64,000 bases of DNA from an uncultured Gammaproteobacteria bacterium (GTDB lineage Bacteria > Pseudomonadota > Gammaproteobacteria > DRLM01): NCBI GenBank assembly GCA_963729605.1, contig CAVSNY010000006.1, positions 320,001 to 384,000 of the forward strand. The letters run 5' to 3'. Made by a program: the position numbers and the translations under genes. The notes under the pieces are model-generated. The model was given only the letters and a program-made list of their open reading frames with translations. It made no database searches and had not been told where the DNA came from. Position 1 is the first letter of the stretch; each line of letters begins with the position of its first letter. This document shows, piece after piece, positions 1 through 64,000 of the stretch.

Positions 1-698
1 AAAAATAATTCCTTGCGGTCGGCGTGGGTGGCGAGCAGGCTGCCGTTGCCGGGCAGGCTCAGGCCCAAAGCCTCGGTGAGACAGTTCATGGAATTGGCGG
101 TGAACATGCCGGAGCAGGAACCGCAGGTGGGACAGGCCGAGCGCTCGATGGAGGCGATCTCGTCATCGCTGTATTTGTCGTCGGCGGCGGCGACCATCGC
201 GTCCACCAGATCCAGGCTCACCATCTTGCCCTGCACCCGCGCCTTGCCCGCCTCCATCGGTCCGCCGGAAACGAACACCGCCGGGATATTCAGCCGCAGC
301 GCGGCGTTGAGCATGCCGGGGGTGATCTTGTCGCAGTTGGAGATGCACACCAGCGCGTCGGCGCAATGGGCGTTGACCATGTATTCCACCGCGTCGGAAA
401 TCAGCTCGCGCGACGGCAGCGAATACAACATGCCGCCGTGGCCCATGGCGATACCGTCATCGACGGCGATGGTGTTGAACTCCTTCGCGACGCCGCCGGC
501 GCGTTCGATCTCGCGCGCCACCAGTTGCCCCATGTCCTTGAGATGCACATGACCGGGCACGAACTGGGTGAAGGAATTGGCGACGGCGATGATGGGTTTG
601 CCGAAGTCGTCGTTCTTCATGCCGGTGGCGCGCCACAGGGCGCGGGCGCCGGCCATGTTGCGGCCGTGGGTGGTGGTGCGTGAGCGGTATTGGGGCAT
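1..698 (-). CDS. ilvD: Dihydroxy-acid dehydratase, N-terminal part (runs off window start)
   Basis: Not in the ORF track. Minus strand from ATG at 698 reads [28 protein letters not shown]...[22 protein letters not shown]...[22 protein letters not shown]...CDKITPGM, the classic IlvD N-terminus. Confidence 0.97.
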
Positions 699-913
699 GG
701 GCGTCTCGATGATGGTTCACAACAAGAGACGACAACGATAACAAAACCGGGGCCGGAAAGCACTCCATGGGCCGACCCGACGCGCTTTCACCCCTGTTAA
801 GTAACGATTAATTCATAAGGAATTGCCGGAGGGTAAACACCCGTCGACCGCTATTGAAACCGATCTTTACCGGCGCGTTCCGCACCGGGGCGCCGGCCGT
901 TTCAGCCTCCCAT

Positions 914-1087
914 TCATTCATGAGGACCCGGCGCGTCGTCCGTCGACTTGGGTTGTTTCTTGACCCAGCGCTTGAGCAGAAAGTACAGGACGAACACCGC
1001 CAGAAAACCGCTCACCCACAATATTTCCACCCCCAGCAACACGCCGAAGGCATGATCGTGCACCCAGGCTTCGATTTCCGGTCCCAT
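914..1087 (-). CDS. Small [10 protein letters not shown] membrane protein, 57 aa (hypothetical)
   Basis: Manual translation MGPEIEAWVHDHAFGVLLGVEILWVSGFLAVFVLYFLLKRWVKKQPKSTDDAPGPHE*. Purine-rich RBS (GAGAGGGGGGG) upstream of the ATG; one hydrophobic helix followed by a basic KRWVKK stop-transfer. Confidence 0.7.
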   Translation of the reverse strand: MGPEIEAWVHDHAFGVLLGVEILWVSGFLAVFVLYFLLKRWVKKQPKSTDDAPGPHE

Positions 1088-1132
1088 AGTGCCCCCCCTC
1101 TCGGTGCTTGTCCGCCGTGATCCGCATCCTCT

Positions 1133-1225
1133 TTAAGGAAGCTCTGAATAATTCCATCCTGGAATTTCAGAGCACGGGCACATCCATGTGCCGCGGGGCC
1201 TCTGAATAAATCAGAGGTCCCTTAA
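1133..1225. mobile_element. 85-bp MITE-like element with imperfect terminal inverted repeats and TTAA flanks
   Basis: TTAA(1133-1136)-GGAAGCTCTGAATAA...TAAATCAGAGGTCCC-TTAA(1222-1225). Three internal hairpins. Left end recurs at 12505-12531. Confidence 0.65.
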
Positions 1226-1310
1226 TTTAAGATAGCAGCACGGACGGCATGATGCCGCCTCTGCTAAAGTGATTACTATTCGTTTTTTGATGCTGACCGA
1301 TGGAGTCGTC

Positions 1311-2807
1311 ATGCCCAGCCGCGCGCAAGATACCCTGACCGCCTTGCACAGCTTTCTCGATACGCCGCTGGCCGCGCGGCTCGCCGGCGCCCATCCCGCG
1401 GCCGTCGAAGCACGTGTTTTGGCGTTATTCCGCGACACCGCCGCCGAGGTGCCCGCCTACCGGCGTTTTCTCGCCGAACACGGCATCGCCGCGGAACGGA
1501 TCACCTCCCTCGCCGATTTTCAAACCCTGCCGCTGATGACCAAACCAAACTATATGCGCGCCTATCCGCTGACGGAACGCTGCCGTCACGGCGCCTTGCA
1601 CGAATGCGACATGCTCGCCGTCTCCTCCGGCTCCACCGGCACGCCCACGGTGTGGCCGCGCACGGTGGCGCACGAGCTCGACATCGCCTTCCGTTTCGAA
1701 CAGGTGTTTCACGCCTTCCGCGCCCAACAGCACCGCACGCTGGCGGTGGTGTGTTTCGCCCTCGGTACCTGGGTGGGCGGCATGTTCACCGCCGCCTGCT
1801 GCCGTTATCTGGCGCTGAAAGGTTATCCCGTCACCGTGGTCACGCCGGGCAATAAAAAAGAAGAGATTTTCCGCGCGGTGGAAGAACTCGGACCGAGTTA
1901 TGAACAAATCGTGCTGTTGGGTTATCCGCCCTTCATCAAGGACGTGATCGACTCCGGCCGCGCGCAACGGATCGACTGGCCGCGTTACCGGCCGAAGCTG
2001 GTGTTCGCCGGCGAGGTGTTCAGCGAAGAATGGCGCGCGCTGGTGTGCGAACGCGTCGGCGCCGAAGATCCCTGTCAGACCACGGCTGCCCTGTACGGCA
2101 CCGCCGACGGCGGCGTGCTCGGCAACGAGACGCCGCTCAGCATCGCGCTGCGCCGATTCTTCGCGGCGCGCCCCGCGCTGGCGCGCGAGGTGTTCGGCGA
2201 ATCGCGGCTGCCGACCCTGGTGCAATACGACCCGCGCAGCCGTTATTTCGAACTGCACGACGACGGCACCCTGGTGGTCAGCGGTGACGGCGGCGTGCCG
2301 CTGCTCCGTTACCACATCGCCGACCAAGGCGGCCTCATTTCCTACGACGAGATGCGTAATATCGCGCGCACGGCGGGTTGCGACGCCTTCGATAATTTGA
2401 CCGGCAACGACGCCCCGCCGCTGCCCTTCGTCTACCTGTTCGGCCGCGCCGACTTCACCGTCTCCTATTTCGGCGCCAACATCTATCCCGAGAACATCAG
2501 CGTCGGCCTGGAACAGGCCGAGGTGCGCGACTGGGTGAGCGGTAAATTCGTGCTGCAAGTGAGCGAGGCCGCCGATCTCAACGAGACGCTGAGCATCGTG
2601 GTGGAATTGTTGCCGGGCGTCACCGCCGACGATGCGAAACGCGGGACCATCGCCGCGGCGGTGTTAGCCCAGTTGCGGCGGCTCAACAGCGAATTCGCCA
2701 ACTACGTGCCGGCGGAATATCAACCGCCGCAAGTAACGTTGAAACCGGCCGGCGATCCCGAGTGGTTTCCGGCGGGAGTGAAGCACCGCTATACACGAAA
2801 GAAATAA
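1311..2807 (+). CDS. Phenylacetate-CoA ligase (PaaK)-like adenylate-forming enzyme
   Basis: SSGSTGTP P-loop, AGEVF, YGTAD and GRAD motifs of short PaaK-type ANL enzymes; GGAG RBS before ATG 1311. Confidence 0.85.
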   Translation: MPSRAQDTLTALHSFLDTPLAARLAGAHPAAVEARVLALFRDTAAEVPAYRRFLAEHGIAAERITSLADFQTLPLMTKPNYMRAYPLTERCRHGALHECDMLAVSSGSTGTPTVWPRTVAHELDIAFRFEQVFHAFRAQQHRTLAVVCFALGTWVGGMFTAACCRYLALKGYPVTVVTPGNKKEEIFRAVEELGPSYEQIVLLGYPPFIKDVIDSGRAQRIDWPRYRPKLVFAGEVFSEEWRALVCERVGAEDPCQTTAALYGTADGGVLGNETPLSIALRRFFAARPALAREVFGESRLPTLVQYDPRSRYFELHDDGTLVVSGDGGVPLLRYHIADQGGLISYDEMRNIARTAGCDAFDNLTGNDAPPLPFVYLFGRADFTVSYFGANIYPENISVGLEQAEVRDWVSGKFVLQVSEAADLNETLSIVVELLPGVTADDAKRGTIAAAVLAQLRRLNSEFANYVPAEYQPPQVTLKPAGDPEWFPAGVKHRYTRKK

Positions 2808-3049
2808 TGATGGGCGATGTCCTCGCACGGGCGAATTACGCAAACGCCGCAATCGATCCGCCAACGCAAACGGCCACGCAACGTCCGACGACACGCGGAA
2901 AACGCAGCGTGTTTATCGTGTCGCCGTCGCAACCATGAATGCGGCCTGGGGTCTTCGATTTAGTAAAAGAATCGCCCTTCACCCGGCGGTACACGCTGCG
3001 CGTTTACACACCGCGACGGCTATCGTATAAATTTGATACTGGAGATGTG

Positions 3050-3475
3050 ATGTTCAATCCTTATGTAATCATACTCGCCCTCTTCACCCTCGCCGGACTG
3101 GCCATCGCCGTCTGGGGCTGGCGGCTGATCGCCCAGGGTCGTGCGACCCGGCGCTGGCCAACTGTCGAAGGCATCGTCGAAAACGAAACGCAAACCGATG
3201 ACAAGATGCCGATCCCCTACGTGAATTACTCGGTGAACGGCCACGCCTACCGCCAGGCATTAACCTTGCCGGACGAAATGCCGTCCGTGGGTGCGGTCAC
3301 GACCAGGCATCTCGAAAAATTTCCGGCGGGCGCCCGTATCCAAGTCCACTACGATCCCGCCCATCCCGAACACATCACCCTCGAACCCGGCCTGGGACGC
3401 GGCGATTGGCTGGTGTTCGCCGCCGGGATAGCCGCCATGCTGTTCGGGATACTCGCTTTATTATTTGGAAAATGA
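3050..3475 (+). CDS. DUF3592-like membrane protein
   Basis: N- and C-terminal TM helices around WPTVEG...Y.Y.VNG..Y...VHYDP.HP; GGAG RBS before ATG 3050. Confidence 0.8.
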   Translation: MFNPYVIILALFTLAGLAIAVWGWRLIAQGRATRRWPTVEGIVENETQTDDKMPIPYVNYSVNGHAYRQALTLPDEMPSVGAVTTRHLEKFPAGARIQVHYDPAHPEHITLEPGLGRGDWLVFAAGIAAMLFGILALLFGK

Positions 3476-3640
3476 GCGCGGGAAATTTCGGGTCGTGGCT
3501 GCCTTTGTTCTACGGCACGCGGCCACTGAACCGCCTTGACCAAGCGCCGTCACCCCCCCGGCGAATGCCCCGTAAAATAGCGACCCATAACAGCGGGGCG
3601 CATCGTCTACTGTCAAACTGTAGCGATCTATCCAAGACCA

Positions 3641-3790
3641 CTAGACGATTCGACGACCTTGAATGAGACGAATCAGTATCACCACGATGGCGATCACCAA
3701 AAGAATATGAATGAATCCCCCCATGGTGTATGAGCTGACCAAGCCAAGTAACCACAATACAATTAAGATGACCGCTATTGTCTCGAGCAT
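3641..3790 (-). CDS. lmo0937-family (DUF5670) small membrane protein, 49 aa
   Basis: Not in the ORF track. Translation MLETIAVILIVLWLLGLVSSYTMGGFIHILLVIAIVVILIRLIQGRRIV*; strong AGGAGG RBS. Confidence 0.9.
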   Translation of the reverse strand: MLETIAVILIVLWLLGLVSSYTMGGFIHILLVIAIVVILIRLIQGRRIV

Positions 3791-4272
3791 TTTCTATCCT
3801 CCTATTAAACTGCCGTAAATCCAGGTCCGCGGAGAGGTTAGCGACGACGCATCTGACATAGCCGATATTGGCAAGATATTCTCCGCCATCCTCTATCTTG
3901 GAATAGCGGGTTCTCACGGCGACGCGGCACAAGAGGCAAGCACATCATCTCCATCTCACGGACGGTTTTTTCCTTCAATTGCATCGGCAAACCCCGCAAC
4001 AGGTCCGTCAACGCGTAAGCATGTGCTCCTCCGTCGCCAATATCCTGTCCGGCATGCGGCCTGTGGTAGGGTTTTGTTCGGCGAGGTATTCAAGGCCAAA
4101 GCTGATGGAGAGTTATGCGCATCAATCGGATCTGATACCTGAACAATAGAATGCTCATCAATTGAACGGAGCGGCGCTCAGCGAACCATCTCGCACTCGC
4201 CAGCACGGCAAAAGCTGGACCCACTACTGAAATTTATATCCGACAGTGGGCCGCATCCTAACTATCCACCCC

Positions 4273-4590
4273 TCATTTGAGCAGGATGTCGTCCTTGACG
4301 GATTTTACGCCCTTGACGCCTTGCGCAATCTCCGCCGCCTTGCGTTTGTCGCCCGCGTCGTGCACAAAGCCACTCAATTGAACCACGCCTTTGAAGGTTT
4401 CAACGTTGATCTCGGCCGACTTCAACGCAGCGTCATTGAAAATCGCCGCCTTCACTTTGGTGGTAATGACAGTATCGTCAATGAATTCGCCAGTCCCTGC
4501 GTGCTTTGCCGATGACGCACAACCCAGGGCGGAGGCTAACACAACGGTAAAAAACAATGCGGCAATGTGTTTCAGTGTTTTCACGGACAT
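4273..4590 (-). CDS. BON-domain (OsmY-like) lipoprotein
   Basis: Lipobox ALGC; DDTVITTKVKA...INVETFKGVVQLSGFV...VKGVKSVKDD is a single BON domain; AGGAG RBS. Confidence 0.92.
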   Translation of the reverse strand: MSVKTLKHIAALFFTVVLASALGCASSAKHAGTGEFIDDTVITTKVKAAIFNDAALKSAEINVETFKGVVQLSGFVHDAGDKRKAAEIAQGVKGVKSVKDDILLK

Positions 4591-4859
4591 GCTCTCCTGA
4601 TGCTATTGAAATAATACTTCTAATTCTCGCTCGAATTTATAATGAGCCGCTCCTACTGACGACCACTCAACGCGGTGCGATGCTGCGGCCGGTGCTGAAA
4701 GCTGCCTGTCTGATTGTCAATGCGCATCTATAAAAAGCACCGTCGCCATACCGAACCCGCTGGCTGCCATCGCCATCAAGCTCACGCATCGACGCAATCA
4801 CACCGTACCTCGCCATTCTGAAACGGTGAGAGGCAGCTTAGGCTCAACACTGAGCGCGG

Positions 4860-4879
4860 TCGGTACGGTGACGCACATA
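4860..4879. promoter_or_regulatory. Crp-family operator copy 1 (upstream of BON gene)
   Basis: TCGGTACGGTGACGCACATA; minus-strand TAAGCT (-10) at 4835-4840 puts the centre at -41.5. Confidence 0.75.
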
Positions 4880-5132
4880 AGACAGACAATGGTCGTGTAG
4901 GGTAGATGATCCCCAGGCGGGCTGAGCGACCATTCAACTCTGCATGAATCGTTAAGGATGTCCGAACGCGGATTGACCAGGCGGTTCGGCGCGAAACAGA
5001 GCGACGGAGACCGGTTCGATCGACTCAGCGTACCCGCCGCCTCGGCCGAGGCCGAGACACCGCCATCGTAAATATAACGACTACGTTGATCAGACTAAAT
5101 TAGGCCTCTTCCAAAATTTTCCACAGGCTCGC

Positions 5133-6299
5133 TCAAGCATCCGCGGGTCGTTGCAGTACCAATCGGTACGCATCCATTCCGCGACTGAGGAAGGCGTACG
5201 CCGATCCCCAGAGATAGAGGCGAAAGCGACGGTAGAGCATCTCGCCCCAGCGGCTGATGATCTCCTCCCTCGCGGCATCCAGATTTTCGGCCCACGCCTT
5301 ACATGTGAGGTAATAGTTGTGGCGGTCGTTGTGAACCGCCAACACCTCCAACGGAGTTTTCGCCGCTTCGCTCAGGAACTCGTGTAGACAGAAGTAGCTA
5401 TGATCCCCAGGAAAGATATAACGGGAGACGAAGGTGGGTTTGGAATATTTCTCGCGGAAAGCGCTGGCGTCGAGATACACTCGCCCCCCGGGTTTCAATA
5501 GGTTTTGTAACTGCCGCAACACGGCCGGATAATCGGGAAGATGCTCCATCACGCCCAATATGACGATGGCGTCATAAGGTTCAGGCGAGGTGTATTCCAA
5601 AAAATCCTGGTTCAGCACGCGGCAGGGAAGCTGCAAGCACTGAATCAGATCCGTCAGGAACTCTGCCGAGTGGCGCGATATCGTCAGCGAGGTGACCGCT
5701 ATACCGCGCCGGCCGGCATGCTCGGTAAAGGCGCCCCATCCACCGCCGACATCCAACACGCGACATCCCGGCCGCAATCGGCATGCATCGATGGCAAAGT
5801 CCAGTTTGCGGCACTGCGCCGTTTCCAGGGTCTCGTCGTCGCGCTCGAACACCGCTTGCGAATAACAGCGGGTCGGATCCATGAATTTTAGATAAAACTC
5901 ATTGCTGAAATCATAGTGGCTGGCAATCGCCCGGCGGTCGGTTTGCACCCGTCCGACGAATAGCGGCGCGATCCGCCGCCACAGGGTGTGCAGCGGATGG
6001 CTATCGCTCAGCACGCCGCGGAGACTGACGAAACCCAGCATATCCCCGACGACGTCCAGGCTACCCGCCATGTAAGCTTCGCAGATTCTCAGTTCGTCCA
6101 GTCCGCTGAGAGCGGCCAAACCGTCGCGATCCTTGACCAAGACCTTGAGCGCGGGTTCTCCTTTGCCGAAGCGATAGCTGCGATCTCCCCATAAGCGAAT
6201 CTCGAAGGGAATCTTTATCTGATCGGCCAAGCGATCCTGAAACAGCTTGAATACCCTATCGTAACGCGTTACCAAGGCAGCTTCGGCCGATATATCCAT
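5133..6299 (-). CDS. cfa: Cyclopropane-fatty-acyl-phospholipid synthase family SAM methyltransferase
   Basis: IASHYDFSNEFY, YSQAVF, LETAQ.RKLD, VLDVGGGWG, YIFPG, YYLTCKAW, FRLYLWG motifs; GGGAGGAG RBS before ATG 6299. Confidence 0.88.
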   Translation of the reverse strand: MDISAEAALVTRYDRVFKLFQDRLADQIKIPFEIRLWGDRSYRFGKGEPALKVLVKDRDGLAALSGLDELRICEAYMAGSLDVVGDMLGFVSLRGVLSDSHPLHTLWRRIAPLFVGRVQTDRRAIASHYDFSNEFYLKFMDPTRCYSQAVFERDDETLETAQCRKLDFAIDACRLRPGCRVLDVGGGWGAFTEHAGRRGIAVTSLTISRHSAEFLTDLIQCLQLPCRVLNQDFLEYTSPEPYDAIVILGVMEHLPDYPAVLRQLQNLLKPGGRVYLDASAFREKYSKPTFVSRYIFPGDHSYFCLHEFLSEAAKTPLEVLAVHNDRHNYYLTCKAWAENLDAAREEIISRWGEMLYRRFRLYLWGSAYAFLSRGMDAYRLVLQRPADA

Positions 6300-6522
6300 T
6301 GATCGCTCCTCCCATGAAACCCTAAAGTCCCACACCTTTAACAAGCACAGATCAGGATACTATCAGTTGAGGGATAACAGGGCTGTCAGTTTACAACACG
6401 CTTTGATTTTTATTGTCACGGCATCCGCCGTCCTCTTTCAGATCAAGGCCGCGGTCGAATAAAAACCGATCTTGCATCTTAAGGATAGTAAAACGGGTCA
6501 AGCATTATGACCTGGCGGCGCC

Positions 6523-8685
6523 TCACTTGAATTCAGCAAGGGCTCGCTTCATACTGGCCCTAAGCTCATCCCAGACCTTATCCACGATTACTTTGCCTGG
6601 CATACCGGTTCTCAGTAGTTCGGTGTACTCCTCGGCAACCATCGGCCGGTGGAAGTAATACCCTTGCGCCTCTCCACAGCGTGCCGTTCGGAGAAAGTCG
6701 AGTTGCTCTTGAGTTTCCACACCCTCGGCGCTGACCCGCTTATGAAGACTATTGCCCATGCCAATCACGGCACTAACGATGATGGCATCGTCCGGATCGG
6801 TGGTGATGTCACGCACGAACGACTGGTCGATTTTCAGGGTATCGATCGGAAAGCGTTTCAGATAACTTAAACTGGAATAACCAGTACCGAAGTCGTCGAT
6901 AGCCAGCTGCACGCCCAAGGCTTTGAGCGCCTGCAACACGCTGGCGGTGGATTCACCATCCTGCATGAGCGCGCTCTCGGTCAGCTCGATCCCGAGATAA
7001 GCCGGCTCCAGGCGAGTTTCCTCCAGGGCGTCGCGAATACCCTCGAGAAAATGCTTGCTGCGGAATTCGACTGCCGAGATATTGATAGCCACCGAGGCTG
7101 GCTGCAGGCCGGCATCCAACCACGCGCGAATTTGCCGGCATGCCTCGCGCAATACCCAACGCCCGATCGGTACGATGAGGCCGCACTCTTCGGCGATGGA
7201 TACGAATTGCCCAGGATGGAGGAGGCCGCGCTTGGGATGCAGCCAGCGGATAAGTGCCTCGGCGCCAGCAATCTCGCCGGTCTCGAGATGGATTTTTGGT
7301 TGATAATGCAAGACGAATTCCTGTGCTGCCACGGCACGCCGCAGCCCGGTTTCGAGAGATTGCCGCTCCACGGCCCGGTCGTTCATGTCCTGCATAAAGA
7401 ACTGGAAATTGTCGCGGCCATTTTGCTTGGCGTAATACATCGCGGCGTCGGCATTCTTGATTAGGGTTTCCGCATCTTCGCCGTCACCGGGATAAATGCT
7501 GATGCCTATGCTGAGGGTGATATGGAGGTCGTGTCCCGCGATATGGTGACGGTCCGCCAGCGCCAAAATGATCTTTTCCGCGCGGTGCGCCGCATCTTCC
7601 GAACGCTCGATATCGGAAAGCAACACCACGAATTCATCCCCGCCCTGGCGGCTGACGGTATCCGACTCGCGGACGCATGTCGTCAAGCGTTCCGCCACCG
7701 ACTCCAGTAATTTATCGCCGATCAGATGCCCCAACGAGTCATTAATGTTTTTGAACATATCCAGGTCCATAAACAGTACTGCCAGTCGTTTTCGCCGCCG
7801 CCGGGCATGCGAGATCGCTTGGGTAAGCCGATCACTCAAAAGCACGCGGTTGGGCAACCCAGTAAGAAAATCATGTTGGGCCAAATGCGACATTTTGAGT
7901 ACCATTGTCCGCGCCTCGCTGACATCATGGAAAACCATCACGGCGCCGATCACGTGACCGCCCCGGTCGCGAATGGGGGCAGCGGAATCCTCGATGGGTA
8001 CTTCAACACCGTCGCGCCGGATCAGGCTACTGTTTGCACTGAGTCCGACGGCTTTATTTCGCAGCACGGCCAATTCGATAGGACTGCGGGCAGGTTCGCC
8101 GGTAATGCCGTCGATGATGTGGAGCACGTCGGCAAGCGGCCGACCGGTTGCCTCTTCCCGCGACCAACCGGTCATGCGTTCGGCGACCAGATTGAGGTAG
8201 GTGACATTGCCGAGAATGTCGGAGCTGATTACGGCATCACCTATGGAGTCGAGCGTGACTTGAGCACGCTCTCTCTCGATAAACAGCGCCTCTTCCGCTA
8301 CCTTGCGCGCTATCACGTTGCGCAGGGCGTGAGACAAGGAGTAGCCGTCAATATGACTTCTGAGGAGGAAATCCTGCGCGCCGTGTTGTATGGCTTGCTG
8401 TGCGGCGTCTTCCTGGTCCAAATCACTGAGAATCAGGATCGGGACCTGAGACTCGATCGCATATAATTTATCGAAGGTCTCGATACGATGACTATCGGAC
8501 AGGAATAGATTGAGTAAGACCGCCTTGATCCCTCCATCATTGATGCGTGCGATGCCGTCCGCGAGTGTTGTAACCCATTCGATCGTGAATGGACCATATC
8601 TTGCGTCAACGAGCGTATCCCGAATCGATTTGGCAGCAGTGGGATCACCTTCGATGAGTAGAACCCTTTCATTGATATTGCCCAT
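6523..8685 (-). CDS. REC(degenerate)-PAS-GGDEF-EAL c-di-GMP metabolising protein
   Basis: HDFLTGLPNR, RESD I-site, GGDEF, AEALIRW and DDFGTGYSSLSYL all intact; PAS (TLDSIGDAVI...YLN); REC has LLNL in place of LLDL. Confidence 0.95.
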   Translation of the reverse strand: MGNINERVLLIEGDPTAAKSIRDTLVDARYGPFTIEWVTTLADGIARINDGGIKAVLLNLFLSDSHRIETFDKLYAIESQVPILILSDLDQEDAAQQAIQHGAQDFLLRSHIDGYSLSHALRNVIARKVAEEALFIERERAQVTLDSIGDAVISSDILGNVTYLNLVAERMTGWSREEATGRPLADVLHIIDGITGEPARSPIELAVLRNKAVGLSANSSLIRRDGVEVPIEDSAAPIRDRGGHVIGAVMVFHDVSEARTMVLKMSHLAQHDFLTGLPNRVLLSDRLTQAISHARRRRKRLAVLFMDLDMFKNINDSLGHLIGDKLLESVAERLTTCVRESDTVSRQGGDEFVVLLSDIERSEDAAHRAEKIILALADRHHIAGHDLHITLSIGISIYPGDGEDAETLIKNADAAMYYAKQNGRDNFQFFMQDMNDRAVERQSLETGLRRAVAAQEFVLHYQPKIHLETGEIAGAEALIRWLHPKRGLLHPGQFVSIAEECGLIVPIGRWVLREACRQIRAWLDAGLQPASVAINISAVEFRSKHFLEGIRDALEETRLEPAYLGIELTESALMQDGESTASVLQALKALGVQLAIDDFGTGYSSLSYLKRFPIDTLKIDQSFVRDITTDPDDAIIVSAVIGMGNSLHKRVSAEGVETQEQLDFLRTARCGEAQGYYFHRPMVAEEYTELLRTGMPGKVIVDKVWDELRASMKRALAEFK

Positions 8686-8814
8686 GCTCGTAAACTCCCT
8701 TAAATGCTAAATGACGCAGAGTGCAGGGTGTCGAACCCACTGCTGTTCTTAAGCTGCTCATCCATCGGGCAAGTCAATCGCCATGATTACGATACAGCGA
8801 GAAGGTTGGCATGC

Positions 8815-8834
8815 TCTGTTCGCTAACGAACATA
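8815..8834. promoter_or_regulatory. Crp-family operator copy 2 (upstream of GGDEF-EAL gene)
   Basis: TCTGTTCGCTAACGAACATA; minus-strand TATCGT at 8789-8794 puts the centre at about -42.5. Confidence 0.78.
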
Positions 8835-8947
8835 AGGTTGTAGCCGGTCTCAACCGGAGGACAGTGGTTCGCGGCGTCCATCACCATGAAAATACAACCC
8901 TGATAAGGACAGAGTCCGTTAATTTCTTGTCGTGGATTTATCAGACC

Positions 8948-8977
8948 AAAAAAAGGCCCTGCGAGGGGGCGCAAGGC
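8948..8977 (-). terminator. Intrinsic terminator after PRC-barrel gene
   Basis: Minus strand GCCTTGCG-CCCCCT-CGCAGGGC-C-TTTTTTT. Confidence 0.75.
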
Positions 8978-9041
8978 TGAAGGGAGAATATGTCGTCTAT
9001 ACCGCTTTAACCATAGAACTATAAATCAGTAACCCGCCTAC

Positions 9042-9947
9042 TCACGGCCGACGTTCCACGGTTTCGGGTTTAGGTTCCTGGGGAGCACCGGTCATACTCT
9101 CTTTTAACGACTGCCTCCAGTTTCCCTGGGCTATCTCAGGACTATTCTTAAGCTGGTCCAGGGTAGAAGAAATCCGTAATTTATCTTTCTTTTCGCCCAT
9201 GGAAAGCGTATTGGTAGGGACAACAACCACCTTGTCATTGATGCCCGCAAATCCTCCAATTGAAAGAATGGCGTAAGGTACGCGGCCGCCTTCAAAATCC
9301 ACGGCCAAGTTTTTCACTTTGCCAACATCCTCATTCTGACCAGTAATGATTTTTCCTCCGATAATATCGCTGGCTTTGCTGATCTTTTTGGTCTTTGCTA
9401 ACTCAGCCGGCATGTGTACGCCTGCACGCTGATACATGCTGTTTAAGGCTTGCTGATTTACAGAATTGTTCCACTCAGAATTCGGAAGTGCCGGAGATTC
9501 CTTAATAATCTTCTCTGATAAATTAAGAATAAGAGATTGGCCGGTCGCGACACTCGCTCCGTCATTAAACAAACCGAAACTTTGCGGCGGCATGGCTAAT
9601 AATTTATCGCCCATCCCCAGAAAACCACCTGCGGACACTACTACGTAGCTGATTCGACCGCCGTTCAAATCGATGGCTAAATCCTTCACTTCTCCAATCT
9701 TATTTTTTTTGTTGTCAGTAACGCTTTTTCCAATTATGTCGGACGCTTCTACAAATTTGTGGCCCTGTTCCAGCTCTTGGGCACGACGCCCGTCTTCCAC
9801 GCCCTCTTGAACTTTTCCTTGTCGACTTGAATCGGAAGCGGCGATGACCTCACTCGTCCCCAGCGTCATTGTCGAAAAGAAAATGGCGCCCGTTAAAAAC
9901 ATACCCGCCCCTTTCATGGGGCGAACCGCCAACATTTGCTTACTCAT
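9042..9947 (-). CDS. Exported tandem PRC-barrel domain protein
   Basis: N-terminal hydrophobic segment; two repeats of ASDIIG..(V/I).....(I/V)G.VK.LA.D..GGR..Y...S.GGF.G..DK; AAGGAG RBS before ATG 9947. Confidence 0.88.
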   Translation of the reverse strand: MSKQMLAVRPMKGAGMFLTGAIFFSTMTLGTSEVIAASDSSRQGKVQEGVEDGRRAQELEQGHKFVEASDIIGKSVTDNKKNKIGEVKDLAIDLNGGRISYVVVSAGGFLGMGDKLLAMPPQSFGLFNDGASVATGQSLILNLSEKIIKESPALPNSEWNNSVNQQALNSMYQRAGVHMPAELAKTKKISKASDIIGGKIITGQNEDVGKVKNLAVDFEGGRVPYAILSIGGFAGINDKVVVVPTNTLSMGEKKDKLRISSTLDQLKNSPEIAQGNWRQSLKESMTGAPQEPKPETVERRP

Positions 9948-10261
9948 ATCCAACTCCTTAATTTAAATAAACATAGACACTCGGGATCTGCCTGCGCATT
10001 TTTAGCAAGTGCCCTATACCACAGAAGACGACATACATTAAAAATTTTTAGAGCGGCTTGGAATTTCATACTCAATATGAGCATGGCCAGGTATGCCATC
10101 TGAGTTATCCGGCAAACACCTTCAGCCACGTGGCGGATAAATCAGAGTTAAATGAGCCTTACTTTTTGTGATTTAAACATCTCGAGAGAGGACCCGGCTG
10201 CGCAGGCAGACTCTAAGATCAACCTTCACTGCCAACTTTATACACCCCTCCCACAATACGT

Positions 10262-10281
10262 TCTGTACGCTGACGCACAGA
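10262..10281. promoter_or_regulatory. Crp-family operator copy 3 (between divergent PRC-barrel and crp genes)
   Basis: TCTGTACGCTGACGCACAGA, the best palindrome. Minus-strand TATAAA at 10237-10242 gives centre -41.5; plus-strand TATAAT at 10321-10326 gives centre -61.5. Confidence 0.82.
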
Positions 10282-10343
10282 GGCGGCAGATTGACGCTGC
10301 CTCATGCCGACGCTTACTCATATAATCTTCTGGCTGATTATGT

Positions 10344-10363
10344 TCTGTGCGGTAGAGGACATA
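10344..10363. promoter_or_regulatory. Crp-family operator copy 4 (degenerate, upstream of first crp)
   Basis: TCTGTGCGGTAGAGGACATA; right arm has one core mismatch. Confidence 0.6.
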
Positions 10364-10475
10364 CCAGGAAGGAGGGGTATATACTGCGACGGCGTAAGTC
10401 CATCCCCATATCAACCCATGGTCCTTATTGTCGAGATCGCCTCATGGAACGAATCTGACAGCATGGAGGTGTCGT

Positions 10476-11192
10476 ATGGCTTTACAAAAACCAGAGCACA
10501 ACAATCTTCTCGCCGCCCTGCCCGAGCCCATACGCGGGCGGCTGTTTCCGCATTTGGAATTAGTAGAGATGCCGCTTGGCGAGGTCCTTTACGAATCCGG
10601 CTGCCAGTTGCACTACGTCTATTTCCCCACGACCTCCATCGTGTCTTTGCTTTACGTCATGGAAGATGGCGCATCGGCCGAGATTGCGGTGGTGGGAAAG
10701 GAAGGCATACTCGGCGTCGCCATTTTCATGGGCGGTGAAACCACCCCGAGCCGGGCCATCGTACAGAGCGAAGGCCACGGATTCCGGCTCAAGGCGCAGT
10801 TGCTCAAGGATGAATTCAATCGTGCCGGACCGATGATGCATCTATTGCTGCGTTACACCCAGGCGCTGATTACCCAGATGTCGCAGACGGCGGTCTGCAA
10901 TCGGCATCATTCCGTACATCAACAACTGTGTCGCTGGCTGCTGTTGAGCCTGGACCGACTGCCTTCGAGCAAACTGACCATGACTCAGGAATTGATCGCC
11001 AATATGCTCGGCGTGCGCCGCGAGGGAGTTACGGAAGCCGCCGGTAAATTGCAAAACGCCGGGTTGATACTCTACAGTCGCGGACAAATCACCATTCTCG
11101 ATCGGCAGGGACTGGAGGCGCAGGCCTGCGAGTGCTATCAAGTGGTCAAAAAGGAGTTTGATCGCCTGCTCCCCGACCTGATGGCCGAGTAA
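10476..11192 (+). CDS. Crp/Fnr-family transcriptional regulator (paralogue 1)
   Basis: NNLLAALP, VYFPTT cNMP-fold domain, HTH TQELIANMLGVRREGVTEAAGKLQ, C-terminal ACECY; GGAGG RBS before ATG 10476. Confidence 0.95.
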   Translation: MALQKPEHNNLLAALPEPIRGRLFPHLELVEMPLGEVLYESGCQLHYVYFPTTSIVSLLYVMEDGASAEIAVVGKEGILGVAIFMGGETTPSRAIVQSEGHGFRLKAQLLKDEFNRAGPMMHLLLRYTQALITQMSQTAVCNRHHSVHQQLCRWLLLSLDRLPSSKLTMTQELIANMLGVRREGVTEAAGKLQNAGLILYSRGQITILDRQGLEAQACECYQVVKKEFDRLLPDLMAE

Positions 11193-11252
11193 TTCCTTAC
11201 CAAGCGTTGCACACTCTCACCCTGACCCACCCACCTCGCAGAAATTACGCGC

Positions 11253-11272
11253 TATGTTCGACAGCGTACAGA
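11253..11272. promoter_or_regulatory. Crp-family operator copy 5 (upstream of second crp)
   Basis: TATGTTCGACAGCGTACAGA; plus-strand CAAGCT at 11292-11297 puts the centre at -41.5 and resembles TAAGCT of copy 1. Confidence 0.75.
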
Positions 11273-11662
11273 ATTTACCGCCGCTTCGGCTCAAGCTTAG
11301 CGAGGATTATGTTAGCGAACCAGGATGTATTCTAAAAAGTGCGCCGCCTTTTCGCGCGCGGGAGAGTCTCTCTTAATATAGGCTAATATAGGCGGCACCG
11401 CTGAGGCTGCTAATAGCAGCACGGGCGCATGGGGGGCCGATAAAGGACGCTCCGTTTTTAACAAAGCGTAAATTCAGATAAGACCGAATTACACGCTTCC
11501 CGATCAAATTGCTAGTCGGCCCCTCTTACCAAAATATTGCGCATCGGGTCGGAGACCCTTTTATCCGGCAAACTCCATCCGAAATCAGGATTACATCGCG
11601 TACATGGCCCGCACCGCCCGTTGGCTTTAGACCCGACGCTACAGGAGATTCCTACCCCCACT

Positions 11663-12357
11663 ATGCACGCTCCTCATACCAATCGTCTGCTTACCGCGCT
11701 GCCCCCCAGGATCGGAAACACTTCCTTGCGAGCTGCGAACAAGTCGAACTCGTGTTCGCCGACGTGCTCTGCGAACCGGGCGACCCTATCCGTCACGTTT
11801 ACTTCCCCACCGACAGCTATATTTCTTTGGTTAATCCGATCGATCGCGACACCCGCCTGGAGGTGGCACTGGTAGGTAATGAAGGCATGCACGGGATTGC
11901 CCTGGTACTGGGAGTGAATATTTCACCGCTGCACGCCTTGGTGCAGGGCGATGGTTCCGCGTTGCGCATCAGCGCCGCGCCGTTTCGCCGTCAACTCCAG
12001 CACAGCCCGGCGCTGCAACGGGGTCTGAACAGCTACATCTATGTGCAAATGAGCCAACTCGCGCAGACGGCGGCCTGCACCCGTTTTCATGTGGTCGAGG
12101 CGCGTCTCGCCCGCTGGCTGTTGATGACCCACGATCGAGCGCATTCGGACGAACTGCATATCACCCAAGAATTTCTCGCCTCCATGCTGGGCGTGCGTCG
12201 GGTCGGCATCACCAAGGCCGCCGGCTCACTGCAAAAACGCAAACTGATCAACTATAGCCGCGGCACCATCACGGTTCTCAACCGCGGCGGCCTGGAAGCC
12301 GCTTCTTGCGGGTGTTATCAGGCCGACAAGGCAACGTACACCCGCATCATGGGCTAG
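11663..12357 (+). CDS. Crp/Fnr-family transcriptional regulator (paralogue 2), frameshifted at C6 11702-11707 as sequenced
   Basis: [15 protein letters not shown] lies in one frame and [15 protein letters not shown]...VYFPTD...[24 protein letters not shown]...ASCGCY in another; adding one C joins them and matches paralogue 1. Confidence 0.88.
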
Positions 12358-12504
12358 CCCGCCCGCCATATCTTGATGGATGGATGAAGTCTGCATGCGC
12401 AGTGCGGGATGAAATACTAGGTTACCCGTCTTCACGACAGCCTCGGTGAGACATGCCTCAATCTCTTGCATCCACTCACCCAGAGGCGTTTCCACTATTA
12501 AGAA

Positions 12505-12531
12505 GGAAGCTCTGAATAATTCCGTCCTGGA
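12505..12531 (+). repeat. Solo left end of the MITE-like element at 1137
   Basis: GGAAGCTCTGAATAATTCCGTCCTGGA versus GGAAGCTCTGAATAATTCCATCCTGGA at 1137-1163 (26/27 identical). Confidence 0.8.
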
Positions 12532-12687
12532 TTCACCGGATATAAGGAGAGCGAAAAATGTCATGTTTTCTTTCCTTCATTAAACATTCTGCGCCCGCTC
12601 ATACCGCATAACCAAATTAATTGGTTACCCACATCGGCGGAACGCCGGTTGCATCTCAAATACGGTTCCTTTCCAAAAACTTTTCCT

Positions 12688-12707
12688 AATGTGCGATAGC
12701 GTACGGA
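12688..12707. promoter_or_regulatory. Crp-family operator copy 6 (upstream of DUF3494/OmpA genes)
   Basis: AATGTGCGATAGCGTACGGA, followed by a one-base-shorter echo ATATGCGATAAGTACGGA at 12721-12738. Confidence 0.68.
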
Positions 12708-12922
12708 AGGCGGTGGACGAATATGCGATAAGTACGGACGGCATGATAACCCGTCTTATCGCACTGATCCGATTTTGCATTAACGCCGGTCAAAGTGATG
12801 CTCACCCAGCCGCGAAGCCCGGCAACAGCGAAAGTCAAACATTGAAAAAACACATCGGCATAAACACCGGCAAAGAGCCGGTCGATTTTTTAACGATTCT
12901 GCCAGAGTAAAGAGGGTTGCAA

Positions 12923-14755
12923 ATGAAAAATTTCGAAAGCATTACTAAACTACCGACGCAGTTCATGACATTACTGTTGATTATATTAATGGCGGCATGC
13001 GAAGGCGGGCGAGATCCCATCCTAGGCGGGGGCGGTAGTCTCGCCGCACTCGCGCCGACGGTGACTGCCGTCGCCCCGGTCAATAACGCCACCGGCGTAG
13101 CGATCAACACCCTCATCACCGCCGCTTTTAATGAACCGATGGCCCCCCTCACCGGCGCGGCAAGCTTCACGGTGACGTGCGCGGCGCCTTGCACCGATCC
13201 CACGGGCACGGTAGCCCTCGACGCCACAAACAGGATTGCCAGCTTTACTCTTGCAAGCACAACCACCCTCGCGCCCTCCACCCTCTATACGGTCACGGTC
13301 ACCGGGGCTCGCAGTCTCGCCACAGGCCTGGCATTGGCGAGCCCCTATGTATGGCGCTTTACGACGGGCGTCACGTCGGACACCACCCGGCCCACAGTGA
13401 CGTCTACCGCCCCTGCCGACGGTGCTACCGACGTTGCGATCAACAGGAGGGTCACCGCGACGTTCAGTGAAGACATGAACCCGGCAACGATCACCGGAAC
13501 CAGCTTTGCGGTGACGGGGCCCGGCACAACCGGGGTAGCAGGCACGGTGAGCTACACTGTCGGTGCCAGAACCGCGATCTTTACGCCGACAGCCAATCTG
13601 CCAGACGGCGTCTTGTTTACTGCCACGCTTAACACGGGAAACGCGGATCTGGCCGGCAATACGCTGGCGGTTAACAAGGTATGGACCTTTACAACCGGTA
13701 CGGCCGCAGATACCACCGCACCCACGGCGATTCTGGTGAATCCCGCCGATCTTGCCACGGCCGTGGCAGTCAACAGTGCCGTCAACGTGACGTTCAGCGA
13801 GGCAATGGACCCGTTAACGATCAGCACGGCCAGCTTTATGGTACAAGCCAGCGGCCCCCCGCTGGGTCCAACATTAGCAGGGTCGGTCAGCCATGATCCA
13901 CTGACCCATATTGCAACCTTTACGCCCTCAAGCGATCTCGCAGTCAATACCGCGTATACAGCCACGGTTACCACCGAAGCCACCGACTTGGCGGGAAATG
14001 CGCTTGCGGTTAACAAAATATGGAGTTTTACAACTGCAGCAGCAGCGCCGGTGATACAAACCGCGGTAAACCTGCAATCGGTCGCACCGTTCGGCGCGGC
14101 GGGTGGCGCGGGGATCACCAGCTGCGGGAATACCGTGATTACGGGTGATGTCTCGACCACCTCCGCATCGACTTTAGTCACTGGATTAACCGATGGGAAC
14201 GGACTCGGCAACTCCTATACGATCGCGGGTTGTCCGGGAATAGTAGACGGAAAGATCTATACCGCCCCACCACCGCCCGGAGACGCAGATTCACTGGCGA
14301 TCGCAACTCAGGCCCAAGATGATGCGCAAACCGCGTTTGATGCCACCTCGCCCGCGTCAATGCCGGGGGGAATAAGTCAGGCCGCCGAACTCGGCGCGCT
14401 AACCCTCGCCCCCGGTATCTATACGTCGGGAACCTCGTTTGAGATAACCACCGTGGATCTCACCCTCGACGCCCAGGGCGACGCGAATGCCGTCTGGATA
14501 TTCCAGTCACCGAGCACGCTCACCGTGGGAGTCAATGTCAACGTTATTCTGACCAACGGCGCCAAGGCCAAGAATGTTTTTTGGCATGTCGGCAGTGCAG
14601 CCACTATCAACGCCGGCGCGGCGATGCAAGGAACCATCCTAGCCTTTTCAGGCGTCTCGATGGGTACCGGCGCGACGCTGGAGGGCAGGGCCATATCCCT
14701 GGTCGGCGGCCCGGTTACCTTGCTGAGCAACATTATCAACGTGCCTGCCCCGTAA
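12923..14755 (+). CDS. Lipoprotein with three Ig-like (Big_5/SbsA-type) domains and C-terminal DUF3494 ice-binding-like domain
   Basis: Lipobox LMAAC; three PT(V/A)....P...AT.VA.N....(A/T)F.E.M...(W.FTT) repeats; DUF3494 signature LAPGIY, LTLDAQGDANAVWIFQ, LTNGAKAKNVFWHVGSAATI, GTILA, LEGRA. Confidence 0.9.
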   Translation: MKNFESITKLPTQFMTLLLIILMAACEGGRDPILGGGGSLAALAPTVTAVAPVNNATGVAINTLITAAFNEPMAPLTGAASFTVTCAAPCTDPTGTVALDATNRIASFTLASTTTLAPSTLYTVTVTGARSLATGLALASPYVWRFTTGVTSDTTRPTVTSTAPADGATDVAINRRVTATFSEDMNPATITGTSFAVTGPGTTGVAGTVSYTVGARTAIFTPTANLPDGVLFTATLNTGNADLAGNTLAVNKVWTFTTGTAADTTAPTAILVNPADLATAVAVNSAVNVTFSEAMDPLTISTASFMVQASGPPLGPTLAGSVSHDPLTHIATFTPSSDLAVNTAYTATVTTEATDLAGNALAVNKIWSFTTAAAAPVIQTAVNLQSVAPFGAAGGAGITSCGNTVITGDVSTTSASTLVTGLTDGNGLGNSYTIAGCPGIVDGKIYTAPPPPGDADSLAIATQAQDDAQTAFDATSPASMPGGISQAAELGALTLAPGIYTSGTSFEITTVDLTLDAQGDANAVWIFQSPSTLTVGVNVNVILTNGAKAKNVFWHVGSAATINAGAAMQGTILAFSGVSMGTGATLEGRAISLVGGPVTLLSNIINVPAP

Positions 14756-14768
14756 GGCTCGAGGTCAA

Positions 14769-14809
14769 AATAAAGGCCGGCAGAGTCATTCTTCCTGCCG
14801 ACCTTTATT
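14769..14809. terminator. Stem-loop between DUF3494 and OmpA genes (terminator or mRNA-stabilising element)
   Basis: AATAAAGGCCGGCAG...CTGCCGACCTTTATT inverted repeat. Confidence 0.55.
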
Positions 14810-14898
14810 GCTTCATCAGGACAAAGTCAACTCACAGTCATGCTTCACCGTGACGTGATGACTTTAATTAAAGACGGTAAATCCCCCGGGAGAAAAAT

Positions 14899-16395
14899 AT
14901 GAAACTAGCAAGAGCCAAATCAGCAAGAACCTCAGGGACGCTGGGGTTGATGGCACTCGCTGCGATCACCAGCTCATTCGCAATGGCGGACGATTCAGGC
15001 TGGTACGGCGGGATCAATCTTGGCCACTCGAGCGCCAAATTCGACGACGGCAATATCACCCGCGGCCTACAGGAGCGCGGTTTTACCACGACCTCGTTCG
15101 CCGGGGACGACGACGAACTCGGCTATAAGCTTTTTGGCGGGTATCAGTTCAACAAGAATTTTGCGCTTGAAGGCGGTTATTTCGATCTGGGCGAGTTTGA
15201 TTTTACGGCGACCACGGTGCCGGCCGGGACACTGAACGGCAATATCAAGCTCAAAGGCGTGAATCTCGATGCCGTCGGCATATTACCCCTCGCCGAACGA
15301 TTTTCTGCATTTGGCCGGGTCGGATTGAACTACGCTGAAGCCGAAGACTCCTTCACCGGCACCGGATTAGTCAATGTGCTCAACCCCAACTCCAGCAAGC
15401 GTGATACGAATTACAAGTTTGGCTTGGGGCTTCAGTACGATTTCACGGAATCTCTCGCAATGCGCGCCGAGGCGGAACGCTACCGGATCAACGACGCCGT
15501 CGGCGACAAAGGCGACGTCGATCTGGTCTCGGTCGGCCTGGTCTACCGGTTCGGCAAAAATAAGGCCGCTCCCGTAGCCGCCACGAAAACGGCGGCGACC
15601 CCTCCCTCCGCGCCCATGGTTGCGGCGGCACCGGTGCTGGTTGTCGTGCCGGTCCCGGCGCAGACCGAACAGTATTGCAGCATTCTCGACATCCAGTTCG
15701 AAATTAACCAGGACGAAATTCAGCGCGAAGAGCAGGAGAAGCTCGCGGTGGTGGGCACCTTCTTGAACAAATATCCCGACACCACGGCCATGATCGAGGG
15801 TCACAGCGATAATGTAGGAATGCCTGAGCAAAATATAAAACTGTCCCAACAGCGGGCGAAGAGCGTGGTGGACTATCTGGTGAATAACTTCCAGATCGCG
15901 CCGTCCCGCTTGTCGGCGGTGGGCTACGGAGATACCCGCCCCATCGCGGACAACGGTACCGAGGAAGGGAAACGGCGGAACCGGCGTATCAATGCCGTCA
16001 TCGCGTGTGCGACGGACATCGAGGGGCTGACGGTGATCCCCGCCAGAACCACCATGGCCATGCTAATCGAGTTCGACCAGAACAAGGCCGATATTCGGCC
16101 GCAGTACCGCGATGAAATCGGCAAGGTGGCCAATTTTATGAAAGCGAACCCCTCCATCACCGCAACCGTGGAAGGCCATACCGGCAATCTAAGTGGGACC
16201 CCCGAGCTGGCGATGGAAATCTCGCAACGCCGCGCTCAGAAGGTGGTGGATTACCTGGTGGATAACTTTGGTATCGCACGTTCGCGACTTTCCGCGGAAG
16301 GCTTCGGCGAAACTCGACGTTTCGCCTACAACACCAGCTTAGAAGGACAGCAGGAAAACCGCCGGGTCAACATCATCTTCAACTACGCCAAGTAG
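14899..16395 (+). CDS. OmpA-family outer membrane protein with beta-barrel and two C-terminal peptidoglycan-binding domains
   Basis: Signal peptide, GWYGG...GYQFNKNFALEGGY...VGLVYRFG barrel, Pro/Ala linker, two EGH...SQ.RA..VVDYLV...G(Y/F)G.TR...NRR(I/V)N domains. Confidence 0.92.
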   Translation: MKLARAKSARTSGTLGLMALAAITSSFAMADDSGWYGGINLGHSSAKFDDGNITRGLQERGFTTTSFAGDDDELGYKLFGGYQFNKNFALEGGYFDLGEFDFTATTVPAGTLNGNIKLKGVNLDAVGILPLAERFSAFGRVGLNYAEAEDSFTGTGLVNVLNPNSSKRDTNYKFGLGLQYDFTESLAMRAEAERYRINDAVGDKGDVDLVSVGLVYRFGKNKAAPVAATKTAATPPSAPMVAAAPVLVVVPVPAQTEQYCSILDIQFEINQDEIQREEQEKLAVVGTFLNKYPDTTAMIEGHSDNVGMPEQNIKLSQQRAKSVVDYLVNNFQIAPSRLSAVGYGDTRPIADNGTEEGKRRNRRINAVIACATDIEGLTVIPARTTMAMLIEFDQNKADIRPQYRDEIGKVANFMKANPSITATVEGHTGNLSGTPELAMEISQRRAQKVVDYLVDNFGIARSRLSAEGFGETRRFAYNTSLEGQQENRRVNIIFNYAK

Positions 16396-16666
16396 CGGTA
16401 GAACCCGGGCTGCACGGCCCGGCACCGCATTCCAAACCTGGTCAACGCCATCCCCTCGGAGATGGCGTCGACGCATCCGGCATCACTATTTTTCGCATAA
16501 AACAATCCTCAGAAAAATTTTGGGGGTCGTGACTACCGTGATCGGCGCGGTATGCCCGGCAACCCGCCTTGATCACACGCCGTCACCCCCGGCGGCTGCG
16601 CCCGCCCCGCCGCTCTGCTAAAGTAGCGTCCCTCTGACAGTCGGCGCCGGGCGCCGCAACCGCAAG

Positions 16667-17515
16667 GTGATACGCGTGTCCAAACTCGAGCAATTGGAAA
16701 AAAAACTGCTGCACTACGTGGGCAAGGCCATCGCCGATTACAATCTGATCCAAAGCGGCGACAAGGTGATGGTGTGCCTGTCGGGCGGCAAGGATTCCTT
16801 CACCCTGTTGCACATCCTGCATCTGTTGCGGCGGCGCAGCCACAATAAGTTCGAGGTGTTTTCCTATACGCTGGACCAGAAGCAACCGGGCTGGAACGAC
16901 GGCGCGTTGCGGGCCTGGCTGGAGGAACGCGGCTATCCCTATGCGATCGCCGCCAAGGACACCTATTCGATCGTCATCGACAAGGTGCCCGAGGGCAAGA
17001 CCTATTGCTCGCTGTGTTCGCGCCTTCGGCGCGGCACCATTTACGAATACGCCGCGCGCCACGGCCACGACAAGATCGCCCTCGGCCATCACCGCGACGA
17101 CCTCATCCACAGCCTGTTGATGTCGATCCTCTACAACGGCGAGATCCGCTCGATGCCGCCCAAGCTGCTCACCGACGACAAACGCCACATCGTGATCCGG
17201 CCGCTGGTGTATTGCCAGGAGGCCGACATCGCCGAATACGCCGCGCTGCAAAATTTCCCGATCATCCCCTGCAATCTGTGCGGCTCGCAGGAAAACCTGG
17301 CGCGCCAGCGCGTCAAGCAATGGGTCAATGATCTCGCCCGAGAGAATCCGAAAATCCCCAGCAATACGCTGCACGCCTTGCAAGCGCTGCAACCCAGTCA
17401 GCTCATGGACAAAGAGTGGTGGGACTTTAAAAATCTGGAGCGGCAGCGGATCACGCCGGAACAAATCACCGACGAGAGCGACGCCGCGCCGGAGCCCAAA
17501 ACCTCCAGCCTGTAA
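16667..17515 (+). CDS. ttcA: tRNA 2-thiocytidine(32) synthetase
   Basis: SGGKDS PP-loop, [27 protein letters not shown]. Confidence 0.96.
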
Positions 17516-17610
17516 GTCATGGACGCGCGCCGCACCGGTCTTGCGAGCGCGCGGCAAAACGCGTATACATCCCAGCAAAACGTGTTGCCAAATTCGCAGG
17601 GGACCCGCCG

Positions 17611-18933
17611 TTGCCAGACGCCAAAAAAGATCAACAGTTCGTCAACTGGTTTCGCCACTCTTCACCCTACATCAACGCCTTTCGCGGGCGCACTTTCGTC
17701 ATCACCTTCGGCGGCGAGGCGGTGGCGGACCACCATTTCGCCAGCCTGATCCACGACATCGCCTTGCTCAACAGCCTGGGCGTGCGGCTGGTGCTGGTGC
17801 ACGGCGCGCGGCCGCAGATCGAACAACGCTTGAACGAACGGGGCGCGGACATCCGTTATGTGAACGGGTTGCGGGTCACCGACGCCACCGCGCTGGCCTG
17901 CGTGAAAGAGGCGGTGGGCACGCTGCGGGTGGAGATCGAGGCCCTGCTGTCGATGGGCCTCGCCAATTCGCCGATGGCCGGCGCGCGTATCCGCGTCAGT
18001 TCGGGCAACGCGGTCACCGCCAAACCGGTGGGGGTGCGTGACGGGGTGGATTACTGCCACACCGGCGAGGTACGGCGCATCGACGCCGAGGCGATTCGCC
18101 AGCAGCTCAACGAGGGCGGACTGGTGTTGCTGTCGCCGCTGGGTTACTCGCCGACCGGTGAAGTCTTCAATCTCACCGCTACCGAAGTCGCCACCGCCAC
18201 CGCGGTGGCTTTGAAGGCCGACAAACTGATCAGCCTCATCGAAGCGCCCGGTGTCGCCGGGCCGCGCAAACGCCTGCTCCGCCAACTCACCCTGCCCGAG
18301 GCGAAACGGGTGCTGGCGCAGCCGGGCGTATTCAGCGAAGAGGTATTTACCCATTTGCAAAGCGCGTTGCGCGCCTGCCAGAACGGCGTGCGGCGCGCCC
18401 ATCTGCTGGACCGCCACATCGACGGCGGACTGCTGCTGGAACTGTTCACCCGCGACGGCATCGGCACCATGATCACCGCCGATATCTATGAAGGCACCCG
18501 CCGCGCCACCATCGACGACATCGGCGGCCTGCTGGAGCTGATCGCGCCCTTGGAAGCGGCGGGAATATTGGTGCCGCGCTCACGGGAACGGCTCGAGATC
18601 GATATCGAGCACTTCACCGTGGTGGAACGTGACGGGACCATCATCGCCTGCGCGGGCTTTTATCCCTTCATCGAAAAGAAGGCGGCGGAAATCGCCTGTT
18701 TCGTGGTCCATCCGGATTATCAAGATCTGGGGTACGGCTCGGCCTTGCTCGAACAACTGGAGACCGAGGCGCAATTGTTGAACATCACCCGGATATTCGT
18801 ACTCACCACCCGCACCTCCCATTGGTTCCGCGAACGCGGCTTCGCGCCGGGCAGCTTGCAGGATCTGCCGGTGGCGCGGCGGCGCTTGTACAACTACCAA
18901 CGCAATTCTAAGATTTACGTGAAGACGCTGTAA
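17611..18933 (+). CDS. argA: Amino-acid N-acetyltransferase (N-acetylglutamate synthase)
   Basis: FVNWFRHSSPYINAFRGRTFVI, VHGARPQI, ELFTRDGIGT, C-terminal GNAT with LTTRTSHWFRERGF and YNYQRNSK. Confidence 0.96.
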   Translation: MPDAKKDQQFVNWFRHSSPYINAFRGRTFVITFGGEAVADHHFASLIHDIALLNSLGVRLVLVHGARPQIEQRLNERGADIRYVNGLRVTDATALACVKEAVGTLRVEIEALLSMGLANSPMAGARIRVSSGNAVTAKPVGVRDGVDYCHTGEVRRIDAEAIRQQLNEGGLVLLSPLGYSPTGEVFNLTATEVATATAVALKADKLISLIEAPGVAGPRKRLLRQLTLPEAKRVLAQPGVFSEEVFTHLQSALRACQNGVRRAHLLDRHIDGGLLLELFTRDGIGTMITADIYEGTRRATIDDIGGLLELIAPLEAAGILVPRSRERLEIDIEHFTVVERDGTIIACAGFYPFIEKKAAEIACFVVHPDYQDLGYGSALLEQLETEAQLLNITRIFVLTTRTSHWFRERGFAPGSLQDLPVARRRLYNYQRNSKIYVKTL

Positions 18934-19054
18934 GGACGCGGGTGGTTTTTCCGAGGACTTCGCACAATACACGTTTGCGGCTTCGCGCCCGCCAGAAACA
19001 TCCGCGGGCTCCGCGGGATTAAACGCGACGGTATGATGGGTGTAAATCCGACAC

Positions 19055-19333
19055 AAAATAAAAGGGCCAGGCATCCGCCCTGGCCCCGGTTCATGCCCCG
19101 ATGGGGGCACTTGGTTTGACCCATCGACTGATGGGTGACTAGGTGGACTTGCCTGTCCTAAGGACCATCTCCCACGAACCCGCCGTTGCCCGCCGCACCA
19201 ACCACAACACCCCGACGATCATTGTCTTGGGTTGATCGGGCCGCCGGTCACAACCGTCCGTTTCAAACGTCCTCCTTGTCAAGTGAACAGAGCAACGTCC
19301 CTGATTCCACACCCACGCTGATCAGCGAGGTGT
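19055..19333 (-). ncRNA. Candidate CsrA/RsmA-titrating small RNA (about 280 nt)
   Basis: Eight GGA motifs on the minus strand versus two on plus, several hairpins, terminator GGGCCAGG-GCGGATG-CCTGGCCC-TTTTATTTT (19055-19086), and its own promoter. Confidence 0.6.
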
Positions 19334-19339
19334 TCTTAA

Positions 19340-19385
19340 GGTTTAGTAGACGATGGACAAAGGGTCAAGTCTGGGGGAAATCCCA
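19340..19385 (-). promoter_or_regulatory. Sigma70-type promoter with upstream 14-bp palindromic box for the candidate sRNA
   Basis: TTGACC (19363-19368), 17-nt spacer, TAAACC (19340-19345); TGGGATTTCCCCCA at 19372-19385 just upstream of -35. Confidence 0.55.
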
Positions 19386-19404
19386 ATAGGATCGGGCGCG
19401 GAAT

Positions 19405-21675
19405 TTATTTGCCCGCCCGCACCAGGCCGCCCAGCCCGGCGTCCACCAAGGCGCGCTCGAGGTGCAGGCGGACCGTGTCGGCCCCTTCGCAGGCCAGGGC
19501 AACCGACAGCAGTTCACGGGCGCGTTGCTGAGTAAAATTGCGCAATACCCACTTCACCCGCGGCAGACTGGCCACGCTCATGCTGAGATTGTCCACCCCC
19601 ATGCCCAGCAGCAAAATCGCCGCCACCGGATCGCCCGCCATTTCACCGCAGATGCCCACCGGTTTGGCTTGAGCGTGGCCGGCGGTCACCACGTCTTGTA
19701 TGGCCTGCAACACCGCCGGATGCAATGCGTCGTACAAGCCGGCGACGCGGGAGTTGTTGCGATCCACCGCCAGCAGATATTGGGTAAGGTCGTTGCTGCC
19801 GATGGAGAGAAAATCCACCCGCCGGGCGATGGCCTCGGCTTGATAGACCGCCGAAGGCACTTCCACCATGACGCCTAGCGGCGGCATGACTACGTTCTCA
19901 CCTTTCTCGCGCAATTCGCGGTAGGCGCGTTCCACCAGCCGTTTGGCTTCATCCACTTCGGCGAGTTGGCTGACCATCGGCAACAACAGGCGCAGATTGT
20001 CGAGGCCCGCGCTGGCGTGCAGCATGGCGCGCAGCTGCACCATGAAAATTTCCGGATGATCGAGGGTGATGCGGATGCCGCGCCAACCGAGAAACGGATT
20101 GTCTTCGGTGATGGGAAAATACGACAGCGGCTTGTCACCGCCCACATCCAGGGTGCGCAACACCACCGGCCGCGGCGCGAAGGCCTCCAGCACTTGGCGA
20201 TAGATCCGCCGCTGTTCCTCTTCGCCGGGAAAACGATCGCGGATCATGAAGGGAAATTCGGTGCGGTACAAACCGATGCCTTCCGCGCCGTTGGCCAGCG
20301 AGGTCGAGACATCGGAGATCAAACCGGAATTGACGTACAAGGGCAGGCGCACGCCGTCGGGGGTCTCGGCGGGCAGGTCGCGCAAGTCCTGCAAACCGGC
20401 CACCAGCTCCGCTTCCTCGCGGGCCAGCCGGGTGTATTCGCTGCGCACCGCCTCGGACGGGTTCATGTAAACCCGGCCGCGATAACCGTCGACGATCAAC
20501 GCCCGCCCGTCCATGCGCCCCACCGGCAGATCGTCGGCACCCACCACCGACGGCACGCCCATCGCCCGCGCCAGAATCGCCACGTGGGAGGAACGCGAAC
20601 CGCTGGCGGACACCACCGCCACCAACCGTTCGCGCGGCACCTCCGCCAGCATGGTGGCGGTGATCTCCTCGCCGACCAGGATGGTCCGTTCGGGATAAGG
20701 CGGCGCCTTGCGCCGGCCCGCGCTCTGTAGACAGACCAATATTCGCCGGCCGAGGTCACGGATGTCGCCGGCCCGTTCGCGCAGGTAAGGTTCGTCCATG
20801 TCCTCGAACACCCGGGCGTGTTCATGGACGGTGTCGCGCAAGGCGCCGGAGGCCCAATTGCCGGCGCGGATGCGTTCCAGCACTTTGTCGACCAGGCTGC
20901 CGCTGCTCAGCATCAAGCCGTAGGCGTCGAACAAGGCCAGTTCTTCGGCGCTGAGGTGCAGGCTGAGCCGCTCGCCCCAGGTTTGAATCTCGCCCTGCAC
21001 CATGCCCACCGCGGTTTTGAAGGCGATGATTTCGGCATCGACGTCGGTGATCTTGCGATCGGGCACCGCGTCCAGATCCGCGGGCGGATAGATGACCATC
21101 GCCGTGCCGATGCCCACCCCCGGCGCGCCGGCCAAGCCATCGACCACGCCGCCGTCGAACGCGGTACCGCCATCACCCACCGGACCGATGCCGCCGCTCG
21201 CTTCGGCATGAGCGAGGGCGCCGGCCAGCTGCGCGGCCATGGTCACCAGAAACGCCACCTCGTCCTCGGCGAATTTGCGGCGCTCGCGCTGCCGCACCAC
21301 CAGCACGCCGAGCAGCTTGCGGTGATGAATGATGGGGACACCGAGAAAGGCGTGGTAATACTCCTCGCCGGTCTCGGCGACGAAGCGGTAGCGGGGATGA
21401 TCGGGGGCGTTGTCGAGGTTGAGCGGTTCGGCGGCGTCGGCCACCACGCTCACCACACCCTCGCCCATGGCCAGCGATACCCGGCCCACCGCGGCGGGAT
21501 TCAAACCGTCGGTGGCCATCAGGACGTGGCGGCGCTGGGTGTAATCGGCGAGATACACGGAACACACGTCGGCGGCCATGGCCTGTTTGACGCGTTTTAC
21601 GATGATGGCGAGGGCTTGCTCGAGATTACGGGCACTGGCGACTTCTTGAACGATGCGCCGCAAAACGTCGAGCAC
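19405..21675 (-). CDS. ptsP: GAF-containing PEP-protein phosphotransferase EI(Ntr)
   Basis: N-terminal GAF, SSHVAILARAMG phospho-His, GLYRTEFPF, NPFLGWRGIR, SIGSNDLTQY; downstream of rppH. Confidence 0.97.
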   Translation of the reverse strand: MLDVLRRIVQEVASARNLEQALAIIVKRVKQAMAADVCSVYLADYTQRRHVLMATDGLNPAAVGRVSLAMGEGVVSVVADAAEPLNLDNAPDHPRYRFVAETGEEYYHAFLGVPIIHHRKLLGVLVVRQRERRKFAEDEVAFLVTMAAQLAGALAHAEASGGIGPVGDGGTAFDGGVVDGLAGAPGVGIGTAMVIYPPADLDAVPDRKITDVDAEIIAFKTAVGMVQGEIQTWGERLSLHLSAEELALFDAYGLMLSSGSLVDKVLERIRAGNWASGALRDTVHEHARVFEDMDEPYLRERAGDIRDLGRRILVCLQSAGRRKAPPYPERTILVGEEITATMLAEVPRERLVAVVSASGSRSSHVAILARAMGVPSVVGADDLPVGRMDGRALIVDGYRGRVYMNPSEAVRSEYTRLAREEAELVAGLQDLRDLPAETPDGVRLPLYVNSGLISDVSTSLANGAEGIGLYRTEFPFMIRDRFPGEEEQRRIYRQVLEAFAPRPVVLRTLDVGGDKPLSYFPITEDNPFLGWRGIRITLDHPEIFMVQLRAMLHASAGLDNLRLLLPMVSQLAEVDEAKRLVERAYRELREKGENVVMPPLGVMVEVPSAVYQAEAIARRVDFLSIGSNDLTQYLLAVDRNNSRVAGLYDALHPAVLQAIQDVVTAGHAQAKPVGICGEMAGDPVAAILLLGMGVDNLSMSVASLPRVKWVLRNFTQQRARELLSVALACEGADTVRLHLERALVDAGLGGLVRAGK

Positions 21676-21700
21676 TGGATTTTATCTCCGCGGAATAAAA

Positions 21701-22234
21701 TCAACGCGGCAGCGCGTCATAACCCGTCTCTGTCGCCGCCAAGTCCGGCGCATCTCCAATATGCCGCCTCAGCAAGGGCGCCAGCTCGCGCAGGGCGCGG
21801 GTGTAGACCCGCCGCTTGAACGGCACCACGTTGCGCACCGGATACCAGTAGCTCACCCATCGCCAGTGATCGAACTCCGGCCGCTCGCTGAGATTCAAGC
21901 AGACATCGCTGTCGTCGGCGGCCAGCCGCAGCAGATACCACACCTGCTTCTGGCCGATGCACACCGGCTTGTCGTGATGGCGGATCAAACGGCTGGGCAG
22001 GCGATAACGCAACCAGCCGCGGGTATTGCCCATCACTTCAACGTGCTCGGGCAATAAACCCAGCTCTTCATTCAGCTCGCGGTACAAGGCCTCTTCGGGG
22101 GTCTCTTCGCAGCGGATGCCACCCTGCGGGAACTGCCATGCGTCCTGGCCGATGCGGCGCGCCCACAATAGGCGGCCGCGATCATTGCTGAGAATGATCC
22201 CGACATTCGGCCTATATCCTTCTAGGTCAATCAC
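21701..22234 (-). CDS. rppH: RNA pyrophosphohydrolase
   Basis: [20 protein letters not shown] Nudix box, [25 protein letters not shown]. Confidence 0.97.
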
Positions 22235-22405
22235 TTGAGATGGATGTCTCGAATTTTAATACCTCAATTCTTTCACAAAACAACGACATCCTGCAAATCG
22301 AAAAAATAGCTGGCGCGGCGGTAACCGCTCACGGGTAAGAATTTACCTTTGCCGGCACAACTTCTATGCTTGGCCCTTTTTTGCACGACAAAGAAGGCTG
22401 GAGCC

Positions 22406-23059
22406 GTGACATTAGCCATTTTCGATTTGGACAATACCCTGCTGGGCGGGGACAGCGACTACCTGTGGGGCAACTATCTGGTGGAAAAAGGCCTGGTGGA
22501 CGGCGCCTATTATGAACGCGAGAACCAGCGTTTTTACGACGAATACCGGTCGGGCCGCCTCGACATCCATGAGTTTCTCGATTTCTCGCTCCGCCCGCTG
22601 GCGGAGACTCCCATCGCGCAATTGCGGGCCCTCCGCGAGCAATTCATGCGGGAGAAGATCGAGCCCATCATCCTCCCCGCCGCCCGCACATTATTGGACC
22701 ATCACCGGCAACGCGGCCACCTGTTGCTGATCATCACCGCCACCAACCAGTTCGTCACCGCCCCCATCGCCGCCGCGCTGGGGGTGGAACACCTGCTGGC
22801 CACCGATCCCGAGATGATCGACGGCCGCTACACCGGCCGGGTCGCGGGCACCCCCACCTTCCGCGAAGGCAAGGTGCAGCGGCTCACGGAATGGCTGCAA
22901 CGACACGGACACCACCTGGCGGACGCCTGGTTCTACAGCGACTCGCACAATGACCTGCCTTTGCTCGAACTGGTGACCAACCCGGTGGCGGTGGACCCGG
23001 ACGAGACGCTCCGCGTCCATGCCGAGGCCAAGGGCTGGCCCGTCATCAGTCTGCGATGA
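22406..23059 (+). CDS. HAD-IB (SerB1-like) phosphatase, probable histidinol-phosphatase
   Basis: FDLDNTL, ITATN, FYSDSHNDLPLL, AVDPD; divergent from rppH-ptsP as for Pseudomonas PA0335; GTG start after GGAG. Confidence 0.85.
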   Translation: MTLAIFDLDNTLLGGDSDYLWGNYLVEKGLVDGAYYERENQRFYDEYRSGRLDIHEFLDFSLRPLAETPIAQLRALREQFMREKIEPIILPAARTLLDHHRQRGHLLLIITATNQFVTAPIAAALGVEHLLATDPEMIDGRYTGRVAGTPTFREGKVQRLTEWLQRHGHHLADAWFYSDSHNDLPLLELVTNPVAVDPDETLRVHAEAKGWPVISLR

Positions 23060-24027
23060 TCCGGCCACAGCCACTGTTCCTCGGCCTCTTGTTGCTGAGC
23101 GGCGTCAGCCTCGCGGCGGCGCTGCTGATCGGCAGCGTCACCCTGAGTCCAAATACGGCGTGGGCGGTGTTGCAAGGCGGCGGCGATGACCTGCAACGGG
23201 CGGTGATCCTGGAATTGCGCTTGCCGCGCGCCCTCAGCGCCTTCGCGGTGGGCGGCCTGCTGGCCCTGGCCGGCGCCTTGATGCAGGTATTGCTGCGCAA
23301 TCCGCTGGCCGATCCCTACATCCTCGGCGTGTCGGGCGGCGCGGCGGTGTTCACGCTCACCGCCATGCTGCTCGGCGCCAGCGGCGCGCTGCTCAGCGGG
23401 GCCGCCTTCGGCGGCGCCTTGTTCACCATGCTGCTGGTGTTCGCCCTGGCGCGGGGGCAAGGCGGTTGGACGCCGGTGCGGCTGCTGCTCACCGGGGTGG
23501 TGATCGCCTCCGGCTGGGCGGCGCTGATCGGTTTCATACTCGCGGTGAGCCCGGACACCACCCTGCGCGGCATGCTGTTCTGGTTGATGGGCGACCTCGA
23601 ATTCTCGACGCGGCCTTACAGCGCCTGGGCGGTGCTGACCGCGGGACTGGCGGTGGCGCTGGTGCTGGCCCGCGACCTCAACGTGCTGGCGCGCGGCGAC
23701 TTGCAGGCCCGCGCGCTCGGCGTGCCGGTCGGCGTGCTGTTTCCTCTGCTGTACGTCGGCGCCTCGCTGCTCACCGCGGCGGCCGTCACCTTGGCCGGCA
23801 CGGTCGGCTTCATCGGCTTGATCGTGCCCCATCTGCTGCGCTTGGTGGCGGGCGGCGATCATCGCATTCTGCTCCCCGGCGCGGTGCTGCTGGGCGGCAG
23901 CCTGCTCACCGCCGCCGACACCCTGGCGCGCACGGTGATCGCCCCGCAGCAACTGCCGGTGGGCGTGATCACCGCCCTGCTCGGCGTGCCGGTGTTTCTC
24001 TATCTGCTCAACCGGAGGGGCGGATGA
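23056..24027 (+). CDS. FecCD/BtuC-family ABC transporter permease
   Basis: LRLPRAL, LLRNPLADPYILGVSGGA, FWLMGDL, GFIGLIVPH, LPVGVITALLG. Confidence 0.93.
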   Translation: MIRPQPLFLGLLLLSGVSLAAALLIGSVTLSPNTAWAVLQGGGDDLQRAVILELRLPRALSAFAVGGLLALAGALMQVLLRNPLADPYILGVSGGAAVFTLTAMLLGASGALLSGAAFGGALFTMLLVFALARGQGGWTPVRLLLTGVVIASGWAALIGFILAVSPDTTLRGMLFWLMGDLEFSTRPYSAWAVLTAGLAVALVLARDLNVLARGDLQARALGVPVGVLFPLLYVGASLLTAAAVTLAGTVGFIGLIVPHLLRLVAGGDHRILLPGAVLLGGSLLTAADTLARTVIAPQQLPVGVITALLGVPVFLYLLNRRGG

Positions 24028-24809
24028 GCCTGTTGCTGGAAACCCGCGGCCTCAAGGTCGGCATCGCCGGCAAGACCGTCTGCCGCGCCCTCGACCTGCG
24101 CATCGCCGCCGGTCAACGCTGGGCGGTGCTGGGTCCCAACGGCAGCGGCAAGACCACGTTGCTCCACACCCTGACCGGATTGCGCGCCGCCGACAGCGGC
24201 GAGATTCTGATTCAGAACCGGCCGCTCGCCGCCTGGCCCAGCCGGGAGTTGGCGCGGATCGTCGGCACCCTGCTGCAAAGCCAGGACGATCCCTTCTCCA
24301 GCACGGTGATCGAAACGGTTTTAATCGGCCGTCATCCCCATCTGCAACGCTGGCAATGGGAGAGTGCCGAAGACCGGCGGCGCGCGGTGGCCGCCTTGGC
24401 GGCGGTGGATTTGCAGGGATTCGACGCGCGGACGCTCGCCACCCTCTCCGGCGGCGAGCGGCGGCGGGTCGGCCTCGCCGCGGTGCTGTGTCAGGAACCG
24501 CTGCTGTTCGCCCTGGATGAGCCGACCAATCATCTCGACCTGCATCATCAAGTGAGTGTATTGAACCTGTTCGCGCAGCTGGCGCGGGAAAATTCGCGCG
24601 CGCTGCTGATGGTGCTGCACGACGTCACCAGCGCGGCGCATTACTGCGATCACGTGCTATTGGTTTATGGTGACGGCGAAGTGCAGGCGGGGCCGAGCGG
24701 GGAATTATTGAACGAAGAAAATTTACGGCGTCTGTACGGCCACCGCCTGTACCAACTACGCGGTCCCGACGGCGTGGCCTGGCTGCCGGCGATGACCCGG
24801 CAAAGTTAG
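24024..24809 (+). CDS. FepC/BtuD-type ABC transporter ATP-binding protein
   Basis: GPNGSGKTT, LSGGERRR, LDEPTNHLD, VLHD; ATGA overlap with the permease stop. Confidence 0.92.
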   Translation: MSLLLETRGLKVGIAGKTVCRALDLRIAAGQRWAVLGPNGSGKTTLLHTLTGLRAADSGEILIQNRPLAAWPSRELARIVGTLLQSQDDPFSSTVIETVLIGRHPHLQRWQWESAEDRRRAVAALAAVDLQGFDARTLATLSGGERRRVGLAAVLCQEPLLFALDEPTNHLDLHHQVSVLNLFAQLARENSRALLMVLHDVTSAAHYCDHVLLVYGDGEVQAGPSGELLNEENLRRLYGHRLYQLRGPDGVAWLPAMTRQS

Positions 24810-24833
24810 AAAGCGAAGATCGGTCCGGCGGGC

Positions 24834-25871
24834 TTACAAGAAAGTATCCTTGTTCGCCGCTTTCGACGCGGCCTCTTGTTTGCCGACCACACCGCGGCGC
24901 ACCAGGTCTTGCAGGCATTGGTCGAGGGTCTGCATGCCGACGTTCTGACCGGTTTGAATGGCCGAATACATCTGGGGAATTTTCGCTTCGCGTATCAGAT
25001 TGCGGATGGCCGGCGTGCCGATCATGATCTCGTGCGCCGCGGCGCGGCCGCCGCCGATCTTCTTCAACAAGGTTTGCGAAATCACCGCCCGCAGCGATTC
25101 CGACAACATGGAACGCACCATCTCTTTTTCCGCGGCGGGAAACACGTCGACGATACGGTCGATGGTCTTGGCGGCGGAGCTGGTGTGCAGGGTGCCGAAC
25201 ACCAAGTGGCCGGTCTCGGCGGCGGTGAGCGCGAGGCGGATGGTCTCCGGGTCGCGCATTTCGCCGACTAGAATGATGTCCGGATCTTCGCGCAAGGCCG
25301 AACGCAGCGATTCGTTGAAACCGAGCGTGTCGCGATGCACCTCGCGCTGGTTGACCAGGCACTTCTTGCTGGTGTGCACGAATTCGATGGGGTCCTCGAT
25401 GGTGAGGATGTGGCCGAACTCGGTGTTGTTCTTGTAATCGACCATCGCCGCGAGGGTGGTGGATTTACCCGAACCGGTCGGTCCGGTCACCAGCACCAGG
25501 CCGCGCGGATTGTCGGCGATGGTTTTGAACACCGCCGGCGCGCCCAGTTCTTCCAATGACAAAATATTGGAAGGAATGGTGCGGAACACCCCGCCGACGC
25601 CGCGGTTGTGGTTGAACGCGTTGACGCGGAAGCGGGCGAGGCCGGGAATTTCGAAGGAGAAGTCAGTCTCGAGGAATTCCTCGAAATCCTTGCGCTGCTT
25701 GTCGTTCATGATGTCGTACATCATGGCGTGCACCGCCTTGTTGTCGAGGGGCGGCACGTTGATGCGCCGCACGTCGCCGTCGACGCGGATCATCGGCGGC
25801 AGGCCCGCGGACAAGTGCAAATCGGAGGCCGCGTTCTTGACGCTGAATGCGAGTAACTCGGCAATATCCAT
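24834..25871 (-). CDS. pilT: Type IV pilus retraction ATPase
   Basis: MDIAELLAFSVKNAASDLHL, GPTGSGKSTT, ALREDPD, AIRNLIRE; divergent from yggS. Confidence 0.97.
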   Translation of the reverse strand: MDIAELLAFSVKNAASDLHLSAGLPPMIRVDGDVRRINVPPLDNKAVHAMMYDIMNDKQRKDFEEFLETDFSFEIPGLARFRVNAFNHNRGVGGVFRTIPSNILSLEELGAPAVFKTIADNPRGLVLVTGPTGSGKSTTLAAMVDYKNNTEFGHILTIEDPIEFVHTSKKCLVNQREVHRDTLGFNESLRSALREDPDIILVGEMRDPETIRLALTAAETGHLVFGTLHTSSAAKTIDRIVDVFPAAEKEMVRSMLSESLRAVISQTLLKKIGGGRAAAHEIMIGTPAIRNLIREAKIPQMYSAIQTGQNVGMQTLDQCLQDLVRRGVVGKQEAASKAANKDTFL

Positions 25872-26014
25872 CGCTGATCTCCCTCATGCTGGATCGGTAC
25901 AACGTACGCCATCGGCAGAATAAACGCTTGCCTCCTTAGCGGCAGCCGGGCCGGGTTCTTGATACCATAGCACAGCGCCACGCGGCGCCCGTCGGTCTTG
26001 AATACATTCAACTC

Positions 26015-26731
26015 ATGAACGAAGCACAATATCAGCTCGAGGCCTTGCTCGCGGCGCGGCTCGCCGAGGTGCGGGCGCGCATCGCGGCGGCGGAACGGAC
26101 TTACGGCCGGCCGGCCGGCGCCGTCACCCTGCTCGCGGTCAGCAAGACCCAGCCGGTCGAGGCCGTCGCCGCCGCGTTCAAGGCCGGCCAGCACGAGTTC
26201 GGCGAAAGTTATCTGCAAGAGGCCCAACCCAAACTGAAAGCGCTCGGTACGGAAGACGTGACCTGGCATTTCACCGGAGCGCTGCAATCGAACAAGTCCG
26301 CCTGGATAGCTCAACATTTCGCCTGGGTGCACAGCGTCGATCGCCTGAAGATCGCCGAGCGGCTCAGCGCGCAACGGCCGCCGCACCTGCCCGCGCTCAA
26401 CGTCTGTATTCAAGTCAACGTGGGCGATGAGCCGCAGAAGGCCGGCATCGATCCGGGGCATTTGCCGGTATTGGCCCATGCCGTCGCCGCGTTGCCGCGC
26501 CTGCGCTTGCGCGGGTTGATGACGCTGCCCCCGGAGTCCGATGATTTCGCCACTCAGCGGCGGCACTTCCGCGCGCTGCGCGAGGCATGGCAGGCCTTGC
26601 GCGAACAAGGTCTGCCGCTGGACACCCTTTCTATGGGCATGTCGCAAGACCTGGAGGCGGCCATCGCCGAAGGCGCCTCTCTGGTACGGGTGGGCACCGC
26701 CCTGTTCGGCGCGCGGCCGCGCAAAACCTAA
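26015..26731 (+). CDS. yggS: PLP homeostasis protein
   Basis: LLAVSKT, FGESYLQEA, HSVDR, LRGLM, LSMGMSQD, VRVGTALFG. Confidence 0.95.
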   Translation: MNEAQYQLEALLAARLAEVRARIAAAERTYGRPAGAVTLLAVSKTQPVEAVAAAFKAGQHEFGESYLQEAQPKLKALGTEDVTWHFTGALQSNKSAWIAQHFAWVHSVDRLKIAERLSAQRPPHLPALNVCIQVNVGDEPQKAGIDPGHLPVLAHAVAALPRLRLRGLMTLPPESDDFATQRRHFRALREAWQALREQGLPLDTLSMGMSQDLEAAIAEGASLVRVGTALFGARPRKT

Positions 26732-26811
26732 ATCGCCGATCGCGGACTACACTTGTGATAATCTTCGCTGATTATCAGCATGCCCATTACCACGATGAAA
26801 GCCCGGCTCCC

Positions 26812-27644
26812 ATGAAGAACGTAGACATCGCCTTTATCGGCGGCGGCAATATGGCGCGCAGCCTGATCGGCGGCCTGATCGCCGACGGCGTCAAACCCGC
26901 GCGCATTTGGGTGGCGGACCCCAATCCGGCGAGCCTCAGCGACCATCAAAACCACTTTGGCGTGCGCACCACCGCCGACAATTCCCAGGCGGCCCGGCAG
27001 GCGCAAGTGATCGTGCTGGCGGTAAAACCGCAAGTGGCCAAAGCCGCGGCGCAGTCCTTGGCCGGCGTGTTGCGCGAACGGCCGGCGCTGGTCATCTCGG
27101 TGGCGGCGGGCATCCGTATAACCCACCTGCGGGACTGGCTGGGGGAAGAGACCGCGATCGTGCGCTGCATGCCCAACACCCCGGCGCTGGTGGGCAGCGG
27201 CGCCACCGCCTTATTCGCCAACCCCCATGTCACGCGCGAACAAAAGGATCTGGCCGAATCCATTCTGCGCGCGGTGGGCATGACGCTGTGGGTGGACGAT
27301 GAAGATTTGATGGACGCGGTCACCGCTCTCTCGGGCAGCGGACCGGCCTATTTCTTTTTGGTGATGGAAGCCATGGAGCAGGCCGGCGTTGCGCTGGGTC
27401 TGCCGCGACAAACCGCGCGCCTGCTGACCTTGCAGACCGCCTTCGGCGCCGCCAAGATGGCGCTGGAAAGCACCGAGGACGTGGCCGCGTTGCGGCGCCG
27501 GGTCACCTCGCCGGGGGCACCACCGAGCAGGCCATCAGGGTATTGGAAGAACACGGGCTCGCCGCCGGCTTTGACCAGGCATTGCGCGCCGCCCGGCAAC
27601 GCTCGATCGAATTGGCCAGTCTGTTCGGAGGGGAAAAACAATAA
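26812..27644 (+). CDS. proC: Pyrroline-5-carboxylate reductase, frameshifted at G5 27513-27517 as sequenced
   Basis: IAFIGGGNMA, LAVKPQ, RCMPNTPA, TALSGSGPAY, LRRRVTSPG; adding one G restores GTTEQAIRVLEE...GGEKQ* with TAATG coupling to yggT. Confidence 0.93.
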
Positions 27645-28219
27645 TGGAGAACCAGTATTTGGCGGCCTCCGCGGTCTTTTTGATCAACACGGTATTCGGT
27701 CTGTATTTATTCGCGGTGATGCTGCGGCTGTTGCTGCAATGGGCGCGCGCGGATTTTTACAATCCCATCTCGCAATTCCTGGTGAAGGTCACCAATCCGC
27801 CGCTGCGGCCCTTGCGGCGCATCATCCCCGGTTGGGGCGGTATCGATTTCGCGTCCATATTCTTGCTGATCGTACTGCAAATGCTGGAAATCTTTTTGGC
27901 GAACATGGTGCTGGGCCGCGCCATGCCCTTGAGCGGCTTGTTCGTCACCTCGGTGGCCGAACTGCTCAATCTATTGTTGAACATTTTCCTCATCGCGATC
28001 TTGGTGCAAGTCGTCATGAGCTGGGTCTCGCCGAATACGCATAATCCCGCCACCGTCCTGCTCCATCGTCTCACCGAACCGGTGCTGGCGCCGGCCCGCC
28101 GCATCATCCCGCCCATCTCCGGCGTCGATCTCTCGCCCTTGGTGGTGCTGGTGGTCTTTCAGCTCATCAAATTCCTGCTCATCGCCCCGCTGGTGGACAT
28201 CGGCCATCGCATGGCGTGA
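27644..28219 (+). CDS. yggT: YggT family membrane protein
   Basis: RADFYNPISQF..KVTNP.LRPLRRIIP, LTEP.LAPARRIIPP.SG.DLSP; synteny. Confidence 0.93.
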   Translation: MENQYLAASAVFLINTVFGLYLFAVMLRLLLQWARADFYNPISQFLVKVTNPPLRPLRRIIPGWGGIDFASIFLLIVLQMLEIFLANMVLGRAMPLSGLFVTSVAELLNLLLNIFLIAILVQVVMSWVSPNTHNPATVLLHRLTEPVLAPARRIIPPISGVDLSPLVVLVVFQLIKFLLIAPLVDIGHRMA

Positions 28220-28242
28220 GGAATGAATCTGGAAAGCCATTG

Positions 28243-28316
28243 ACCACGGAGAAACGGGATTCGACCGGCGTACTCGCCCAAGGCCGCCCCGTGCTGATTC
28301 TCCGCGTCCTCCGCGG
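28243..28316. repeat. Degenerate CACGGAG...CTCCGYG inverted repeat element
   Basis: ACCACGGAGAAACGGGA...TTCTCCGCGTCCTCCGCGG; same type as 30914-31014. Confidence 0.5.
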
Positions 28317-28333
28317 CATCTACGATTTTTAGG

Positions 28334-28633
28334 ATGAGCGCGCCCTGGTACCGGTGGGACGGCGACGATTTGATCCTGCATCTTCGCATCCAGCCGCGCG
28401 CGGCTAAAACCGAGCTGGCCGGCCCGCACGGCGATCGTTTGAAGGTTCGGATCACCGCCCCGCCGGTGGACGGCAAGGCCAACGAGGCGCTCATCGCCCT
28501 GTTCGGCGAACTGTGCTGCGTGGCCAAATCCCGCGTCACCCTGCTCGCGGGCGCCGGCGGGCGGGAAAAGTCCCTGCGCATCCACGCACCCCGCCGATTG
28601 CCGGACGGCGTCATCCCCTCCACCCCCTCTTAA
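28334..28633 (+). CDS. yggU: DUF167 (YggU) family protein
   Basis: LRIQPRA, LKVRITAPPVDGKAN, G..GREK; synteny. Confidence 0.92.
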   Translation: MSAPWYRWDGDDLILHLRIQPRAAKTELAGPHGDRLKVRITAPPVDGKANEALIALFGELCCVAKSRVTLLAGAGGREKSLRIHAPRRLPDGVIPSTPS

Positions 28634-28829
28634 ATACCTTTCCTTCTCCTCAACTGGCGGGGGACGGGGCCGATACCCAGGCACGAATCATCGATCGCAC
28701 TCCGGCACCCCGTCACATTGTGATGTTATCGAGCGTGTCCTCGGGTCGCGCGCGCTAAAGGCCGATGAGGAATGACCGATACTCCCTTAGGGATTTGCAT
28801 CCCGCAGTGTCGTCTTGGAGAAGACAAAT

Positions 28830-30848
28830 ATGCTCGCAAGGGTGGATAACGAAGCGGAAAAACAGGGCCATTTCAAGGATCAGATGCGGGCCTACGACCG
28901 CTGGAAGGCCGAGGTCGCCCACGCTATTGAGGAATACAGGCAGTGGCTGGAAGACCACCGCATGGGGACCCCGGAAATCGAACTGCGTATCCACGACAGT
29001 ATCGAAAGTCTGCGCGGCGACCGGCTGGTGATCGCCTTCGTCGCGGAATTTTCGCGCGGCAAGACCGAGCTGATCAACGCGATTTTCTTCTCCGATTATC
29101 AACGCCGCCTGCTGCCTTCCGACGCGGGCCGCACCACCATGTGCCCGACCGAGTTGTTTTACGATCAGCAGAGCGACGAGGCGTATATTCGCCTGCTGCC
29201 CATCGAAACCCGCTTGGAAGACATCAGCATCTCCGAATTCAAGAAGCAGCCCGAACGCTGGACCACCATCTCTCTCGACGTCAATTCACCCGACCAAATG
29301 GCCGAATCGTTGCGCGAGGTGGTCAAGGTCAAACGCGTATCGGTGGACGACGCCAAGAAACTCGGCCTCTACACCGAGGAATTGCACAACCACTTCAAAG
29401 ACGATGACGACATCGTTACCCACTTGGATATCCCGATGTGGCGTCACGCGTTGATCAGTTTCCCGCACCCCTTGTTGCAGCAAGGGCTGTCCATCCTCGA
29501 CACCCCCGGCCTCAACGCCCTCGGCAGCGAGCCGGAACTGACCTTGAGCATGTTGCCCAACGCCCATGCGGTGCTGTTCGTTCTGGCCGCCGACACCGGC
29601 GTGACCCGCAGCGACATGGACATGTGGCAGTTCCACATCAAGACCTACCGCAAAAACGGCCACAAGGGGCTGGTGGCGGCGCTCAACAAGATCGACACCT
29701 TGTGGGACGAGATGAAAAAACCGGAAGAAGTGGACGAGTCGGTCCGTCATCAATGCGCCGAAACCGCGCGGCTGCTGGGCATCGAACCCGGCAGTGTCTT
29801 TCCGGTGTCCGCGCAAAAGGCCCTGGTGGGCAAGATCCGCAAGGACCATGCGCTGCTCGCCAAGAGCCGCTTGTTGGATTTGGAAAGTTATTTGGCGGAT
29901 AAAATTTTACCGGCCAAACAAGTCATCGTCCGCGACACCATCGTCGGCGCCATCGATCAGATGATCTCCGGCTCGCGGCAGATGGTGACTCAACGGCTGG
30001 AGGCGGCGCAAACCCAACTGAGTGAATTGCGTTCCTTGAGCGGACGCAACGCCGACGTCATCACCGGGCTGATGCGCAAGACCCGCGAACGGCAGGCCGC
30101 CTACAATAAAAACATGGAGAGCTTTCAAGCCAGCCGCCGCATCCTGGCGCAACATTCCAAATCCATGCTCGACGCGCTGAGCATCAAGTCCGTCGACGAC
30201 CTGGTGGCGACCACCCGCAAAGACATGGAAGGCAGTTGGACCACCGGCGGCATGAAGGGCGGCATGAAAACCTTCTTCGACGGCGCTCGCGATACCATGC
30301 AACATGTCGGCACCCTCGCCGAACAGACCCAAAACGTGGTGCAGGCGATTTACCGCAAATTTCACGAGGAGCACGGTCTGCCGATCGGCGAGCTCAAGAC
30401 CTATTCGCTAAAAAAATACCGCATCGAACTGGAACGGCTTTACGAAGAGGCGGAAACCTTCCGCAACAGTCCGATCACCACCATGACGGAACAACATTTC
30501 GTCATCAAGAAATTCTTCATCTCATTGGTGAGCCACGTCCGCCATTTATTCATGAAGGCCAATCGCGAGACCGACGCCTGGCTGAAGGGCATTTTGATCC
30601 CGCTGGTGCGGCAGGTGAACGAGAACAAACAACAACTCGATCAGCATCTGGAAACCCTGTGCAAGATCAATGAATCGCGCGACGGACTCGACAGTAAAAT
30701 CCGCGAGCTGGAGAAACGCTGCACCTTGCTGGAACGCGAACGCGACACCCTCAGCCACATCATCGAACGCCTGCACACCCCGCTCCCCGCCGCCGTGCAC
30801 ACGCCGGACGCCGGCGACGAGGCGCGGGTGACGCGCGCGGCGGGCTGA
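28830..30848 (+). CDS. Bacterial dynamin-like GTPase
   Basis: G1 AEFSRGKT, G2 RTTMCPT, G3 DTPG, G4 NKID, PVSA, long helical/coiled-coil C-terminus; GGAG RBS before ATG 28830. Confidence 0.88.
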   Translation: MLARVDNEAEKQGHFKDQMRAYDRWKAEVAHAIEEYRQWLEDHRMGTPEIELRIHDSIESLRGDRLVIAFVAEFSRGKTELINAIFFSDYQRRLLPSDAGRTTMCPTELFYDQQSDEAYIRLLPIETRLEDISISEFKKQPERWTTISLDVNSPDQMAESLREVVKVKRVSVDDAKKLGLYTEELHNHFKDDDDIVTHLDIPMWRHALISFPHPLLQQGLSILDTPGLNALGSEPELTLSMLPNAHAVLFVLAADTGVTRSDMDMWQFHIKTYRKNGHKGLVAALNKIDTLWDEMKKPEEVDESVRHQCAETARLLGIEPGSVFPVSAQKALVGKIRKDHALLAKSRLLDLESYLADKILPAKQVIVRDTIVGAIDQMISGSRQMVTQRLEAAQTQLSELRSLSGRNADVITGLMRKTRERQAAYNKNMESFQASRRILAQHSKSMLDALSIKSVDDLVATTRKDMEGSWTTGGMKGGMKTFFDGARDTMQHVGTLAEQTQNVVQAIYRKFHEEHGLPIGELKTYSLKKYRIELERLYEEAETFRNSPITTMTEQHFVIKKFFISLVSHVRHLFMKANRETDAWLKGILIPLVRQVNENKQQLDQHLETLCKINESRDGLDSKIRELEKRCTLLERERDTLSHIIERLHTPLPAAVHTPDAGDEARVTRAAG

Positions 30849-30913
30849 GTCGAACCCCGCCGCGTTTTCACGGGAACGGTCTATTTAATCGAATTAAATC
30901 AGAACAAAAAATT

Positions 30914-31014
30914 AATCACGGAGGAGCATCGAGGACGCGCCCTGCGTCGAAATCATCCTATAGTGAATGCGCCGCATGCCTCGACAATTCTCATTCTCCG
31001 TGTCCTCCGTGATT
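30914..31014. repeat. Inverted repeat element between convergent genes
   Basis: Perfect 12-bp arms AATCACGGAGGA...TCCTCCGTGATT with inner CTCCGTGTCCTCCGTG. Confidence 0.65.
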
Positions 31015-31102
31015 CGCATCCGCGGGTTTTTAAGTTTAATGCGCGAGACATCAACCGCCACTACGCCGATTCGGCGCTTCACCATTCACCCCGCAAACGC
31101 CG

Positions 31103-31876
31103 TTAAATTTCGCCGTGGTATTCCATGATCAGCGGTGCGTGATCGGAAAACCACTGTTCTTTATAAATCGCCGCCGAGATGATTTTTTCTTTTAGGCGCG
31201 GATTGACCATGTGGTAATCGATGCGCCATCCCACATTTTTTTCCCGGGCGCGGCCGCGATTCGACCACCAGGTGTATTGCTCGGCGGCCTCGTTGACGGC
31301 GCGGAACGCGTCGATCCAGCCGACTTGTTCGAACACATGATCCAGCCAGGCCCGCTCCTCCGGTAAAAAACCGGAGTTCTTTTGATTGGAACGCCAGTTC
31401 TTCAAGTCGATGGGTTTATGCGCGATGTTCCAATCGCCGCAGATGATGTAGTCGCGATCGCTGTCGCGCAATTGTTGCAGCACCGTGAGAAAACGCGCCA
31501 TCACGTCGAACTTCACCGCCTGCCGCTCCGGGCCGCTCGAGCCCGAAGGCAGATACAAGGACACCACGCTGAGATTGCCGAAATCCACTTGCAGGTAACG
31601 GCCCTCGGCATCCACGTCGGGCCAGCCCAGGCCGACCTGCACGCGGTCCGGTTCGCGCCGGCAATAGACCGCCACCCCGCTGTAGCCCTTCTTCTGCGCA
31701 TCGTGGAAATAACCGTAATAACCCGGCGGGCGCAACACCTCGGGCCCGAGCTGATGCACTTGCGCCTTGGTTTCCTGGAGGCAGACCACGTCGGCGTCCT
31801 GCTTGAGCATCCAGTCGAAAAAACCCTTGCCGGCCGCGGAGCGGATCCCGTTCAGATTGGCGGTGATGATCTTCAT
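31103..31876 (-). CDS. xth: Exodeoxyribonuclease III / ExoA-type AP endonuclease
   Basis: MKIITANLNGIR, LQETK, GYSGV, YLPSG, GDWNIAH, YTWWS, GWRIDY, SDHAP. Confidence 0.92.
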   Translation of the reverse strand: MKIITANLNGIRSAAGKGFFDWMLKQDADVVCLQETKAQVHQLGPEVLRPPGYYGYFHDAQKKGYSGVAVYCRREPDRVQVGLGWPDVDAEGRYLQVDFGNLSVVSLYLPSGSSGPERQAVKFDVMARFLTVLQQLRDSDRDYIICGDWNIAHKPIDLKNWRSNQKNSGFLPEERAWLDHVFEQVGWIDAFRAVNEAAEQYTWWSNRGRAREKNVGWRIDYHMVNPRLKEKIISAAIYKEQWFSDHAPLIMEYHGEI

Positions 31877-31980
31877 AAAACTGTTCCGTGGGCGGTGACA
31901 AAGCCGGCGAGTGTAACAAAAACGTATCCGGCCGGGCGCGGCGCGTTTCCCTCGCGAGAAGGAATCGTTACAATGACGCC

Positions 31981-32622
31981 ATGCTGCCATATCAAAAAGA
32001 ATTCATCGAGTTCGCGATCCGCCATCACGTCCTGCGCTTCGGCGAGTTCACCCTCAAGTCCGGACGCCTGAGTCCCTATTTCTTCAACACCGGCCTGTTC
32101 AACAGCGGCGCCAGCATCGCCAGGCTGGGGCGTTATTACGCCGAGACCGTGGTCCGCGCCGGCCTGCCTTTCGACATGGTGTTCGGCCCCGCCTACAAAG
32201 GCGTGCCGCTGGCGGTGGCCACCACCATCGCCCTCGCCGAACTCCATGGCCGCGACCTGCCCTACGCCTTCAACCGCAAAGAGGCCAAGGACCACGGCGA
32301 AGGCGGGATGACCGTGGGTGCGCCGCTCGCCGGCCGGGTCCTGATCGTCGACGACGTGATCTCCGCCGGCTTGTCGGTGGGGGAATCCATCGCGCTGATC
32401 CGCGCCGCGGGCGCCGAACCGGCGGCGGTGGTGGTGGCCCTCGACCGGCAGGAACGCAGCCAGGGCACGCTCTCGGCCATACAGGAAGTGGCGCAGCGCC
32501 ACGGCATTCCCGTGCTCAGCATCATCAGCCTGGACGACATCGTCGCCTGTCTGAGCGAGACGCCGGACATGGAACCCGCGGTGCGGGCGATCCGCGGTTA
32601 CCGCGAGCGTTATGGCGTCTAA
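31981..32622 (+). CDS. pyrE: Orotate phosphoribosyltransferase
   Basis: [44 protein letters not shown]. Confidence 0.97.
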
Positions 32623-32647
32623 GGCGGCGCGGGGCGCCCCGCGCCGC

Positions 32648-33403
32648 TCAGAAAAAGATCAAGCTCAACCCGACCAATATCGAGATCACCTCGTAAGCGG
32701 TTTTGATCCAGCGGCTGCCTTTGGCGATCGCCAAATGGGCGCCCAGATAACCGCCCAGGAAAGACCCCAATACCAAAGCCGGCAGCCACGACCAGCGTAT
32801 CTCGCTCAGCAAGCCCAAGGTCAGGGCGCCGCCGCCGTTCCAAAAGATGCCGACCAGCACCAGGGTAAACGCCACCGCCCGCTTGTAATCCAAACCGAAC
32901 CATTGCACCAGCCAGATCGTCACGAACAGGCCGGTGCCGGAGGTGAGCGATCCGTTGAGCACCCCTATAATGAACAGGCCCGCGCCGCCCGCGACATACC
33001 CGCCCGGCGTGCGATGGCGCGGCGCATGGACCAGTCCCAATTGGGGACGCAGATAGGAATAAATGCCCAGCCCGATGGTCAAAACGCCGAGGGCGGTGCG
33101 GGCCAGTTGGTCGGGTACTTGCAAAATCAGGCTGGCGCCCAACACCACCCCGGGTATACCCGTAGCGAGCATGAACAAGGAGAAGCCCAGGCTCAGCCCG
33201 CCTTCCCTTAAGTGTCGCGTCGTGGCGCCGATACCCAATGCGACGCTGGCCACTTTGTGAGTAGCCAGCGCCACCCCGAAAGGAAGCCCGAGCAAAAGGA
33301 GGGCCGGCAACTGGATCAGCCCCGCACCACCCCCCGCGAACGCGGAAAACAGGTTGGCCACCAAGGAAATGACGAAGAGTATGATCTGTATATTCCAATC
33401 CAT
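32648..33403 (-). CDS. TauE/SafE (TSUP) family membrane protein
   Basis: GGGAGLIQLP, ALATHK, about eight hydrophobic helices, GSFLGGYLGA. Confidence 0.85.
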   Translation of the reverse strand: MDWNIQIILFVISLVANLFSAFAGGGAGLIQLPALLLLGLPFGVALATHKVASVALGIGATTRHLREGGLSLGFSLFMLATGIPGVVLGASLILQVPDQLARTALGVLTIGLGIYSYLRPQLGLVHAPRHRTPGGYVAGGAGLFIIGVLNGSLTSGTGLFVTIWLVQWFGLDYKRAVAFTLVLVGIFWNGGGALTLGLLSEIRWSWLPALVLGSFLGGYLGAHLAIAKGSRWIKTAYEVISILVGLSLIFF

Positions 33404-33486
33404 GGCTCAGGGCACTCGCGGCATTCTCGGCGGCTCATCTTCTCTTGGCGTGTATTGCGCACGCAACGGTAATATCATGGCGGCCG

Positions 33487-34125
33487 ATGATCATGCATAA
33501 GTGGCTACTGACAGTGTGTCTCTTGAGCGGCGTGGCGGTGCAATCCGCGCAGGCGGCCCCCTCGGCCCCGTCCGGCACCTACCGCTGGGTGGACGAACAA
33601 GGCCGGGTTCACTACAGCGATCAGATCCCCCCCAATCAAGCCGACCGCGCTTACAAAATCATCAACCCGCGCGGCGTCACGGTAAAAAGCGTCGAGCAGG
33701 CCAAGACCCCGGAAGAACTCGCCGAAGAACAACGCCTCAAAGACCTCAAGGAAGAAGAAACGCGTCGGGCCAAGGATCGCGCCATGCAGGACCGCATCCT
33801 GCTGGACACCTACACCACCGAACACGATTTGATCGAGACCCGCGACCGCCACGTCGCCACCCTGGACGGGCTCATCGACGTCTCGCAACACAAACTGTCC
33901 AACCTCAGCCAGGAAGAACAGAAACTCACCAAGGTCGCGGCCCGCCTGGAACGCCAAGGCAAACCGGTGCCGGGCGAACTGCGCGGCGATATCGCCGCGG
34001 TACAAAGTCAGATCGAACGGGAACGGAGTTTCATCCGCGCGCAACGCGCCCAGCAAGAAGAGATCCGCGGCAAATTCGCCGCCGACCTAGCCCGTTACAA
34101 AGAGTTAAAATCCGCGCAAAAGTGA
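33487..34125 (+). CDS. DUF4124-domain exported coiled-coil protein
   Basis: Signal peptide ending AQA, YRWVDEQGRVHYSDQIPP, DRILLDTY, coiled-coil tail. Confidence 0.85.
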   Translation: MIMHKWLLTVCLLSGVAVQSAQAAPSAPSGTYRWVDEQGRVHYSDQIPPNQADRAYKIINPRGVTVKSVEQAKTPEELAEEQRLKDLKEEETRRAKDRAMQDRILLDTYTTEHDLIETRDRHVATLDGLIDVSQHKLSNLSQEEQKLTKVAARLERQGKPVPGELRGDIAAVQSQIERERSFIRAQRAQQEEIRGKFAADLARYKELKSAQK

Positions 34126-34137
34126 ACGGACCGCCGT

Positions 34138-37616
<3,479 letters not shown>

Positions 37617-37673
37617 GAAAACGCGATGCCTTGTTAAAATTATCCGGATCTACCCAAATCACACGCCAGCCGT

Positions 37674-38129
37674 TCAGTGCCGGCCGGAGTGGCCGAAGCC
37701 GCCCGCGCCGCGCCGGCTGGCGTCAAAGTCGTCCACCACTTCAAAAGTCGCTTGAATCACCGGCACGAACACCATTTGCGCGATGCGCTCCCCGACATTG
37801 ATCACGAAGGGTACCGAGCCGCGGTTCCAGCACGAAACGAACACCTGTCCCTGATAATCGGAGTCGATCAAACCCACTAGATTTCCCAACACGATACCAT
37901 GCTTATGGCCCAGTCCGGAGCGGGGCAGCAAGACCGCCGCCACGCCTTTATCGGCCACATGCAAGGCGATTCCAGTGGGGATCAATTGCGTCTCGCCCGG
38001 TTGCAATTCCAAGGGCGCGGTGAGACAGGCCCGAAGATCCATGCCCGCCGCGCCCTCGGTGGCGTATTGGGGCAAGGGGAATTCCTTGCCGATCCGGGCA
38101 TCGAGTATTTTAACTTGGATGTTGCGCAT
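37674..38129 (-). CDS. dut: dUTP pyrophosphatase
   Basis: [36 protein letters not shown]. Confidence 0.97.
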
Positions 38130-39315
38130 GATATCGCTCGGCTATTAACGAAATGAGTTGACGGGCCAAGGCGGGTTTGCCGGCGGCGGGCCAGTCGACG
38201 CTGCCGCCCCGCCACAGTACCGTGAGGGCGTTGTCATCGCTGTCAAACCCGAGGCCGGGACGGCCCACCCAATTGGCGGCCACCATATCCAGATTTTTGG
38301 CATGCAGTTTTTCTTGGGCGTGTTCGAGCAGTGCTTCGGTCTCCGCCGCGAAGGCCACGGTAAACGGGCGGGGCGAACGGCTCGCTACCAACGCGACGAT
38401 ATCGGTAGTGCGCTCCAGCTCCAAACTCATGCGGGACTCTTTCTTTTTTATTTTGTGCGGTGCGGACGCGGTAGTGTAATCCGCCACCGCCGCCGCGCCA
38501 ATGAAGATATCCGCCTCCGCCACCCGCGCCGCCACCGCGGCATGCATCTCCGCGGCGCTCTCCACGGCCACCCGCTCCACCCGCGATGGCACGGCCAGGG
38601 CGGTAGGGCCGCTCACCAGCACCACCCGCGCGCCGGCCTCCTGGGCGGCCTGGGCGACGGCGTAGCCCATCTTGCCGGAGCTGCGATTGCTGATGAAACG
38701 CACCGGGTCGATGGCCTCGCGGGTCGGCCCCGCCGTCACCAGCACCGTCTTGCCCTGCAAGATGCCGGTGACGAACAATTCCGCGATCGCCGCGGCGATG
38801 GCCGGCGGCTCCAGCAGGCGGCCGGGCCCGGTCTCGCCGCAGGCCTGGCCGCCGTCGGCGGGACCGAGCAGGCGCACACCGCGTTCGCGCAACAAGCGGC
38901 CGTTGGCCTGAGTCGCCGGGTTTTCCCACATCGCCGAATTCATCGCCGGCGCCAGCAGCAAAGGGGCCCGGCTGGCGAGACACAGGGTGCTCAACAAATC
39001 GCCTGCCAAGCCGTGAGCGAGCTTGGCCATGAAATCCGCGCTGGCCGGCGCCACCACCACCGCATCCGCCCACCGGGCCAGGGCGATGTGCCCCATCGCG
39101 CTTTCCTCGGCCGCGTCCAGCAGCTCGACATGCACCGGCTGCCCGGACAGCGCTTGCAAGGTGAGCGGGGTGATGAATTGGGTCGCCGCCGGGGTCATGA
39201 CCACCCGCACCTCGGCGCCGGCCTCTTTTAAGCGCCGCACCAGCTCGGCGCCTTTATAGGCCGCGATGCCGCCGGTGATGCCGACCACGATCCGCTTGTT
39301 GACCAATTGATCCAT
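38110..39315 (-). CDS. coaBC: Phosphopantothenoylcysteine decarboxylase/ligase
   Basis: [50 protein letters not shown]. Confidence 0.97.
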
Positions 39316-39418
39316 GCGCTACATTCTGAGTCCGGGTAAAGGGCGATAAAAATAACAGATTCGCCACTCGTTTTACCATTGAGCTGTTGGGGGCTGGGTG
39401 GCGTCAGGGAGAACCGCT

Positions 39419-40093
39419 ATGGCCATTACCGATTGGCCCATCGAGGAACGTCCAAGGGAAAAACTGCTGCAACGCGGCCCCCAATCGCTTTCAGACGCGG
39501 AGCTGTTGGCCATTTTTCTGCGCACCGGGGTGCGTGGCAAAACCGCGGTGGACCTCGCCCGCGATCTATTGACTGAATACGGCGGTCTGCGCGCCCTGCT
39601 GGAGGCAGGCCAGCCGCGCTTCTGCGAGGGCAATGGATTGGGCGAGGCCAAATACGCGCAATTGCAGGCGGTGCTGGAAATGGGCCGCCGCCACCTCTTC
39701 GATACCCTCAAGCGAGGCGACGCCCTGGGCAACCCGGACGACACCCGGCGTTTTTTACAGGCTCGGCTCCGCCACTATCCCTACGAGGTATTCGCCTGCC
39801 TGTTCCTCGACAACCGCCATCGGGTCATCGAATTCCAGGAACTGTTCCGCGGCACCATCGACGGCGCCAGCGTCTATCCGAGGGAAGTGGTGCGCCAGGC
39901 CCTGACCGTCAACGCGGCGGCGGTCATTTTCGCCCACAACCATCCGTCCGGGGTAGCCGAACCCAGCAACGCCGACTACCAACTCACCCGCCGCCTGCGG
40001 GAGGCCTTGGGCTTGGTGGATATCCGGGTGCTGGACCACTTGGTAATCGGCGACGGTCAAACCGTTTCCCTCGCCGAACGGGGTGAACTATAA
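39419..40093 (+). CDS. radC: RadC/JAB-domain protein
   Basis: [35 protein letters not shown]; coaBC-radC-rpmB synteny. Confidence 0.95.
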
Positions 40094-40201
40094 CCACCCC
40101 ATTCGCCCTGTTGTCCTTGCAATGGGCGGCCGACACTGGTATAAATTCGCGCTTTGCCGCCGCCGGTCGCGGCGTGTGGGTATTTGAGGAGGTTTAGCAT
40201 C

Positions 40202-40438
40202 ATGGCCAGAGTGTGCCAGATTACGGGCAAGCGGCCCATTACGGGAAACAATGTTTCTCACGCCAACAACAAGACGAAACGTCGCTTTCTGCCCAATCTT
40301 CATACCCATCGTTTTTGGGTGGAGAGTGAAAATCGCTTCGTAAGCCTGCGGATTTCCTGCAAGGGGATGCGCATTATCGACAAACGCGGTATCGACGCCG
40401 TGTTGGTGGATATCCGCGACCGCGGCGAGAAGGTCTAA
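40202..40438 (+). CDS. rpmB: 50S ribosomal protein L28
   Basis: [33 protein letters not shown]. Confidence 0.98.
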
Positions 40439-40458
40439 GGTTTTAAGGAGTTTTCGCC

Positions 40459-40614
40459 ATGCGTGAAAAAATCAAGCTCGTCTCCAGCGCCAACACCGGC
40501 CATTTCTACACCACCATCAAGAACAAGCGGAATACGCCCGACAAGATGGAAATGATGAAATACGATCCGGTGGTGCGCAAACACGTTGCCTACAAAGAAA
40601 GCAAGATCAAATAA
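40459..40614 (+). CDS. rpmG: 50S ribosomal protein L33
   Basis: Not in the ORF track. [51 protein letters not shown]; AAGGAG RBS. Confidence 0.98.
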
Positions 40615-40631
40615 TCCGAGCTTGCCCAGTA

Positions 40632-40668
40632 CCATAAAAAAACCCGCCGACGGCGGGTTTTTTTATGG
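40632..40668. terminator. Bidirectional intrinsic terminator between rpmG and desA
   Basis: CCATAAAAAAACCCGCCG-A-CGGCGGGTTTTTTTATGG palindrome with A and T tracts on each side. Confidence 0.9.
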
Positions 40669-40719
40669 GTTGCCGCGACTCCATCCTTGAAGCCGCGGCA
40701 CTCTCCGTCCGAAACGAAC

Positions 40720-41901
40720 TTATGCCGTCGTCGACTGCAAGGTGTACCCCTTCAAGGAACGGGCGAAGTCCTGCAACCCTTTGATGCCGGTTTCCTCGGC
40801 CTGCTTACACCATTCCTGAAGGTGGACCAGCAAGCTGTCTTGCGAGGTGTGGGAACGCTGCCACAAATCCTGCAAACGGGTCTTGTATTCGTAGACCGTG
40901 CTCAAGGCCGGACTGCGGTTCAAGGCCGCCTGTAACTGAACCTTATCCTCCTCGTCCATCACGGCATCGCCGCGCACCAAGGTGGTTTTCGCCCGTTTCA
41001 GCAAACTGCGGCAACCCGTATCGGCCTTGTACGCCTCTTCGCGCAACACCGGCACCACCACGTCTTTGGCGTAATGCGACAATACGTGCAGACGATTCAC
41101 CAAAATCGCCTTCACCGTTTCCATATCCACCGCGTGTTTGCTGGGATTGATCACGGGTTCCGGCGCTACTTTCTTCACCTTGGCCAAACCGAGGATCTCG
41201 AAACTGCGGATATAGAACCAACCGATATCGAACTCCCAGGGCTTGGAAGAGAGCTTGGCCGAGCTCGGGAAGGCATGGTGGTTGTTATGCAACTCTTCGC
41301 CGCCGATGATGATGCCCCAAGGCGAGATATTAGTAGCGGCATCCGGGCTTTCATAATTACGGTAACCCCAGAAGTGGCCAATCCCATTGACGATGCCCGC
41401 CGCGAAAATCGGGATCCACAACATCTGCACCGCCCAGATGGTCAGACCGATGGGTCCGAACAAGAGCAGGTTTATGCTCAACATCACGCCGATGCCTATC
41501 TTGCTGCTGCCGGTGTAGACGTGCCGTTCCAGCCAATCATCGGGCGTGCCGCGACCGTATTTTTCCAGGGTTTCGGCGTTGCGCGACTCTCTCCGATAAA
41601 GCTCGGCGCCTTCCAAGAGCAATTTACGCAAACCAAAGATTTGCGGGCTATGGGGATCTTCTTCGGTTTCACAGCGGGCGTGATGTTTACGATGCACCGC
41701 CGTCCATTCCTTGGTCACCATGCCCGTGGTCAACCACAACCAGAAACGGAAGAAATGACTTACTACCGGATGCAACTCCAAGGAGCGATGAGCCTGATGG
41801 CGGTGCAAATAAATAGTGACGGCGGCGATCGTGACGTGGGTCAGACCCAAGGCCACCAACACATAACCCCACCAGGATAAATCCAACAATCCGTTCAACA
41901 T
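40720..41901 (-). CDS. desA: Delta-9 acyl-lipid fatty acid desaturase
   Basis: His boxes HRHQAH, HRKHH, HNNHH; GEELHNNHH, WEFDIGW; C-terminal helical extension. Confidence 0.92.
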   Translation of the reverse strand: MLNGLLDLSWWGYVLVALGLTHVTIAAVTIYLHRHQAHRSLELHPVVSHFFRFWLWLTTGMVTKEWTAVHRKHHARCETEEDPHSPQIFGLRKLLLEGAELYRRESRNAETLEKYGRGTPDDWLERHVYTGSSKIGIGVMLSINLLLFGPIGLTIWAVQMLWIPIFAAGIVNGIGHFWGYRNYESPDAATNISPWGIIIGGEELHNNHHAFPSSAKLSSKPWEFDIGWFYIRSFEILGLAKVKKVAPEPVINPSKHAVDMETVKAILVNRLHVLSHYAKDVVVPVLREEAYKADTGCRSLLKRAKTTLVRGDAVMDEEDKVQLQAALNRSPALSTVYEYKTRLQDLWQRSHTSQDSLLVHLQEWCKQAEETGIKGLQDFARSLKGYTLQSTTA

Positions 41902-42042
41902 GTAGCGACAACCCCGCAAATAGTTGATTAAAAGACCAGAATTACAAGCCGACTGACTTAGCTTAGCATAGCCTGAATTGGGCTATTCGTCCAATTCCAT
42001 AGTCCGAGTAAGTCTATAGGCGCGCAGCCCGGATATCAAGGC

Positions 42043-43263
42043 TCAGGTGCGATACTCCGCGTTGATGCGCACATAATCATATGAAAAGTCACAGGTCCAT
42101 ACCCGTGCGGCAAATGGCCCGCGGCCAAGTTGAACCCGCACCGTGATCTCTTCGCGCGCCATCACCGCCTGACCAAGCGACTCCTGGTAAGCCGGCGCGC
42201 GGCCGCCGCCCTGCACGATACAGACCTCATTCAAATAAATATTGATGCGGCCCACGTCCAAACCGGCCACCCCGGCCCGGCCTACCGCCGCCAATATCCG
42301 CCCCCAGTTGGGGTCGCTGGCGAAAAACGCGGTCTTCACCAGGGGGGAATGGGCGATGGCGTAAGCCACTTGCCGGCATTCCTCTGCATCGGCGCCCCCC
42401 TCGATTTCCACAGTCATGAACTTGGTCGCCCCCTCGCCGTCACGCACGATGGCTTGCGCGAGGGTGGCGCAGACTTCACTTACCGCCAGCGCGAATGCGG
42501 CATAGGCCGCGTCCTGCTCCGAAACCAACGACGGCAAGCCGCTGCGCCCGGTGGCGATCAGCACGCAGGCATCGTTGGTGGAGGTGTCGCCGTCGATGGT
42601 GATGGCATTGAAGGAGGTCTCGACCGCCGCCTGCAAACAGCGCTGCAATAAGCCCGGTTCCACCGCCGCGTCGGTGGCGATGAAACTCAGCATGGTGGCC
42701 ATATCGGGGCGGATCATGCCCGCGCCCTTCGCAATGCCGGTGATGGTCACCGTCTGCCCGTTGATTTCCAAGCGGCGGGAAACACCTTTGGGTACCGTAT
42801 CGGTGGTCATGATGCCATGCGCCGCGTCGGCCCAGTTTTCGGCGTTTAAATCCGCGAACGCGGCAGGCAAGGCCGCGGTAATCTTGTCCGCCGGCAAGGG
42901 CTCGCCGATCACCCCGGTGGAAAACGGCAACACCTCGGCGGCGTTCACCCCCGTTAGGTGGGCCATGGCCTCGCAGCAGGCAATCGCGTCGCGCAGACCT
43001 TGCTCACCGGTGCCGGCGTTGGCGTTGCCGGTGTTGATCAGCAAATAACGCGGAGTACTCGCGGCGAGATGGCGCTTGGCCACCAGCACCGGCGCGGCGC
43101 AAAAGGCATTGCGGGTGAAGACCGCGGCGCAGTGCGCGCCGGCCGGCACGTCGATGAGCACGATGTCGCGCCGCCCCGGCTTTTTGATACCCGCCGAGGC
43201 GATGCCCAGCTGCAAGCCCGGCACCGGGTGGAGCACGGGCAATCCTGTCAATCCGACGGCCAT
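42043..43263 (-). CDS. argJ: Bifunctional ornithine acetyltransferase
   Basis: [65 protein letters not shown]. Confidence 0.97.
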
Positions 43264-43309
43264 GACCTGACTTCTCTAACTCAAATTTAAACTAAACGAC
43301 GGCGGCGCA

Positions 43310-46024
43310 TCACGACACTTGGCCGTGGCACTGCTTATATTTTTTGCCCGAGCCGCAAGGACAAGGCTCGTTGCGACCGACCTTGCGGCCCTCGCGCACG
43401 AAAGGCGTATGGGACTCTTCGTCACCGGCAACGCCGGCCCCTTCCGCGCCTCCCACCGCCATGGCCGGCACCTGGGCATGTTCGAACCGCATGGGCACTT
43501 GGGCGCGGCGCTGTTCTTCCACCGCCTGCACGTCTTCTTCGGCGCGCACCTTGACCCGGGTGAGAATGCTGATCACCTCGTGTTTAATTTTGTCCAGCAA
43601 TTGGGCGAACATCCCAAACGCATCGCGCTTGTATTCCTGAATCGGATTCTTCTGCGCATAACCGCGCAGATGAATGCCCTGCCGCAGGTGATCCATGGCG
43701 GCGAGATGGTCTTTCCACATCGCGTCGAGCACCTGCAGCATCACCGCTTTTTCGAAATGCCGCATCACGCCGGCGCCGGCATAGGCCTCTTTCTCGGCAT
43801 AAACCTGCTCCGCCGCGTCCAAGATACGCTGGCGCAAGGTCTCTTCATGCAGGTCATGGTCTTCTTCCAGCCACGTCGATATTTTCAACTGCATGCCGAA
43901 TTGTTCCAAGGCCTCTTCCAGACCCGCCACGTCCCATTGTTCTTCCAAACTCTGCGGCGGAATATAGGTATTGATGAGGCCGTTGATCACATCAGCACGA
44001 ATGGCCTGAATGGTGTCGGAGACGTCCTCCGAGACCATGATCTCGTTGCGCTGCTCATAGATCACCTTGCGCTGGTCGTTGGCCACGTCGTCATAATCGA
44101 GCAATTGTTTGCGGATGTCGAAGTTATGGCCTTCCACTTTGCGCTGGGCATTTTCGATGGCGCGGCTCACCCATGGGTGTTCGATGGCCTCACCCGCCTG
44201 CATGCCGAGTTTTTGCATCAACCCCTTCACCTTGTCGGAGGCGAAGATGCGCATGAGATTGTCTTCCAGCGACAAGTAAAAACGCGTGGAACCCGCGTCA
44301 CCCTGCCGGCCCGAACGGCCGCGCAGCTGATTGTCGACCCGCCGCGATTCGTGGCGCTCGGTGCCGATCACGTGCAAGCCGCCGGAGGCCAGCACTTCAT
44401 CATGACGGCGCTGCCACTCTTCCTTCACCTGCCGCACCGCTTCGTCGGCCGGGCTCGCACCCAAGACGGCGATATCCGCCTCGAGACTGCCGCCCAACAC
44501 GATATCGGTGCCGCGGCCGGCCATATTGGTGGCGATGGTCACGCCGCCGGGACGGCCGGCCTCGGCGACGATCTGCGCCTCGCGCTCGTGCTGCTTGGCA
44601 TTGAGCACCTGGTGTTTGATGCCGTCTTTTTCCAGCAAACGCGACAGATATTCCGAAGTCTCGATGGACGTGGTGCCCACCAGCACCGGCTGGCCACGCT
44701 CATTACACGCCTTGATATCCTCGATGATCGCATCGAACTTTTCTTTCGCCGACAAATAGACCAGATCACCATGGTCCTTACGGAGCATGGGACGATGGGT
44801 GGGAATCACCACCACTTCCAAGCTATAGATCTGCTGAAACTCGAAGGCTTCGGTATCGGCGGTACCGGTCATACCGGCCAGCTTTTTGTATAAACGAAAA
44901 TAATTCTGGAAGGTGATGGAGGCGAGGGTTTGATTCTCGTTCTGTATCGGCACGCCCTCTTTGGCTTCCACCGCCTGGTGCAAACCTTCTGACCAGCGCC
45001 GGCCGGGCAAGGTACGGCCGGTGAACTCATCAACGATGACGATTTGCTTGTCCTTCACGATGTATTCGACGTCGCGGTGGTACAGCGAATGGGCGCGCAA
45101 ACCGGCGTTGAGATGATGCATCAAACTGATATTGGCCGCGTCGTAGAGGCTGGCGCCCTCTTCGAGCAAACCGGCCTCCGCCAGCAGCTCTTCCACATGC
45201 TGGTGACCTTCTTCGGTGAGAAAGACCTGGCGGGTCTTTTCATCCACCGAGAAATCGCCGGGCTGCCCTTCCCCTTCCTGCTTGGTCAGCTTGGGGATGA
45301 GTTTGTTGATTTTGATGTAGAGCTCCGAGCTGTCATCGCTCGGCCCCGAGATGATGAGCGGCGTGCGCGCCTCGTCGATCAGGATTGAATCCACCTCGTC
45401 GACCACCGCGAAGTGGGTACCGCGCTGCACCCGGTCCGCCACGCTGAAGGCCATGTTGTCGCGCAGATAGTCGAAGCCGTATTCGTTGTTGGTGCCGTAG
45501 GTGATGTCGCAGGCGTAGGCCGCGCGTTTTTCCTCGGTGCTCTGGCCCGAGACTATGACGCCGGTGGTCATGCCGAGAAAGCCGTAGAGGCGCCCCATCC
45601 AATCCGCGTCGCGGCGCGCCAGATAATCGTTCACCGTCACCACGTGCACGCCGTTGCCGGCCAGCGCGTTGAGGTATACGGGCAAGGTCGCCACCAAGGT
45701 TTTACCTTCGCCGGTCCGCATCTCGGCGATCTTGCCTTGATGCAGCACCATGCCGCCGATCAGCTGCACGTCGAAGTGGCGCATGCCCAGCGCGCGTTTG
45801 CCGGCCTCGCGGGTCACCGCGAAGGCCTCCGGCAGCAGGCTGTCGAGGGTCGCGCCCTCCGCCAGGCGCCGGCGAAATTCCTCGGTCTTAGCCCGCAGCG
45901 CCTCGTCGGAAAGCTTTTCCAACGCGGGCTCCAGGCCGTTAATGCTGTGCACGGCCGCATGCATGCGCTTCAACAAACGCTCATTACGGCTACCAAAAAC
46001 CTTGTTCAACAATTTTGAAATCAT
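43310..46024 (-). CDS. secA: Preprotein translocase ATPase
   Basis: [39 protein letters not shown]-terminal [13 protein letters not shown]. Confidence 0.98.
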
Positions 46025-46089
46025 GCGAATTCTTTGAAGGCGGGGTTGAAACCAACTTTATTGTAGCGCGGGTACGCCGCGTGCGGCCA

Positions 46090-47016
46090 CTAACGGGCGT
46101 CGCTGAGATATTTTATAGGATTGACGACCTTGCCGTTGCGCAGCACTTCGAAGTGGAGATGCGGGCCGGTGGAGCGCCCCGTCGAACCCATTAACGCCAG
46201 CACTTGGCCCTTATTCACCTTATCTCCCTCCTTGACCAGATTCACTTGATTATGTCCGTAACGGGTGATGTAGCCGTTACCGTGATTGACCTCGACCAGA
46301 TTGCCGTAACCGGCGCGCGCACCGGAGAAAATCACCACCCCCGATCCCACCACTTCGATGGGCGCACCCTGTTTGCCGGCGATGTCTATTCCGGCGTGAT
46401 GGACGCGGCGACCGGTGAACGGATCGGAACGAATTCCGAAATAAGACGACACCCAGCCGTCTTCCACCGGCCGGCCGGCCGGCAATACCGAGTCCATCAA
46501 ATTGCGATTCATCAGCAAGGATTCCAGCACGCTGAACTGCTGAGCGCGATTTTCCAGTTGCCTGTCGAGCGCGTCCACCGATTCCTGCAGGCCGGGCAGC
46601 TTGACGGCGGGGGGCTCAAACGCCAGCGGAATTTCCGGGCCGCCTTGCGCGGGGGGATTCTCGAAATTGAACTCGCCGTTATCCAAACCGGCCATATCGA
46701 CCAGACGGCGGCCCACGGCGTCCAGCCGGATGACATGGGCCTGCAAACTGCCCAAGCGGGCCACCAGGGCATTGAGGTGTTCCCGCATCTCGCGGGTGAT
46801 TTGATTGCCGGCCTGACCACCCTCGACCACCCCGGTCTCCGACAGGTCGGCGAGGACCTCGCTGCGGCCTTGTTGGGCGCCCCAATAGAATCCCAGGCCG
46901 GCGGCGAGGGCGACCGGCATGATCAGCACGGCCGCCACCGCCAAGGCGCGCGCCCGGCTCAGGTGAATTTTCACCGGGCGTTGCATATTCTTAACGAGTA
47001 AAATGATATTCAGCAT
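46090..47016 (-). CDS. M23 family metallopeptidase
   Basis: HAGID, YGHN, STGPHLHFEV; N-terminal TM plus coiled coil; upstream of secA. Confidence 0.92.
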   Translation of the reverse strand: MLNIILLVKNMQRPVKIHLSRARALAVAAVLIMPVALAAGLGFYWGAQQGRSEVLADLSETGVVEGGQAGNQITREMREHLNALVARLGSLQAHVIRLDAVGRRLVDMAGLDNGEFNFENPPAQGGPEIPLAFEPPAVKLPGLQESVDALDRQLENRAQQFSVLESLLMNRNLMDSVLPAGRPVEDGWVSSYFGIRSDPFTGRRVHHAGIDIAGKQGAPIEVVGSGVVIFSGARAGYGNLVEVNHGNGYITRYGHNQVNLVKEGDKVNKGQVLALMGSTGRSTGPHLHFEVLRNGKVVNPIKYLSDAR

Positions 47017-47071
47017 GTGGACTGTGCGTTCATCTCACCGTTGCGGATCATTCTTAACGTTTAGGGAAACC

Positions 47072-47539
47072 GTGAATCATCCTAAATCCAAATCGCTGAC
47101 CAAGTGGCTGCATACCCCGTCGGACCAACTCAGCCCCCTGCTCGCCCAGGTGCGGTTGCTGCACCGGATCACCGGTGCCTTGCGCGGCCTCTTGGGCAAT
47201 CCGCTGGCGGAACACTGCCAAGCGGCCAATCTCGACGGCACCACTTTGGTGATCAGCACCGACTCGCCGGCCTGGGCGGCCAAATTGCGCTATCAGCTCA
47301 CGTCCTTGTTGGCGCAATTGCAGACCCGGGACGACTTACCACCCATCGAGCAGATCCGTATCCGGGTTCAGCCGGCCAACCCGCCCCGCCCGGCCCCCGC
47401 CGCGCGGCGCCTGGCCATTTCCTCCGAGACCGCGGCGGTCATCCGCCACGTGGCGGATCATACCACCGATCCCCAACTTCAGGCGGCCCTCCGCCGGCTG
47501 GCGCGGCACGCCGTCAAATCGCGGCCCGAAGAACGTTAG
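47072..47539 (+). CDS. DUF721 / DciA-like protein
   Basis: HCQAANL...LVISTDSPAWAAKLRYQ...IRIRV; usual position between lpxC and the M23 gene. Confidence 0.82.
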   Translation: MNHPKSKSLTKWLHTPSDQLSPLLAQVRLLHRITGALRGLLGNPLAEHCQAANLDGTTLVISTDSPAWAAKLRYQLTSLLAQLQTRDDLPPIEQIRIRVQPANPPRPAPAARRLAISSETAAVIRHVADHTTDPQLQAALRRLARHAVKSRPEER

Positions 47540-47648
47540 GCCGCCTAGGCTTAAGAACTATCGAGACCACCGGCAATTTACTTTATCGCCGGCGGTAAAG
47601 TCTGTGGAATGTATCCCAATTCAAAAGGAGCGGGCGAACGCCGCGTCC

Positions 47649-48563
47649 TCAGCTGGCGGACATCGGCTGCATGAACGAAATCGGCGCCCGGCTGCTGTCT
47701 TCTTCGAAGGTCACCAGCTCCCACGCGGTCTCGTCGGCCATCAGCTCCCGCAGCAGGCGATTATTCAACGCATGGCCGGATTTGTAACCGCTGAAGGCGC
47801 CGATCAGACTGCGGCCGAGCAGGTACAAGTCGCCGATGGCGTCCAGCACCTTGTGTTTGACGAACTCGTCATCGTAACGCAGACCGTCTTCGTTCAATAC
47901 ACGGTAATCATCCACCACCACCGCGTTGTCGAGACTGCCGCCCAGGGCCAGATGCTTCTCGCGCAACAACTCGATGTCCCGCGCGAAGCCGAAGGTCCGC
48001 GCCCGGCTCACTTCCTTGACGAAGGAGGTGGTCGAAAAATCCATCACCGCTTCTTGGCTGCGGCTTTTGAATACCGGGTGATTGAAGTCGATGGCGAAGG
48101 ACACCTTGAAGCCTTCGAAGGGCTCGAAGCGGGCCCACTTGTCGCCGTCCGCCACTTGGATGGGCTTTTTGATGCGGATAAACCGCTTGGGCGCATTCTG
48201 TTCTTCCACGCCCGCGGACTGGATCAAAAATACGAAGGGCCCGGCACTGCCGTCCATGATCGGCACCTCGGGGGCGCTGAGGTCCACATAGGCGTTATCG
48301 ATACCCAGACCGGCGAAGGCGGAGAGCAGATGCTCCACCGTGGCGATGCGCACTTCGCCGTTCACCAAGGAGGTGGACAAGGTGGTCTCGCCGACGTTTT
48401 CCGCACGGGCACGGATCTCCACCGGCGGATCGAGGTCCACGCGGCGAAAGGTGATGCCGGAATCCACCGCCGCCGGACGCAAGGTCAGATAGACCTTTTC
48501 CCCGCTGTGGAGGCCGACACCCGTCGCGCGTATGACATTTTTCAGCGTTCTTTGCCTAATCAT
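47649..48563 (-). CDS. lpxC: UDP-3-O-acyl-N-acetylglucosamine deacetylase
   Basis: [40 protein letters not shown]. Confidence 0.98.
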
Positions 48564-48710
48564 CCTAGCTTCACCTATCCCCATTTCCGACTGAATAAAT
48601 AAATGGGCGCCAAATCCCGAGTTTGGCGGCATGTTAGCACAGCGCCTGACTGAATGCCTAGCACAATCCCGGACGGCCGTCGAGGGCGGCCGTCCGGGAT
48701 TTGCCCTCTC

Positions 48711-49862
48711 TCAATCGGCCTGGCGACGCAGAAAGGCCGGGATGTCCAGATAATCCAAATCCTGTTCCGCCGCCGCGCCGTGCCGGCCGCCGCCGGCCGC
48801 CACATTTTGATGACGGATCACGGTGGGCCGTTCGAGCTGACCGTAATCCACCTCGCCGCTGTTGTTTTTGAAGGCGAGCTTGACCGGCTGCTCCTGGATT
48901 TGCTCACCGCGGCCCAAGCCGGTGGCCACCACCGTCACCCGCAGCTCGTCCGACATCTGGGGATCGATGACGGTACCCACCACCACCGTGGCATTGTCCG
49001 AGGCGAACTCTTTAATAGTGTTGCCCACCTCTTCGAACTCGCCGATCGCCATATCCAAGCCGGCGGTTACGTTGACCAGGATGCCTTTGGCGCCCAGCAG
49101 ATTGATGTCTTCCAAGAGCGGGCTGTTCACCGCCGCCTCGGCCGCCTTGCGGGCGCGGTCCGGGCCGGTGGCGCGGCCGGAGCCCATCATCGCCATACCC
49201 ATTTCGCTCATCACGGTGCGCACGTCGGCGAAGTCCACGTTGATCAAACCCGGCCGGGTGATCAACTCGGCGATACCCTGCACCGCGCCCTGCAAGACGT
49301 TGTTGGCCGCCTTGAAGGCGTCCAGCAAGGTCACCGTCTTGCCCAGTACCAAGAGGAGTTTTTCATTGGGGATGGTGATCAAGGAGTCCACATACTGCGA
49401 CAATTCCTTGATACCCTGCTCGGCCACCTGCGTCCGCTTCTTGCCTTCGAAGGGAAAGGGCTTGGTCACCACCGCGACGGTGAGGATACCCAATTCCCTG
49501 GCCGCCTGCGCCACGATGGGCGCGCCGCCGGTGCCGGTGCCGCCGCCCATGCCGGCCGTGATGAACAACATGTCGGCGCCCTGAATCACTTCCAAAATGC
49601 GGTCGCGGTCTTCCATCGCCGCTTGGCGGCCCACGTCCGGGTTGGCGCCCGCGCCGAGACCCTTGGTGATGCTCGCCCCCAGTTGCAGCACGGTGCGCGT
49701 CGAGCAATTCTTCAAGGCCTGCGCATCGGTGTTGGCGCAGACGAATTCCACGCCCTCGATGTTGCCCTTCACCATGTGTTCCACCGCGTTGCCGCCGCCA
49801 CCGCCCACGCCGATCACTTTGATCACGGCGTTTTGCGGACAGGTATCCATCAATTCAAACAT
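48711..49862 (-). CDS. ftsZ: Cell division protein FtsZ
   Basis: GVGGGGGNAV, GMGGGTGTG, NVDFAD, LDIPAFLRRQAD. Confidence 0.99.
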   Translation of the reverse strand: MFELMDTCPQNAVIKVIGVGGGGGNAVEHMVKGNIEGVEFVCANTDAQALKNCSTRTVLQLGASITKGLGAGANPDVGRQAAMEDRDRILEVIQGADMLFITAGMGGGTGTGGAPIVAQAARELGILTVAVVTKPFPFEGKKRTQVAEQGIKELSQYVDSLITIPNEKLLLVLGKTVTLLDAFKAANNVLQGAVQGIAELITRPGLINVDFADVRTVMSEMGMAMMGSGRATGPDRARKAAEAAVNSPLLEDINLLGAKGILVNVTAGLDMAIGEFEEVGNTIKEFASDNATVVVGTVIDPQMSDELRVTVVATGLGRGEQIQEQPVKLAFKNNSGEVDYGQLERPTVIRHQNVAAGGGRHGAAAEQDLDYLDIPAFLRRQAD

Positions 49863-49934
49863 AATAAACCTCCTTAGATTTTTCCAAATTCATTACCGCC
49901 CAAAATAGTTCCAGCGCCCGCCGGTCCCGCTGAT

Positions 49935-51170
49935 TCACAAACTGCCTTTAAACCAATTTTTCATCCGTCCCAATAACGATTTCATTCCGCCACTCACCTT
50001 CACGGGCGCGGCGTGGTCGCCGCGGTGTTTTTGCCCGAACAACAGCAGGCCGACGCCGGTGGAGTAAATCGGGTTGCGCACCACGTCCACCAGACCGGTG
50101 ACATGTTGCGGAGAACCCAGGCGCACCGGCGCGTGGAAGATTTCCTCCGCGAGTTCGATCACGCCTTCCATCTTGGAACTGCCGCCGGTCAGCACCACGC
50201 CCGCCGCGATCAAATCCTCGAAACCGCTGCGGCGCAGCTCGGCCTGCACCAGGCTCAGCAATTCCTCGTAACGCGGCTCGACTACTTCCGCCAAGGTCTG
50301 GCGCGCCAGACGCCGCGACGGCCGATCGCCGACGCTCGGTACTTCGATGGTCTCGTCGGCCATCGCCAATTGAGTGAGCGCGCAGGCGTATTTCAACTTG
50401 ATCTCTTCCGCGTGCTGGGTCGGCGTGCGCAGGGCCACCGCGATGTCGTTGGTGACCTGATCGCCGGCGATGGGAATCACCGCGGTGTGGCGGATCGAAC
50501 CGTCGGTGAAGATCGCGATGTCGGTGGTGCCGCCGCCGATGTCCACCAGACACACGCCGAGGTCTTTTTCATCCTCCGTGAGCACCGCGCAACTGGACGC
50601 CAATTGCTCCAGAATAATGTCGTCCACCTCCAACCCGCAGCGCCGCACGCACTTAACAATGTTCTGCGCCGCGCTCACCGCGCCGGTGACCAAGTGCACC
50701 TTCGCTTCGAGCCGCACCCCCGACATGCCGACCGGTTCTTTGATGCCTTCCTGCTTGTCGATCACGAATTCCTGCGCCAGCACGTGGAGGATTTTCTGAT
50801 CGGCGGGGATCGCCACCGCGCGCGCGGCGTCGAGCACGCGCTCGACGTCGCTGGGCGTCACTTCCTGATCGCGGATCGCGACGATGCCGTGGGAATTGAG
50901 GCTGCGGATGTGGCTGCCGGCGATGCCGGCGTACACCGAGTGGATCTGGCAGCCCGCCATCAGCTCCGCCTCTTCCACCGCGCGCTGGATCGACTGCACC
51001 GTCGATTCGATATTCACCACCACGCCTTTTTTCAAACCGCGCGAAGGATGCGAACCCAGCCCCACCACGTTGATCGCGCCGTCGGGCCGCACCTCGCCGA
51101 CGATCGCCACCACCTTGGAGGTGCCGATATCCAGACCCACGATCAAATCCTTATCGCCTTTTTTCACCAT
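49935..51170 (-). CDS. ftsA: Cell division protein FtsA
   Basis: GLDIGTSK, GMSGVRLE, DIGGGTTD, C-terminal amphipathic helix. Confidence 0.98.
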   Translation of the reverse strand: MVKKGDKDLIVGLDIGTSKVVAIVGEVRPDGAINVVGLGSHPSRGLKKGVVVNIESTVQSIQRAVEEAELMAGCQIHSVYAGIAGSHIRSLNSHGIVAIRDQEVTPSDVERVLDAARAVAIPADQKILHVLAQEFVIDKQEGIKEPVGMSGVRLEAKVHLVTGAVSAAQNIVKCVRRCGLEVDDIILEQLASSCAVLTEDEKDLGVCLVDIGGGTTDIAIFTDGSIRHTAVIPIAGDQVTNDIAVALRTPTQHAEEIKLKYACALTQLAMADETIEVPSVGDRPSRRLARQTLAEVVEPRYEELLSLVQAELRRSGFEDLIAAGVVLTGGSSKMEGVIELAEEIFHAPVRLGSPQHVTGLVDVVRNPIYSTGVGLLLFGQKHRGDHAAPVKVSGGMKSLLGRMKNWFKGSL

Positions 51171-51200
51171 CTCGCTCGTCTCTCCCGGCGTGTTGTTATC

Positions 51201-52052
51201 TCAGGCATCCTGCTTGCCTTTATCCGTGCGCTTCCAGCGCACCGCGAACCCGTTGCTGTAACGCAAATCCACCCGCTCCACCGCCGCCTCCTGCCCGTAC
51301 AGGGCGCGATGGTAAAAACGCACGAAACGCAGCAGGCGGCCGTAGGGCTCGCCGCGCCCCAGCACCACTTGCATGCCATTGTCCAATTCGAGCTGCCAGG
51401 CGCGCCGCTCATCCAGACTCAGCCGCGCGATCCGCACCTTGAGCGGCGCGAGGATATTGCCCATGTCGCGATAGGCCGCCGCCACCTGCGGCCCCGCGCC
51501 GTCCGGGCCCTGCAAGGCGGGCAACGGCGCGGGATAACTGGCGGGCGGCGGCGTGAACACCTCGCCCGCGTCGTTCAACAAGGCCGCGTCGCCCCAGGTC
51601 GCGATGGCCGTCTGCTCGGTCACCACGATATGCAGCGCGTCGGGCCACACCCGCCGCACCTGCGCGGCGCGCACCCAGGGCAGGGCCTCCACGGCTTGTT
51701 GCACCTCGGCCACGTCCACCGTGAAAAAATTACCGGTGAGATGAGGCGCGGCCTGATCACGCACCTGGGTGGCGTCGAGGTGTTGGAATACGCCCTCGAC
51801 CTGCACCACCTTCAAAGGCAAGGTGCGCGGATCCGCCACCGTCGCCCACAACCAGCCGAACACCCCGGCCAGCACCAGACCCACCGCCATGATCATCAGA
51901 CCGCGCAACGCGCCGGCCGCACCTTGCCAGCGCGGCGTAACCGGCGCCGCCGGTCGGCGAGGCGCGGCGGCACGCGCGGGTGGCGCCGCGCGCTTCACGC
52001 CGCGGCGCCAAGGCCAGATCGCGAACCAATCGGAGCGGAGCGCGATATTCAT
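51201..52052 (-). CDS. ftsQ: Cell division protein FtsQ
   Basis: Single [30 protein letters not shown]; ATGA overlap with ddl. Confidence 0.93.
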
Positions 52053-52987
52053 GTCTCGCAGCTCGTTTCTAAAATGCGCCATACCAAGTCATCGAAATCG
52101 ATGCCGGCCTGGCGCGCCGCCATCGGCACCAGGCTGTGATCCGTCATCCCCGGCACCGTGTTGACCTCGATCAGCCACGGCCGTCCCGCGCCGTCCACCA
52201 TGAAATCCACCCGCCCCCAGCCGCGGCAGGCCAGCGCGTCGAAGGCGCGCAGCGCCAGTGTCCGCAAGGTTTTTTCTTGCGCGGCGGGCAATCCGCAGGG
52301 ACAGAGATAACGCGTGTCGTCGGCGAAATATTTGGCTTGATAGTCGTAGAATTCGTGCGGCGTCTCGATGCGGATCACCGGCAGCGCCTCGCCGGCGAGG
52401 ATGGAACAGGTGTACTCGCCGCCAAGAATAAATTGCTCGGCCAACACGCTGTCGTCGAGCCGGCGCGCCGCCGCGATGGCCGCCGGCAATTCCGCCGCCG
52501 TCTTCACTTTGCTGATACCGAGACTCGATCCCTCATGCGCCGGCTTGATCATCATCGGCAGGCCGAGTTGCTCGATCAGCGCCGCGGGATCGCTGCGCTC
52601 ATCCACCACCGCGAAGGCCGGCACGTCCAAACCCACACTCCGCCACAGCCACTTGCTGCGCAATTTATCCATGCCCAGCGCCGAGCCCAGCACGCCGCTG
52701 CCGGTGTAGGGCAGACCCAGGGTTTCCAAAGCGCCTTGTATTACGCCGTCTTCGCCGCCGCGGCCGTGGAGGGCGATGAACACCCGGGCGAAACCGCCGT
52801 CGGCCAATCGGCGCAGCACGTCGCCGCCCGTATCGATGGCGTGGGCGTCCACCCCCCGCCGAATCAATGCCGCGTGCACGGCGTTGCCGCTCTTGAGCGA
52901 CACCTCGCGCTCGGCCGATTGACCGCCCATCAATACCGCCACTCGGCCGAAGGCCCGGGCATCGCTGATCTTCACCGCCGCGTTCAC
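52049..52987 (-). CDS. ddlB: D-alanine--D-alanine ligase
   Basis: [40 protein letters not shown]. Confidence 0.97.
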
Positions 52988-53907
52988 GGACGCTCCTTAT
53001 CTTGATTGGTTGCCGCCACACCGACCACGCGCACCTCCGGCACCAGGCGCACGCCGTGCAGCTGTTCCACCGTCTCCGCCACGCGGCTCATCAATTGTTC
53101 GATGTCATCCGCCGTGGCCTCGCCGGTGTTGATGATGAAGTTGGCGTGTTTGGTGGACACGCAGGCGCCGCCGACGCAGGCGCCCTTCAGGCCCGCCGCC
53201 TCGATCAGCCGCGCCGCGAAATCGCCGGGTGGATTACGGAACACCGAACCGCAACTGGGCAGACCGATCGGTTGCGTCGCGTTGCGGCGTTCCAGCAATT
53301 CCTTGACGCGGGCGAGGCCGGCCTCGCCGTCGCCGCCCTGCAAGCGCAGCTCCGCCGCGACGAACCATTCATCCTCAGGCCCGCGCACATGGCGATAACC
53401 GATCTCAAAATCCTGCGGTGAACGGGGGCGGCGCACGCCGCGGCGGTCGAGGGTCTCCACCGATTTGATCAAGGACCAGGTCTCGCCGCCGAAGGCCCCG
53501 GCGTTCATCGCCAAGGCGCCGCCCAGGGTACCCGGAATGCCGGCCAGAAATTCCCCGCCCACTAAATTGAGCCGCGCGCAGTAACGCGCGATTTTATTGC
53601 AGGCCACGCCGGCGCCGGCGCGCACCGTAGTCGCGTCCACTTGCGTCAACTCATTCAAGGCCCCGGCGGTCATGATCACCGTGCCGGGCACGCCGCCGTC
53701 GCGCACCAGCAAATTGCTGCCCAGGCCCAGCCACAACAGCGGCTCGTCCGGCGGCAGTTGTTGCAGAAACAACGCGAGGTCGTCGATATCCGCCGGTTCG
53801 TAATAACGCCGCGCCGCGCCGCCCACCCGCCAGGTGTTGTGGCGGGCCAGCGGTTCGTCATGCCGCAGCGCACCGCGCAAGGAAGTGGTTTGAAGTCCGG
53901 CCATCAC
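52984..53907 (-). CDS. murB: UDP-N-acetylenolpyruvoylglucosamine reductase
   Basis: [41 protein letters not shown]. Confidence 0.97.
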
Positions 53908-55352
53908 GCCGCGCCCTCCGTCAATTGCGCCGGCAGCTTGGCCGCCGCCGCGCCGATGTCGCCGGCACCCAGGGTCAGCAGCACATCGCCGTCCTGCAAC
54001 ACGCCGCGCAGCGCCGCGGGCAGATTGGCGATCTCGCTCACGAACACCGGATCGACATGGCCGCGGGCGCGAATGGCGCGGCTCAAGGCGCGGCCGTCGG
54101 CGCCGGCGAGCGGCGCCTCGCCCGCGGCGTAAATCTCCAGCAACACCAGCGCGTCCACGTCGGAGAGTACGCTGGCGAAGTCCTCGAACAAATCGCGGGT
54201 GCGGCTGTAGCGGTGCGGCTGGAAGGCCACCACCAACCGCCGCGCCGGCCAGCCGGCGCGGATGGCCTGCACGGTGGCGGCGATCTCGCGCGGATGATGG
54301 CCGTAATCGTCGATCAGCAACACCTTGCCCGCGGCGGTGGCGATGTCGCCGTACAGCTGAAAACGCCGGCCGATGCCTTGAAAACCGGCCAAGGCCCGCT
54401 GGATCGCCGCGTCGTCCACGCCGAGTTCATGCGCCACCGCGATGGCGGCCAGCGCATTGAGCACGTTGTGGCGGCCGGCCATGTTGAGGGTGATCTCCAA
54501 GGCGTCGGCGCGGCCGGGGCGGGTCACCGCGAAACGGGTGGTGGTCTCGTGCTGACGGATATCGTGCGCGCGGAGATCGGCGTCGCTGGTGATGCCGTAG
54601 GTCAACACCGGGCGCGGCACCTTGAGCAATAAATCGGCGATCTCCGGATCGTCGAGGCATAACACCGCGAGCCCGTAGAAAGGCAATTGATGCAGGAATT
54701 CGATGAAGGTCTGGCGCAGCCGCGCGAAGTCGCCGCCGTAGGTACTCATGTGATCGGCGTCGATATTGGTGACCACCGCGATCACCGGCGCGAGATGCAG
54801 GAACGAGGCGTCGCTCTCGTCGGCCTCCGCCACCAGATAATCGCCGGCACCGAGCCGCGCGTTGGTGCCCGCGCTGTTGAGACGGCCGCCGATGACGAAG
54901 GTGGGATCGAGCCCGCCCTCCGCCAGCACGCTCGCCACCAGGCTGGTCGTCGTGGTCTTGCCGTGTGTGCCCGCCACCGCGATGCCGTAACGGAAGCGCA
55001 TCAGCTCCGCCAGCATCTCGGCGCGCCGCACCACCGGGATACGCTGGGCGTGCGCCGCCGCCACTTCGGGGTTGGCCGGATCGACGGCGCTGGAGACCAC
55101 GACGACATCGGCCCCCGTCACCCATTCACCGCGGTGGCCGATGTGTATCTTCGCCCCCAAACCGCTCAGGCGCCGGGTAAGTGCATTTTCTTTGAGATCG
55201 GAACCGGAGACGTGATAACCGAGATTGCACAAGACCTCGGCGATGCCGCCCATGCCCACCCCGCCGATGCCGACGAAGTGGATGTGCGAGATACGGCGCA
55301 TGCGTTCGCGCGCCAATATCTTGCCGTCGCGATAGATCGGCTGCTCAGCCAT
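53904..55352 (-). CDS. murC: UDP-N-acetylmuramate--L-alanine ligase
   Basis: [45 protein letters not shown]. Confidence 0.97.
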
Positions 55353-56418
55353 GGGCCACCTCCAAACACTGCGCCGCGACCAGCGCCGCCGCATCGGTCC
55401 GCGCGAGACGCCGCGCCGCCTGCGCCATATTCACTAGATGCGACCGCGCGGCGTCCCCGCAAAACGGCGTCAATAACTCATTCAAGGACGTCGCGGTGAG
55501 TTCACGTTGCTGCACCACCAGCGCCGCCTGCGCCTGTACCAGGTACTGCGCGTTATGAGTCTGATGATCGTCCACCGCGTGCGGATACGGCACCAGCAGC
55601 GCGCCCACGCCGGCGGCGGCCAACTCGGCGATGGTGAGCGCGCCGGCGCGGCACACCACCAGGTCCGCCCAGGCGTAGGCCGCCGCCATATCGTCGATGA
55701 AGGGTTCGATGCGCGCGGTCACGCCGGCGTTTTGATACGCGGCGCGCGCCTCGTCGAGATTGCGGCCGCCGGTTTGATGCCAGATCGTCGGCCGCGTATT
55801 CATCAGCGTCACCGCCGCCGGTACGACCTCGTTGAGCGCACGCGCACCGAGGCTGCCGCCCAGCACGAGCAGCCGGATCGGACCACTGCGTCCAGCGAAA
55901 CGTTGTTCCGGCGCGGGTAATTCCGCGATCTCGCGCCGCACCGGGTTGCCGGTGTGCAGAACATCTTTGCGACGGAAGGTATCCGGAAACGCGGCGCACA
56001 CCCGCTGCGCCAGCGGCGCCAATAACCGATTGGTCATGCCCGCGATCGAATTCTGCTCATGTATCACCAAAGGTTTCCGCAACAACCAGGTCATGACACC
56101 GCCGGGCCCGGTGACGAAGCCGCCCATGCCCAGCACCGCCGTCGGCCGCTGCCGGAAGATCACCACCGCCACCTGCGTCGCCGCACGCAACAGTTGAAAC
56201 GGCGCGAGCAACCAAGCCAGCCCGCCTTTACCGCGCAGGCCGGCGACGCTGATCCATTCCATATCGATGCCCGCCGCCGGCACCAGCTTCGCCTCCAGAC
56301 CACGCCGCGTACCCAGCCAAAACACCTCGGCGCCGCGCGCGCGCAATTCCGCCGCCACCGCGAGCGCGGGAAAGACGTGGCCGCCGGTGCCGCCGGCCAT
56401 GATCATCACCCGCGCCAT
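55345..56418 (-). CDS. murG: Lipid II GlcNAc transferase
   Basis: [39 protein letters not shown]. Confidence 0.97.
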
Positions 56419-57658
56419 TTGAACAAGCCCCCTCTCCCGCGAACGGGCTGGGATGAAGGTATTTCCCCAACCATCCCCTTGACTGACGGGGCCGCGGATC
56501 TTCCCGCGGGAAACGCGTCTCGTAATCCACCCGCAGCAGCAGCGCCACCGCCATGCACATGACGATGATGCTGGAACCGCCGTAGCTCATCAGCGGCAGG
56601 GTCAAACCTTTGGTGGGCAGCGCGCCCATGTTGACCCCCATGTTGATGAAGGCTTGCAAACCCAGCCAAAGGCCGACGCCGTAGGCCAGATAGGCGCCGA
56701 AGCGGTTGCCGCTCAACTCGGCGCGATAACCAATGACGAAGGCGCGCCACACCAACAACGCGAACAGGACCAGCACCACCGCCACGCCCAGCAGGCCCAA
56801 TTCCTCGGCGAGCACCGCGAACAAAAAGTCGGTGTGCGCCTCGGGCAGATAAAAGAGTTTTTGTATCGAACCGCCCAAGCCGACGCCGAACCACTCGCCG
56901 CGACCGATAGCGATCAAGGCCTGGGTGAGCTGAAAGCCGCTGTCGAAGGGATCGGCCCAGGGATCGAGGAAGGTGGTCAAACGCTGCATGCGATAAGGCG
57001 AGGTCCAAGCCAGGGCGCCGGCGACCGCGCCGACCGCGCCGAGCACCACCGCAAAGTGCCAGAGGCGCACCCCGCCGAGGAAGATCATGCCCAAGGCGGT
57101 GGCGAACATCACCACCGCGGCGCCGAAGTCCGGTTCCGCTAGCAACAGCACCGCGATGAAGGACAACAAGGCCAGCGGCTTGAGAAAGCCCTGAAAGGTG
57201 CTGCGCACCGCTTCGCCGTGCCGCACCAAATAACCGGCCAGATAAATGATGACGAACAGTTTCACCGGTTCCGAGGCCTGTAGATTGAACAGGCCGAACG
57301 GCAACCAGCGGCGGCTGCCGTTCACCTCGCGGCCGAGGCCGGGGATGAGCACCGCCACCAGCAACGCGATACCGACGAACAACAACACCATGCCGCCCTT
57401 TTCCCAATACACGAGACGGGTGCGCGTCACCCCCCAGGCCGCCAGCAGGCCCAGCGCGACGAAGATCAATTGGCGCACGGTGTAATAAAACGGCTGGCCG
57501 AATTGCCGGTCGGACAGACTGATTGACGCCGAGGCCACCATCACCAGACCCAGCGCCAACAAGCTCACCGCCACGCCGGCGAGCAGCGGATCGAACCACG
57601 GATTATCGCCGCCCACCGCCTGGCGCCGTTCGCTCGCGGGAGTGAAAGCGTCCATCAT
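56406..57658 (-). CDS. ftsW: Peptidoglycan polymerase FtsW (3' end uncertain; as sequenced reads on to 56228)
   Basis: VNGSRRW, QASE, EPDFG, YRMQR, LPEAHTDF, PTKGLTLPLMSYGGSS; one extra G at 56428-56432 would end it ...EGGLFKWRG* at 56406. Confidence 0.93.
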
Positions 57659-59034
57659 GCCGACATGCTCCGCACCGCCTCGCTGAACACGTCGCCGCGA
57701 TGGTCGTACCCTTTGAACATGTCGAAGCTGGCGCAGGCCGGCGAGAGCAGGACCGTATCGCCGCTTTGCGCCAGTTCGCGGGACCGCGACACCGCCTCCT
57801 CCATGCTCGCCACGTTCACCACCGGTACCACGCCCTCTAACGCGCGCTCGATCAGCGGCGCATCGCGGCCCAGCAGCACCACCGCCCGCGCCTTGGCCGC
57901 CACCGCGTTTTTCAATAGAGAAAAGTCCTGACCCTTGCCGAGCCCGCCGGCGATCAACACCACCTTGCCCGGCATGCCTTGCAGGGCCGCGACGGTCGCG
58001 CCGACATTGGTGCCCTTGGAATCGTTGTACCAGGTCACGCCGTCCCGGGTCGCCACCCATTGGGTGCGATGCGGCAGACCGGCGAAACGCCGCAGCGTAG
58101 CGAGCATGCCGTCCATGGGCAGCCCGACCGCCGCGCCCAGGGCCAGCGCGGCGAGGGCGTTGGCGATATTGTGCGCCCCTTTGATACGCAGCTCCGCCGC
58201 GCTCATCAACACAGCGGCACCCTGCGCCAACCACGGTTGACCGGCGCGCTCCACCACGCCGAAATCGTCGCCCGCCGGCGCGCCCAAACCGAAACGCGTG
58301 ATGCGCCGGCCGCGTTGCGCCATGGCGGTCACTAGCGGATCGTCGGCGTTGATCACCATCACACCGTCGCCGCGATAGATGCGGGCCTTGGCGGCGGCGT
58401 AGCCGTCCATATCGCGATAGCGGTCCATGTGGTCCGGGCTGAGGTTCAACACCGTCGCCGCCGCGGCGTTCAGACTCGTGGTGGTCTCCAATTGAAAACT
58501 CGACAACTCCAACACGTAACAATCCGGCGCGGTTTCTTCGATCAAATCCAGCGCCGGCGTGCCGAGGTTGCCGCCCACCCGCACTCGGCGGCCGGCGTCG
58601 GCCACCATTTCGCCCACCAAGGTGGTGACCGTGCTCTTGCCGTTGGCGCCGGTGATGGCGATGACCGGCGCGCGCGCCGCTTCCGGCGTCCTGCCTCCCG
58701 CGGCACTGGTACCTCCCTGTACGGCGCGCGCGAACAATTCGATGTCGCCCACCGCCTCCGCGCCGCGATTGACGGCGGCGGCGATCGGCGCCTCCGTCAA
58801 GGCCACGCCGGGGCTCACGATCAGCCGTTGCGCGCGGAAGATCACCATGGGATCGAAGCCGCCGAGATGCACGGCGGCCCCGGGAAACTCGCGGCGGAAT
58901 ACCGCCAGCTCCGGCGGATTGGCGCGGCTGTCGATGGCGGCGAACTCTTCACCGCGGCGTGCGAGAAAACGCGCGCAGGACAGTCCGGTTTTACCCAGTC
59001 CCACGATCAGATTCGGCAGATCCCGTTTAATCAT
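57655..59034 (-). CDS. murD: UDP-MurNAc-L-Ala--D-glutamate ligase
   Basis: GLGKTG, VSPG, ITGANGKSTVT, ELSSFQLE, DHMDRY, NDSKGTN, LSPACASFD. Confidence 0.97.
   Translation of the reverse strand: MIKRDLPNLIVGLGKTGLSCARFLARRGEEFAAIDSRANPPELAVFRREFPGAAVHLGGFDPMVIFRAQRLIVSPGVALTEAPIAAAVNRGAEAVGDIELFARAVQGGTSAAGGRTPEAARAPVIAITGANGKSTVTTLVGEMVADAGRRVRVGGNLGTPALDLIEETAPDCYVLELSSFQLETTTSLNAAAATVLNLSPDHMDRYRDMDGYAAAKARIYRGDGVMVINADDPLVTAMAQRGRRITRFGLGAPAGDDFGVVERAGQPWLAQGAAVLMSAAELRIKGAHNIANALAALALGAAVGLPMDGMLATLRRFAGLPHRTQWVATRDGVTWYNDSKGTNVGATVAALQGMPGKVVLIAGGLGKGQDFSLLKNAVAAKARAVVLLGRDAPLIERALEGVVPVVNVASMEEAVSRSRELAQSGDTVLLSPACASFDMFKGYDHRGDVFSEAVRSMSA
58678..58722. repeat. 45-bp in-frame hairpin-containing insertion inside murD
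   Basis: Encodes VQGGTSAAGGRTPEA between ELFARA and ARAPVIAITG; plus strand has GGC-GTCCT-GCC and GTAC-CTCCCT-GTAC mini-hairpins. Confidence 0.6.
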
Positions 59035-59044
59035 TTGCGTCCGC

Positions 59045-60127
59045 TCACCGTATCTTCAAACTGGCGAGGCCGATCAACACCAGCAACACCGTCACGATCC
59101 AAAACCGCACGATCACCCGCGGCTCCGGCCAACCCTTCAACTCAAAATGATGATGCAAAGGCGCCATGCGAAAAATGCGTTTACCGGTAAGCTTGAAGGA
59201 CGCCACTTGCAAGATCACCGACAGCGTCTCCATCACGAACACGCCGCCCATGATGAACAGCACGATCTCTTGATGGACGATCACCGCGATCACGCCCAGC
59301 GCCGCGCCCAAGGCCAGCGCGCCGATGTCGCCCATGAACACCTGGGCGGGATAGGCGTTGAACCACAAAAATCCCAGCCCCGCGCCCACCAGCGCGCCGC
59401 AGATCACCACCACTTCGCCGACCCCATTCACGTAAGGTATGCCGAGATAGCCGGCGAATTTCACGTGGCCGGTGACATAGGCGAAGATGCCCAGCGCCCC
59501 CGCCACCAGCACCGTGGGCATGATGGCGAGGCCGTCGAGACCGTCGGTGAGATTCACCGCGTTGCTGGTGCCGACGATCACGAAATAGGCGAACAGGATG
59601 AACACCGCGCCCAACTGGATATACGTGTCTTTCAAAAACGGAATGATGAGCTGAGTCTCCGCCGGGGTTTGCGCGCCGTAATATAAAAAGGCCGCCGCGC
59701 CGAGGCCCACCACCGACTGCCAAAAATATTTGGCGCGCGCCGAAAGACCCTTGGAGTTTTTCAGCACCAGTTTTTTGTAGTCGTCCCACCAGCCGATCGC
59801 GCCGAACAACAGAGTGACGATCAACACCACCCAGATGTAGCGATTGCTCAAGTCGGCCCACAACAGCGTGCTCACCGCCACCGCCACCAGAATCAAGGCG
59901 CCGCCCATGGTGGGCGTGCCGGCCTTTTTCTGGTGGCTTTGCGGACCCAGCTCGCGGATCTGCTGGCCGATTTGATACTGGCTGAGGCGGCGGATCATCG
60001 CCGGTCCAAAGATGAACAAAAACACCAGCGCGGTCAGCACGCCCAGGATCGCGCGCAGCGTGATGTACTGAAACACGCCGAAGCCGCTGTAACTTTGCGC
60101 GAGCCATTGTGTGAGATAAAGCAACAC
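59045..60127 (-). CDS. mraY: Phospho-MurNAc-pentapeptide transferase
   Basis: [41 protein letters not shown]. Confidence 0.98.
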
Positions 60128-60132
60128 GAATC

Positions 60133-61536
60133 TTAACCCTCGCCCGGCTGCCGGGCATGCAACTGATCCGCGGCGCCGGTCAGCGCCTCCACTACTTTTT
60201 CCATTTGCGCGCTCCGCGAGCCTTTCACCAGCAGCGTGATGGGTTCGTCACCCTTGGTCAGCCGTTTCCGCAAGGCGTCGATCAATTCCGCTTGGGTAGG
60301 AAAGTGATGCGCGCCGGCGCCGAAGGCCGCCGCCGTGCGGCCGCTCAAGACGCCGGCGGTGTAGAGTTCCGCCACGCCCGCGGCGCGCGCCACCCCGCCC
60401 AAATTCGCGTGCAATTCCTCGGCGCCCTCGCCCAGTTCGCCCAGGTCGCCCATCACGAATAGATGACGGCCGGGCAGCTCGACCAGCACCCGCAAGGCGG
60501 CGCGCACCGAACTGGGGTTGGCGTTGTAGGTATCGTCGATGACGCTCACCCGCTGATTGAGACGCCGCCATTGCAAGCGGCCTTTCACCGGCCGCATCGC
60601 GGCGAGACCGGCCTGGATGTCGCCCATATCGGCGCCGACCGCCAAGGCCGCCGCGGCCGCCGCGCAGGCGTTAATCACATTGTGTCTGCCCAGCAGTTGC
60701 AAATGCACCGGCGCCTCACCGCGCGGCGTGCGCAGGGTGAAGGCCAGGCCCGGGTGGGCGCCGTCCATCATCCGTTCCGTTCCCTCCGCCACCGTCACCT
60801 CGGCATGCGCATAACCGAAGCTGATGACCGGCCGCCGGCCGATCACGCCCCGCCAATAATCGGCGTAGGCGTCGTCGGCGTTGAGCACCGCCACGCCGTC
60901 GGCGGCCAGCGCCGCGTAGATCTCGCCCTTGCCGCGCGCCACGCCGTCGAGGCTGCCGAAGCCTTCGAGATGGGCCGCGCCGGCGTTGGTGATCAGCGCC
61001 GCCGTCGGCCGGGCCAAACCGGCGACGTAGGCGATCTCGCCGAGATGATTGGCGCCCATCTCGATCACCGCGTAGCGGTGGTCGGCGCGCAAGCGGAACA
61101 AGGTCAAAGGCACGCCGTAGTCGTTATTGAGATTGCCTTGGGTCACCAGCACCTCGCCACGCTGGCGCAGGATCGCGGCGAGCATTTCCTTGACCGTGGT
61201 CTTGCCGTTGCTGCCGGTCACGCCCACCACCGGCACAGTAAAACGCGCGCGCCACGCCGCGGCGAGCTGGCCGAGGGCCAGCCGCGTGTCGTTCACCACG
61301 ATCTGCGGCAAGGCAATATCCCGCGGCGCGTCCACCACCGCCGCCGCCGCGCCGCGCGCCGCCGCGTCATCGATAAAAGCATGGCCGTCGTGGCGTTCGC
61401 CTTTGATCGCCACATAGACGTCGCCCGCTTGCAGGGTGCGGCTGTCGATGCTCACGCTGTCGAATTCCGCGTCGGCGCCGCGCAGGACACCGCCCGCCGC
61501 CACCGCCGCCTCACTCAAACGCAGGCCGCCGCTCAT
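60133..61536 (-). CDS. murF: UDP-MurNAc-tripeptide--D-Ala-D-Ala ligase
   Basis: [43 protein letters not shown]; ATGA overlap with murE. Confidence 0.97.
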
Positions 61537-63059
61537 GGCCGTCCCCCGCTCAACAAACGCGCCACCACCGCCTGATCGGAAAACGGCACGTACTGCGCGC
61601 CGATCTGCTGATAGGCCTCGTGCCCTTTGCCGGCCACCAGCACCACGTCGCTTGGATTCGCCTGGGTCACCGCGTAGGCGATGGCCGCGGCGCGTTCGTG
61701 GATGACTTGCACCTCGGCCTCCGCGGCGATGCCGGCCATGATGTCGGCGACGATCGCCGCGGGGTCTTCGCCGCGCGGATTGTCGTCGGTGATGATCACC
61801 CGATCCGCCAGCCGCGCCGCCGCCGCGCCCATCAACGGCCGTTTGCCGCGGTCGCGATCGCCGCCGCAACCGAACACGCACCACACCCGGCCGCGACTGT
61901 GGGCGCGCAACGCGCTCAACACCTGCTCCAAGGCGTCGGGGGTATGGGCATAATCCACCACCACCCGCGGCGCGGCGCCGCCGCCGAAGCACTGCATACG
62001 GCCGGTCACCGCCTGCAAGCGGCCGAGCCGGCGCAAGGCCTCGTCGAAAGCGATGCCCATGATCAACAGCGTGGCGAGCACCGCCAACACATTGCTGACG
62101 TTGAAGCGGCCGAGCAGCGGCACCCGCACTTCACCCTCGCCCCACGGGCTGTGCACGGTCAGTTGCATGCCGTCGTCGTCGAGCCGCACTTCGCGCGCCT
62201 GGACATGGGCGATGGTCGATGCCACCGCGTTCTCCAAACCGTAACTCACGCCCATCACGTCCGAACGAAGATTGGCCAGCAGTTCTCGGCCGAACGCGTC
62301 ATCGCCGTTGACCACCGCGTAACGCAAGCCGGGCAGATGGAACAGCCGCCGCTTGGCCGCGCCGTAGGCGGCCATGTCGCCGTGGTAATCCAAATGATCG
62401 CGCGTGAGATTGGTGAACACCGCTACGTCGAAGGCCACCGCGTTGACCCGGCCCTGATCCAAGGCATGCGACGACGCCTCCATCACCACGCTGCGCGCGC
62501 CGGCGTCACGCAGCCGCGCGAGCAGGGCATGCACGCTCACCGCGTCCGGCGTGGTCAGCGTAGCGCTGGCCAACGCGCCGACCAGGCCGTTGCCCACCGT
62601 GCCGATGATGCCGCAGGGACCCGCTTCGCTGTGCAAAGCGTGGGCGAGGTAGTGGCTGCACGAGGTCTTGCCGTTGGTGCCGGTAATGCCCACCATGAAC
62701 AAGTCGCGGGACGGCTCGCCGAAAAACCGTTCGGCGATCAGGCCGGCGCGCTGGGCGAGATCGACCACCGGGATTTGCGGCACGTCGCCGATGAAGGGCG
62801 GCAGGGACGGCGCCTCGCCGGCGGCGATTTCATAAACCACCGCCACCGCGCCATGGGCCACCGCATCGCCGATGAAATCGTGGCCGCGGCTGCGCAATCC
62901 GGTACAGGCGAGAAATAGACTGCCCGGCCGCACTTGGCGGCTGTCGAGACTGAGGCCGCGCACCGCGCGCCCCATCAGCGGCGGCACGGCGGCGATGTCG
63001 CGCAGCAATTCACTGAGCGGGGGGAACGAATTGGTGGCGTGCCGCGCGGCCATCATCAT
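61533..63059 (-). CDS. murE: UDP-MurNAc-dipeptide--meso-DAP ligase
   Basis: ITGTNGKTS, MEASSH, NLTRDHLDYH, DYAHTPD, DNPR (DAP-specific), AGKGHE. Confidence 0.97.
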   Translation of the reverse strand: MMMAARHATNSFPPLSELLRDIAAVPPLMGRAVRGLSLDSRQVRPGSLFLACTGLRSRGHDFIGDAVAHGAVAVVYEIAAGEAPSLPPFIGDVPQIPVVDLAQRAGLIAERFFGEPSRDLFMVGITGTNGKTSCSHYLAHALHSEAGPCGIIGTVGNGLVGALASATLTTPDAVSVHALLARLRDAGARSVVMEASSHALDQGRVNAVAFDVAVFTNLTRDHLDYHGDMAAYGAAKRRLFHLPGLRYAVVNGDDAFGRELLANLRSDVMGVSYGLENAVASTIAHVQAREVRLDDDGMQLTVHSPWGEGEVRVPLLGRFNVSNVLAVLATLLIMGIAFDEALRRLGRLQAVTGRMQCFGGGAAPRVVVDYAHTPDALEQVLSALRAHSRGRVWCVFGCGGDRDRGKRPLMGAAAARLADRVIITDDNPRGEDPAAIVADIMAGIAAEAEVQVIHERAAAIAYAVTQANPSDVVLVAGKGHEAYQQIGAQYVPFSDQAVVARLLSGGRP

Positions 63060-64000
63060 ATTCCCGCTTGCGCCACGGTCTGGGGCTTGAAGGCCGGCAG
63101 ATCGTCGGGGGCGACGTCGAGCAGGCGCAGCGCGCCGCTCATCACCCGCCCGAACACCGGCGCGGCCACCAAGCCGCCGTAATAGTCATCGCCGCGCGGA
63201 TCGTCGATCACCACCACCATCGCCAGGCGCGGATTGCTGGCGGGCACCAGGCCGGCGAATAACGACAGGTAACTGTCCTCCGCGTAACCGCCCACCCCGG
63301 ATTTGCGCACCGTGCCGGTCTTGCCGGCGACCCGGTAACCCGGCACCCGCGCCGCGCCGCCGGTGCCTTTCTCGCCGGTCGCCGCTTCCAGCATGCTTAT
63401 CAGTTGCCGGGCGACCTTGTCGGTCATCACCCGCTCACCCGCGGGCGATTGCGCCACCGGCAGCAGCGAGACCGGCTTGAGTACCCCGCCGTCGGCCAAG
63501 GCCGCGTAGGCGCGCGCCAATTGCAAGGTGGTGGCGGACAAACCGTAACCGAAAGAGAAGGTGACGCGGTCGATGGGATACCAGCGGTGATAATCTGGCA
63601 AGGAACCCAGCGCCTCGCCGGGAAGATTGCCGCCGCTCAGCGCGCCCAGGCCCATCGCGGAAAATTTCCGCCACAACTGCTCGGGGGGCAGCGCGAGGGC
63701 GAGTTTACCGGTGCCGACATTGCTCGATTTGGCGATCAGGGTGGTCACATCGATGAGGCCGTAGTCGTGCACGTCGCGGATGGTGTTAGGCCCGACCCGC
63801 AGCGTACCCGGCGTGGTGTCGAGCAGAGTGGTGGGCTCGTATTGGCCCGATTCCAAGGCCACCGCCACGGTGAAGGGCTTGACCGTCGAACCCGGCTCAT
63901 AAAGGTCGGTGACGGCGCGGTTGCGGTAATGATCGCTGCGCAGACTGCCGCGGTTATTGGGATTGAAGGCCGGCTGATTGACCATGGCCAGCACCTCGCC
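63056..64000 (-). CDS. ftsI: Penicillin-binding protein 3, C-terminal part (starts beyond window end)
   Basis: EPGSTVK (SxxK), KSSN (SxN), GKTGT (KTG), YYGGLVAAPVF; upstream of murE. Confidence 0.96.
   Translation of the reverse strand, partial: GEVLAMVNQPAFNPNNRGSLRSDHYRNRAVTDLYEPGSTVKPFTVAVALESGQYEPTTLLDTTPGTLRVGPNTIRDVHDYGLIDVTTLIAKSSNVGTGKLALALPPEQLWRKFSAMGLGALSGGNLPGEALGSLPDYHRWYPIDRVTFSFGYGLSATTLQLARAYAALADGGVLKPVSLLPVAQSPAGERVMTDKVARQLISMLEAATGEKGTGGAARVPGYRVAGKTGTVRKSGVGGYAEDSYLSLFAGLVPASNPRLAMVVVIDDPRGDDYYGGLVAAPVFGRVMSGALRLLDVAPDDLPAFKPQTVAQAGI

Follow-up and report, generated by a model that had tools for sequence, protein, structure and literature searches.

An AT-richer block of about 13 kb in the window (the whole 64-kb stretch of DNA analysed here) represents, with a probability of roughly 0.7, the local core of a regulon under an unnamed, widely conserved clade of the Crp/Fnr family. 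It has the appearance of a genuine stress regulon that has not yet been described, because a palindromic site is shared and because regulator and site recur in many bacteria; no published description of it was found in the literature searched.

The block and its palindromic sites

The earlier note had delimited an AT-richer ~13-kb block (3480-16590), and base composition upholds it. GC content in 1-kb windows ranges from 0.47 to 0.58 between 3 and 13 kb and from 0.57 to 0.62 between 13 and 17 kb, with most of 17-64 kb at 0.59-0.71; GC3 is 0.50-0.71 in the nine island genes versus 0.68-0.91 in 20 outside genes, a set from which a ttcA-like gene was excluded. An imperfect direct repeat of ~80 nt brackets the block, with a left copy at 3484..3560 (+), which has no significant fold, and a right, boundary copy at 16512..16592 (+). 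Their 27-nt cores (3531-3557 and 16564-16590) are identical at 24 of 27 positions, and the core pattern occurs at only two places in the 64-kb window, both of them borders (0 expected). Pfam revealed no integrase, transposase or relaxase gene among the nine genes, and the 64-kb window contains no tRNA. Thus, of the marks of a genomic island, deviant composition and flanking direct repeats were found, and mobility genes and tRNA insertion were not.

The Pfam names read from the sequence beforehand (BON, CMAS, GGDEF-EAL, PRC, DUF5670, DUF3494 = Ice_binding, and OmpA) were all confirmed. On the minus strand lie genes for a 49-aa DUF5670/lmo0937-family small membrane protein (3641..3790; PF18919, E 5.8e-17; NF033488), a BON-domain (OsmY-like) protein whose translation shows a lipobox-like LGC (4273..4590; E 5.8e-19), and a cyclopropane-fatty-acyl-phospholipid (CFA) synthase-like methyltransferase (5133..6299, longest ORF to 6344; CMAS, E 4.3e-54), which matches NCBIfam CFA synthase models below their cut-offs. 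These are followed by a REC-like-PAS-GGDEF-EAL protein by Pfam (6523..8685), with GGDEF, RxxD and EAL motifs all present in its translation and an Asn at what we take to be the acceptor-Asp position of its REC-like domain, and by a protein with an N-terminal hydrophobic stretch and two PRC-barrel domains (9042..9953; PRC in two stretches, E 1.7e-25), after whose gene lies a terminator-like hairpin (8956-8977). On the plus strand, beyond the two regulator genes, 12923..14755 encodes a protein with three Big_5 Ig-like domains (E 1e-64), an Ice_binding (DUF3494) domain (E 4.8e-54) and a lipobox-like MAAC; it scores 76.9 against NCBIfam IBP_CFB (cut-off 400). A stable terminator-like hairpin (14769..14809, +; −24.4 kcal/mol, z −2.87, with 1 of 200 shuffles as stable) separates it from the gene of an OmpA-like outer-membrane beta-barrel with two OmpA C-terminal domains (14899..16395, +; OmpA_membrane, OmpA x2).

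Searching the window for TGTNCGNNNNCGNACA with at most one mismatch retrieved six sites (4862, 8817, 10264, 10346, 11255, and 12690). The core of the palindrome is TGTNCG-N4-CGNACA, extended by its flanks to the 20-bp TMTGTNCG-N4-CGNACAKA. All six sites lie in the non-coding DNA of the island (3,659 nt, 5.7% of the window), and none with at most one mismatch occurs elsewhere in the 64 kb. This bears out the claim that five units carry the palindrome, which had not been noticed in the housekeeping part. In 300 local shuffles of the island non-coding DNA, the mean was 0.11 sites and the maximum 1, versus 6 observed. Exact sites number 3 versus 0.05 expected, a significant excess (0 of 100 shuffles reach 3), while the total of six sites is no significant excess over shuffles of the whole window (mean 2.8; 6 reached in 7 of 100).

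Five intergenic regions hold the sites. Site 1 (4862..4877, one mismatch) points to the BON gene, with a −10 element TAAGCT (4835-4840) 21 nt from the core; site 2 (8817..8832, exact) points to the GGDEF-EAL gene, with TATCGT at a gap of 22. The PRC/crp1 region has two sites: site 3 (10264..10279, exact) points to PRC, with a minus-strand TATAAA at a distance of 21 nt, and site 4 (10346..10361, one mismatch) points to crp1 at an 18-nt gap, with AGGACA-18 nt-TATACT ending at 10385. Site 5 (11255..11270, exact) lies between crp1 and crp2, and site 6 (12690..12705, one mismatch) upstream of the Big_5/Ice_binding gene. Neither of the last two has a canonical −10, site 5 having CAAGCT at the expected TAnnnT position. 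A degenerate second motif copy stands beside site 6, at about 12721-12735. For the CFA synthase, DUF5670 and OmpA genes, no individual site with plausible geometry emerged even when three mismatches were allowed.

Motif, promoters and targets at orthologous loci

A search seeded with crp1 only yielded 609 confirmed candidates, the best 80 of which formed the loci set (1,274,995 nt; orthologue identity 73-82%); at most 10 kb was fetched on each side of crp1, less at contig ends, and 42 of the 80 loci are full-length. Enrichment of the motif at orthologous loci, a check set beforehand, was clearly observed: these loci contain 87 exact and 223 one-mismatch sites, compared with 0-5 and 32-49, respectively, in five shuffles, an enrichment of ~40-fold for exact matches. 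A site lies within 400 bp upstream of 47 of the 77 assessable crp1-type genes (the other 30 have none at up to one mismatch) and of 21 of the 36 crp2-type genes, versus 10% of random positions within these loci. Within 1 kb upstream of the regulator, 36 sites were counted in the 42 full-length loci, and pairs of divergent sites separated by 70-108 bp are recurrent in front of crp1 orthologues. The motif is thus both upstream of the regulator's orthologues and enriched nearby, as in an autoregulated regulon. The block had also been called self-contained, which is not supported: elsewhere, sites are denser than expected by chance up to 10 kb away from the regulator, and 64 kb is all that is visible here.

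The motif, its enrichment and its link to the regulator gene are direct computational observations, as is the promoter spacing. In 620 oriented flanks, TAnnnT starts exactly 21 nt past the core in 89 cases and 22 nt past it in 22, compared with 0-10 cases (about 4) at each of the other offsets from 1 to 69. Since only 111 of the 620 flanks, i.e., at most 111 of 310 sites, fit this spacing, many sites may function in another way or be inactive. The fixed distance to the −10 is that of class II promoters such as those of E. coli CRP (−41.5), the centre near −41.5 being deduced here from the −10 spacing only. Because the spacing is fixed at 21 nt, the regulator is most likely an activator. The proximal flank is dominated by G (80%), A (92%) and C (56%). 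The −10 elements, with C enriched at the fifth position (46% vs 24%), fit sigma-70 and sigma-S alike and do not support the suggestion that Crp-type activation replaces an alternative sigma factor.

The 119 oriented promoters lead to 113 first ORFs, 26 of them Crp paralogues and 47 without a Pfam family, some ORFs being mis-called. CsbD, BON and glycine-zipper proteins occur three times each, and PHB depolymerase and Band_7 twice each. Single first ORFs include DUF3309, DUF3096, DUF1328, DUF883, Transgly_assoc, LemA, FA desaturase, FA hydroxylase, squalene-hopene cyclase, S30AE, and GGDEF, among others; an FMN reductase and a hibernation factor are among the first-ORF targets, and FNR-like regulator genes stand behind the motif at three loci. 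When site-adjacent ORFs were clustered, GGDEF/EAL proteins were found at 12 loci, CsbD at 11, BON at 10, DUF3309 at 9, and hybrid kinases and desaturases at 8 each; by tblastn, GGDEF/EAL occurs in 17 of the best 80 of 609 loci. CsbD, BON, small membrane and lipid-modifying proteins as targets agree with the proposed general-stress/envelope role, and the recurrence of GGDEF/EAL genes as neighbours or targets agrees with the proposed coupling to c-di-GMP. Co-occurrence of the block's own families was confirmed in part. BON and GGDEF/EAL are recurrent, and DUF5670 homologues occur in 6 of the best 80 of 609 loci, 5 with a site within 900 bp upstream; PRC (1-3), CFA synthase (2) and OmpA (4) are rarely linked to the regulator among the same 80 loci. 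An Ice_binding homologue was found in one of these 80 loci, without a site, and the supposed link to freezing finds no support there.

Orthologues of crp1 also occur on plasmids. At E <= 1e-40, 63 plasmid records match crp1, the best match being 60-80% identical in 20 and <60% in 43. The conjugative plasmid pKLC102 carries an orthologue together with motif sites, which precede a hypothetical gene, itself followed by an FA_hydroxylase-CMAS fusion, and a desaturase gene; on a B. cenocepacia replicon, 21-nt-spaced sites precede Ysc84, PRC, PGM, and DUF3309 genes. Plasmid-borne orthologues, one of them on a conjugative plasmid, fit the description of the module as portable, and together with low GC and GC3 and the flanking repeats they suggest that the block may have been acquired horizontally.

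Regulators and proposed mechanism

The first regulator gene, crp1 (10476..11192, +), encodes a 238-aa Crp/Fnr-family protein with the recognition helix RREGVTE, and falls in a Crp/Fnr clade that is unnamed, very large and highly conserved. The second, crp2 (11663..12357, +), represents another paralogue type with the recognition helix RRVGITK and is frameshifted at a C6 run (11702-11707). The two proteins are 41% identical over 213 residues. Pfam detected HTH_Crp_2 and cNMP_binding in both, with 56.9 and 31.8 bits for crp1 (both above cut-off) and 56.6 and 17.4 bits for crp2, the last value being below cut-off. This supports the reading of the genes as two Crp/Fnr paralogues. Their designation as an activator pair is not supported, since crp2 is frameshifted here and its site has no canonical −10.

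Based on these data, we propose a plausible mechanism. A crp1 dimer would bind the palindrome T-c-TGTgCG-cTAg-CGyACA-g-A. At most promoters, the site, centred near −41.5, would stand in for a proper −35 element, of which only the GAC core is left, and crp1 would recruit RNA polymerase as a class II activator. In this way, crp1 may activate its own gene, crp2 (a paralogue type with a different recognition helix) and a variable envelope/stress set. Here, the set would comprise the BON lipoprotein, the GGDEF-EAL and PRC-barrel proteins and, probably, the ice-binding-like lipoprotein; elsewhere, it would include CsbD, glycine-zipper, DUF3309/DUF3096/DUF1328/DUF883 and YmgE-like small proteins, fatty-acid desaturase, hydroxylase, CFA synthase, PHB depolymerase, SPFH proteins, and hibernation factor. 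We infer that crp1 binds and activates at these sites and that it serves stress/stationary-phase envelope remodelling.

The regulator is reminiscent of E. coli CRP, in which R180 and E181 act in DNA recognition. Both proteins have the cNMP_binding and HTH_Crp_2 pair, and both have Arg and Glu at the R180/E181 columns; crp1 therefore fits TGTG...CACA. The 16-bp TGT-N10-ACA palindrome of CRP is likewise similar, with GA in the inner half-site versus CG here. However, crp1 is only 16% identical to CRP, its best solved relative is GlxR (E 8e-9), and CRP targets catabolic operons, whereas stress and envelope genes are predicted targets here. CRP contacts cAMP through E72, R82, and S83. In crp1, the E72 column is a gap and R82/S83 do not align, facing T/T/P, with an Arg one to two positions past this stretch, in an alignment that is unreliable because identity is only 16%. 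No NCBIfam CRP model matches crp1, and canonical cAMP contacts are not evident in its sequence.

Cyanobacterial NtcA recognizes GTA-N8-TAC, with a TAN3T −10 following about 22 nt downstream. This site is contained in the TGTACG...CGTACA variants of the motif, the activator geometry with a TAnnnT −10 is alike, and NtcA ranks with the nearest hits among solved structures and among NCBIfam models; the E181 column is occupied by Val in crp2, presumably as in NtcA. Identity with NtcA was rejected: TIGR03697 scores 21.9 bits for crp1 and 29.1 bits for crp2 (cut-off 244.95), the host phyla differ, and there are no nitrogen-assimilation targets here. The c-di-GMP-binding Bcam1349 of B. cenocepacia and Clp of Xanthomonas resemble the present system in Crp/Fnr family, host groups and a link to c-di-GMP enzymes; those proteins bind c-di-GMP, whereas here a GGDEF-EAL gene is a predicted target. 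The available portion of PMC3584217 contained no binding motif for Bcam1349.

Physiological role and alternative readings

General stress regulons are governed by RpoS in gamma- and betaproteobacteria and by EcfG in alphaproteobacteria. They share OsmY/BON, CsbD/YjbJ, YmgE/Transgly_assoc, ElaB/DUF883, CFA synthase, PRC-barrel and hibernation-factor genes with the set described here; they use sigma-specific promoters, in contrast to the predicted DNA-binding activator site, and sigma-S may read these promoters too. A wider proposal, which we put forward tentatively and do not expect to hold in full, is that the clade is an unrecognised master activator of a general-stress/dormancy/envelope programme in Beta- and Gammaproteobacteria, moving on plasmids and integrative elements and acting beside or independently of RpoS; it would be organized in two tiers (crp1 acting on itself and on crp2) and switched by a redox or metal centre rather than by cAMP.

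Conserved residues suggest such a switch. A 36-sequence alignment of both paralogue types and two FNR-like proteins shows conservation of at least 90% for C141, C218, and C220 and no variation at H145, with conservation of C152 confined to the crp1 type. When crp1 is aligned to E. coli CRP, C141 and H144/H145 lie at the hinge, and the CxC is inside a 25-27-residue C-terminal extension that CRP lacks. Redox or metal input through these hinge residues and the CxC is speculation. FNR and Anr carry an N-terminal cysteine cluster for a [4Fe-4S] centre. Assignment of crp1 to FNR/Anr was rejected, as 17 crp1-type sequences have no conserved Cys in their first 40 residues, and the palindrome differs from the FNR motif TTGAT-N4-ATCAA.

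These cysteines, together with the gap at the CRP E72 column, also favour a different role for a real regulon, namely a low-oxygen/redox dormancy response of Anr/FNR-like type rather than an osmotic, desiccation or freezing response, with the cysteines sensing redox or metal. The lxa locus of B. cenocepacia is one such example: in the available text of PMC3721108, it is a block with its own Crp/Fnr-family regulator genes and one palindromic motif at many intergenic points, and its BON ('phospholipid-binding') proteins are among the most strongly induced in low oxygen (221- and 89-fold), along with other stress proteins; a BON gene is present here as well. FNR-like regulator genes behind the motif and hibernation factor, PHB depolymerase and FMN reductase as targets point the same way. 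However, lxa has a motif of the Anr/FNR type, TGA-N6-TCA, and Anr-related regulators, unlike crp1, and universal stress proteins are abundant there, as far as that text goes (PMC3721108); low-oxygen induction of lxa was shown by experiment, whereas the present regulon is known from sequence alone. Given that crp1 lacks an FNR-type cluster, that the targets examined include no universal stress proteins or respiratory genes, and that lipid desaturase, CFA synthase, hopanoid, BON and CsbD functions suit envelope/general stress at least equally, we regard a low-oxygen role as possible but rather doubtful.

It is unlikely that the palindrome is bound mainly by the crp2 type, a crp1/crp2 mixed dimer or another factor, with crp1 merely a target. 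Among the best 80 of 609 loci, 36 contain a crp2-type gene, which lies next to the crp1 type in 29. Half-site position 4 is G or A, with mixed G/A sites in excess (95 vs 69.9 expected), and in CRP mutants and NtcA, Val at the E181 column, as in crp2, raises the preference for A relative to G. Against this, 44 of these 80 loci have sites without a crp2 type in the fetched DNA, from a search seeded with crp1 only, and the sites are intact here although crp2 is frameshifted. In addition, the asymmetry between G and A follows promoter orientation (G in 64% distally, relaxed proximally), and such relaxation is expected where RNA polymerase contacts compensate.

Alternatively, the palindrome might be an operator through which the Crp-type protein represses these genes. 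Crp-family proteins can act as repressors, and in front of the regulator genes of loci L008, L018 and L032, TAGACT follows the core at a distance of ~7-8 nt, as counted by eye. We consider repression very unlikely, as the dominant 21-nt spacing with a GAC remnant of the −35 represents activator-dependent class II architecture, whereas operators overlap the −10 or the transcription start at variable positions. Lastly, the repeated sequence could be due to chance or to the composition of AT-richer intergenic DNA, for which the non-significant whole-window count would speak. This reading is practically discounted by strong enrichment of the motif within the window, across 80 independent loci and at one fixed register relative to promoters.

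The AT-richer block and its palindrome

The block at 3480–16590 had been described in an earlier note as AT-richer, and both GC and GC3 are indeed lower than in the DNA around it. Measured in 1-kb windows, GC ranges over 0.47–0.58 (3–13 kb) and 0.57–0.62 (13–17 kb), against mostly 0.59–0.71 elsewhere, and GC3 is 0.50–0.71 for nine block genes versus 0.68–0.91 for 20 genes beyond the block, with one more such gene left out. Non-coding DNA accounts for 28% of the block. Pfam analysis identified a DUF5670 membrane peptide (3641–3790, −), a BON protein (4273–4590, −), a CFA-synthase-like methyltransferase (5133–6299, −), a REC-like-PAS-GGDEF-EAL protein (6523–8685, −), a double PRC-barrel protein (9042–9953, −), the two Crp/Fnr paralogues crp1 (10476–11192, +) and crp2 (11663–12357, +), a protein with three Big_5 domains and an Ice_binding domain (12923–14755, +), and an OmpA-like protein (14899–16395, +). 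In the translated GGDEF-EAL protein, the GGDEF, RxxD and EAL motifs are intact, and the receiver carries Asn (…AVLLNLFLSD…) at what we take to be the phospho-acceptor Asp position.

The block is flanked by a DUF3592 gene and a PP-loop (ttcA-like) gene. An imperfect direct repeat of ~80 nt (3484–3560 and 16512–16592) lies exactly at both borders, and its 27-nt core (3531–3557 and 16564–16590) has no other copy in the window. These repeats fold no better than shuffled sequences and may be the remnant of an insertion site; Pfam detected no integrase or transposase among the block genes, and the window contains no tRNA. Outside the block, three long ORFs without a Pfam family, at 1269–2807, 47604–48602 and 48654–49877 (all +), are candidate genes, and several long ORFs in GC-rich window DNA overlap real opposite-strand genes.

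A search for TGTNCGNNNNCGNACA with at most one mismatch recovered six sites in the window, starting at 4862, 8817, 10264, 10346, 11255 and 12690, and none outside the block. Relative to whole-window shuffles, the count of six is not significant (mean 2.8; six or more in 7 of 100 shuffles); the three exact copies are significant (0.05 expected, 0 of 100 shuffles). All six sites fall within the block's non-coding DNA (3,659 nt), in which 300 local shuffles produced 0.11 sites on average and never more than 1. Including flanks, the sites read TMTGTNCG-N4-CGNACAKA and serve five intergenic regions, confirming the 20-bp palindrome that had been reported for five transcription units of the block. 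The CFA synthase, DUF5670 and OmpA genes have no site of their own. A decayed-looking copy, TGCGATAAGTACGGA (12721–12735), is one base shorter and follows site 12690 by 31 nt, as though that site had been duplicated and had then decayed.

The ice-binding-like and OmpA genes had been treated as a single ‘DUF3494-OmpA’ unit. Site 12690 does lie upstream of it, but the genes may form two units because a stable hairpin between them splits OmpA off. This A-tract/hairpin/U-tract structure (14769–14809; −24.4 kcal/mol, z −2.87) looks like a bidirectional terminator. No Rfam family reached its gathering score within the window, and at E ≤ 1 the block gave a single chance miRNA match, on the hairpin at 14748–14826. 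The leader at 12790–12925 does not fold better than shuffled sequences.

Motif and predicted targets at orthologous loci

Scanning of species-representative genomes for crp1 yielded 609 confirmed loci, and the best 80 (73–82% identity, 1.27 Mb) were retained, with hosts from Burkholderiales, Xanthomonadales, Chromatiales and methylotrophs, plus one Photobacterium and a small number of MAGs carrying Spirochaetota or Terriglobia labels. These loci have 87 exact copies of the core and 223 copies with one mismatch, compared with 0–5 and 32–49 in five shuffles, and its consensus is T-c-TGTgCG-cTAg-CGyACA-g-A. A comparison of orthologous loci was the check suggested in the earlier note, and the note's central idea, a stress and envelope regulon under a Crp-type activator, passes it. 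Of 77 assessable crp1-type genes, 47 have a site in the 400 bp upstream, as do 21 of 36 crp2-type genes, versus 10% of random positions. Genes of the crp2 type are present in 36 of the 80 loci, in 29 of them next to the crp1 type, and, just as in the window, crp1 is preceded in many loci by a pair of sites, 70–108 bp apart, for divergent promoters. Across the 42 full-length loci, 36 sites fall within the kilobase before the regulator; density is 11–15 sites per kb nearby and still 2–7 per kb at the far ends, versus ~1.4 expected from shuffles. The regulon is clustered near the regulator and not confined to its neighbourhood, and its description as self-contained lacks support.

Predicted targets were obtained by grouping into clusters every ORF whose start lies no more than 400 nt from a site in the 80 loci, with Pfam run on cluster representatives. 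The most widespread clusters were GGDEF/EAL (12 loci), CsbD (11), BON (10, plus a triple-BON form in 2), DUF3309 (9), a hybrid histidine kinase (8), a fatty-acid desaturase with an ISL3-like C-terminal region (8) and DUF3096 (6), followed by OmpA, DUF1328, Transgly_assoc and FA_hydroxylase at four loci each and by PRC, DUF883, Na/H exchanger, PHB depolymerase and FNR-like regulators at three each. Among 119 promoters with an oriented −10 element, 113 have a first ORF: 26 encode Crp paralogues, 40 belong to other families and 47, some of them mis-called, have no Pfam family. The 40 comprise CsbD (3), BON (3), glycine zipper (3), PHB depolymerase (2), Band_7 (2) and 27 singletons, the last including LemA, an S30AE hibernation factor, squalene-hopene cyclase, desaturase, hydroxylase and GGDEF families; one tRNA-synthetase match among the 40 is likely false. 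When the window families themselves were searched in the 80 loci with tblastn, BON was found in 18, GGDEF/EAL in 17, DUF5670 in 6 (5 with a site), OmpA in 4, CFA synthase in 2, PRC in 1 and Ice_binding in 1, the last without a site. The link to ice binding is local, and the freezing role proposed earlier lacks support. Because of the family counts across related loci, the predicted core of the regulon is made up of regulators, small stress/envelope proteins and lipid-modifying enzymes. At three loci, FNR/Anr-like genes (Pfam Crp PF00325) lie directly behind the motif (e.g., L020:5824–6633 and L045:2035–3018, in two of the fetched loci), which hints at cross-regulation between the crp1 clade and its oxygen-sensing FNR/Anr-like relatives.

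Promoter geometry at the motif sites

In the 620 oriented flanks (both sides of 310 sites), TAnnnT starts exactly 21 nt past the core in 89 and 22 nt past it in 22, compared with 0–10 at the other offsets from 1 to 69. The first three bases past the core in the 89 flanks are G (80%), A (92%) and C (56%), a GAC that is left of a −35 element spaced by 17 nt, and the proximal half-site is more relaxed than the distal one, which has G at position 4 in 64%. With the −10 element at −12 to −7 of an inferred transcription start, the 21-nt spacing would place the site centre at −41.5, the arrangement of a class II activator.

Within the window, the BON promoter (site 4862) has TAAGCT at a 21-nt gap, the GGDEF-EAL promoter (site 8817) TATCGT at 22 nt, and the PRC promoter (site 10264) TATAAA at 21 nt; the crp1 promoter (site 10346) reads AGGACA-18 nt-TATACT. 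The crp2 site (11255) is followed by CAAGCT at the expected −10 place, where relatives have TAnnnT, and a canonical −10 element is absent at the site of the ice-binding-like gene (12690).

C stands at the fifth −10 base in 46% of cases, versus 24% in background TAnnnT. C at this position is a feature favoured by sigma-S, so RpoS may be involved at these promoters. Independence from alternative sigma factors, as put forward in the earlier note, therefore lacks support.

The regulators, their nearest published analogue and their mobility

A similarity search with crp1 returned at least 8000 candidates, all with E ≤ 1e-10, and the best 120 of these are each at least 78% identical; the only name given to them in source records is ‘Crp/Fnr family transcriptional regulator’. 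No NCBIfam equivalog matched crp1 (the NtcA model scored 21.9 against a cut-off of 244.95), and the nearest solved structures are distant (GlxR, E 8e-9; NtcA, 1.4e-5; DNR, 3.6e-5). Residues C141, H144, H145, C152, C218 and C220 are invariant across 17 crp1-type sequences. By alignment to E. coli CRP, at 16% identity, the Cys/His group occupies the hinge position, the CxC lies within a C-terminal extension of 25–27 residues, and the Arg-Glu of the recognition helix is conserved. Canonical cAMP binding by crp1 is doubtful, since the column of the cAMP contact E72 is a gap and R82/S83 are unaligned, although with an identity this low it may still occur.

The second paralogue, crp2, is 41% identical to crp1 and represents a second conserved type, with the recognition helix RRVG(V/I)TK and loss of C152. 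Its first ~15 codons (11663–11710) are in a different frame, with the break at a six-C run (11702–11707); intact relatives read LP-x-x-D-R-R across this point. The break is either a homopolymer assembly error or the mark of a pseudogene, and the regulator pair proposed earlier is not supported as intact in this genome. All 5-mer inverted repeats with spacers of 0–12 nt were scanned in the 80 loci, with known sites masked, for a second motif belonging to crp2; the top palindromes checked (AGCAG-N12-CTGCT and GCAGC-N10-GCTGC) were conserved regulator coding sequence, and no new intergenic palindrome was recognised.

BON/OsmY, CsbD, YmgE-like, DUF883 and glycine-zipper small proteins are known mainly as targets of RpoS or EcfG. 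Here, such general-stress markers, along with membrane-lipid-modifying and c-di-GMP enzymes, are tied to a predicted DNA-binding activator that has a sharp site and promoter register and is conserved, at 73–82% identity, in Burkholderiales, Xanthomonadales, Chromatiales, methylotrophs and others. If this inference is true, a function, a motif and a predicted regulon can be assigned to a large Crp/Fnr clade that has no name of its own, and many ‘hypothetical’ small envelope proteins acquire a regulatory context. The mechanism itself follows the textbook; the clade, together with its site and regulon, appears undescribed, no account of them having been found in full-text searches of openly accessible articles. 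Among the published systems found, the closest analogue is the B. cenocepacia lxa locus, which shares with the block Crp/Fnr regulators (there Anr-like), one motif at many intergenic points (17 in lxa) and BON proteins, whose induction at low oxygen is 221- and 89-fold in lxa (PMC3721108). Identity with lxa was rejected because its motif is TGA-N6-TCA (PMC3721108). Bcam1349 was likewise set aside as an identity, its binding motif not being found in the accessible part of PMC3584217.

Matches to crp1 at E ≤ 1e-40 occur in 63 plasmid records, the best match being 60–80% identical in 20 and below 60% in 43. On pKLC102, a conjugative plasmid of P. aeruginosa, the regulator adjoins relaxase and integrase genes; a 21-nt-spaced site precedes a hypothetical gene and, next after it, an FA_hydroxylase-CMAS fusion, and another site precedes a desaturase. 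The fusion is a single ORF (L081, the pKLC102 locus, 10845–12863) joining fatty-acid hydroxylase and CFA-synthase (CMAS) domains downstream of a motif site. In a 3.2-Mb replicon of B. cenocepacia, 21-nt-spaced sites precede Ysc84, PRC-barrel, phosphoglucomutase and DUF3309 genes, with a BON gene nearby. The window has a fatty-acid desaturase of its own (40720–41919, −) in a second AT-richer patch, with no motif site upstream; its C-terminal region matches DDE_Tnp_ISL3, the same odd architecture as in the motif-adjacent desaturases of eight related loci. The two short genes adjoining it presumably encode ribosomal proteins L28 and L33.

Follow-up and report, generated by a model that had tools for sequence, protein, structure and literature searches.

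CRP binds the palindrome TGTGA-N6-TCACA, FNR, Anr and Dnr share the box TTGAT-N4-ATCAA, and NtcA reads GTA-N8-TAC. Both CRP and FNR activate transcription from -41.5, the class II position, and NtcA is likewise a class II activator; FNR carries an N-terminal cysteine cluster. PMC10127613 describes Clr of Sinorhizobium meliloti, which binds cAMP and cGMP and has the box HGTYHC-N4-GRWACA, with the core GTNNC-N4-GNNAC. The stretch of DNA analysed here, 64 kb in length and referred to as the window, contains six palindromes with the core TGTNCG-N4-CGNACA, which surround two adjacent Crp/Fnr-family genes encoding the proteins we call Crp1 and Crp2. No published description of this box or system was found in the literature searched.

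The original prediction listed six 20-mers, and both their positions and their letters proved correct; all six are also intergenic, as had been claimed, with genes defined by Pfam-supported ORFs. Searching the whole 64 kb for the core at up to one mismatch returned six matches, exactly these sites and no others, where 2.75 were expected (200 dinucleotide shuffles, maximum 9). Perfect 16-bp cores numbered three versus 0.08 expected (200 dinucleotide shuffles, maximum 2), and within positions 4800-12800 there were six cores at up to one mismatch versus 0.27 expected (1000 shuffles, maximum 3). Enrichment was absent at looser thresholds, both for the core at up to two mismatches in the window (32 versus 38.9 expected) and for the 20-nt IUPAC pattern at up to three (23 versus 24.6). 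We also ran the proposed position weight matrix (PWM) check, training the matrix on sites from other genomes only (261, all of them intergenic), with the window sites left out. The six boxes ranked first in the 64 kb at 19.8-26.9 bits; the next-best match, within a gene, scored 15.1 bits, and the best match per shuffle averaged 11.8 bits with a maximum of 18.5 (50 mononucleotide shuffles). Similarity among the boxes ends at 20 bp, the comparison having paired only boxes 3 and 5.

Crp1 (10476..11192, plus strand) is a 238-aa Crp/Fnr-family regulator with Pfam matches to HTH_Crp_2 (2e-15) and cNMP_binding (1.4e-07) and the recognition helix G-V-R-R-E-G-V-T-E-A-A. Its paralog Crp2 (11663..12357, plus strand) is 41% identical and has the same cNMP_binding and HTH_Crp_2 domains. 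As assembled, the first ~15 codons of Crp2 (ATG at 11663) lie in another frame than the remainder, the junction being six consecutive C at 11702-11707; from residue ~20 onward the protein is 63-69% identical to the products of Crp2-type genes from five other loci.

The claim that these are Crp-family sites with their own specificity is supported at the level of sequence, as the boxes flank genes with cNMP_binding and HTH_Crp_2 domains, recur beside orthologous regulators and differ from the CRP, FNR, NtcA and Clr boxes. Crp1 resembles E. coli CRP in its cNMP_binding-like barrel and winged HTH, and the boxes resemble those of CRP in their outer TGT...ACA with 10 bp between and in their inferred promoter position. 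However, Crp1 is only 20% identical to CRP (E = 0.005), is not matched by the Pfam 'Crp' HTH model (PF00325) and has a C-terminal extension of ~25 residues with an invariant C-x-C-Y, while box positions 5-6 are C-G here and A-N in the CRP box. Since the cAMP contacts of CRP, E72, R82 and S83, are not kept in Crp1 in what are low-identity alignments, its effector is probably not cAMP. Residue conservation across 120 homologues showed C141, H145, C152, C218 and C220 of Crp1 to be invariant, a hint of redox or metal sensing for which the cysteine-based sensing of the FNR, Anr and Dnr group offers a precedent. That group shares with Crp1 the superfamily and the putative -41.5 class II position, but its box letters are unrelated to those found here, the N-terminal cysteine cluster of FNR has no counterpart in Crp1, with its invariant cysteines at 141, 152, 218 and 220, and the solved FNR and DNR chains match the family profile at only E = 5.5e-07 and 4.5e-12. 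NtcA of cyanobacteria, the best-named though weak NCBIfam match, has the GT...AC spacing and class II activation in common with this system; in contrast, its model scores 21.9 bits for Crp1 and 29.1 bits for Crp2 against a cut-off of 244.95, G predominates here at the fourth base (54%), and NtcA boxes have no equivalent of the invariant inner C-G. The Clr box is alike in being a 16-bp palindrome with a 4-bp centre, GT/AC and an inner C/G pair, read by a Crp-like activator, but its conserved inner C lies one position further in (GTNNC versus GTNCG here); the Clr chain 7pza matches the family profile at only E = 1e-06. The closest solved structures are GlxR of Corynebacterium glutamicum and CRP of Mycobacterium tuberculosis (PDB profile E = 6.4e-16 to 1e-12), in which the recognition-helix R-E dipeptide aligns with Crp1, although at no more than 62 bits they are distant and related by fold and family only.

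The comparison set comprised 80 loci around Crp1 orthologues (73-81% identical; 1.31 Mb) from Beta- and Gammaproteobacteria, plus some contigs labelled Spirochaetota or Terriglobia. As genes were assigned with a crude codon-bias caller (72% of bases coding, starts trimmed), distances and intergenic labels in these loci are approximate. Perfect cores numbered 89 versus 1.85 expected, and cores at up to one mismatch 317 versus 60.25. Hits were not equally common inside coding sequences: 80 of the 89 perfect cores and 181 of 228 one-mismatch cores were intergenic, compared with 27.7% of bases. The cross-genome consensus is T-c-T-G-T-g-C-G-c-T-A-g-C-G-c-A-C-A-g-A, with C in 94-95% and G in 95-98% at positions 5 and 6 of the half-site. 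In 48 of 81 sources the 320 bp preceding the regulator gene contain a box, and in 15 of these at least two; boxes placed 100-130 nt before the regulator start are seen in many loci, and a box between Crp1 and a Crp2-type gene is also found repeatedly (e.g. L006, L036, L041 and L055). In the other 33 sources these 320 bp had no box at up to one mismatch, and six of the 80 loci had no box anywhere. Three plasmid-borne homologues (58, 59 and 69% identical) had no PWM match above 12.3 bits within 8 kb; their helix is G-V-R-R-E-G-V-T-E-A-A in two, and S replaces G184 in the third.

Aligned with E. coli CRP, Crp1 keeps R180 and E181 as R182 and E183 and has E187 in place of R185; PMC2677863 (section 11) assigns these three CRP residues a base-contacting role. 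Where the orthologue keeps E183, 252 of 518 half-sites carry G at box position 4, compared with 5 of 32 in five Burkholderiaceae loci with S at residue 183, where C accounts for 10 of 32 (Fisher p = 2e-4). Burkholderia cenocepacia provides a sixth case, with the same S residue and GTACG/GTCCG-type boxes. As this covariation of helix and base is confined to one clade, the Burkholderiaceae, the cases are not phylogenetically independent.

The original prediction placed -10-like hexamers 19-20 nt beyond four of the 20-mers. All four are present there, and the class II spacing deduced from them holds computationally, as TANNNT in other genomes peaks 30 nt away from the box centre (offset 30), equivalent to -12 to -7 if the centre lies at -41.5. 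Among 245 de-replicated gene-facing views from 41 loci, TANNNT occurred 57 times at offset 30 and 14 times at offset 31, versus a mean of 1.9 and a maximum of 7 at the remaining offsets; before de-replication, 22.9% of 253 gene-facing views had it at offset 30, versus ~1% elsewhere. Counted by site, 110 of the 261 carried TANNNT at one of these two offsets on at least one side, versus 5-12 at six control offset pairs. The conserved bases downstream of the box, A at offset 31 and T at offset 35, match -11A and -7T. Offsets 11-29 showed no conservation or information content across the other genomes, and there is therefore no conserved -35. In the window, a promoter scan found no sigma-70-like -35/-10 pair at the five boxes other than box 4. 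In 54 regulator-facing views, -10-like hexamers were scattered over offsets 13-33, with only 9 at 30 or 31.

Box 1 (TCGGTACGGTGACGCACATA, 4860..4879; 21.8 bits with the foreign-genome PWM) faces its predicted target, a minus-strand gene for a secreted BON-domain (OsmY-like) protein of 105 aa (4273..4590; Pfam BON 5.8e-19) whose match to the NCBIfam OsmY model falls under the model cut-off. TAAGCT at 4840-4835 (minus strand, offset 30), a hexamer with three further cases at this offset in other genomes, implies a transcription start at ~4828 and a leader of ~238 nt. Box 2 (TCTGTTCGCTAACGAACATA, 8815..8834; 26.9 bits) is associated with TATCGT at 8794-8789 (minus strand, offset 31; implied start 8782-8783), and a terminator-like hairpin (8977-8956, minus strand) lies between it and the PRC-barrel gene upstream. 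Its predicted target encodes a Receiver-PAS-GGDEF-EAL protein of c-di-GMP turnover (6523..8685, minus strand; Pfam); a gene for a cyclopropane-fatty-acyl-phospholipid synthase-like methyltransferase (5133..6344, minus strand; Pfam CMAS 4.3e-54) comes next in the same orientation, 178 nt further on, and may be co-transcribed with it from box 2. Box 3 (TCTGTACGCTGACGCACAGA, 10262..10281; 26.9 bits), with TATAAA at 10242-10237 (minus strand, offset 30; implied start 10230), has as its predicted target the gene for a 303-aa PRC-barrel protein with two PRC stretches (9042..9953, minus strand; Pfam PRC 1.7e-25), with an implied leader of ~277 nt. Box 4 (TCTGTGCGGTAGAGGACATA, 10344..10363) is centred 122.5 nt before the start codon of Crp1, an autoregulatory position. 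Its best -10 toward Crp1 is TATACT (10380-10385) at offset 27 rather than 30, and TATATG lies at offset 30 on the opposite strand; in the promoter scan AGGACA and TATACT, separated by 18 nt, form a pair at 10356-10385, so that a -35-like hexamer coincides with the right half of the box. Given this overlap and the non-canonical -10 offsets of regulator-facing boxes, autoregulation by the box upstream of the regulator gene may be repressive or mixed. Box 5 (TATGTTCGACAGCGTACAGA, 11253..11272; 26.3 bits) has CAAGCT at 11292-11297 (plus strand, offset 30), and the implied start at 11304 lies ~359 nt before the Crp2 start codon. Box 6 (AATGTGCGATAGCGTACGGA, 12688..12707; 22.6 bits), with a weak -10-like ATAAGT at 12728-12733 (plus strand, offset 31; implied start ~12739-12740), probably controls the nearest downstream plus-strand gene, which encodes a secreted 612-aa protein with Big_5 repeats and an Ice_binding-like domain (12917..14755; Pfam); a terminator-like hairpin lies between them (12866-12882). 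Three of the leaders implied in the window are long (~238, 277 and 359 nt); this and the hairpin between box 6 and its gene speak against the reading favoured below.

We put at roughly 0.72 the probability that the six palindromes are class II activator sites of Crp1, and possibly Crp2, as members of an uncharacterised Crp/Fnr subfamily. A dimer would read two T-G-T-N-C-G half-sites, 16 bp overall plus a flanking T/A, and at most promoters would be centred at -41.5, replacing the -35 element and recruiting RNA polymerase with a sigma-70-type factor, that is, class II activation as by CRP, FNR and NtcA. Activation is what we infer from the promoter geometry alone. It is possible, though doubtful, that Crp1 is not the sole binder, and that the Crp2-type paralog is the main one or the two proteins act at the boxes as a heterodimer or as competitors. 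Of the 80 loci, 30 have a Crp2-type gene in the flanks retrieved, in most cases in the same orientation as Crp1 and 100-260 bp downstream of it, and these loci carry 2.93 boxes per 10 kb versus 1.44 in the others; Crp2 also retains the R-R dipeptide and the C141/H145/C218/C220 set, and its gene is itself preceded by a box. Yet of the 48 loci that lack a Crp2-type gene nearby, 23 keep the box upstream of Crp1 (Crp2 may be elsewhere in the genome), the E to S change that tracks box position 4 occurs in Crp1 orthologues, and the Crp2 gene of the window changes frame shortly after its start. With V and K in place of E183 and E187 of Crp1, Crp2 is therefore not expected to have identical specificity.

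If the boxes were instead repressor operators, with the regulator blocking promoters, the -35-like overlap and 18-nt spacer to TATACT at the regulator's own promoter and the scatter of -10-like hexamers in regulator-facing views would fit. We regard this as distinctly unlikely, as fixed -10 phasing at offset 30-31 with no conserved -35 is what marks class II promoters that depend on an activator, a single fixed distance is not something that a repressor needs, and the five other boxes lack a sigma-70-like pair in the promoter scan. Variant sites of a known global regulator encoded elsewhere, whether CRP, FNR/Anr/Dnr or NtcA, could account for the outer TGT and ACA at 10-bp separation common to the CRP and NtcA boxes and for the TGTA half-site, as in NtcA sites, that results from A at position 4 in ~26% of half-sites. 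This is nonetheless highly improbable: the C and G at positions 5 and 6 fit no known box, the NtcA model score of Crp1 lies below its cut-off, and the box accompanies the Crp1-type regulator in different phyla and also on plasmids. Chance similarity or a short dispersed repeat (REP/MITE-like) without regulatory role would agree with the absence of enrichment at loose thresholds, but is effectively refuted by the enrichment within 8 kb at up to one mismatch, the intergenic bias, the cross-genome PWM, the end of similarity at 20 bp and the fixed -10 distance.

With Crp1 as the presumed activator, the predicted regulon in the window would comprise the BON/OsmY-like protein, the receiver-PAS-GGDEF-EAL enzyme, perhaps with the cyclopropane fatty acid synthase, the PRC-barrel protein, probably the secreted Big_5/ice-binding-like protein, and both regulator genes, which would add autoregulation and a feed-forward step. 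Across genomes the box precedes genes for CsbD, BON, PRC, Transgly_assoc and DUF883 proteins, c-di-GMP enzymes, sensor kinases, desaturases and a cyclopropane synthase, and the system resembles a regulon for stress and envelope remodelling. Intergenic boxes had 208 genes no more than 350 nt downstream; among these, counted by eye, the commonest families were HTH_Crp_2 regulators (65), CsbD (11) and BON (7), with GGDEF/EAL proteins, histidine kinases and fatty acid desaturases at six each and Transgly_assoc at four; PRC, DUF883, DUF4398, phasin, M48 peptidase, AI-2E transporter and Na/H exchanger occurred twice apiece, and 45 of the 208 had no Pfam family. PRC genes are behind boxes in L036 and L079, and the single CMAS gene lies directly behind a box in L058. 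An OmpA-family gene follows the Big_5/Ice_binding-like gene in the window (14899-16395), and another gene of this family is a box target in L005.

The six 20-bp palindromes of the original prediction, at 4860, 8815, 10262, 10344, 11253 and 12688 (boxes 1 to 6), were confirmed in position and sequence when the window was rechecked, and all six lie, as had been claimed, between open reading frames with Pfam support as genes. The enrichment of the box pattern varied with the stringency of the match. Its 16-bp core, TGTNCG-N4-CGNACA, occurs perfectly three times in the window versus a mean of 0.08 expected from 200 dinucleotide shuffles (maximum 2). At up to one mismatch it occurs six times versus 2.75 expected (maximum 9), and these matches are exactly boxes 1 to 6; for the stretch 4800-12800 by itself, 1000 shuffles give a mean of 0.27 (maximum 3) versus these six. 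No enrichment across the window was found for the core at up to two mismatches (32 versus 38.9 expected) or for a looser 20-nt pattern at up to three (23 versus 24.6). Since loose patterns are not enriched and strict ones are, the signal lies in the near-perfect copies and their clustering.

The boxes surround two adjacent Crp/Fnr-family genes, a point absent from the original prediction: Crp1 (10476-11192, plus strand, 238 aa), with cNMP_binding and HTH_Crp_2 domains, and its paralog Crp2 (11663-12357, plus strand). Pfam and NCBIfam scans identified the neighbours on the minus strand as genes for a BON/OsmY-like secreted protein (4273-4590), a cyclopropane fatty acid synthase-like methyltransferase (5133-6344), a receiver-PAS-GGDEF-EAL protein (6523-8685) and a double PRC-barrel protein (9042-9953), and those on the plus strand as genes for a secreted Big_5/Ice_binding-like protein (12917-14755) and an OmpA-family protein (14899-16395).

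To characterize the box beyond the window, genomes were scanned for Crp1 orthologues, which gave 80 loci (1.31 Mb in total; orthologues 73-81% identical). Their sources are Beta- and Gammaproteobacteria, with further contigs that bear the labels Spirochaetota, Treponema and Terriglobia. The perfect core occurs 89 times in these loci versus 1.85 expected (20 shuffles, maximum 5), and the core at up to one mismatch 317 times versus 60.25 (maximum 76); six of the 80 loci contain no match at this stringency. Genes were called with a codon-bias caller, which is crude, assigns 72% of bases as coding and trims starts. By these calls, 80 of the 89 perfect matches and 181 of 228 one-mismatch matches are intergenic, versus 27.7% of bases, so that sites are not equally common inside coding sequences. 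In 48 of 81 sources (the 80 loci and the window) a box lies upstream of the regulator gene at a distance of at most 320 bp; 15 of them have two or more, and the regulator-facing box is usually 100-130 nt before the start codon, in the window as well. The cross-genome consensus is the 20-bp palindrome T-c-T-G-T-g-C-G-c-T-A-g-C-G-c-A-C-A-g-A, in which positions 5 and 6 of the core are C in 94-95% and G in 95-98% of sites, respectively. A position weight matrix (PWM) trained on 261 intergenic sites, all from other genomes and hence not circular, scored the six window boxes at 19.8-26.9 bits and the next window position, an intragenic one, at 15.1 bits. The box is a real, well-supported regulatory motif. 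That next match, the best outside the box cluster, lies at 36943-36962 (TCGGTGCGCTGGCGCACTTC) inside a phosphoglucomutase/phosphomannomutase-like gene; its score falls within the range of shuffled sequence (maximum 18.5) and it is probably a chance match.

The distance from the box centre to a TANNNT hexamer, or offset, was tallied for every intergenic box of other genomes, each flank read toward its gene counting as one view. Among the 253 views facing a gene within 350 nt (window sites included), TANNNT peaked sharply and only once, at offset 30 (22.9%), with 5.9% at offset 31 and about 1% at other offsets. After views with a 60-nt flank at least 70% identical to another were dropped, offsets 30 and 31 held 57 and 14 of 245 views, respectively, with an average of 1.9 elsewhere (maximum 7) and contributions from 41 loci. 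Counted by site, 110 of 261 had the hexamer 30 or 31 nt from the centre on one side or both, versus 5-12 at six control offset pairs. In the per-position conservation only an A at offset 31 (54%) and a T at offset 35 (55%) stand out; they correspond to the most strongly conserved pair of bases in a -10 element. Across the 261 foreign sites no information was seen at offsets 11-29, hence no conserved -35. As a -10 element (-12 to -7) that starts 30 nt from the box centre places this centre at -41.5, and a centre at -41.5 without a conserved -35 is how CRP, FNR and NtcA are arranged at class II promoters, the box promoters would fit a class II site near -41.5 that replaces the -35. The system would then resemble the class II Crp/Fnr activators, members of the same superfamily, in its mode of working. 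No second -10 peak was observed at other offsets, as class I positions would give, and a sigma-S-type or extended -10 signature was rejected, with neither a C at offset 29 nor a TG at offsets 27-28.

Within the window, the -10-like hexamers proposed originally were found at these offsets: TAAGCT, TATAAA and CAAGCT at offset 30 for boxes 1, 3 and 5, and TATCGT at offset 31 for box 2. For box 6 the hexamer at offset 31, ATAAGT, is a weak one. The -10 phased at offset 30-31 across genomes and the unconserved -35 fit the proposed class II spacing, and the broader interpretation, a Crp-family site of distinct specificity, is upheld by the sequence evidence. Box 4, upstream of Crp1, deviates from 30-31, with TATACT at offset 27; its right half is also a -35-like hexamer, AGGACA, with an 18-nt spacer to TATACT. 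In the other genomes, the -10 positions of regulator-facing boxes are scattered, at offset 30 or 31 in only 9 of 54. Given the offset of box 4 and this scatter, the mode of autoregulation may differ from that of the other targets.

Crp1 carries an N-terminal cyclic-nucleotide-binding-like beta-barrel (PF00027, 31.8 bits versus a cut-off of 27.5). Both proteins have a C-terminal Crp-type helix-turn-helix (PF13545, HTH_Crp_2; Crp1 56.9 bits, Crp2 56.6 bits, cut-off 27), and by its predicted domain content Crp1 belongs to the Crp/Fnr superfamily. The box is likewise of the kind expected for this superfamily, a palindrome whose half-sites are spaced by roughly one helical turn and which is linked to the regulator gene. 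Pfam did not report a cNMP-binding domain in Crp2 at E <= 0.001; the region nevertheless aligns with Crp1, and the two proteins are 41% identical. By homology Crp2 starts at ATG 11663, where its first ~15 codons resemble the Crp1 N-terminus. As assembled, these codons are out of frame with the rest, the frames joining at a six-C run (11702-11707), which reflects either a homopolymer assembly slip or a genuine frameshift or phase switch. The best 120 relatives of Crp1 are 78-100% identical to it, and those with a source name are labelled only 'Crp/Fnr family' or 'CRP-like cAMP-binding protein'. The family is large, with 4273 clusters (50% identity) matching Crp1 at E <= 1e-30; the regulator gene was not found in E. 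coli genomes. The nearest solved structure, GlxR, is not close: the family profile matches it at E = 6.4e-16, and a search with one sequence does so at 5.8e-06.

In E. coli CRP, the residues E72, R82 and S83 contact cAMP. The corresponding Crp1 positions are a gap, T and P in two alignments, which at 19-20% identity are uncertain. Residues C141, H145, C152, C218 and C220 of Crp1 are invariant in 120 homologues, and the Crp2 type retains C141, H145, C218 and C220. The C218-x-C220-Y motif sits in a C-terminal extension that E. coli CRP does not have. Because the Cys/His set is invariant and the C-x-C-Y tail is present, and more weakly because the cAMP contacts are not kept, the sequences tentatively suggest a metal, iron-sulfur or thiol-based sensor.

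The box and a Crp1 orthologue co-occur across genomes, and three lines of evidence, an alignment with CRP, a covariation between recognition helix and box, and boxes that lack a nearby Crp2, suggest that Crp1 would be the protein that binds it. When aligned with the E. coli K-12 CRP record, R180 and E181 of CRP are kept as R182 and E183 of Crp1, and R185 aligns with E187; Crp2 has V in place of E183 and K in place of E187. A base-contacting role of R180, E181 and R185 in CRP is described in section 11 of PMC2677863. Like CRP sites the box has an outer TGT; it departs from them at inner positions, where R185 acts in CRP. In CRP the base pair equivalent to box position 4 is read by E181. The commonest helix, G-V-R-R-E-G-V-T-E-A-A-G, is found in 65 orthologue copies, and of the 518 half-sites at their loci 252 have G and 38 have C at position 4, versus 5 and 10 of 32, respectively, at five Burkholderiaceae loci with Ser in place of E183 (Fisher p = 2e-4 and 1.5e-4). 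All Ser cases fall within one bacterial family, and the covariation therefore counts as one evolutionary event. The Burkholderia cenocepacia locus L083 (NZ_CP091013.1 254402-295079, from the plasmid collection) also has S for E in the recognition helix of its orthologue. It carries dense variant boxes, GTACG-N4-CGTAC or GTCCG-N4-CGGAC, that adjoin CsbD, PRC, AI-2E transporter, LTXXQ, DUF1003, desaturase and GH94 genes. If correct, the covariation of E183 with position 4 would yield a rule for how the recognition helix of Crp/Fnr proteins sets specificity, and one that can be tested directly.

Crp2 could also bind the box alongside Crp1, as a Crp2-type gene is present in 30 of 80 loci, mostly directly downstream of Crp1, and Crp2 has its own box. 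A box precedes Crp1 in 22 of 29 loci with a nearby Crp2-type gene and in 23 of 48 loci without one, and it is these latter loci that point to Crp1 as a binder in its own right. As to which known regulator Crp1 might be, feature tests showed that it is not CRP, FNR, NtcA, Clr or YeiL. The CRP box, TGTGA-N6-TCACA, does not match the C and G at positions 5 and 6, the cAMP contacts are not kept in the uncertain alignments, and the recognition set is incomplete in both proteins. FNR has an N-terminal cysteine cluster for its iron-sulfur centre. In Crp1 the only N-terminal Cys is C43, shared by 7% of 120 homologues, and the cysteines that never vary are C141, C152, C218 and C220; the FNR box, TTGAT-N4-ATCAA, also differs from the box here. 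For NtcA, the NCBIfam model TIGR03697 scored 21.9 bits for Crp1 and 29.1 bits for Crp2 versus a cut-off of 244.95, and its box, GTA-N8-TAC, is not matched, with A at position 4 in only about 26% of half-sites. YeiL, a stationary-phase Crp/Fnr member of E. coli, is unrelated (BLASTP E = 0.083 over 45 residues).

Clr of Sinorhizobium meliloti, a Crp-like protein of cluster G with the core box GTNNC-N4-GNNAC (PMC10127613), comes closest in the plan of its box. The conserved C of Clr lies one position further in, and where Clr needs C, the box here has G in 95-98% of sites. We also considered L083 as 'lxa'. The 'lxa' locus is a low-oxygen locus of B. cenocepacia; L083 is without universal stress proteins and the assignment was not supported. 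A search of one library of papers found no description of the box or the regulator; an earlier computational description may exist in curated regulon databases.

The predicted targets comprise 208 genes with a called start at most 350 nt downstream of an intergenic box, grouped by a Pfam scan and counted by eye. The distance from box centre to called start has a median of 130 nt (quartiles 89-186). HTH_Crp_2 regulators, which include Crp1, Crp2-type and a few classical Crp/Fnr types, account for 65 of the 208, followed by CsbD (11), BON (7), GGDEF and/or EAL proteins (6), histidine kinases (6), fatty acid desaturases (6) and Transgly_assoc (4). PRC, DUF883, DUF4398, phasin, M48 peptidase, AI-2E transporter, Na/H exchanger and Ysc84 occur twice each, and CMAS, squalene-hopene cyclase, OmpA, LemA, DUF1328 and others once each; 45 of the 208 have no Pfam family at E <= 1e-5. 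RpoS of E. coli controls several such families (osmY, cfa, csbD-like, ymgE, elaB), and EcfG of Alphaproteobacteria controls some of them. Because of this overlap with RpoS and EcfG targets, the predicted regulon is read as a stress and envelope-remodelling programme.

The module was also found on mobile elements. On the P. aeruginosa conjugative element pKLC102 (NC_019202.1 84797-103495), a Crp1 orthologue (75% identical) neighbours genes for a GH94 glucan-synthase-like protein, a class I SAM-dependent methyltransferase and a fatty acid desaturase, and is surrounded by six PWM matches of 14.8-20.6 bits, all intergenic. Crp1 matches at E <= 1e-40 occur in 63 plasmid records. Three plasmid homologues have no PWM match above 12.3 bits within 8 kb: those of Caballeronia (58% identical to Crp1) and Methylomagnum (69%), with the same helix, and that of Comamonadaceae (59%), with S for G184. 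No near-identical island was found on plasmids.

A bolder reading, to which we give a probability of roughly 30%, is that Crp1 represents a Crp/Fnr subfamily of very large size and horizontal mobility. In Beta- and Gammaproteobacteria this subfamily would be the master activator of a programme for general stress and envelope remodelling comparable to that of RpoS, its targets being CsbD, BON, PRC, Transgly_assoc, membrane-lipid desaturation and cyclopropanation, and c-di-GMP turnover. It would take its signal through a Cys/His centre (C141, H145 and C152 of the dimer helix and the C-terminal C-x-C-Y tail) and not a cyclic nucleotide, and its usual neighbour Crp2, with two of the base-contacting residues changed, would use the box jointly with Crp1 or compete with it there, as part of a two-regulator switch. 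If the main interpretation of box and regulator is correct, a very common regulator without a name gains a DNA box together with the layout of its promoters and a set of predicted targets, and a single switch would govern many small stress proteins (CsbD, BON, PRC-barrel, Transgly_assoc, DUF883) and lipid-modifying enzymes in Beta- and Gammaproteobacteria. It would also account for the clustering of such stress genes in low-GC islands and for the module on mobile elements such as pKLC102. Beyond the original prediction, the analysis adds the cognate regulator pair, cross-phylum conservation, promoter phasing, specificity covariation, regulon content and the presence on mobile elements.

The G+C content is 47-58% over ~3-13 kb versus 61% for the whole window, the remainder of which is housekeeping (ttcA, argA, ptsP, rppH, pilT, secA, lpxC and an fts/mur cluster). 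This low-G+C segment (~3000-13000) amid housekeeping genes fits a horizontally acquired island. No tRNA genes were found in the 64-kb window, and an Rfam scan of 4000-13500 gave nothing credible. Two direct repeats, one of 29 nt (1135-1163 and 12503-12531, 97% identical) and one of 26 nt (1237-1262 and 12731-12756, 81% identical), have their copies ~11.4 kb apart and bracket the low-GC segment, which contains all boxes but one and the two regulators. The right-hand copy at 12731-12756 extends over the -10 and start region implied for box 6, and no good box was seen at the matching left-hand place. The repeats may mark the borders of an island or stem from duplication of part of a promoter.

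Elsewhere in the window, a DesA-family fatty acid desaturase with a DesA/ISL3 tail domain is encoded at 40720-41901 (minus strand), with no box-like PWM match upstream. At three other loci (L011, L038 and L067) a box precedes desaturases that also match the ISL3 transposase model, probably through the same type of tail. Terminator-like hairpins lie at 12866-12882, after box 6, and at 11546-11558, after box 5, inside the long leaders implied by these boxes. The 157-nt stretch from the implied start at 12739 to 12895 folds no better than its shuffles (z = -0.22); the hairpins could be attenuators or small RNAs. At 11374-11393, in the leader that runs from box 5 to Crp2, the 10-nt unit TAATATAGGC stands twice in tandem.
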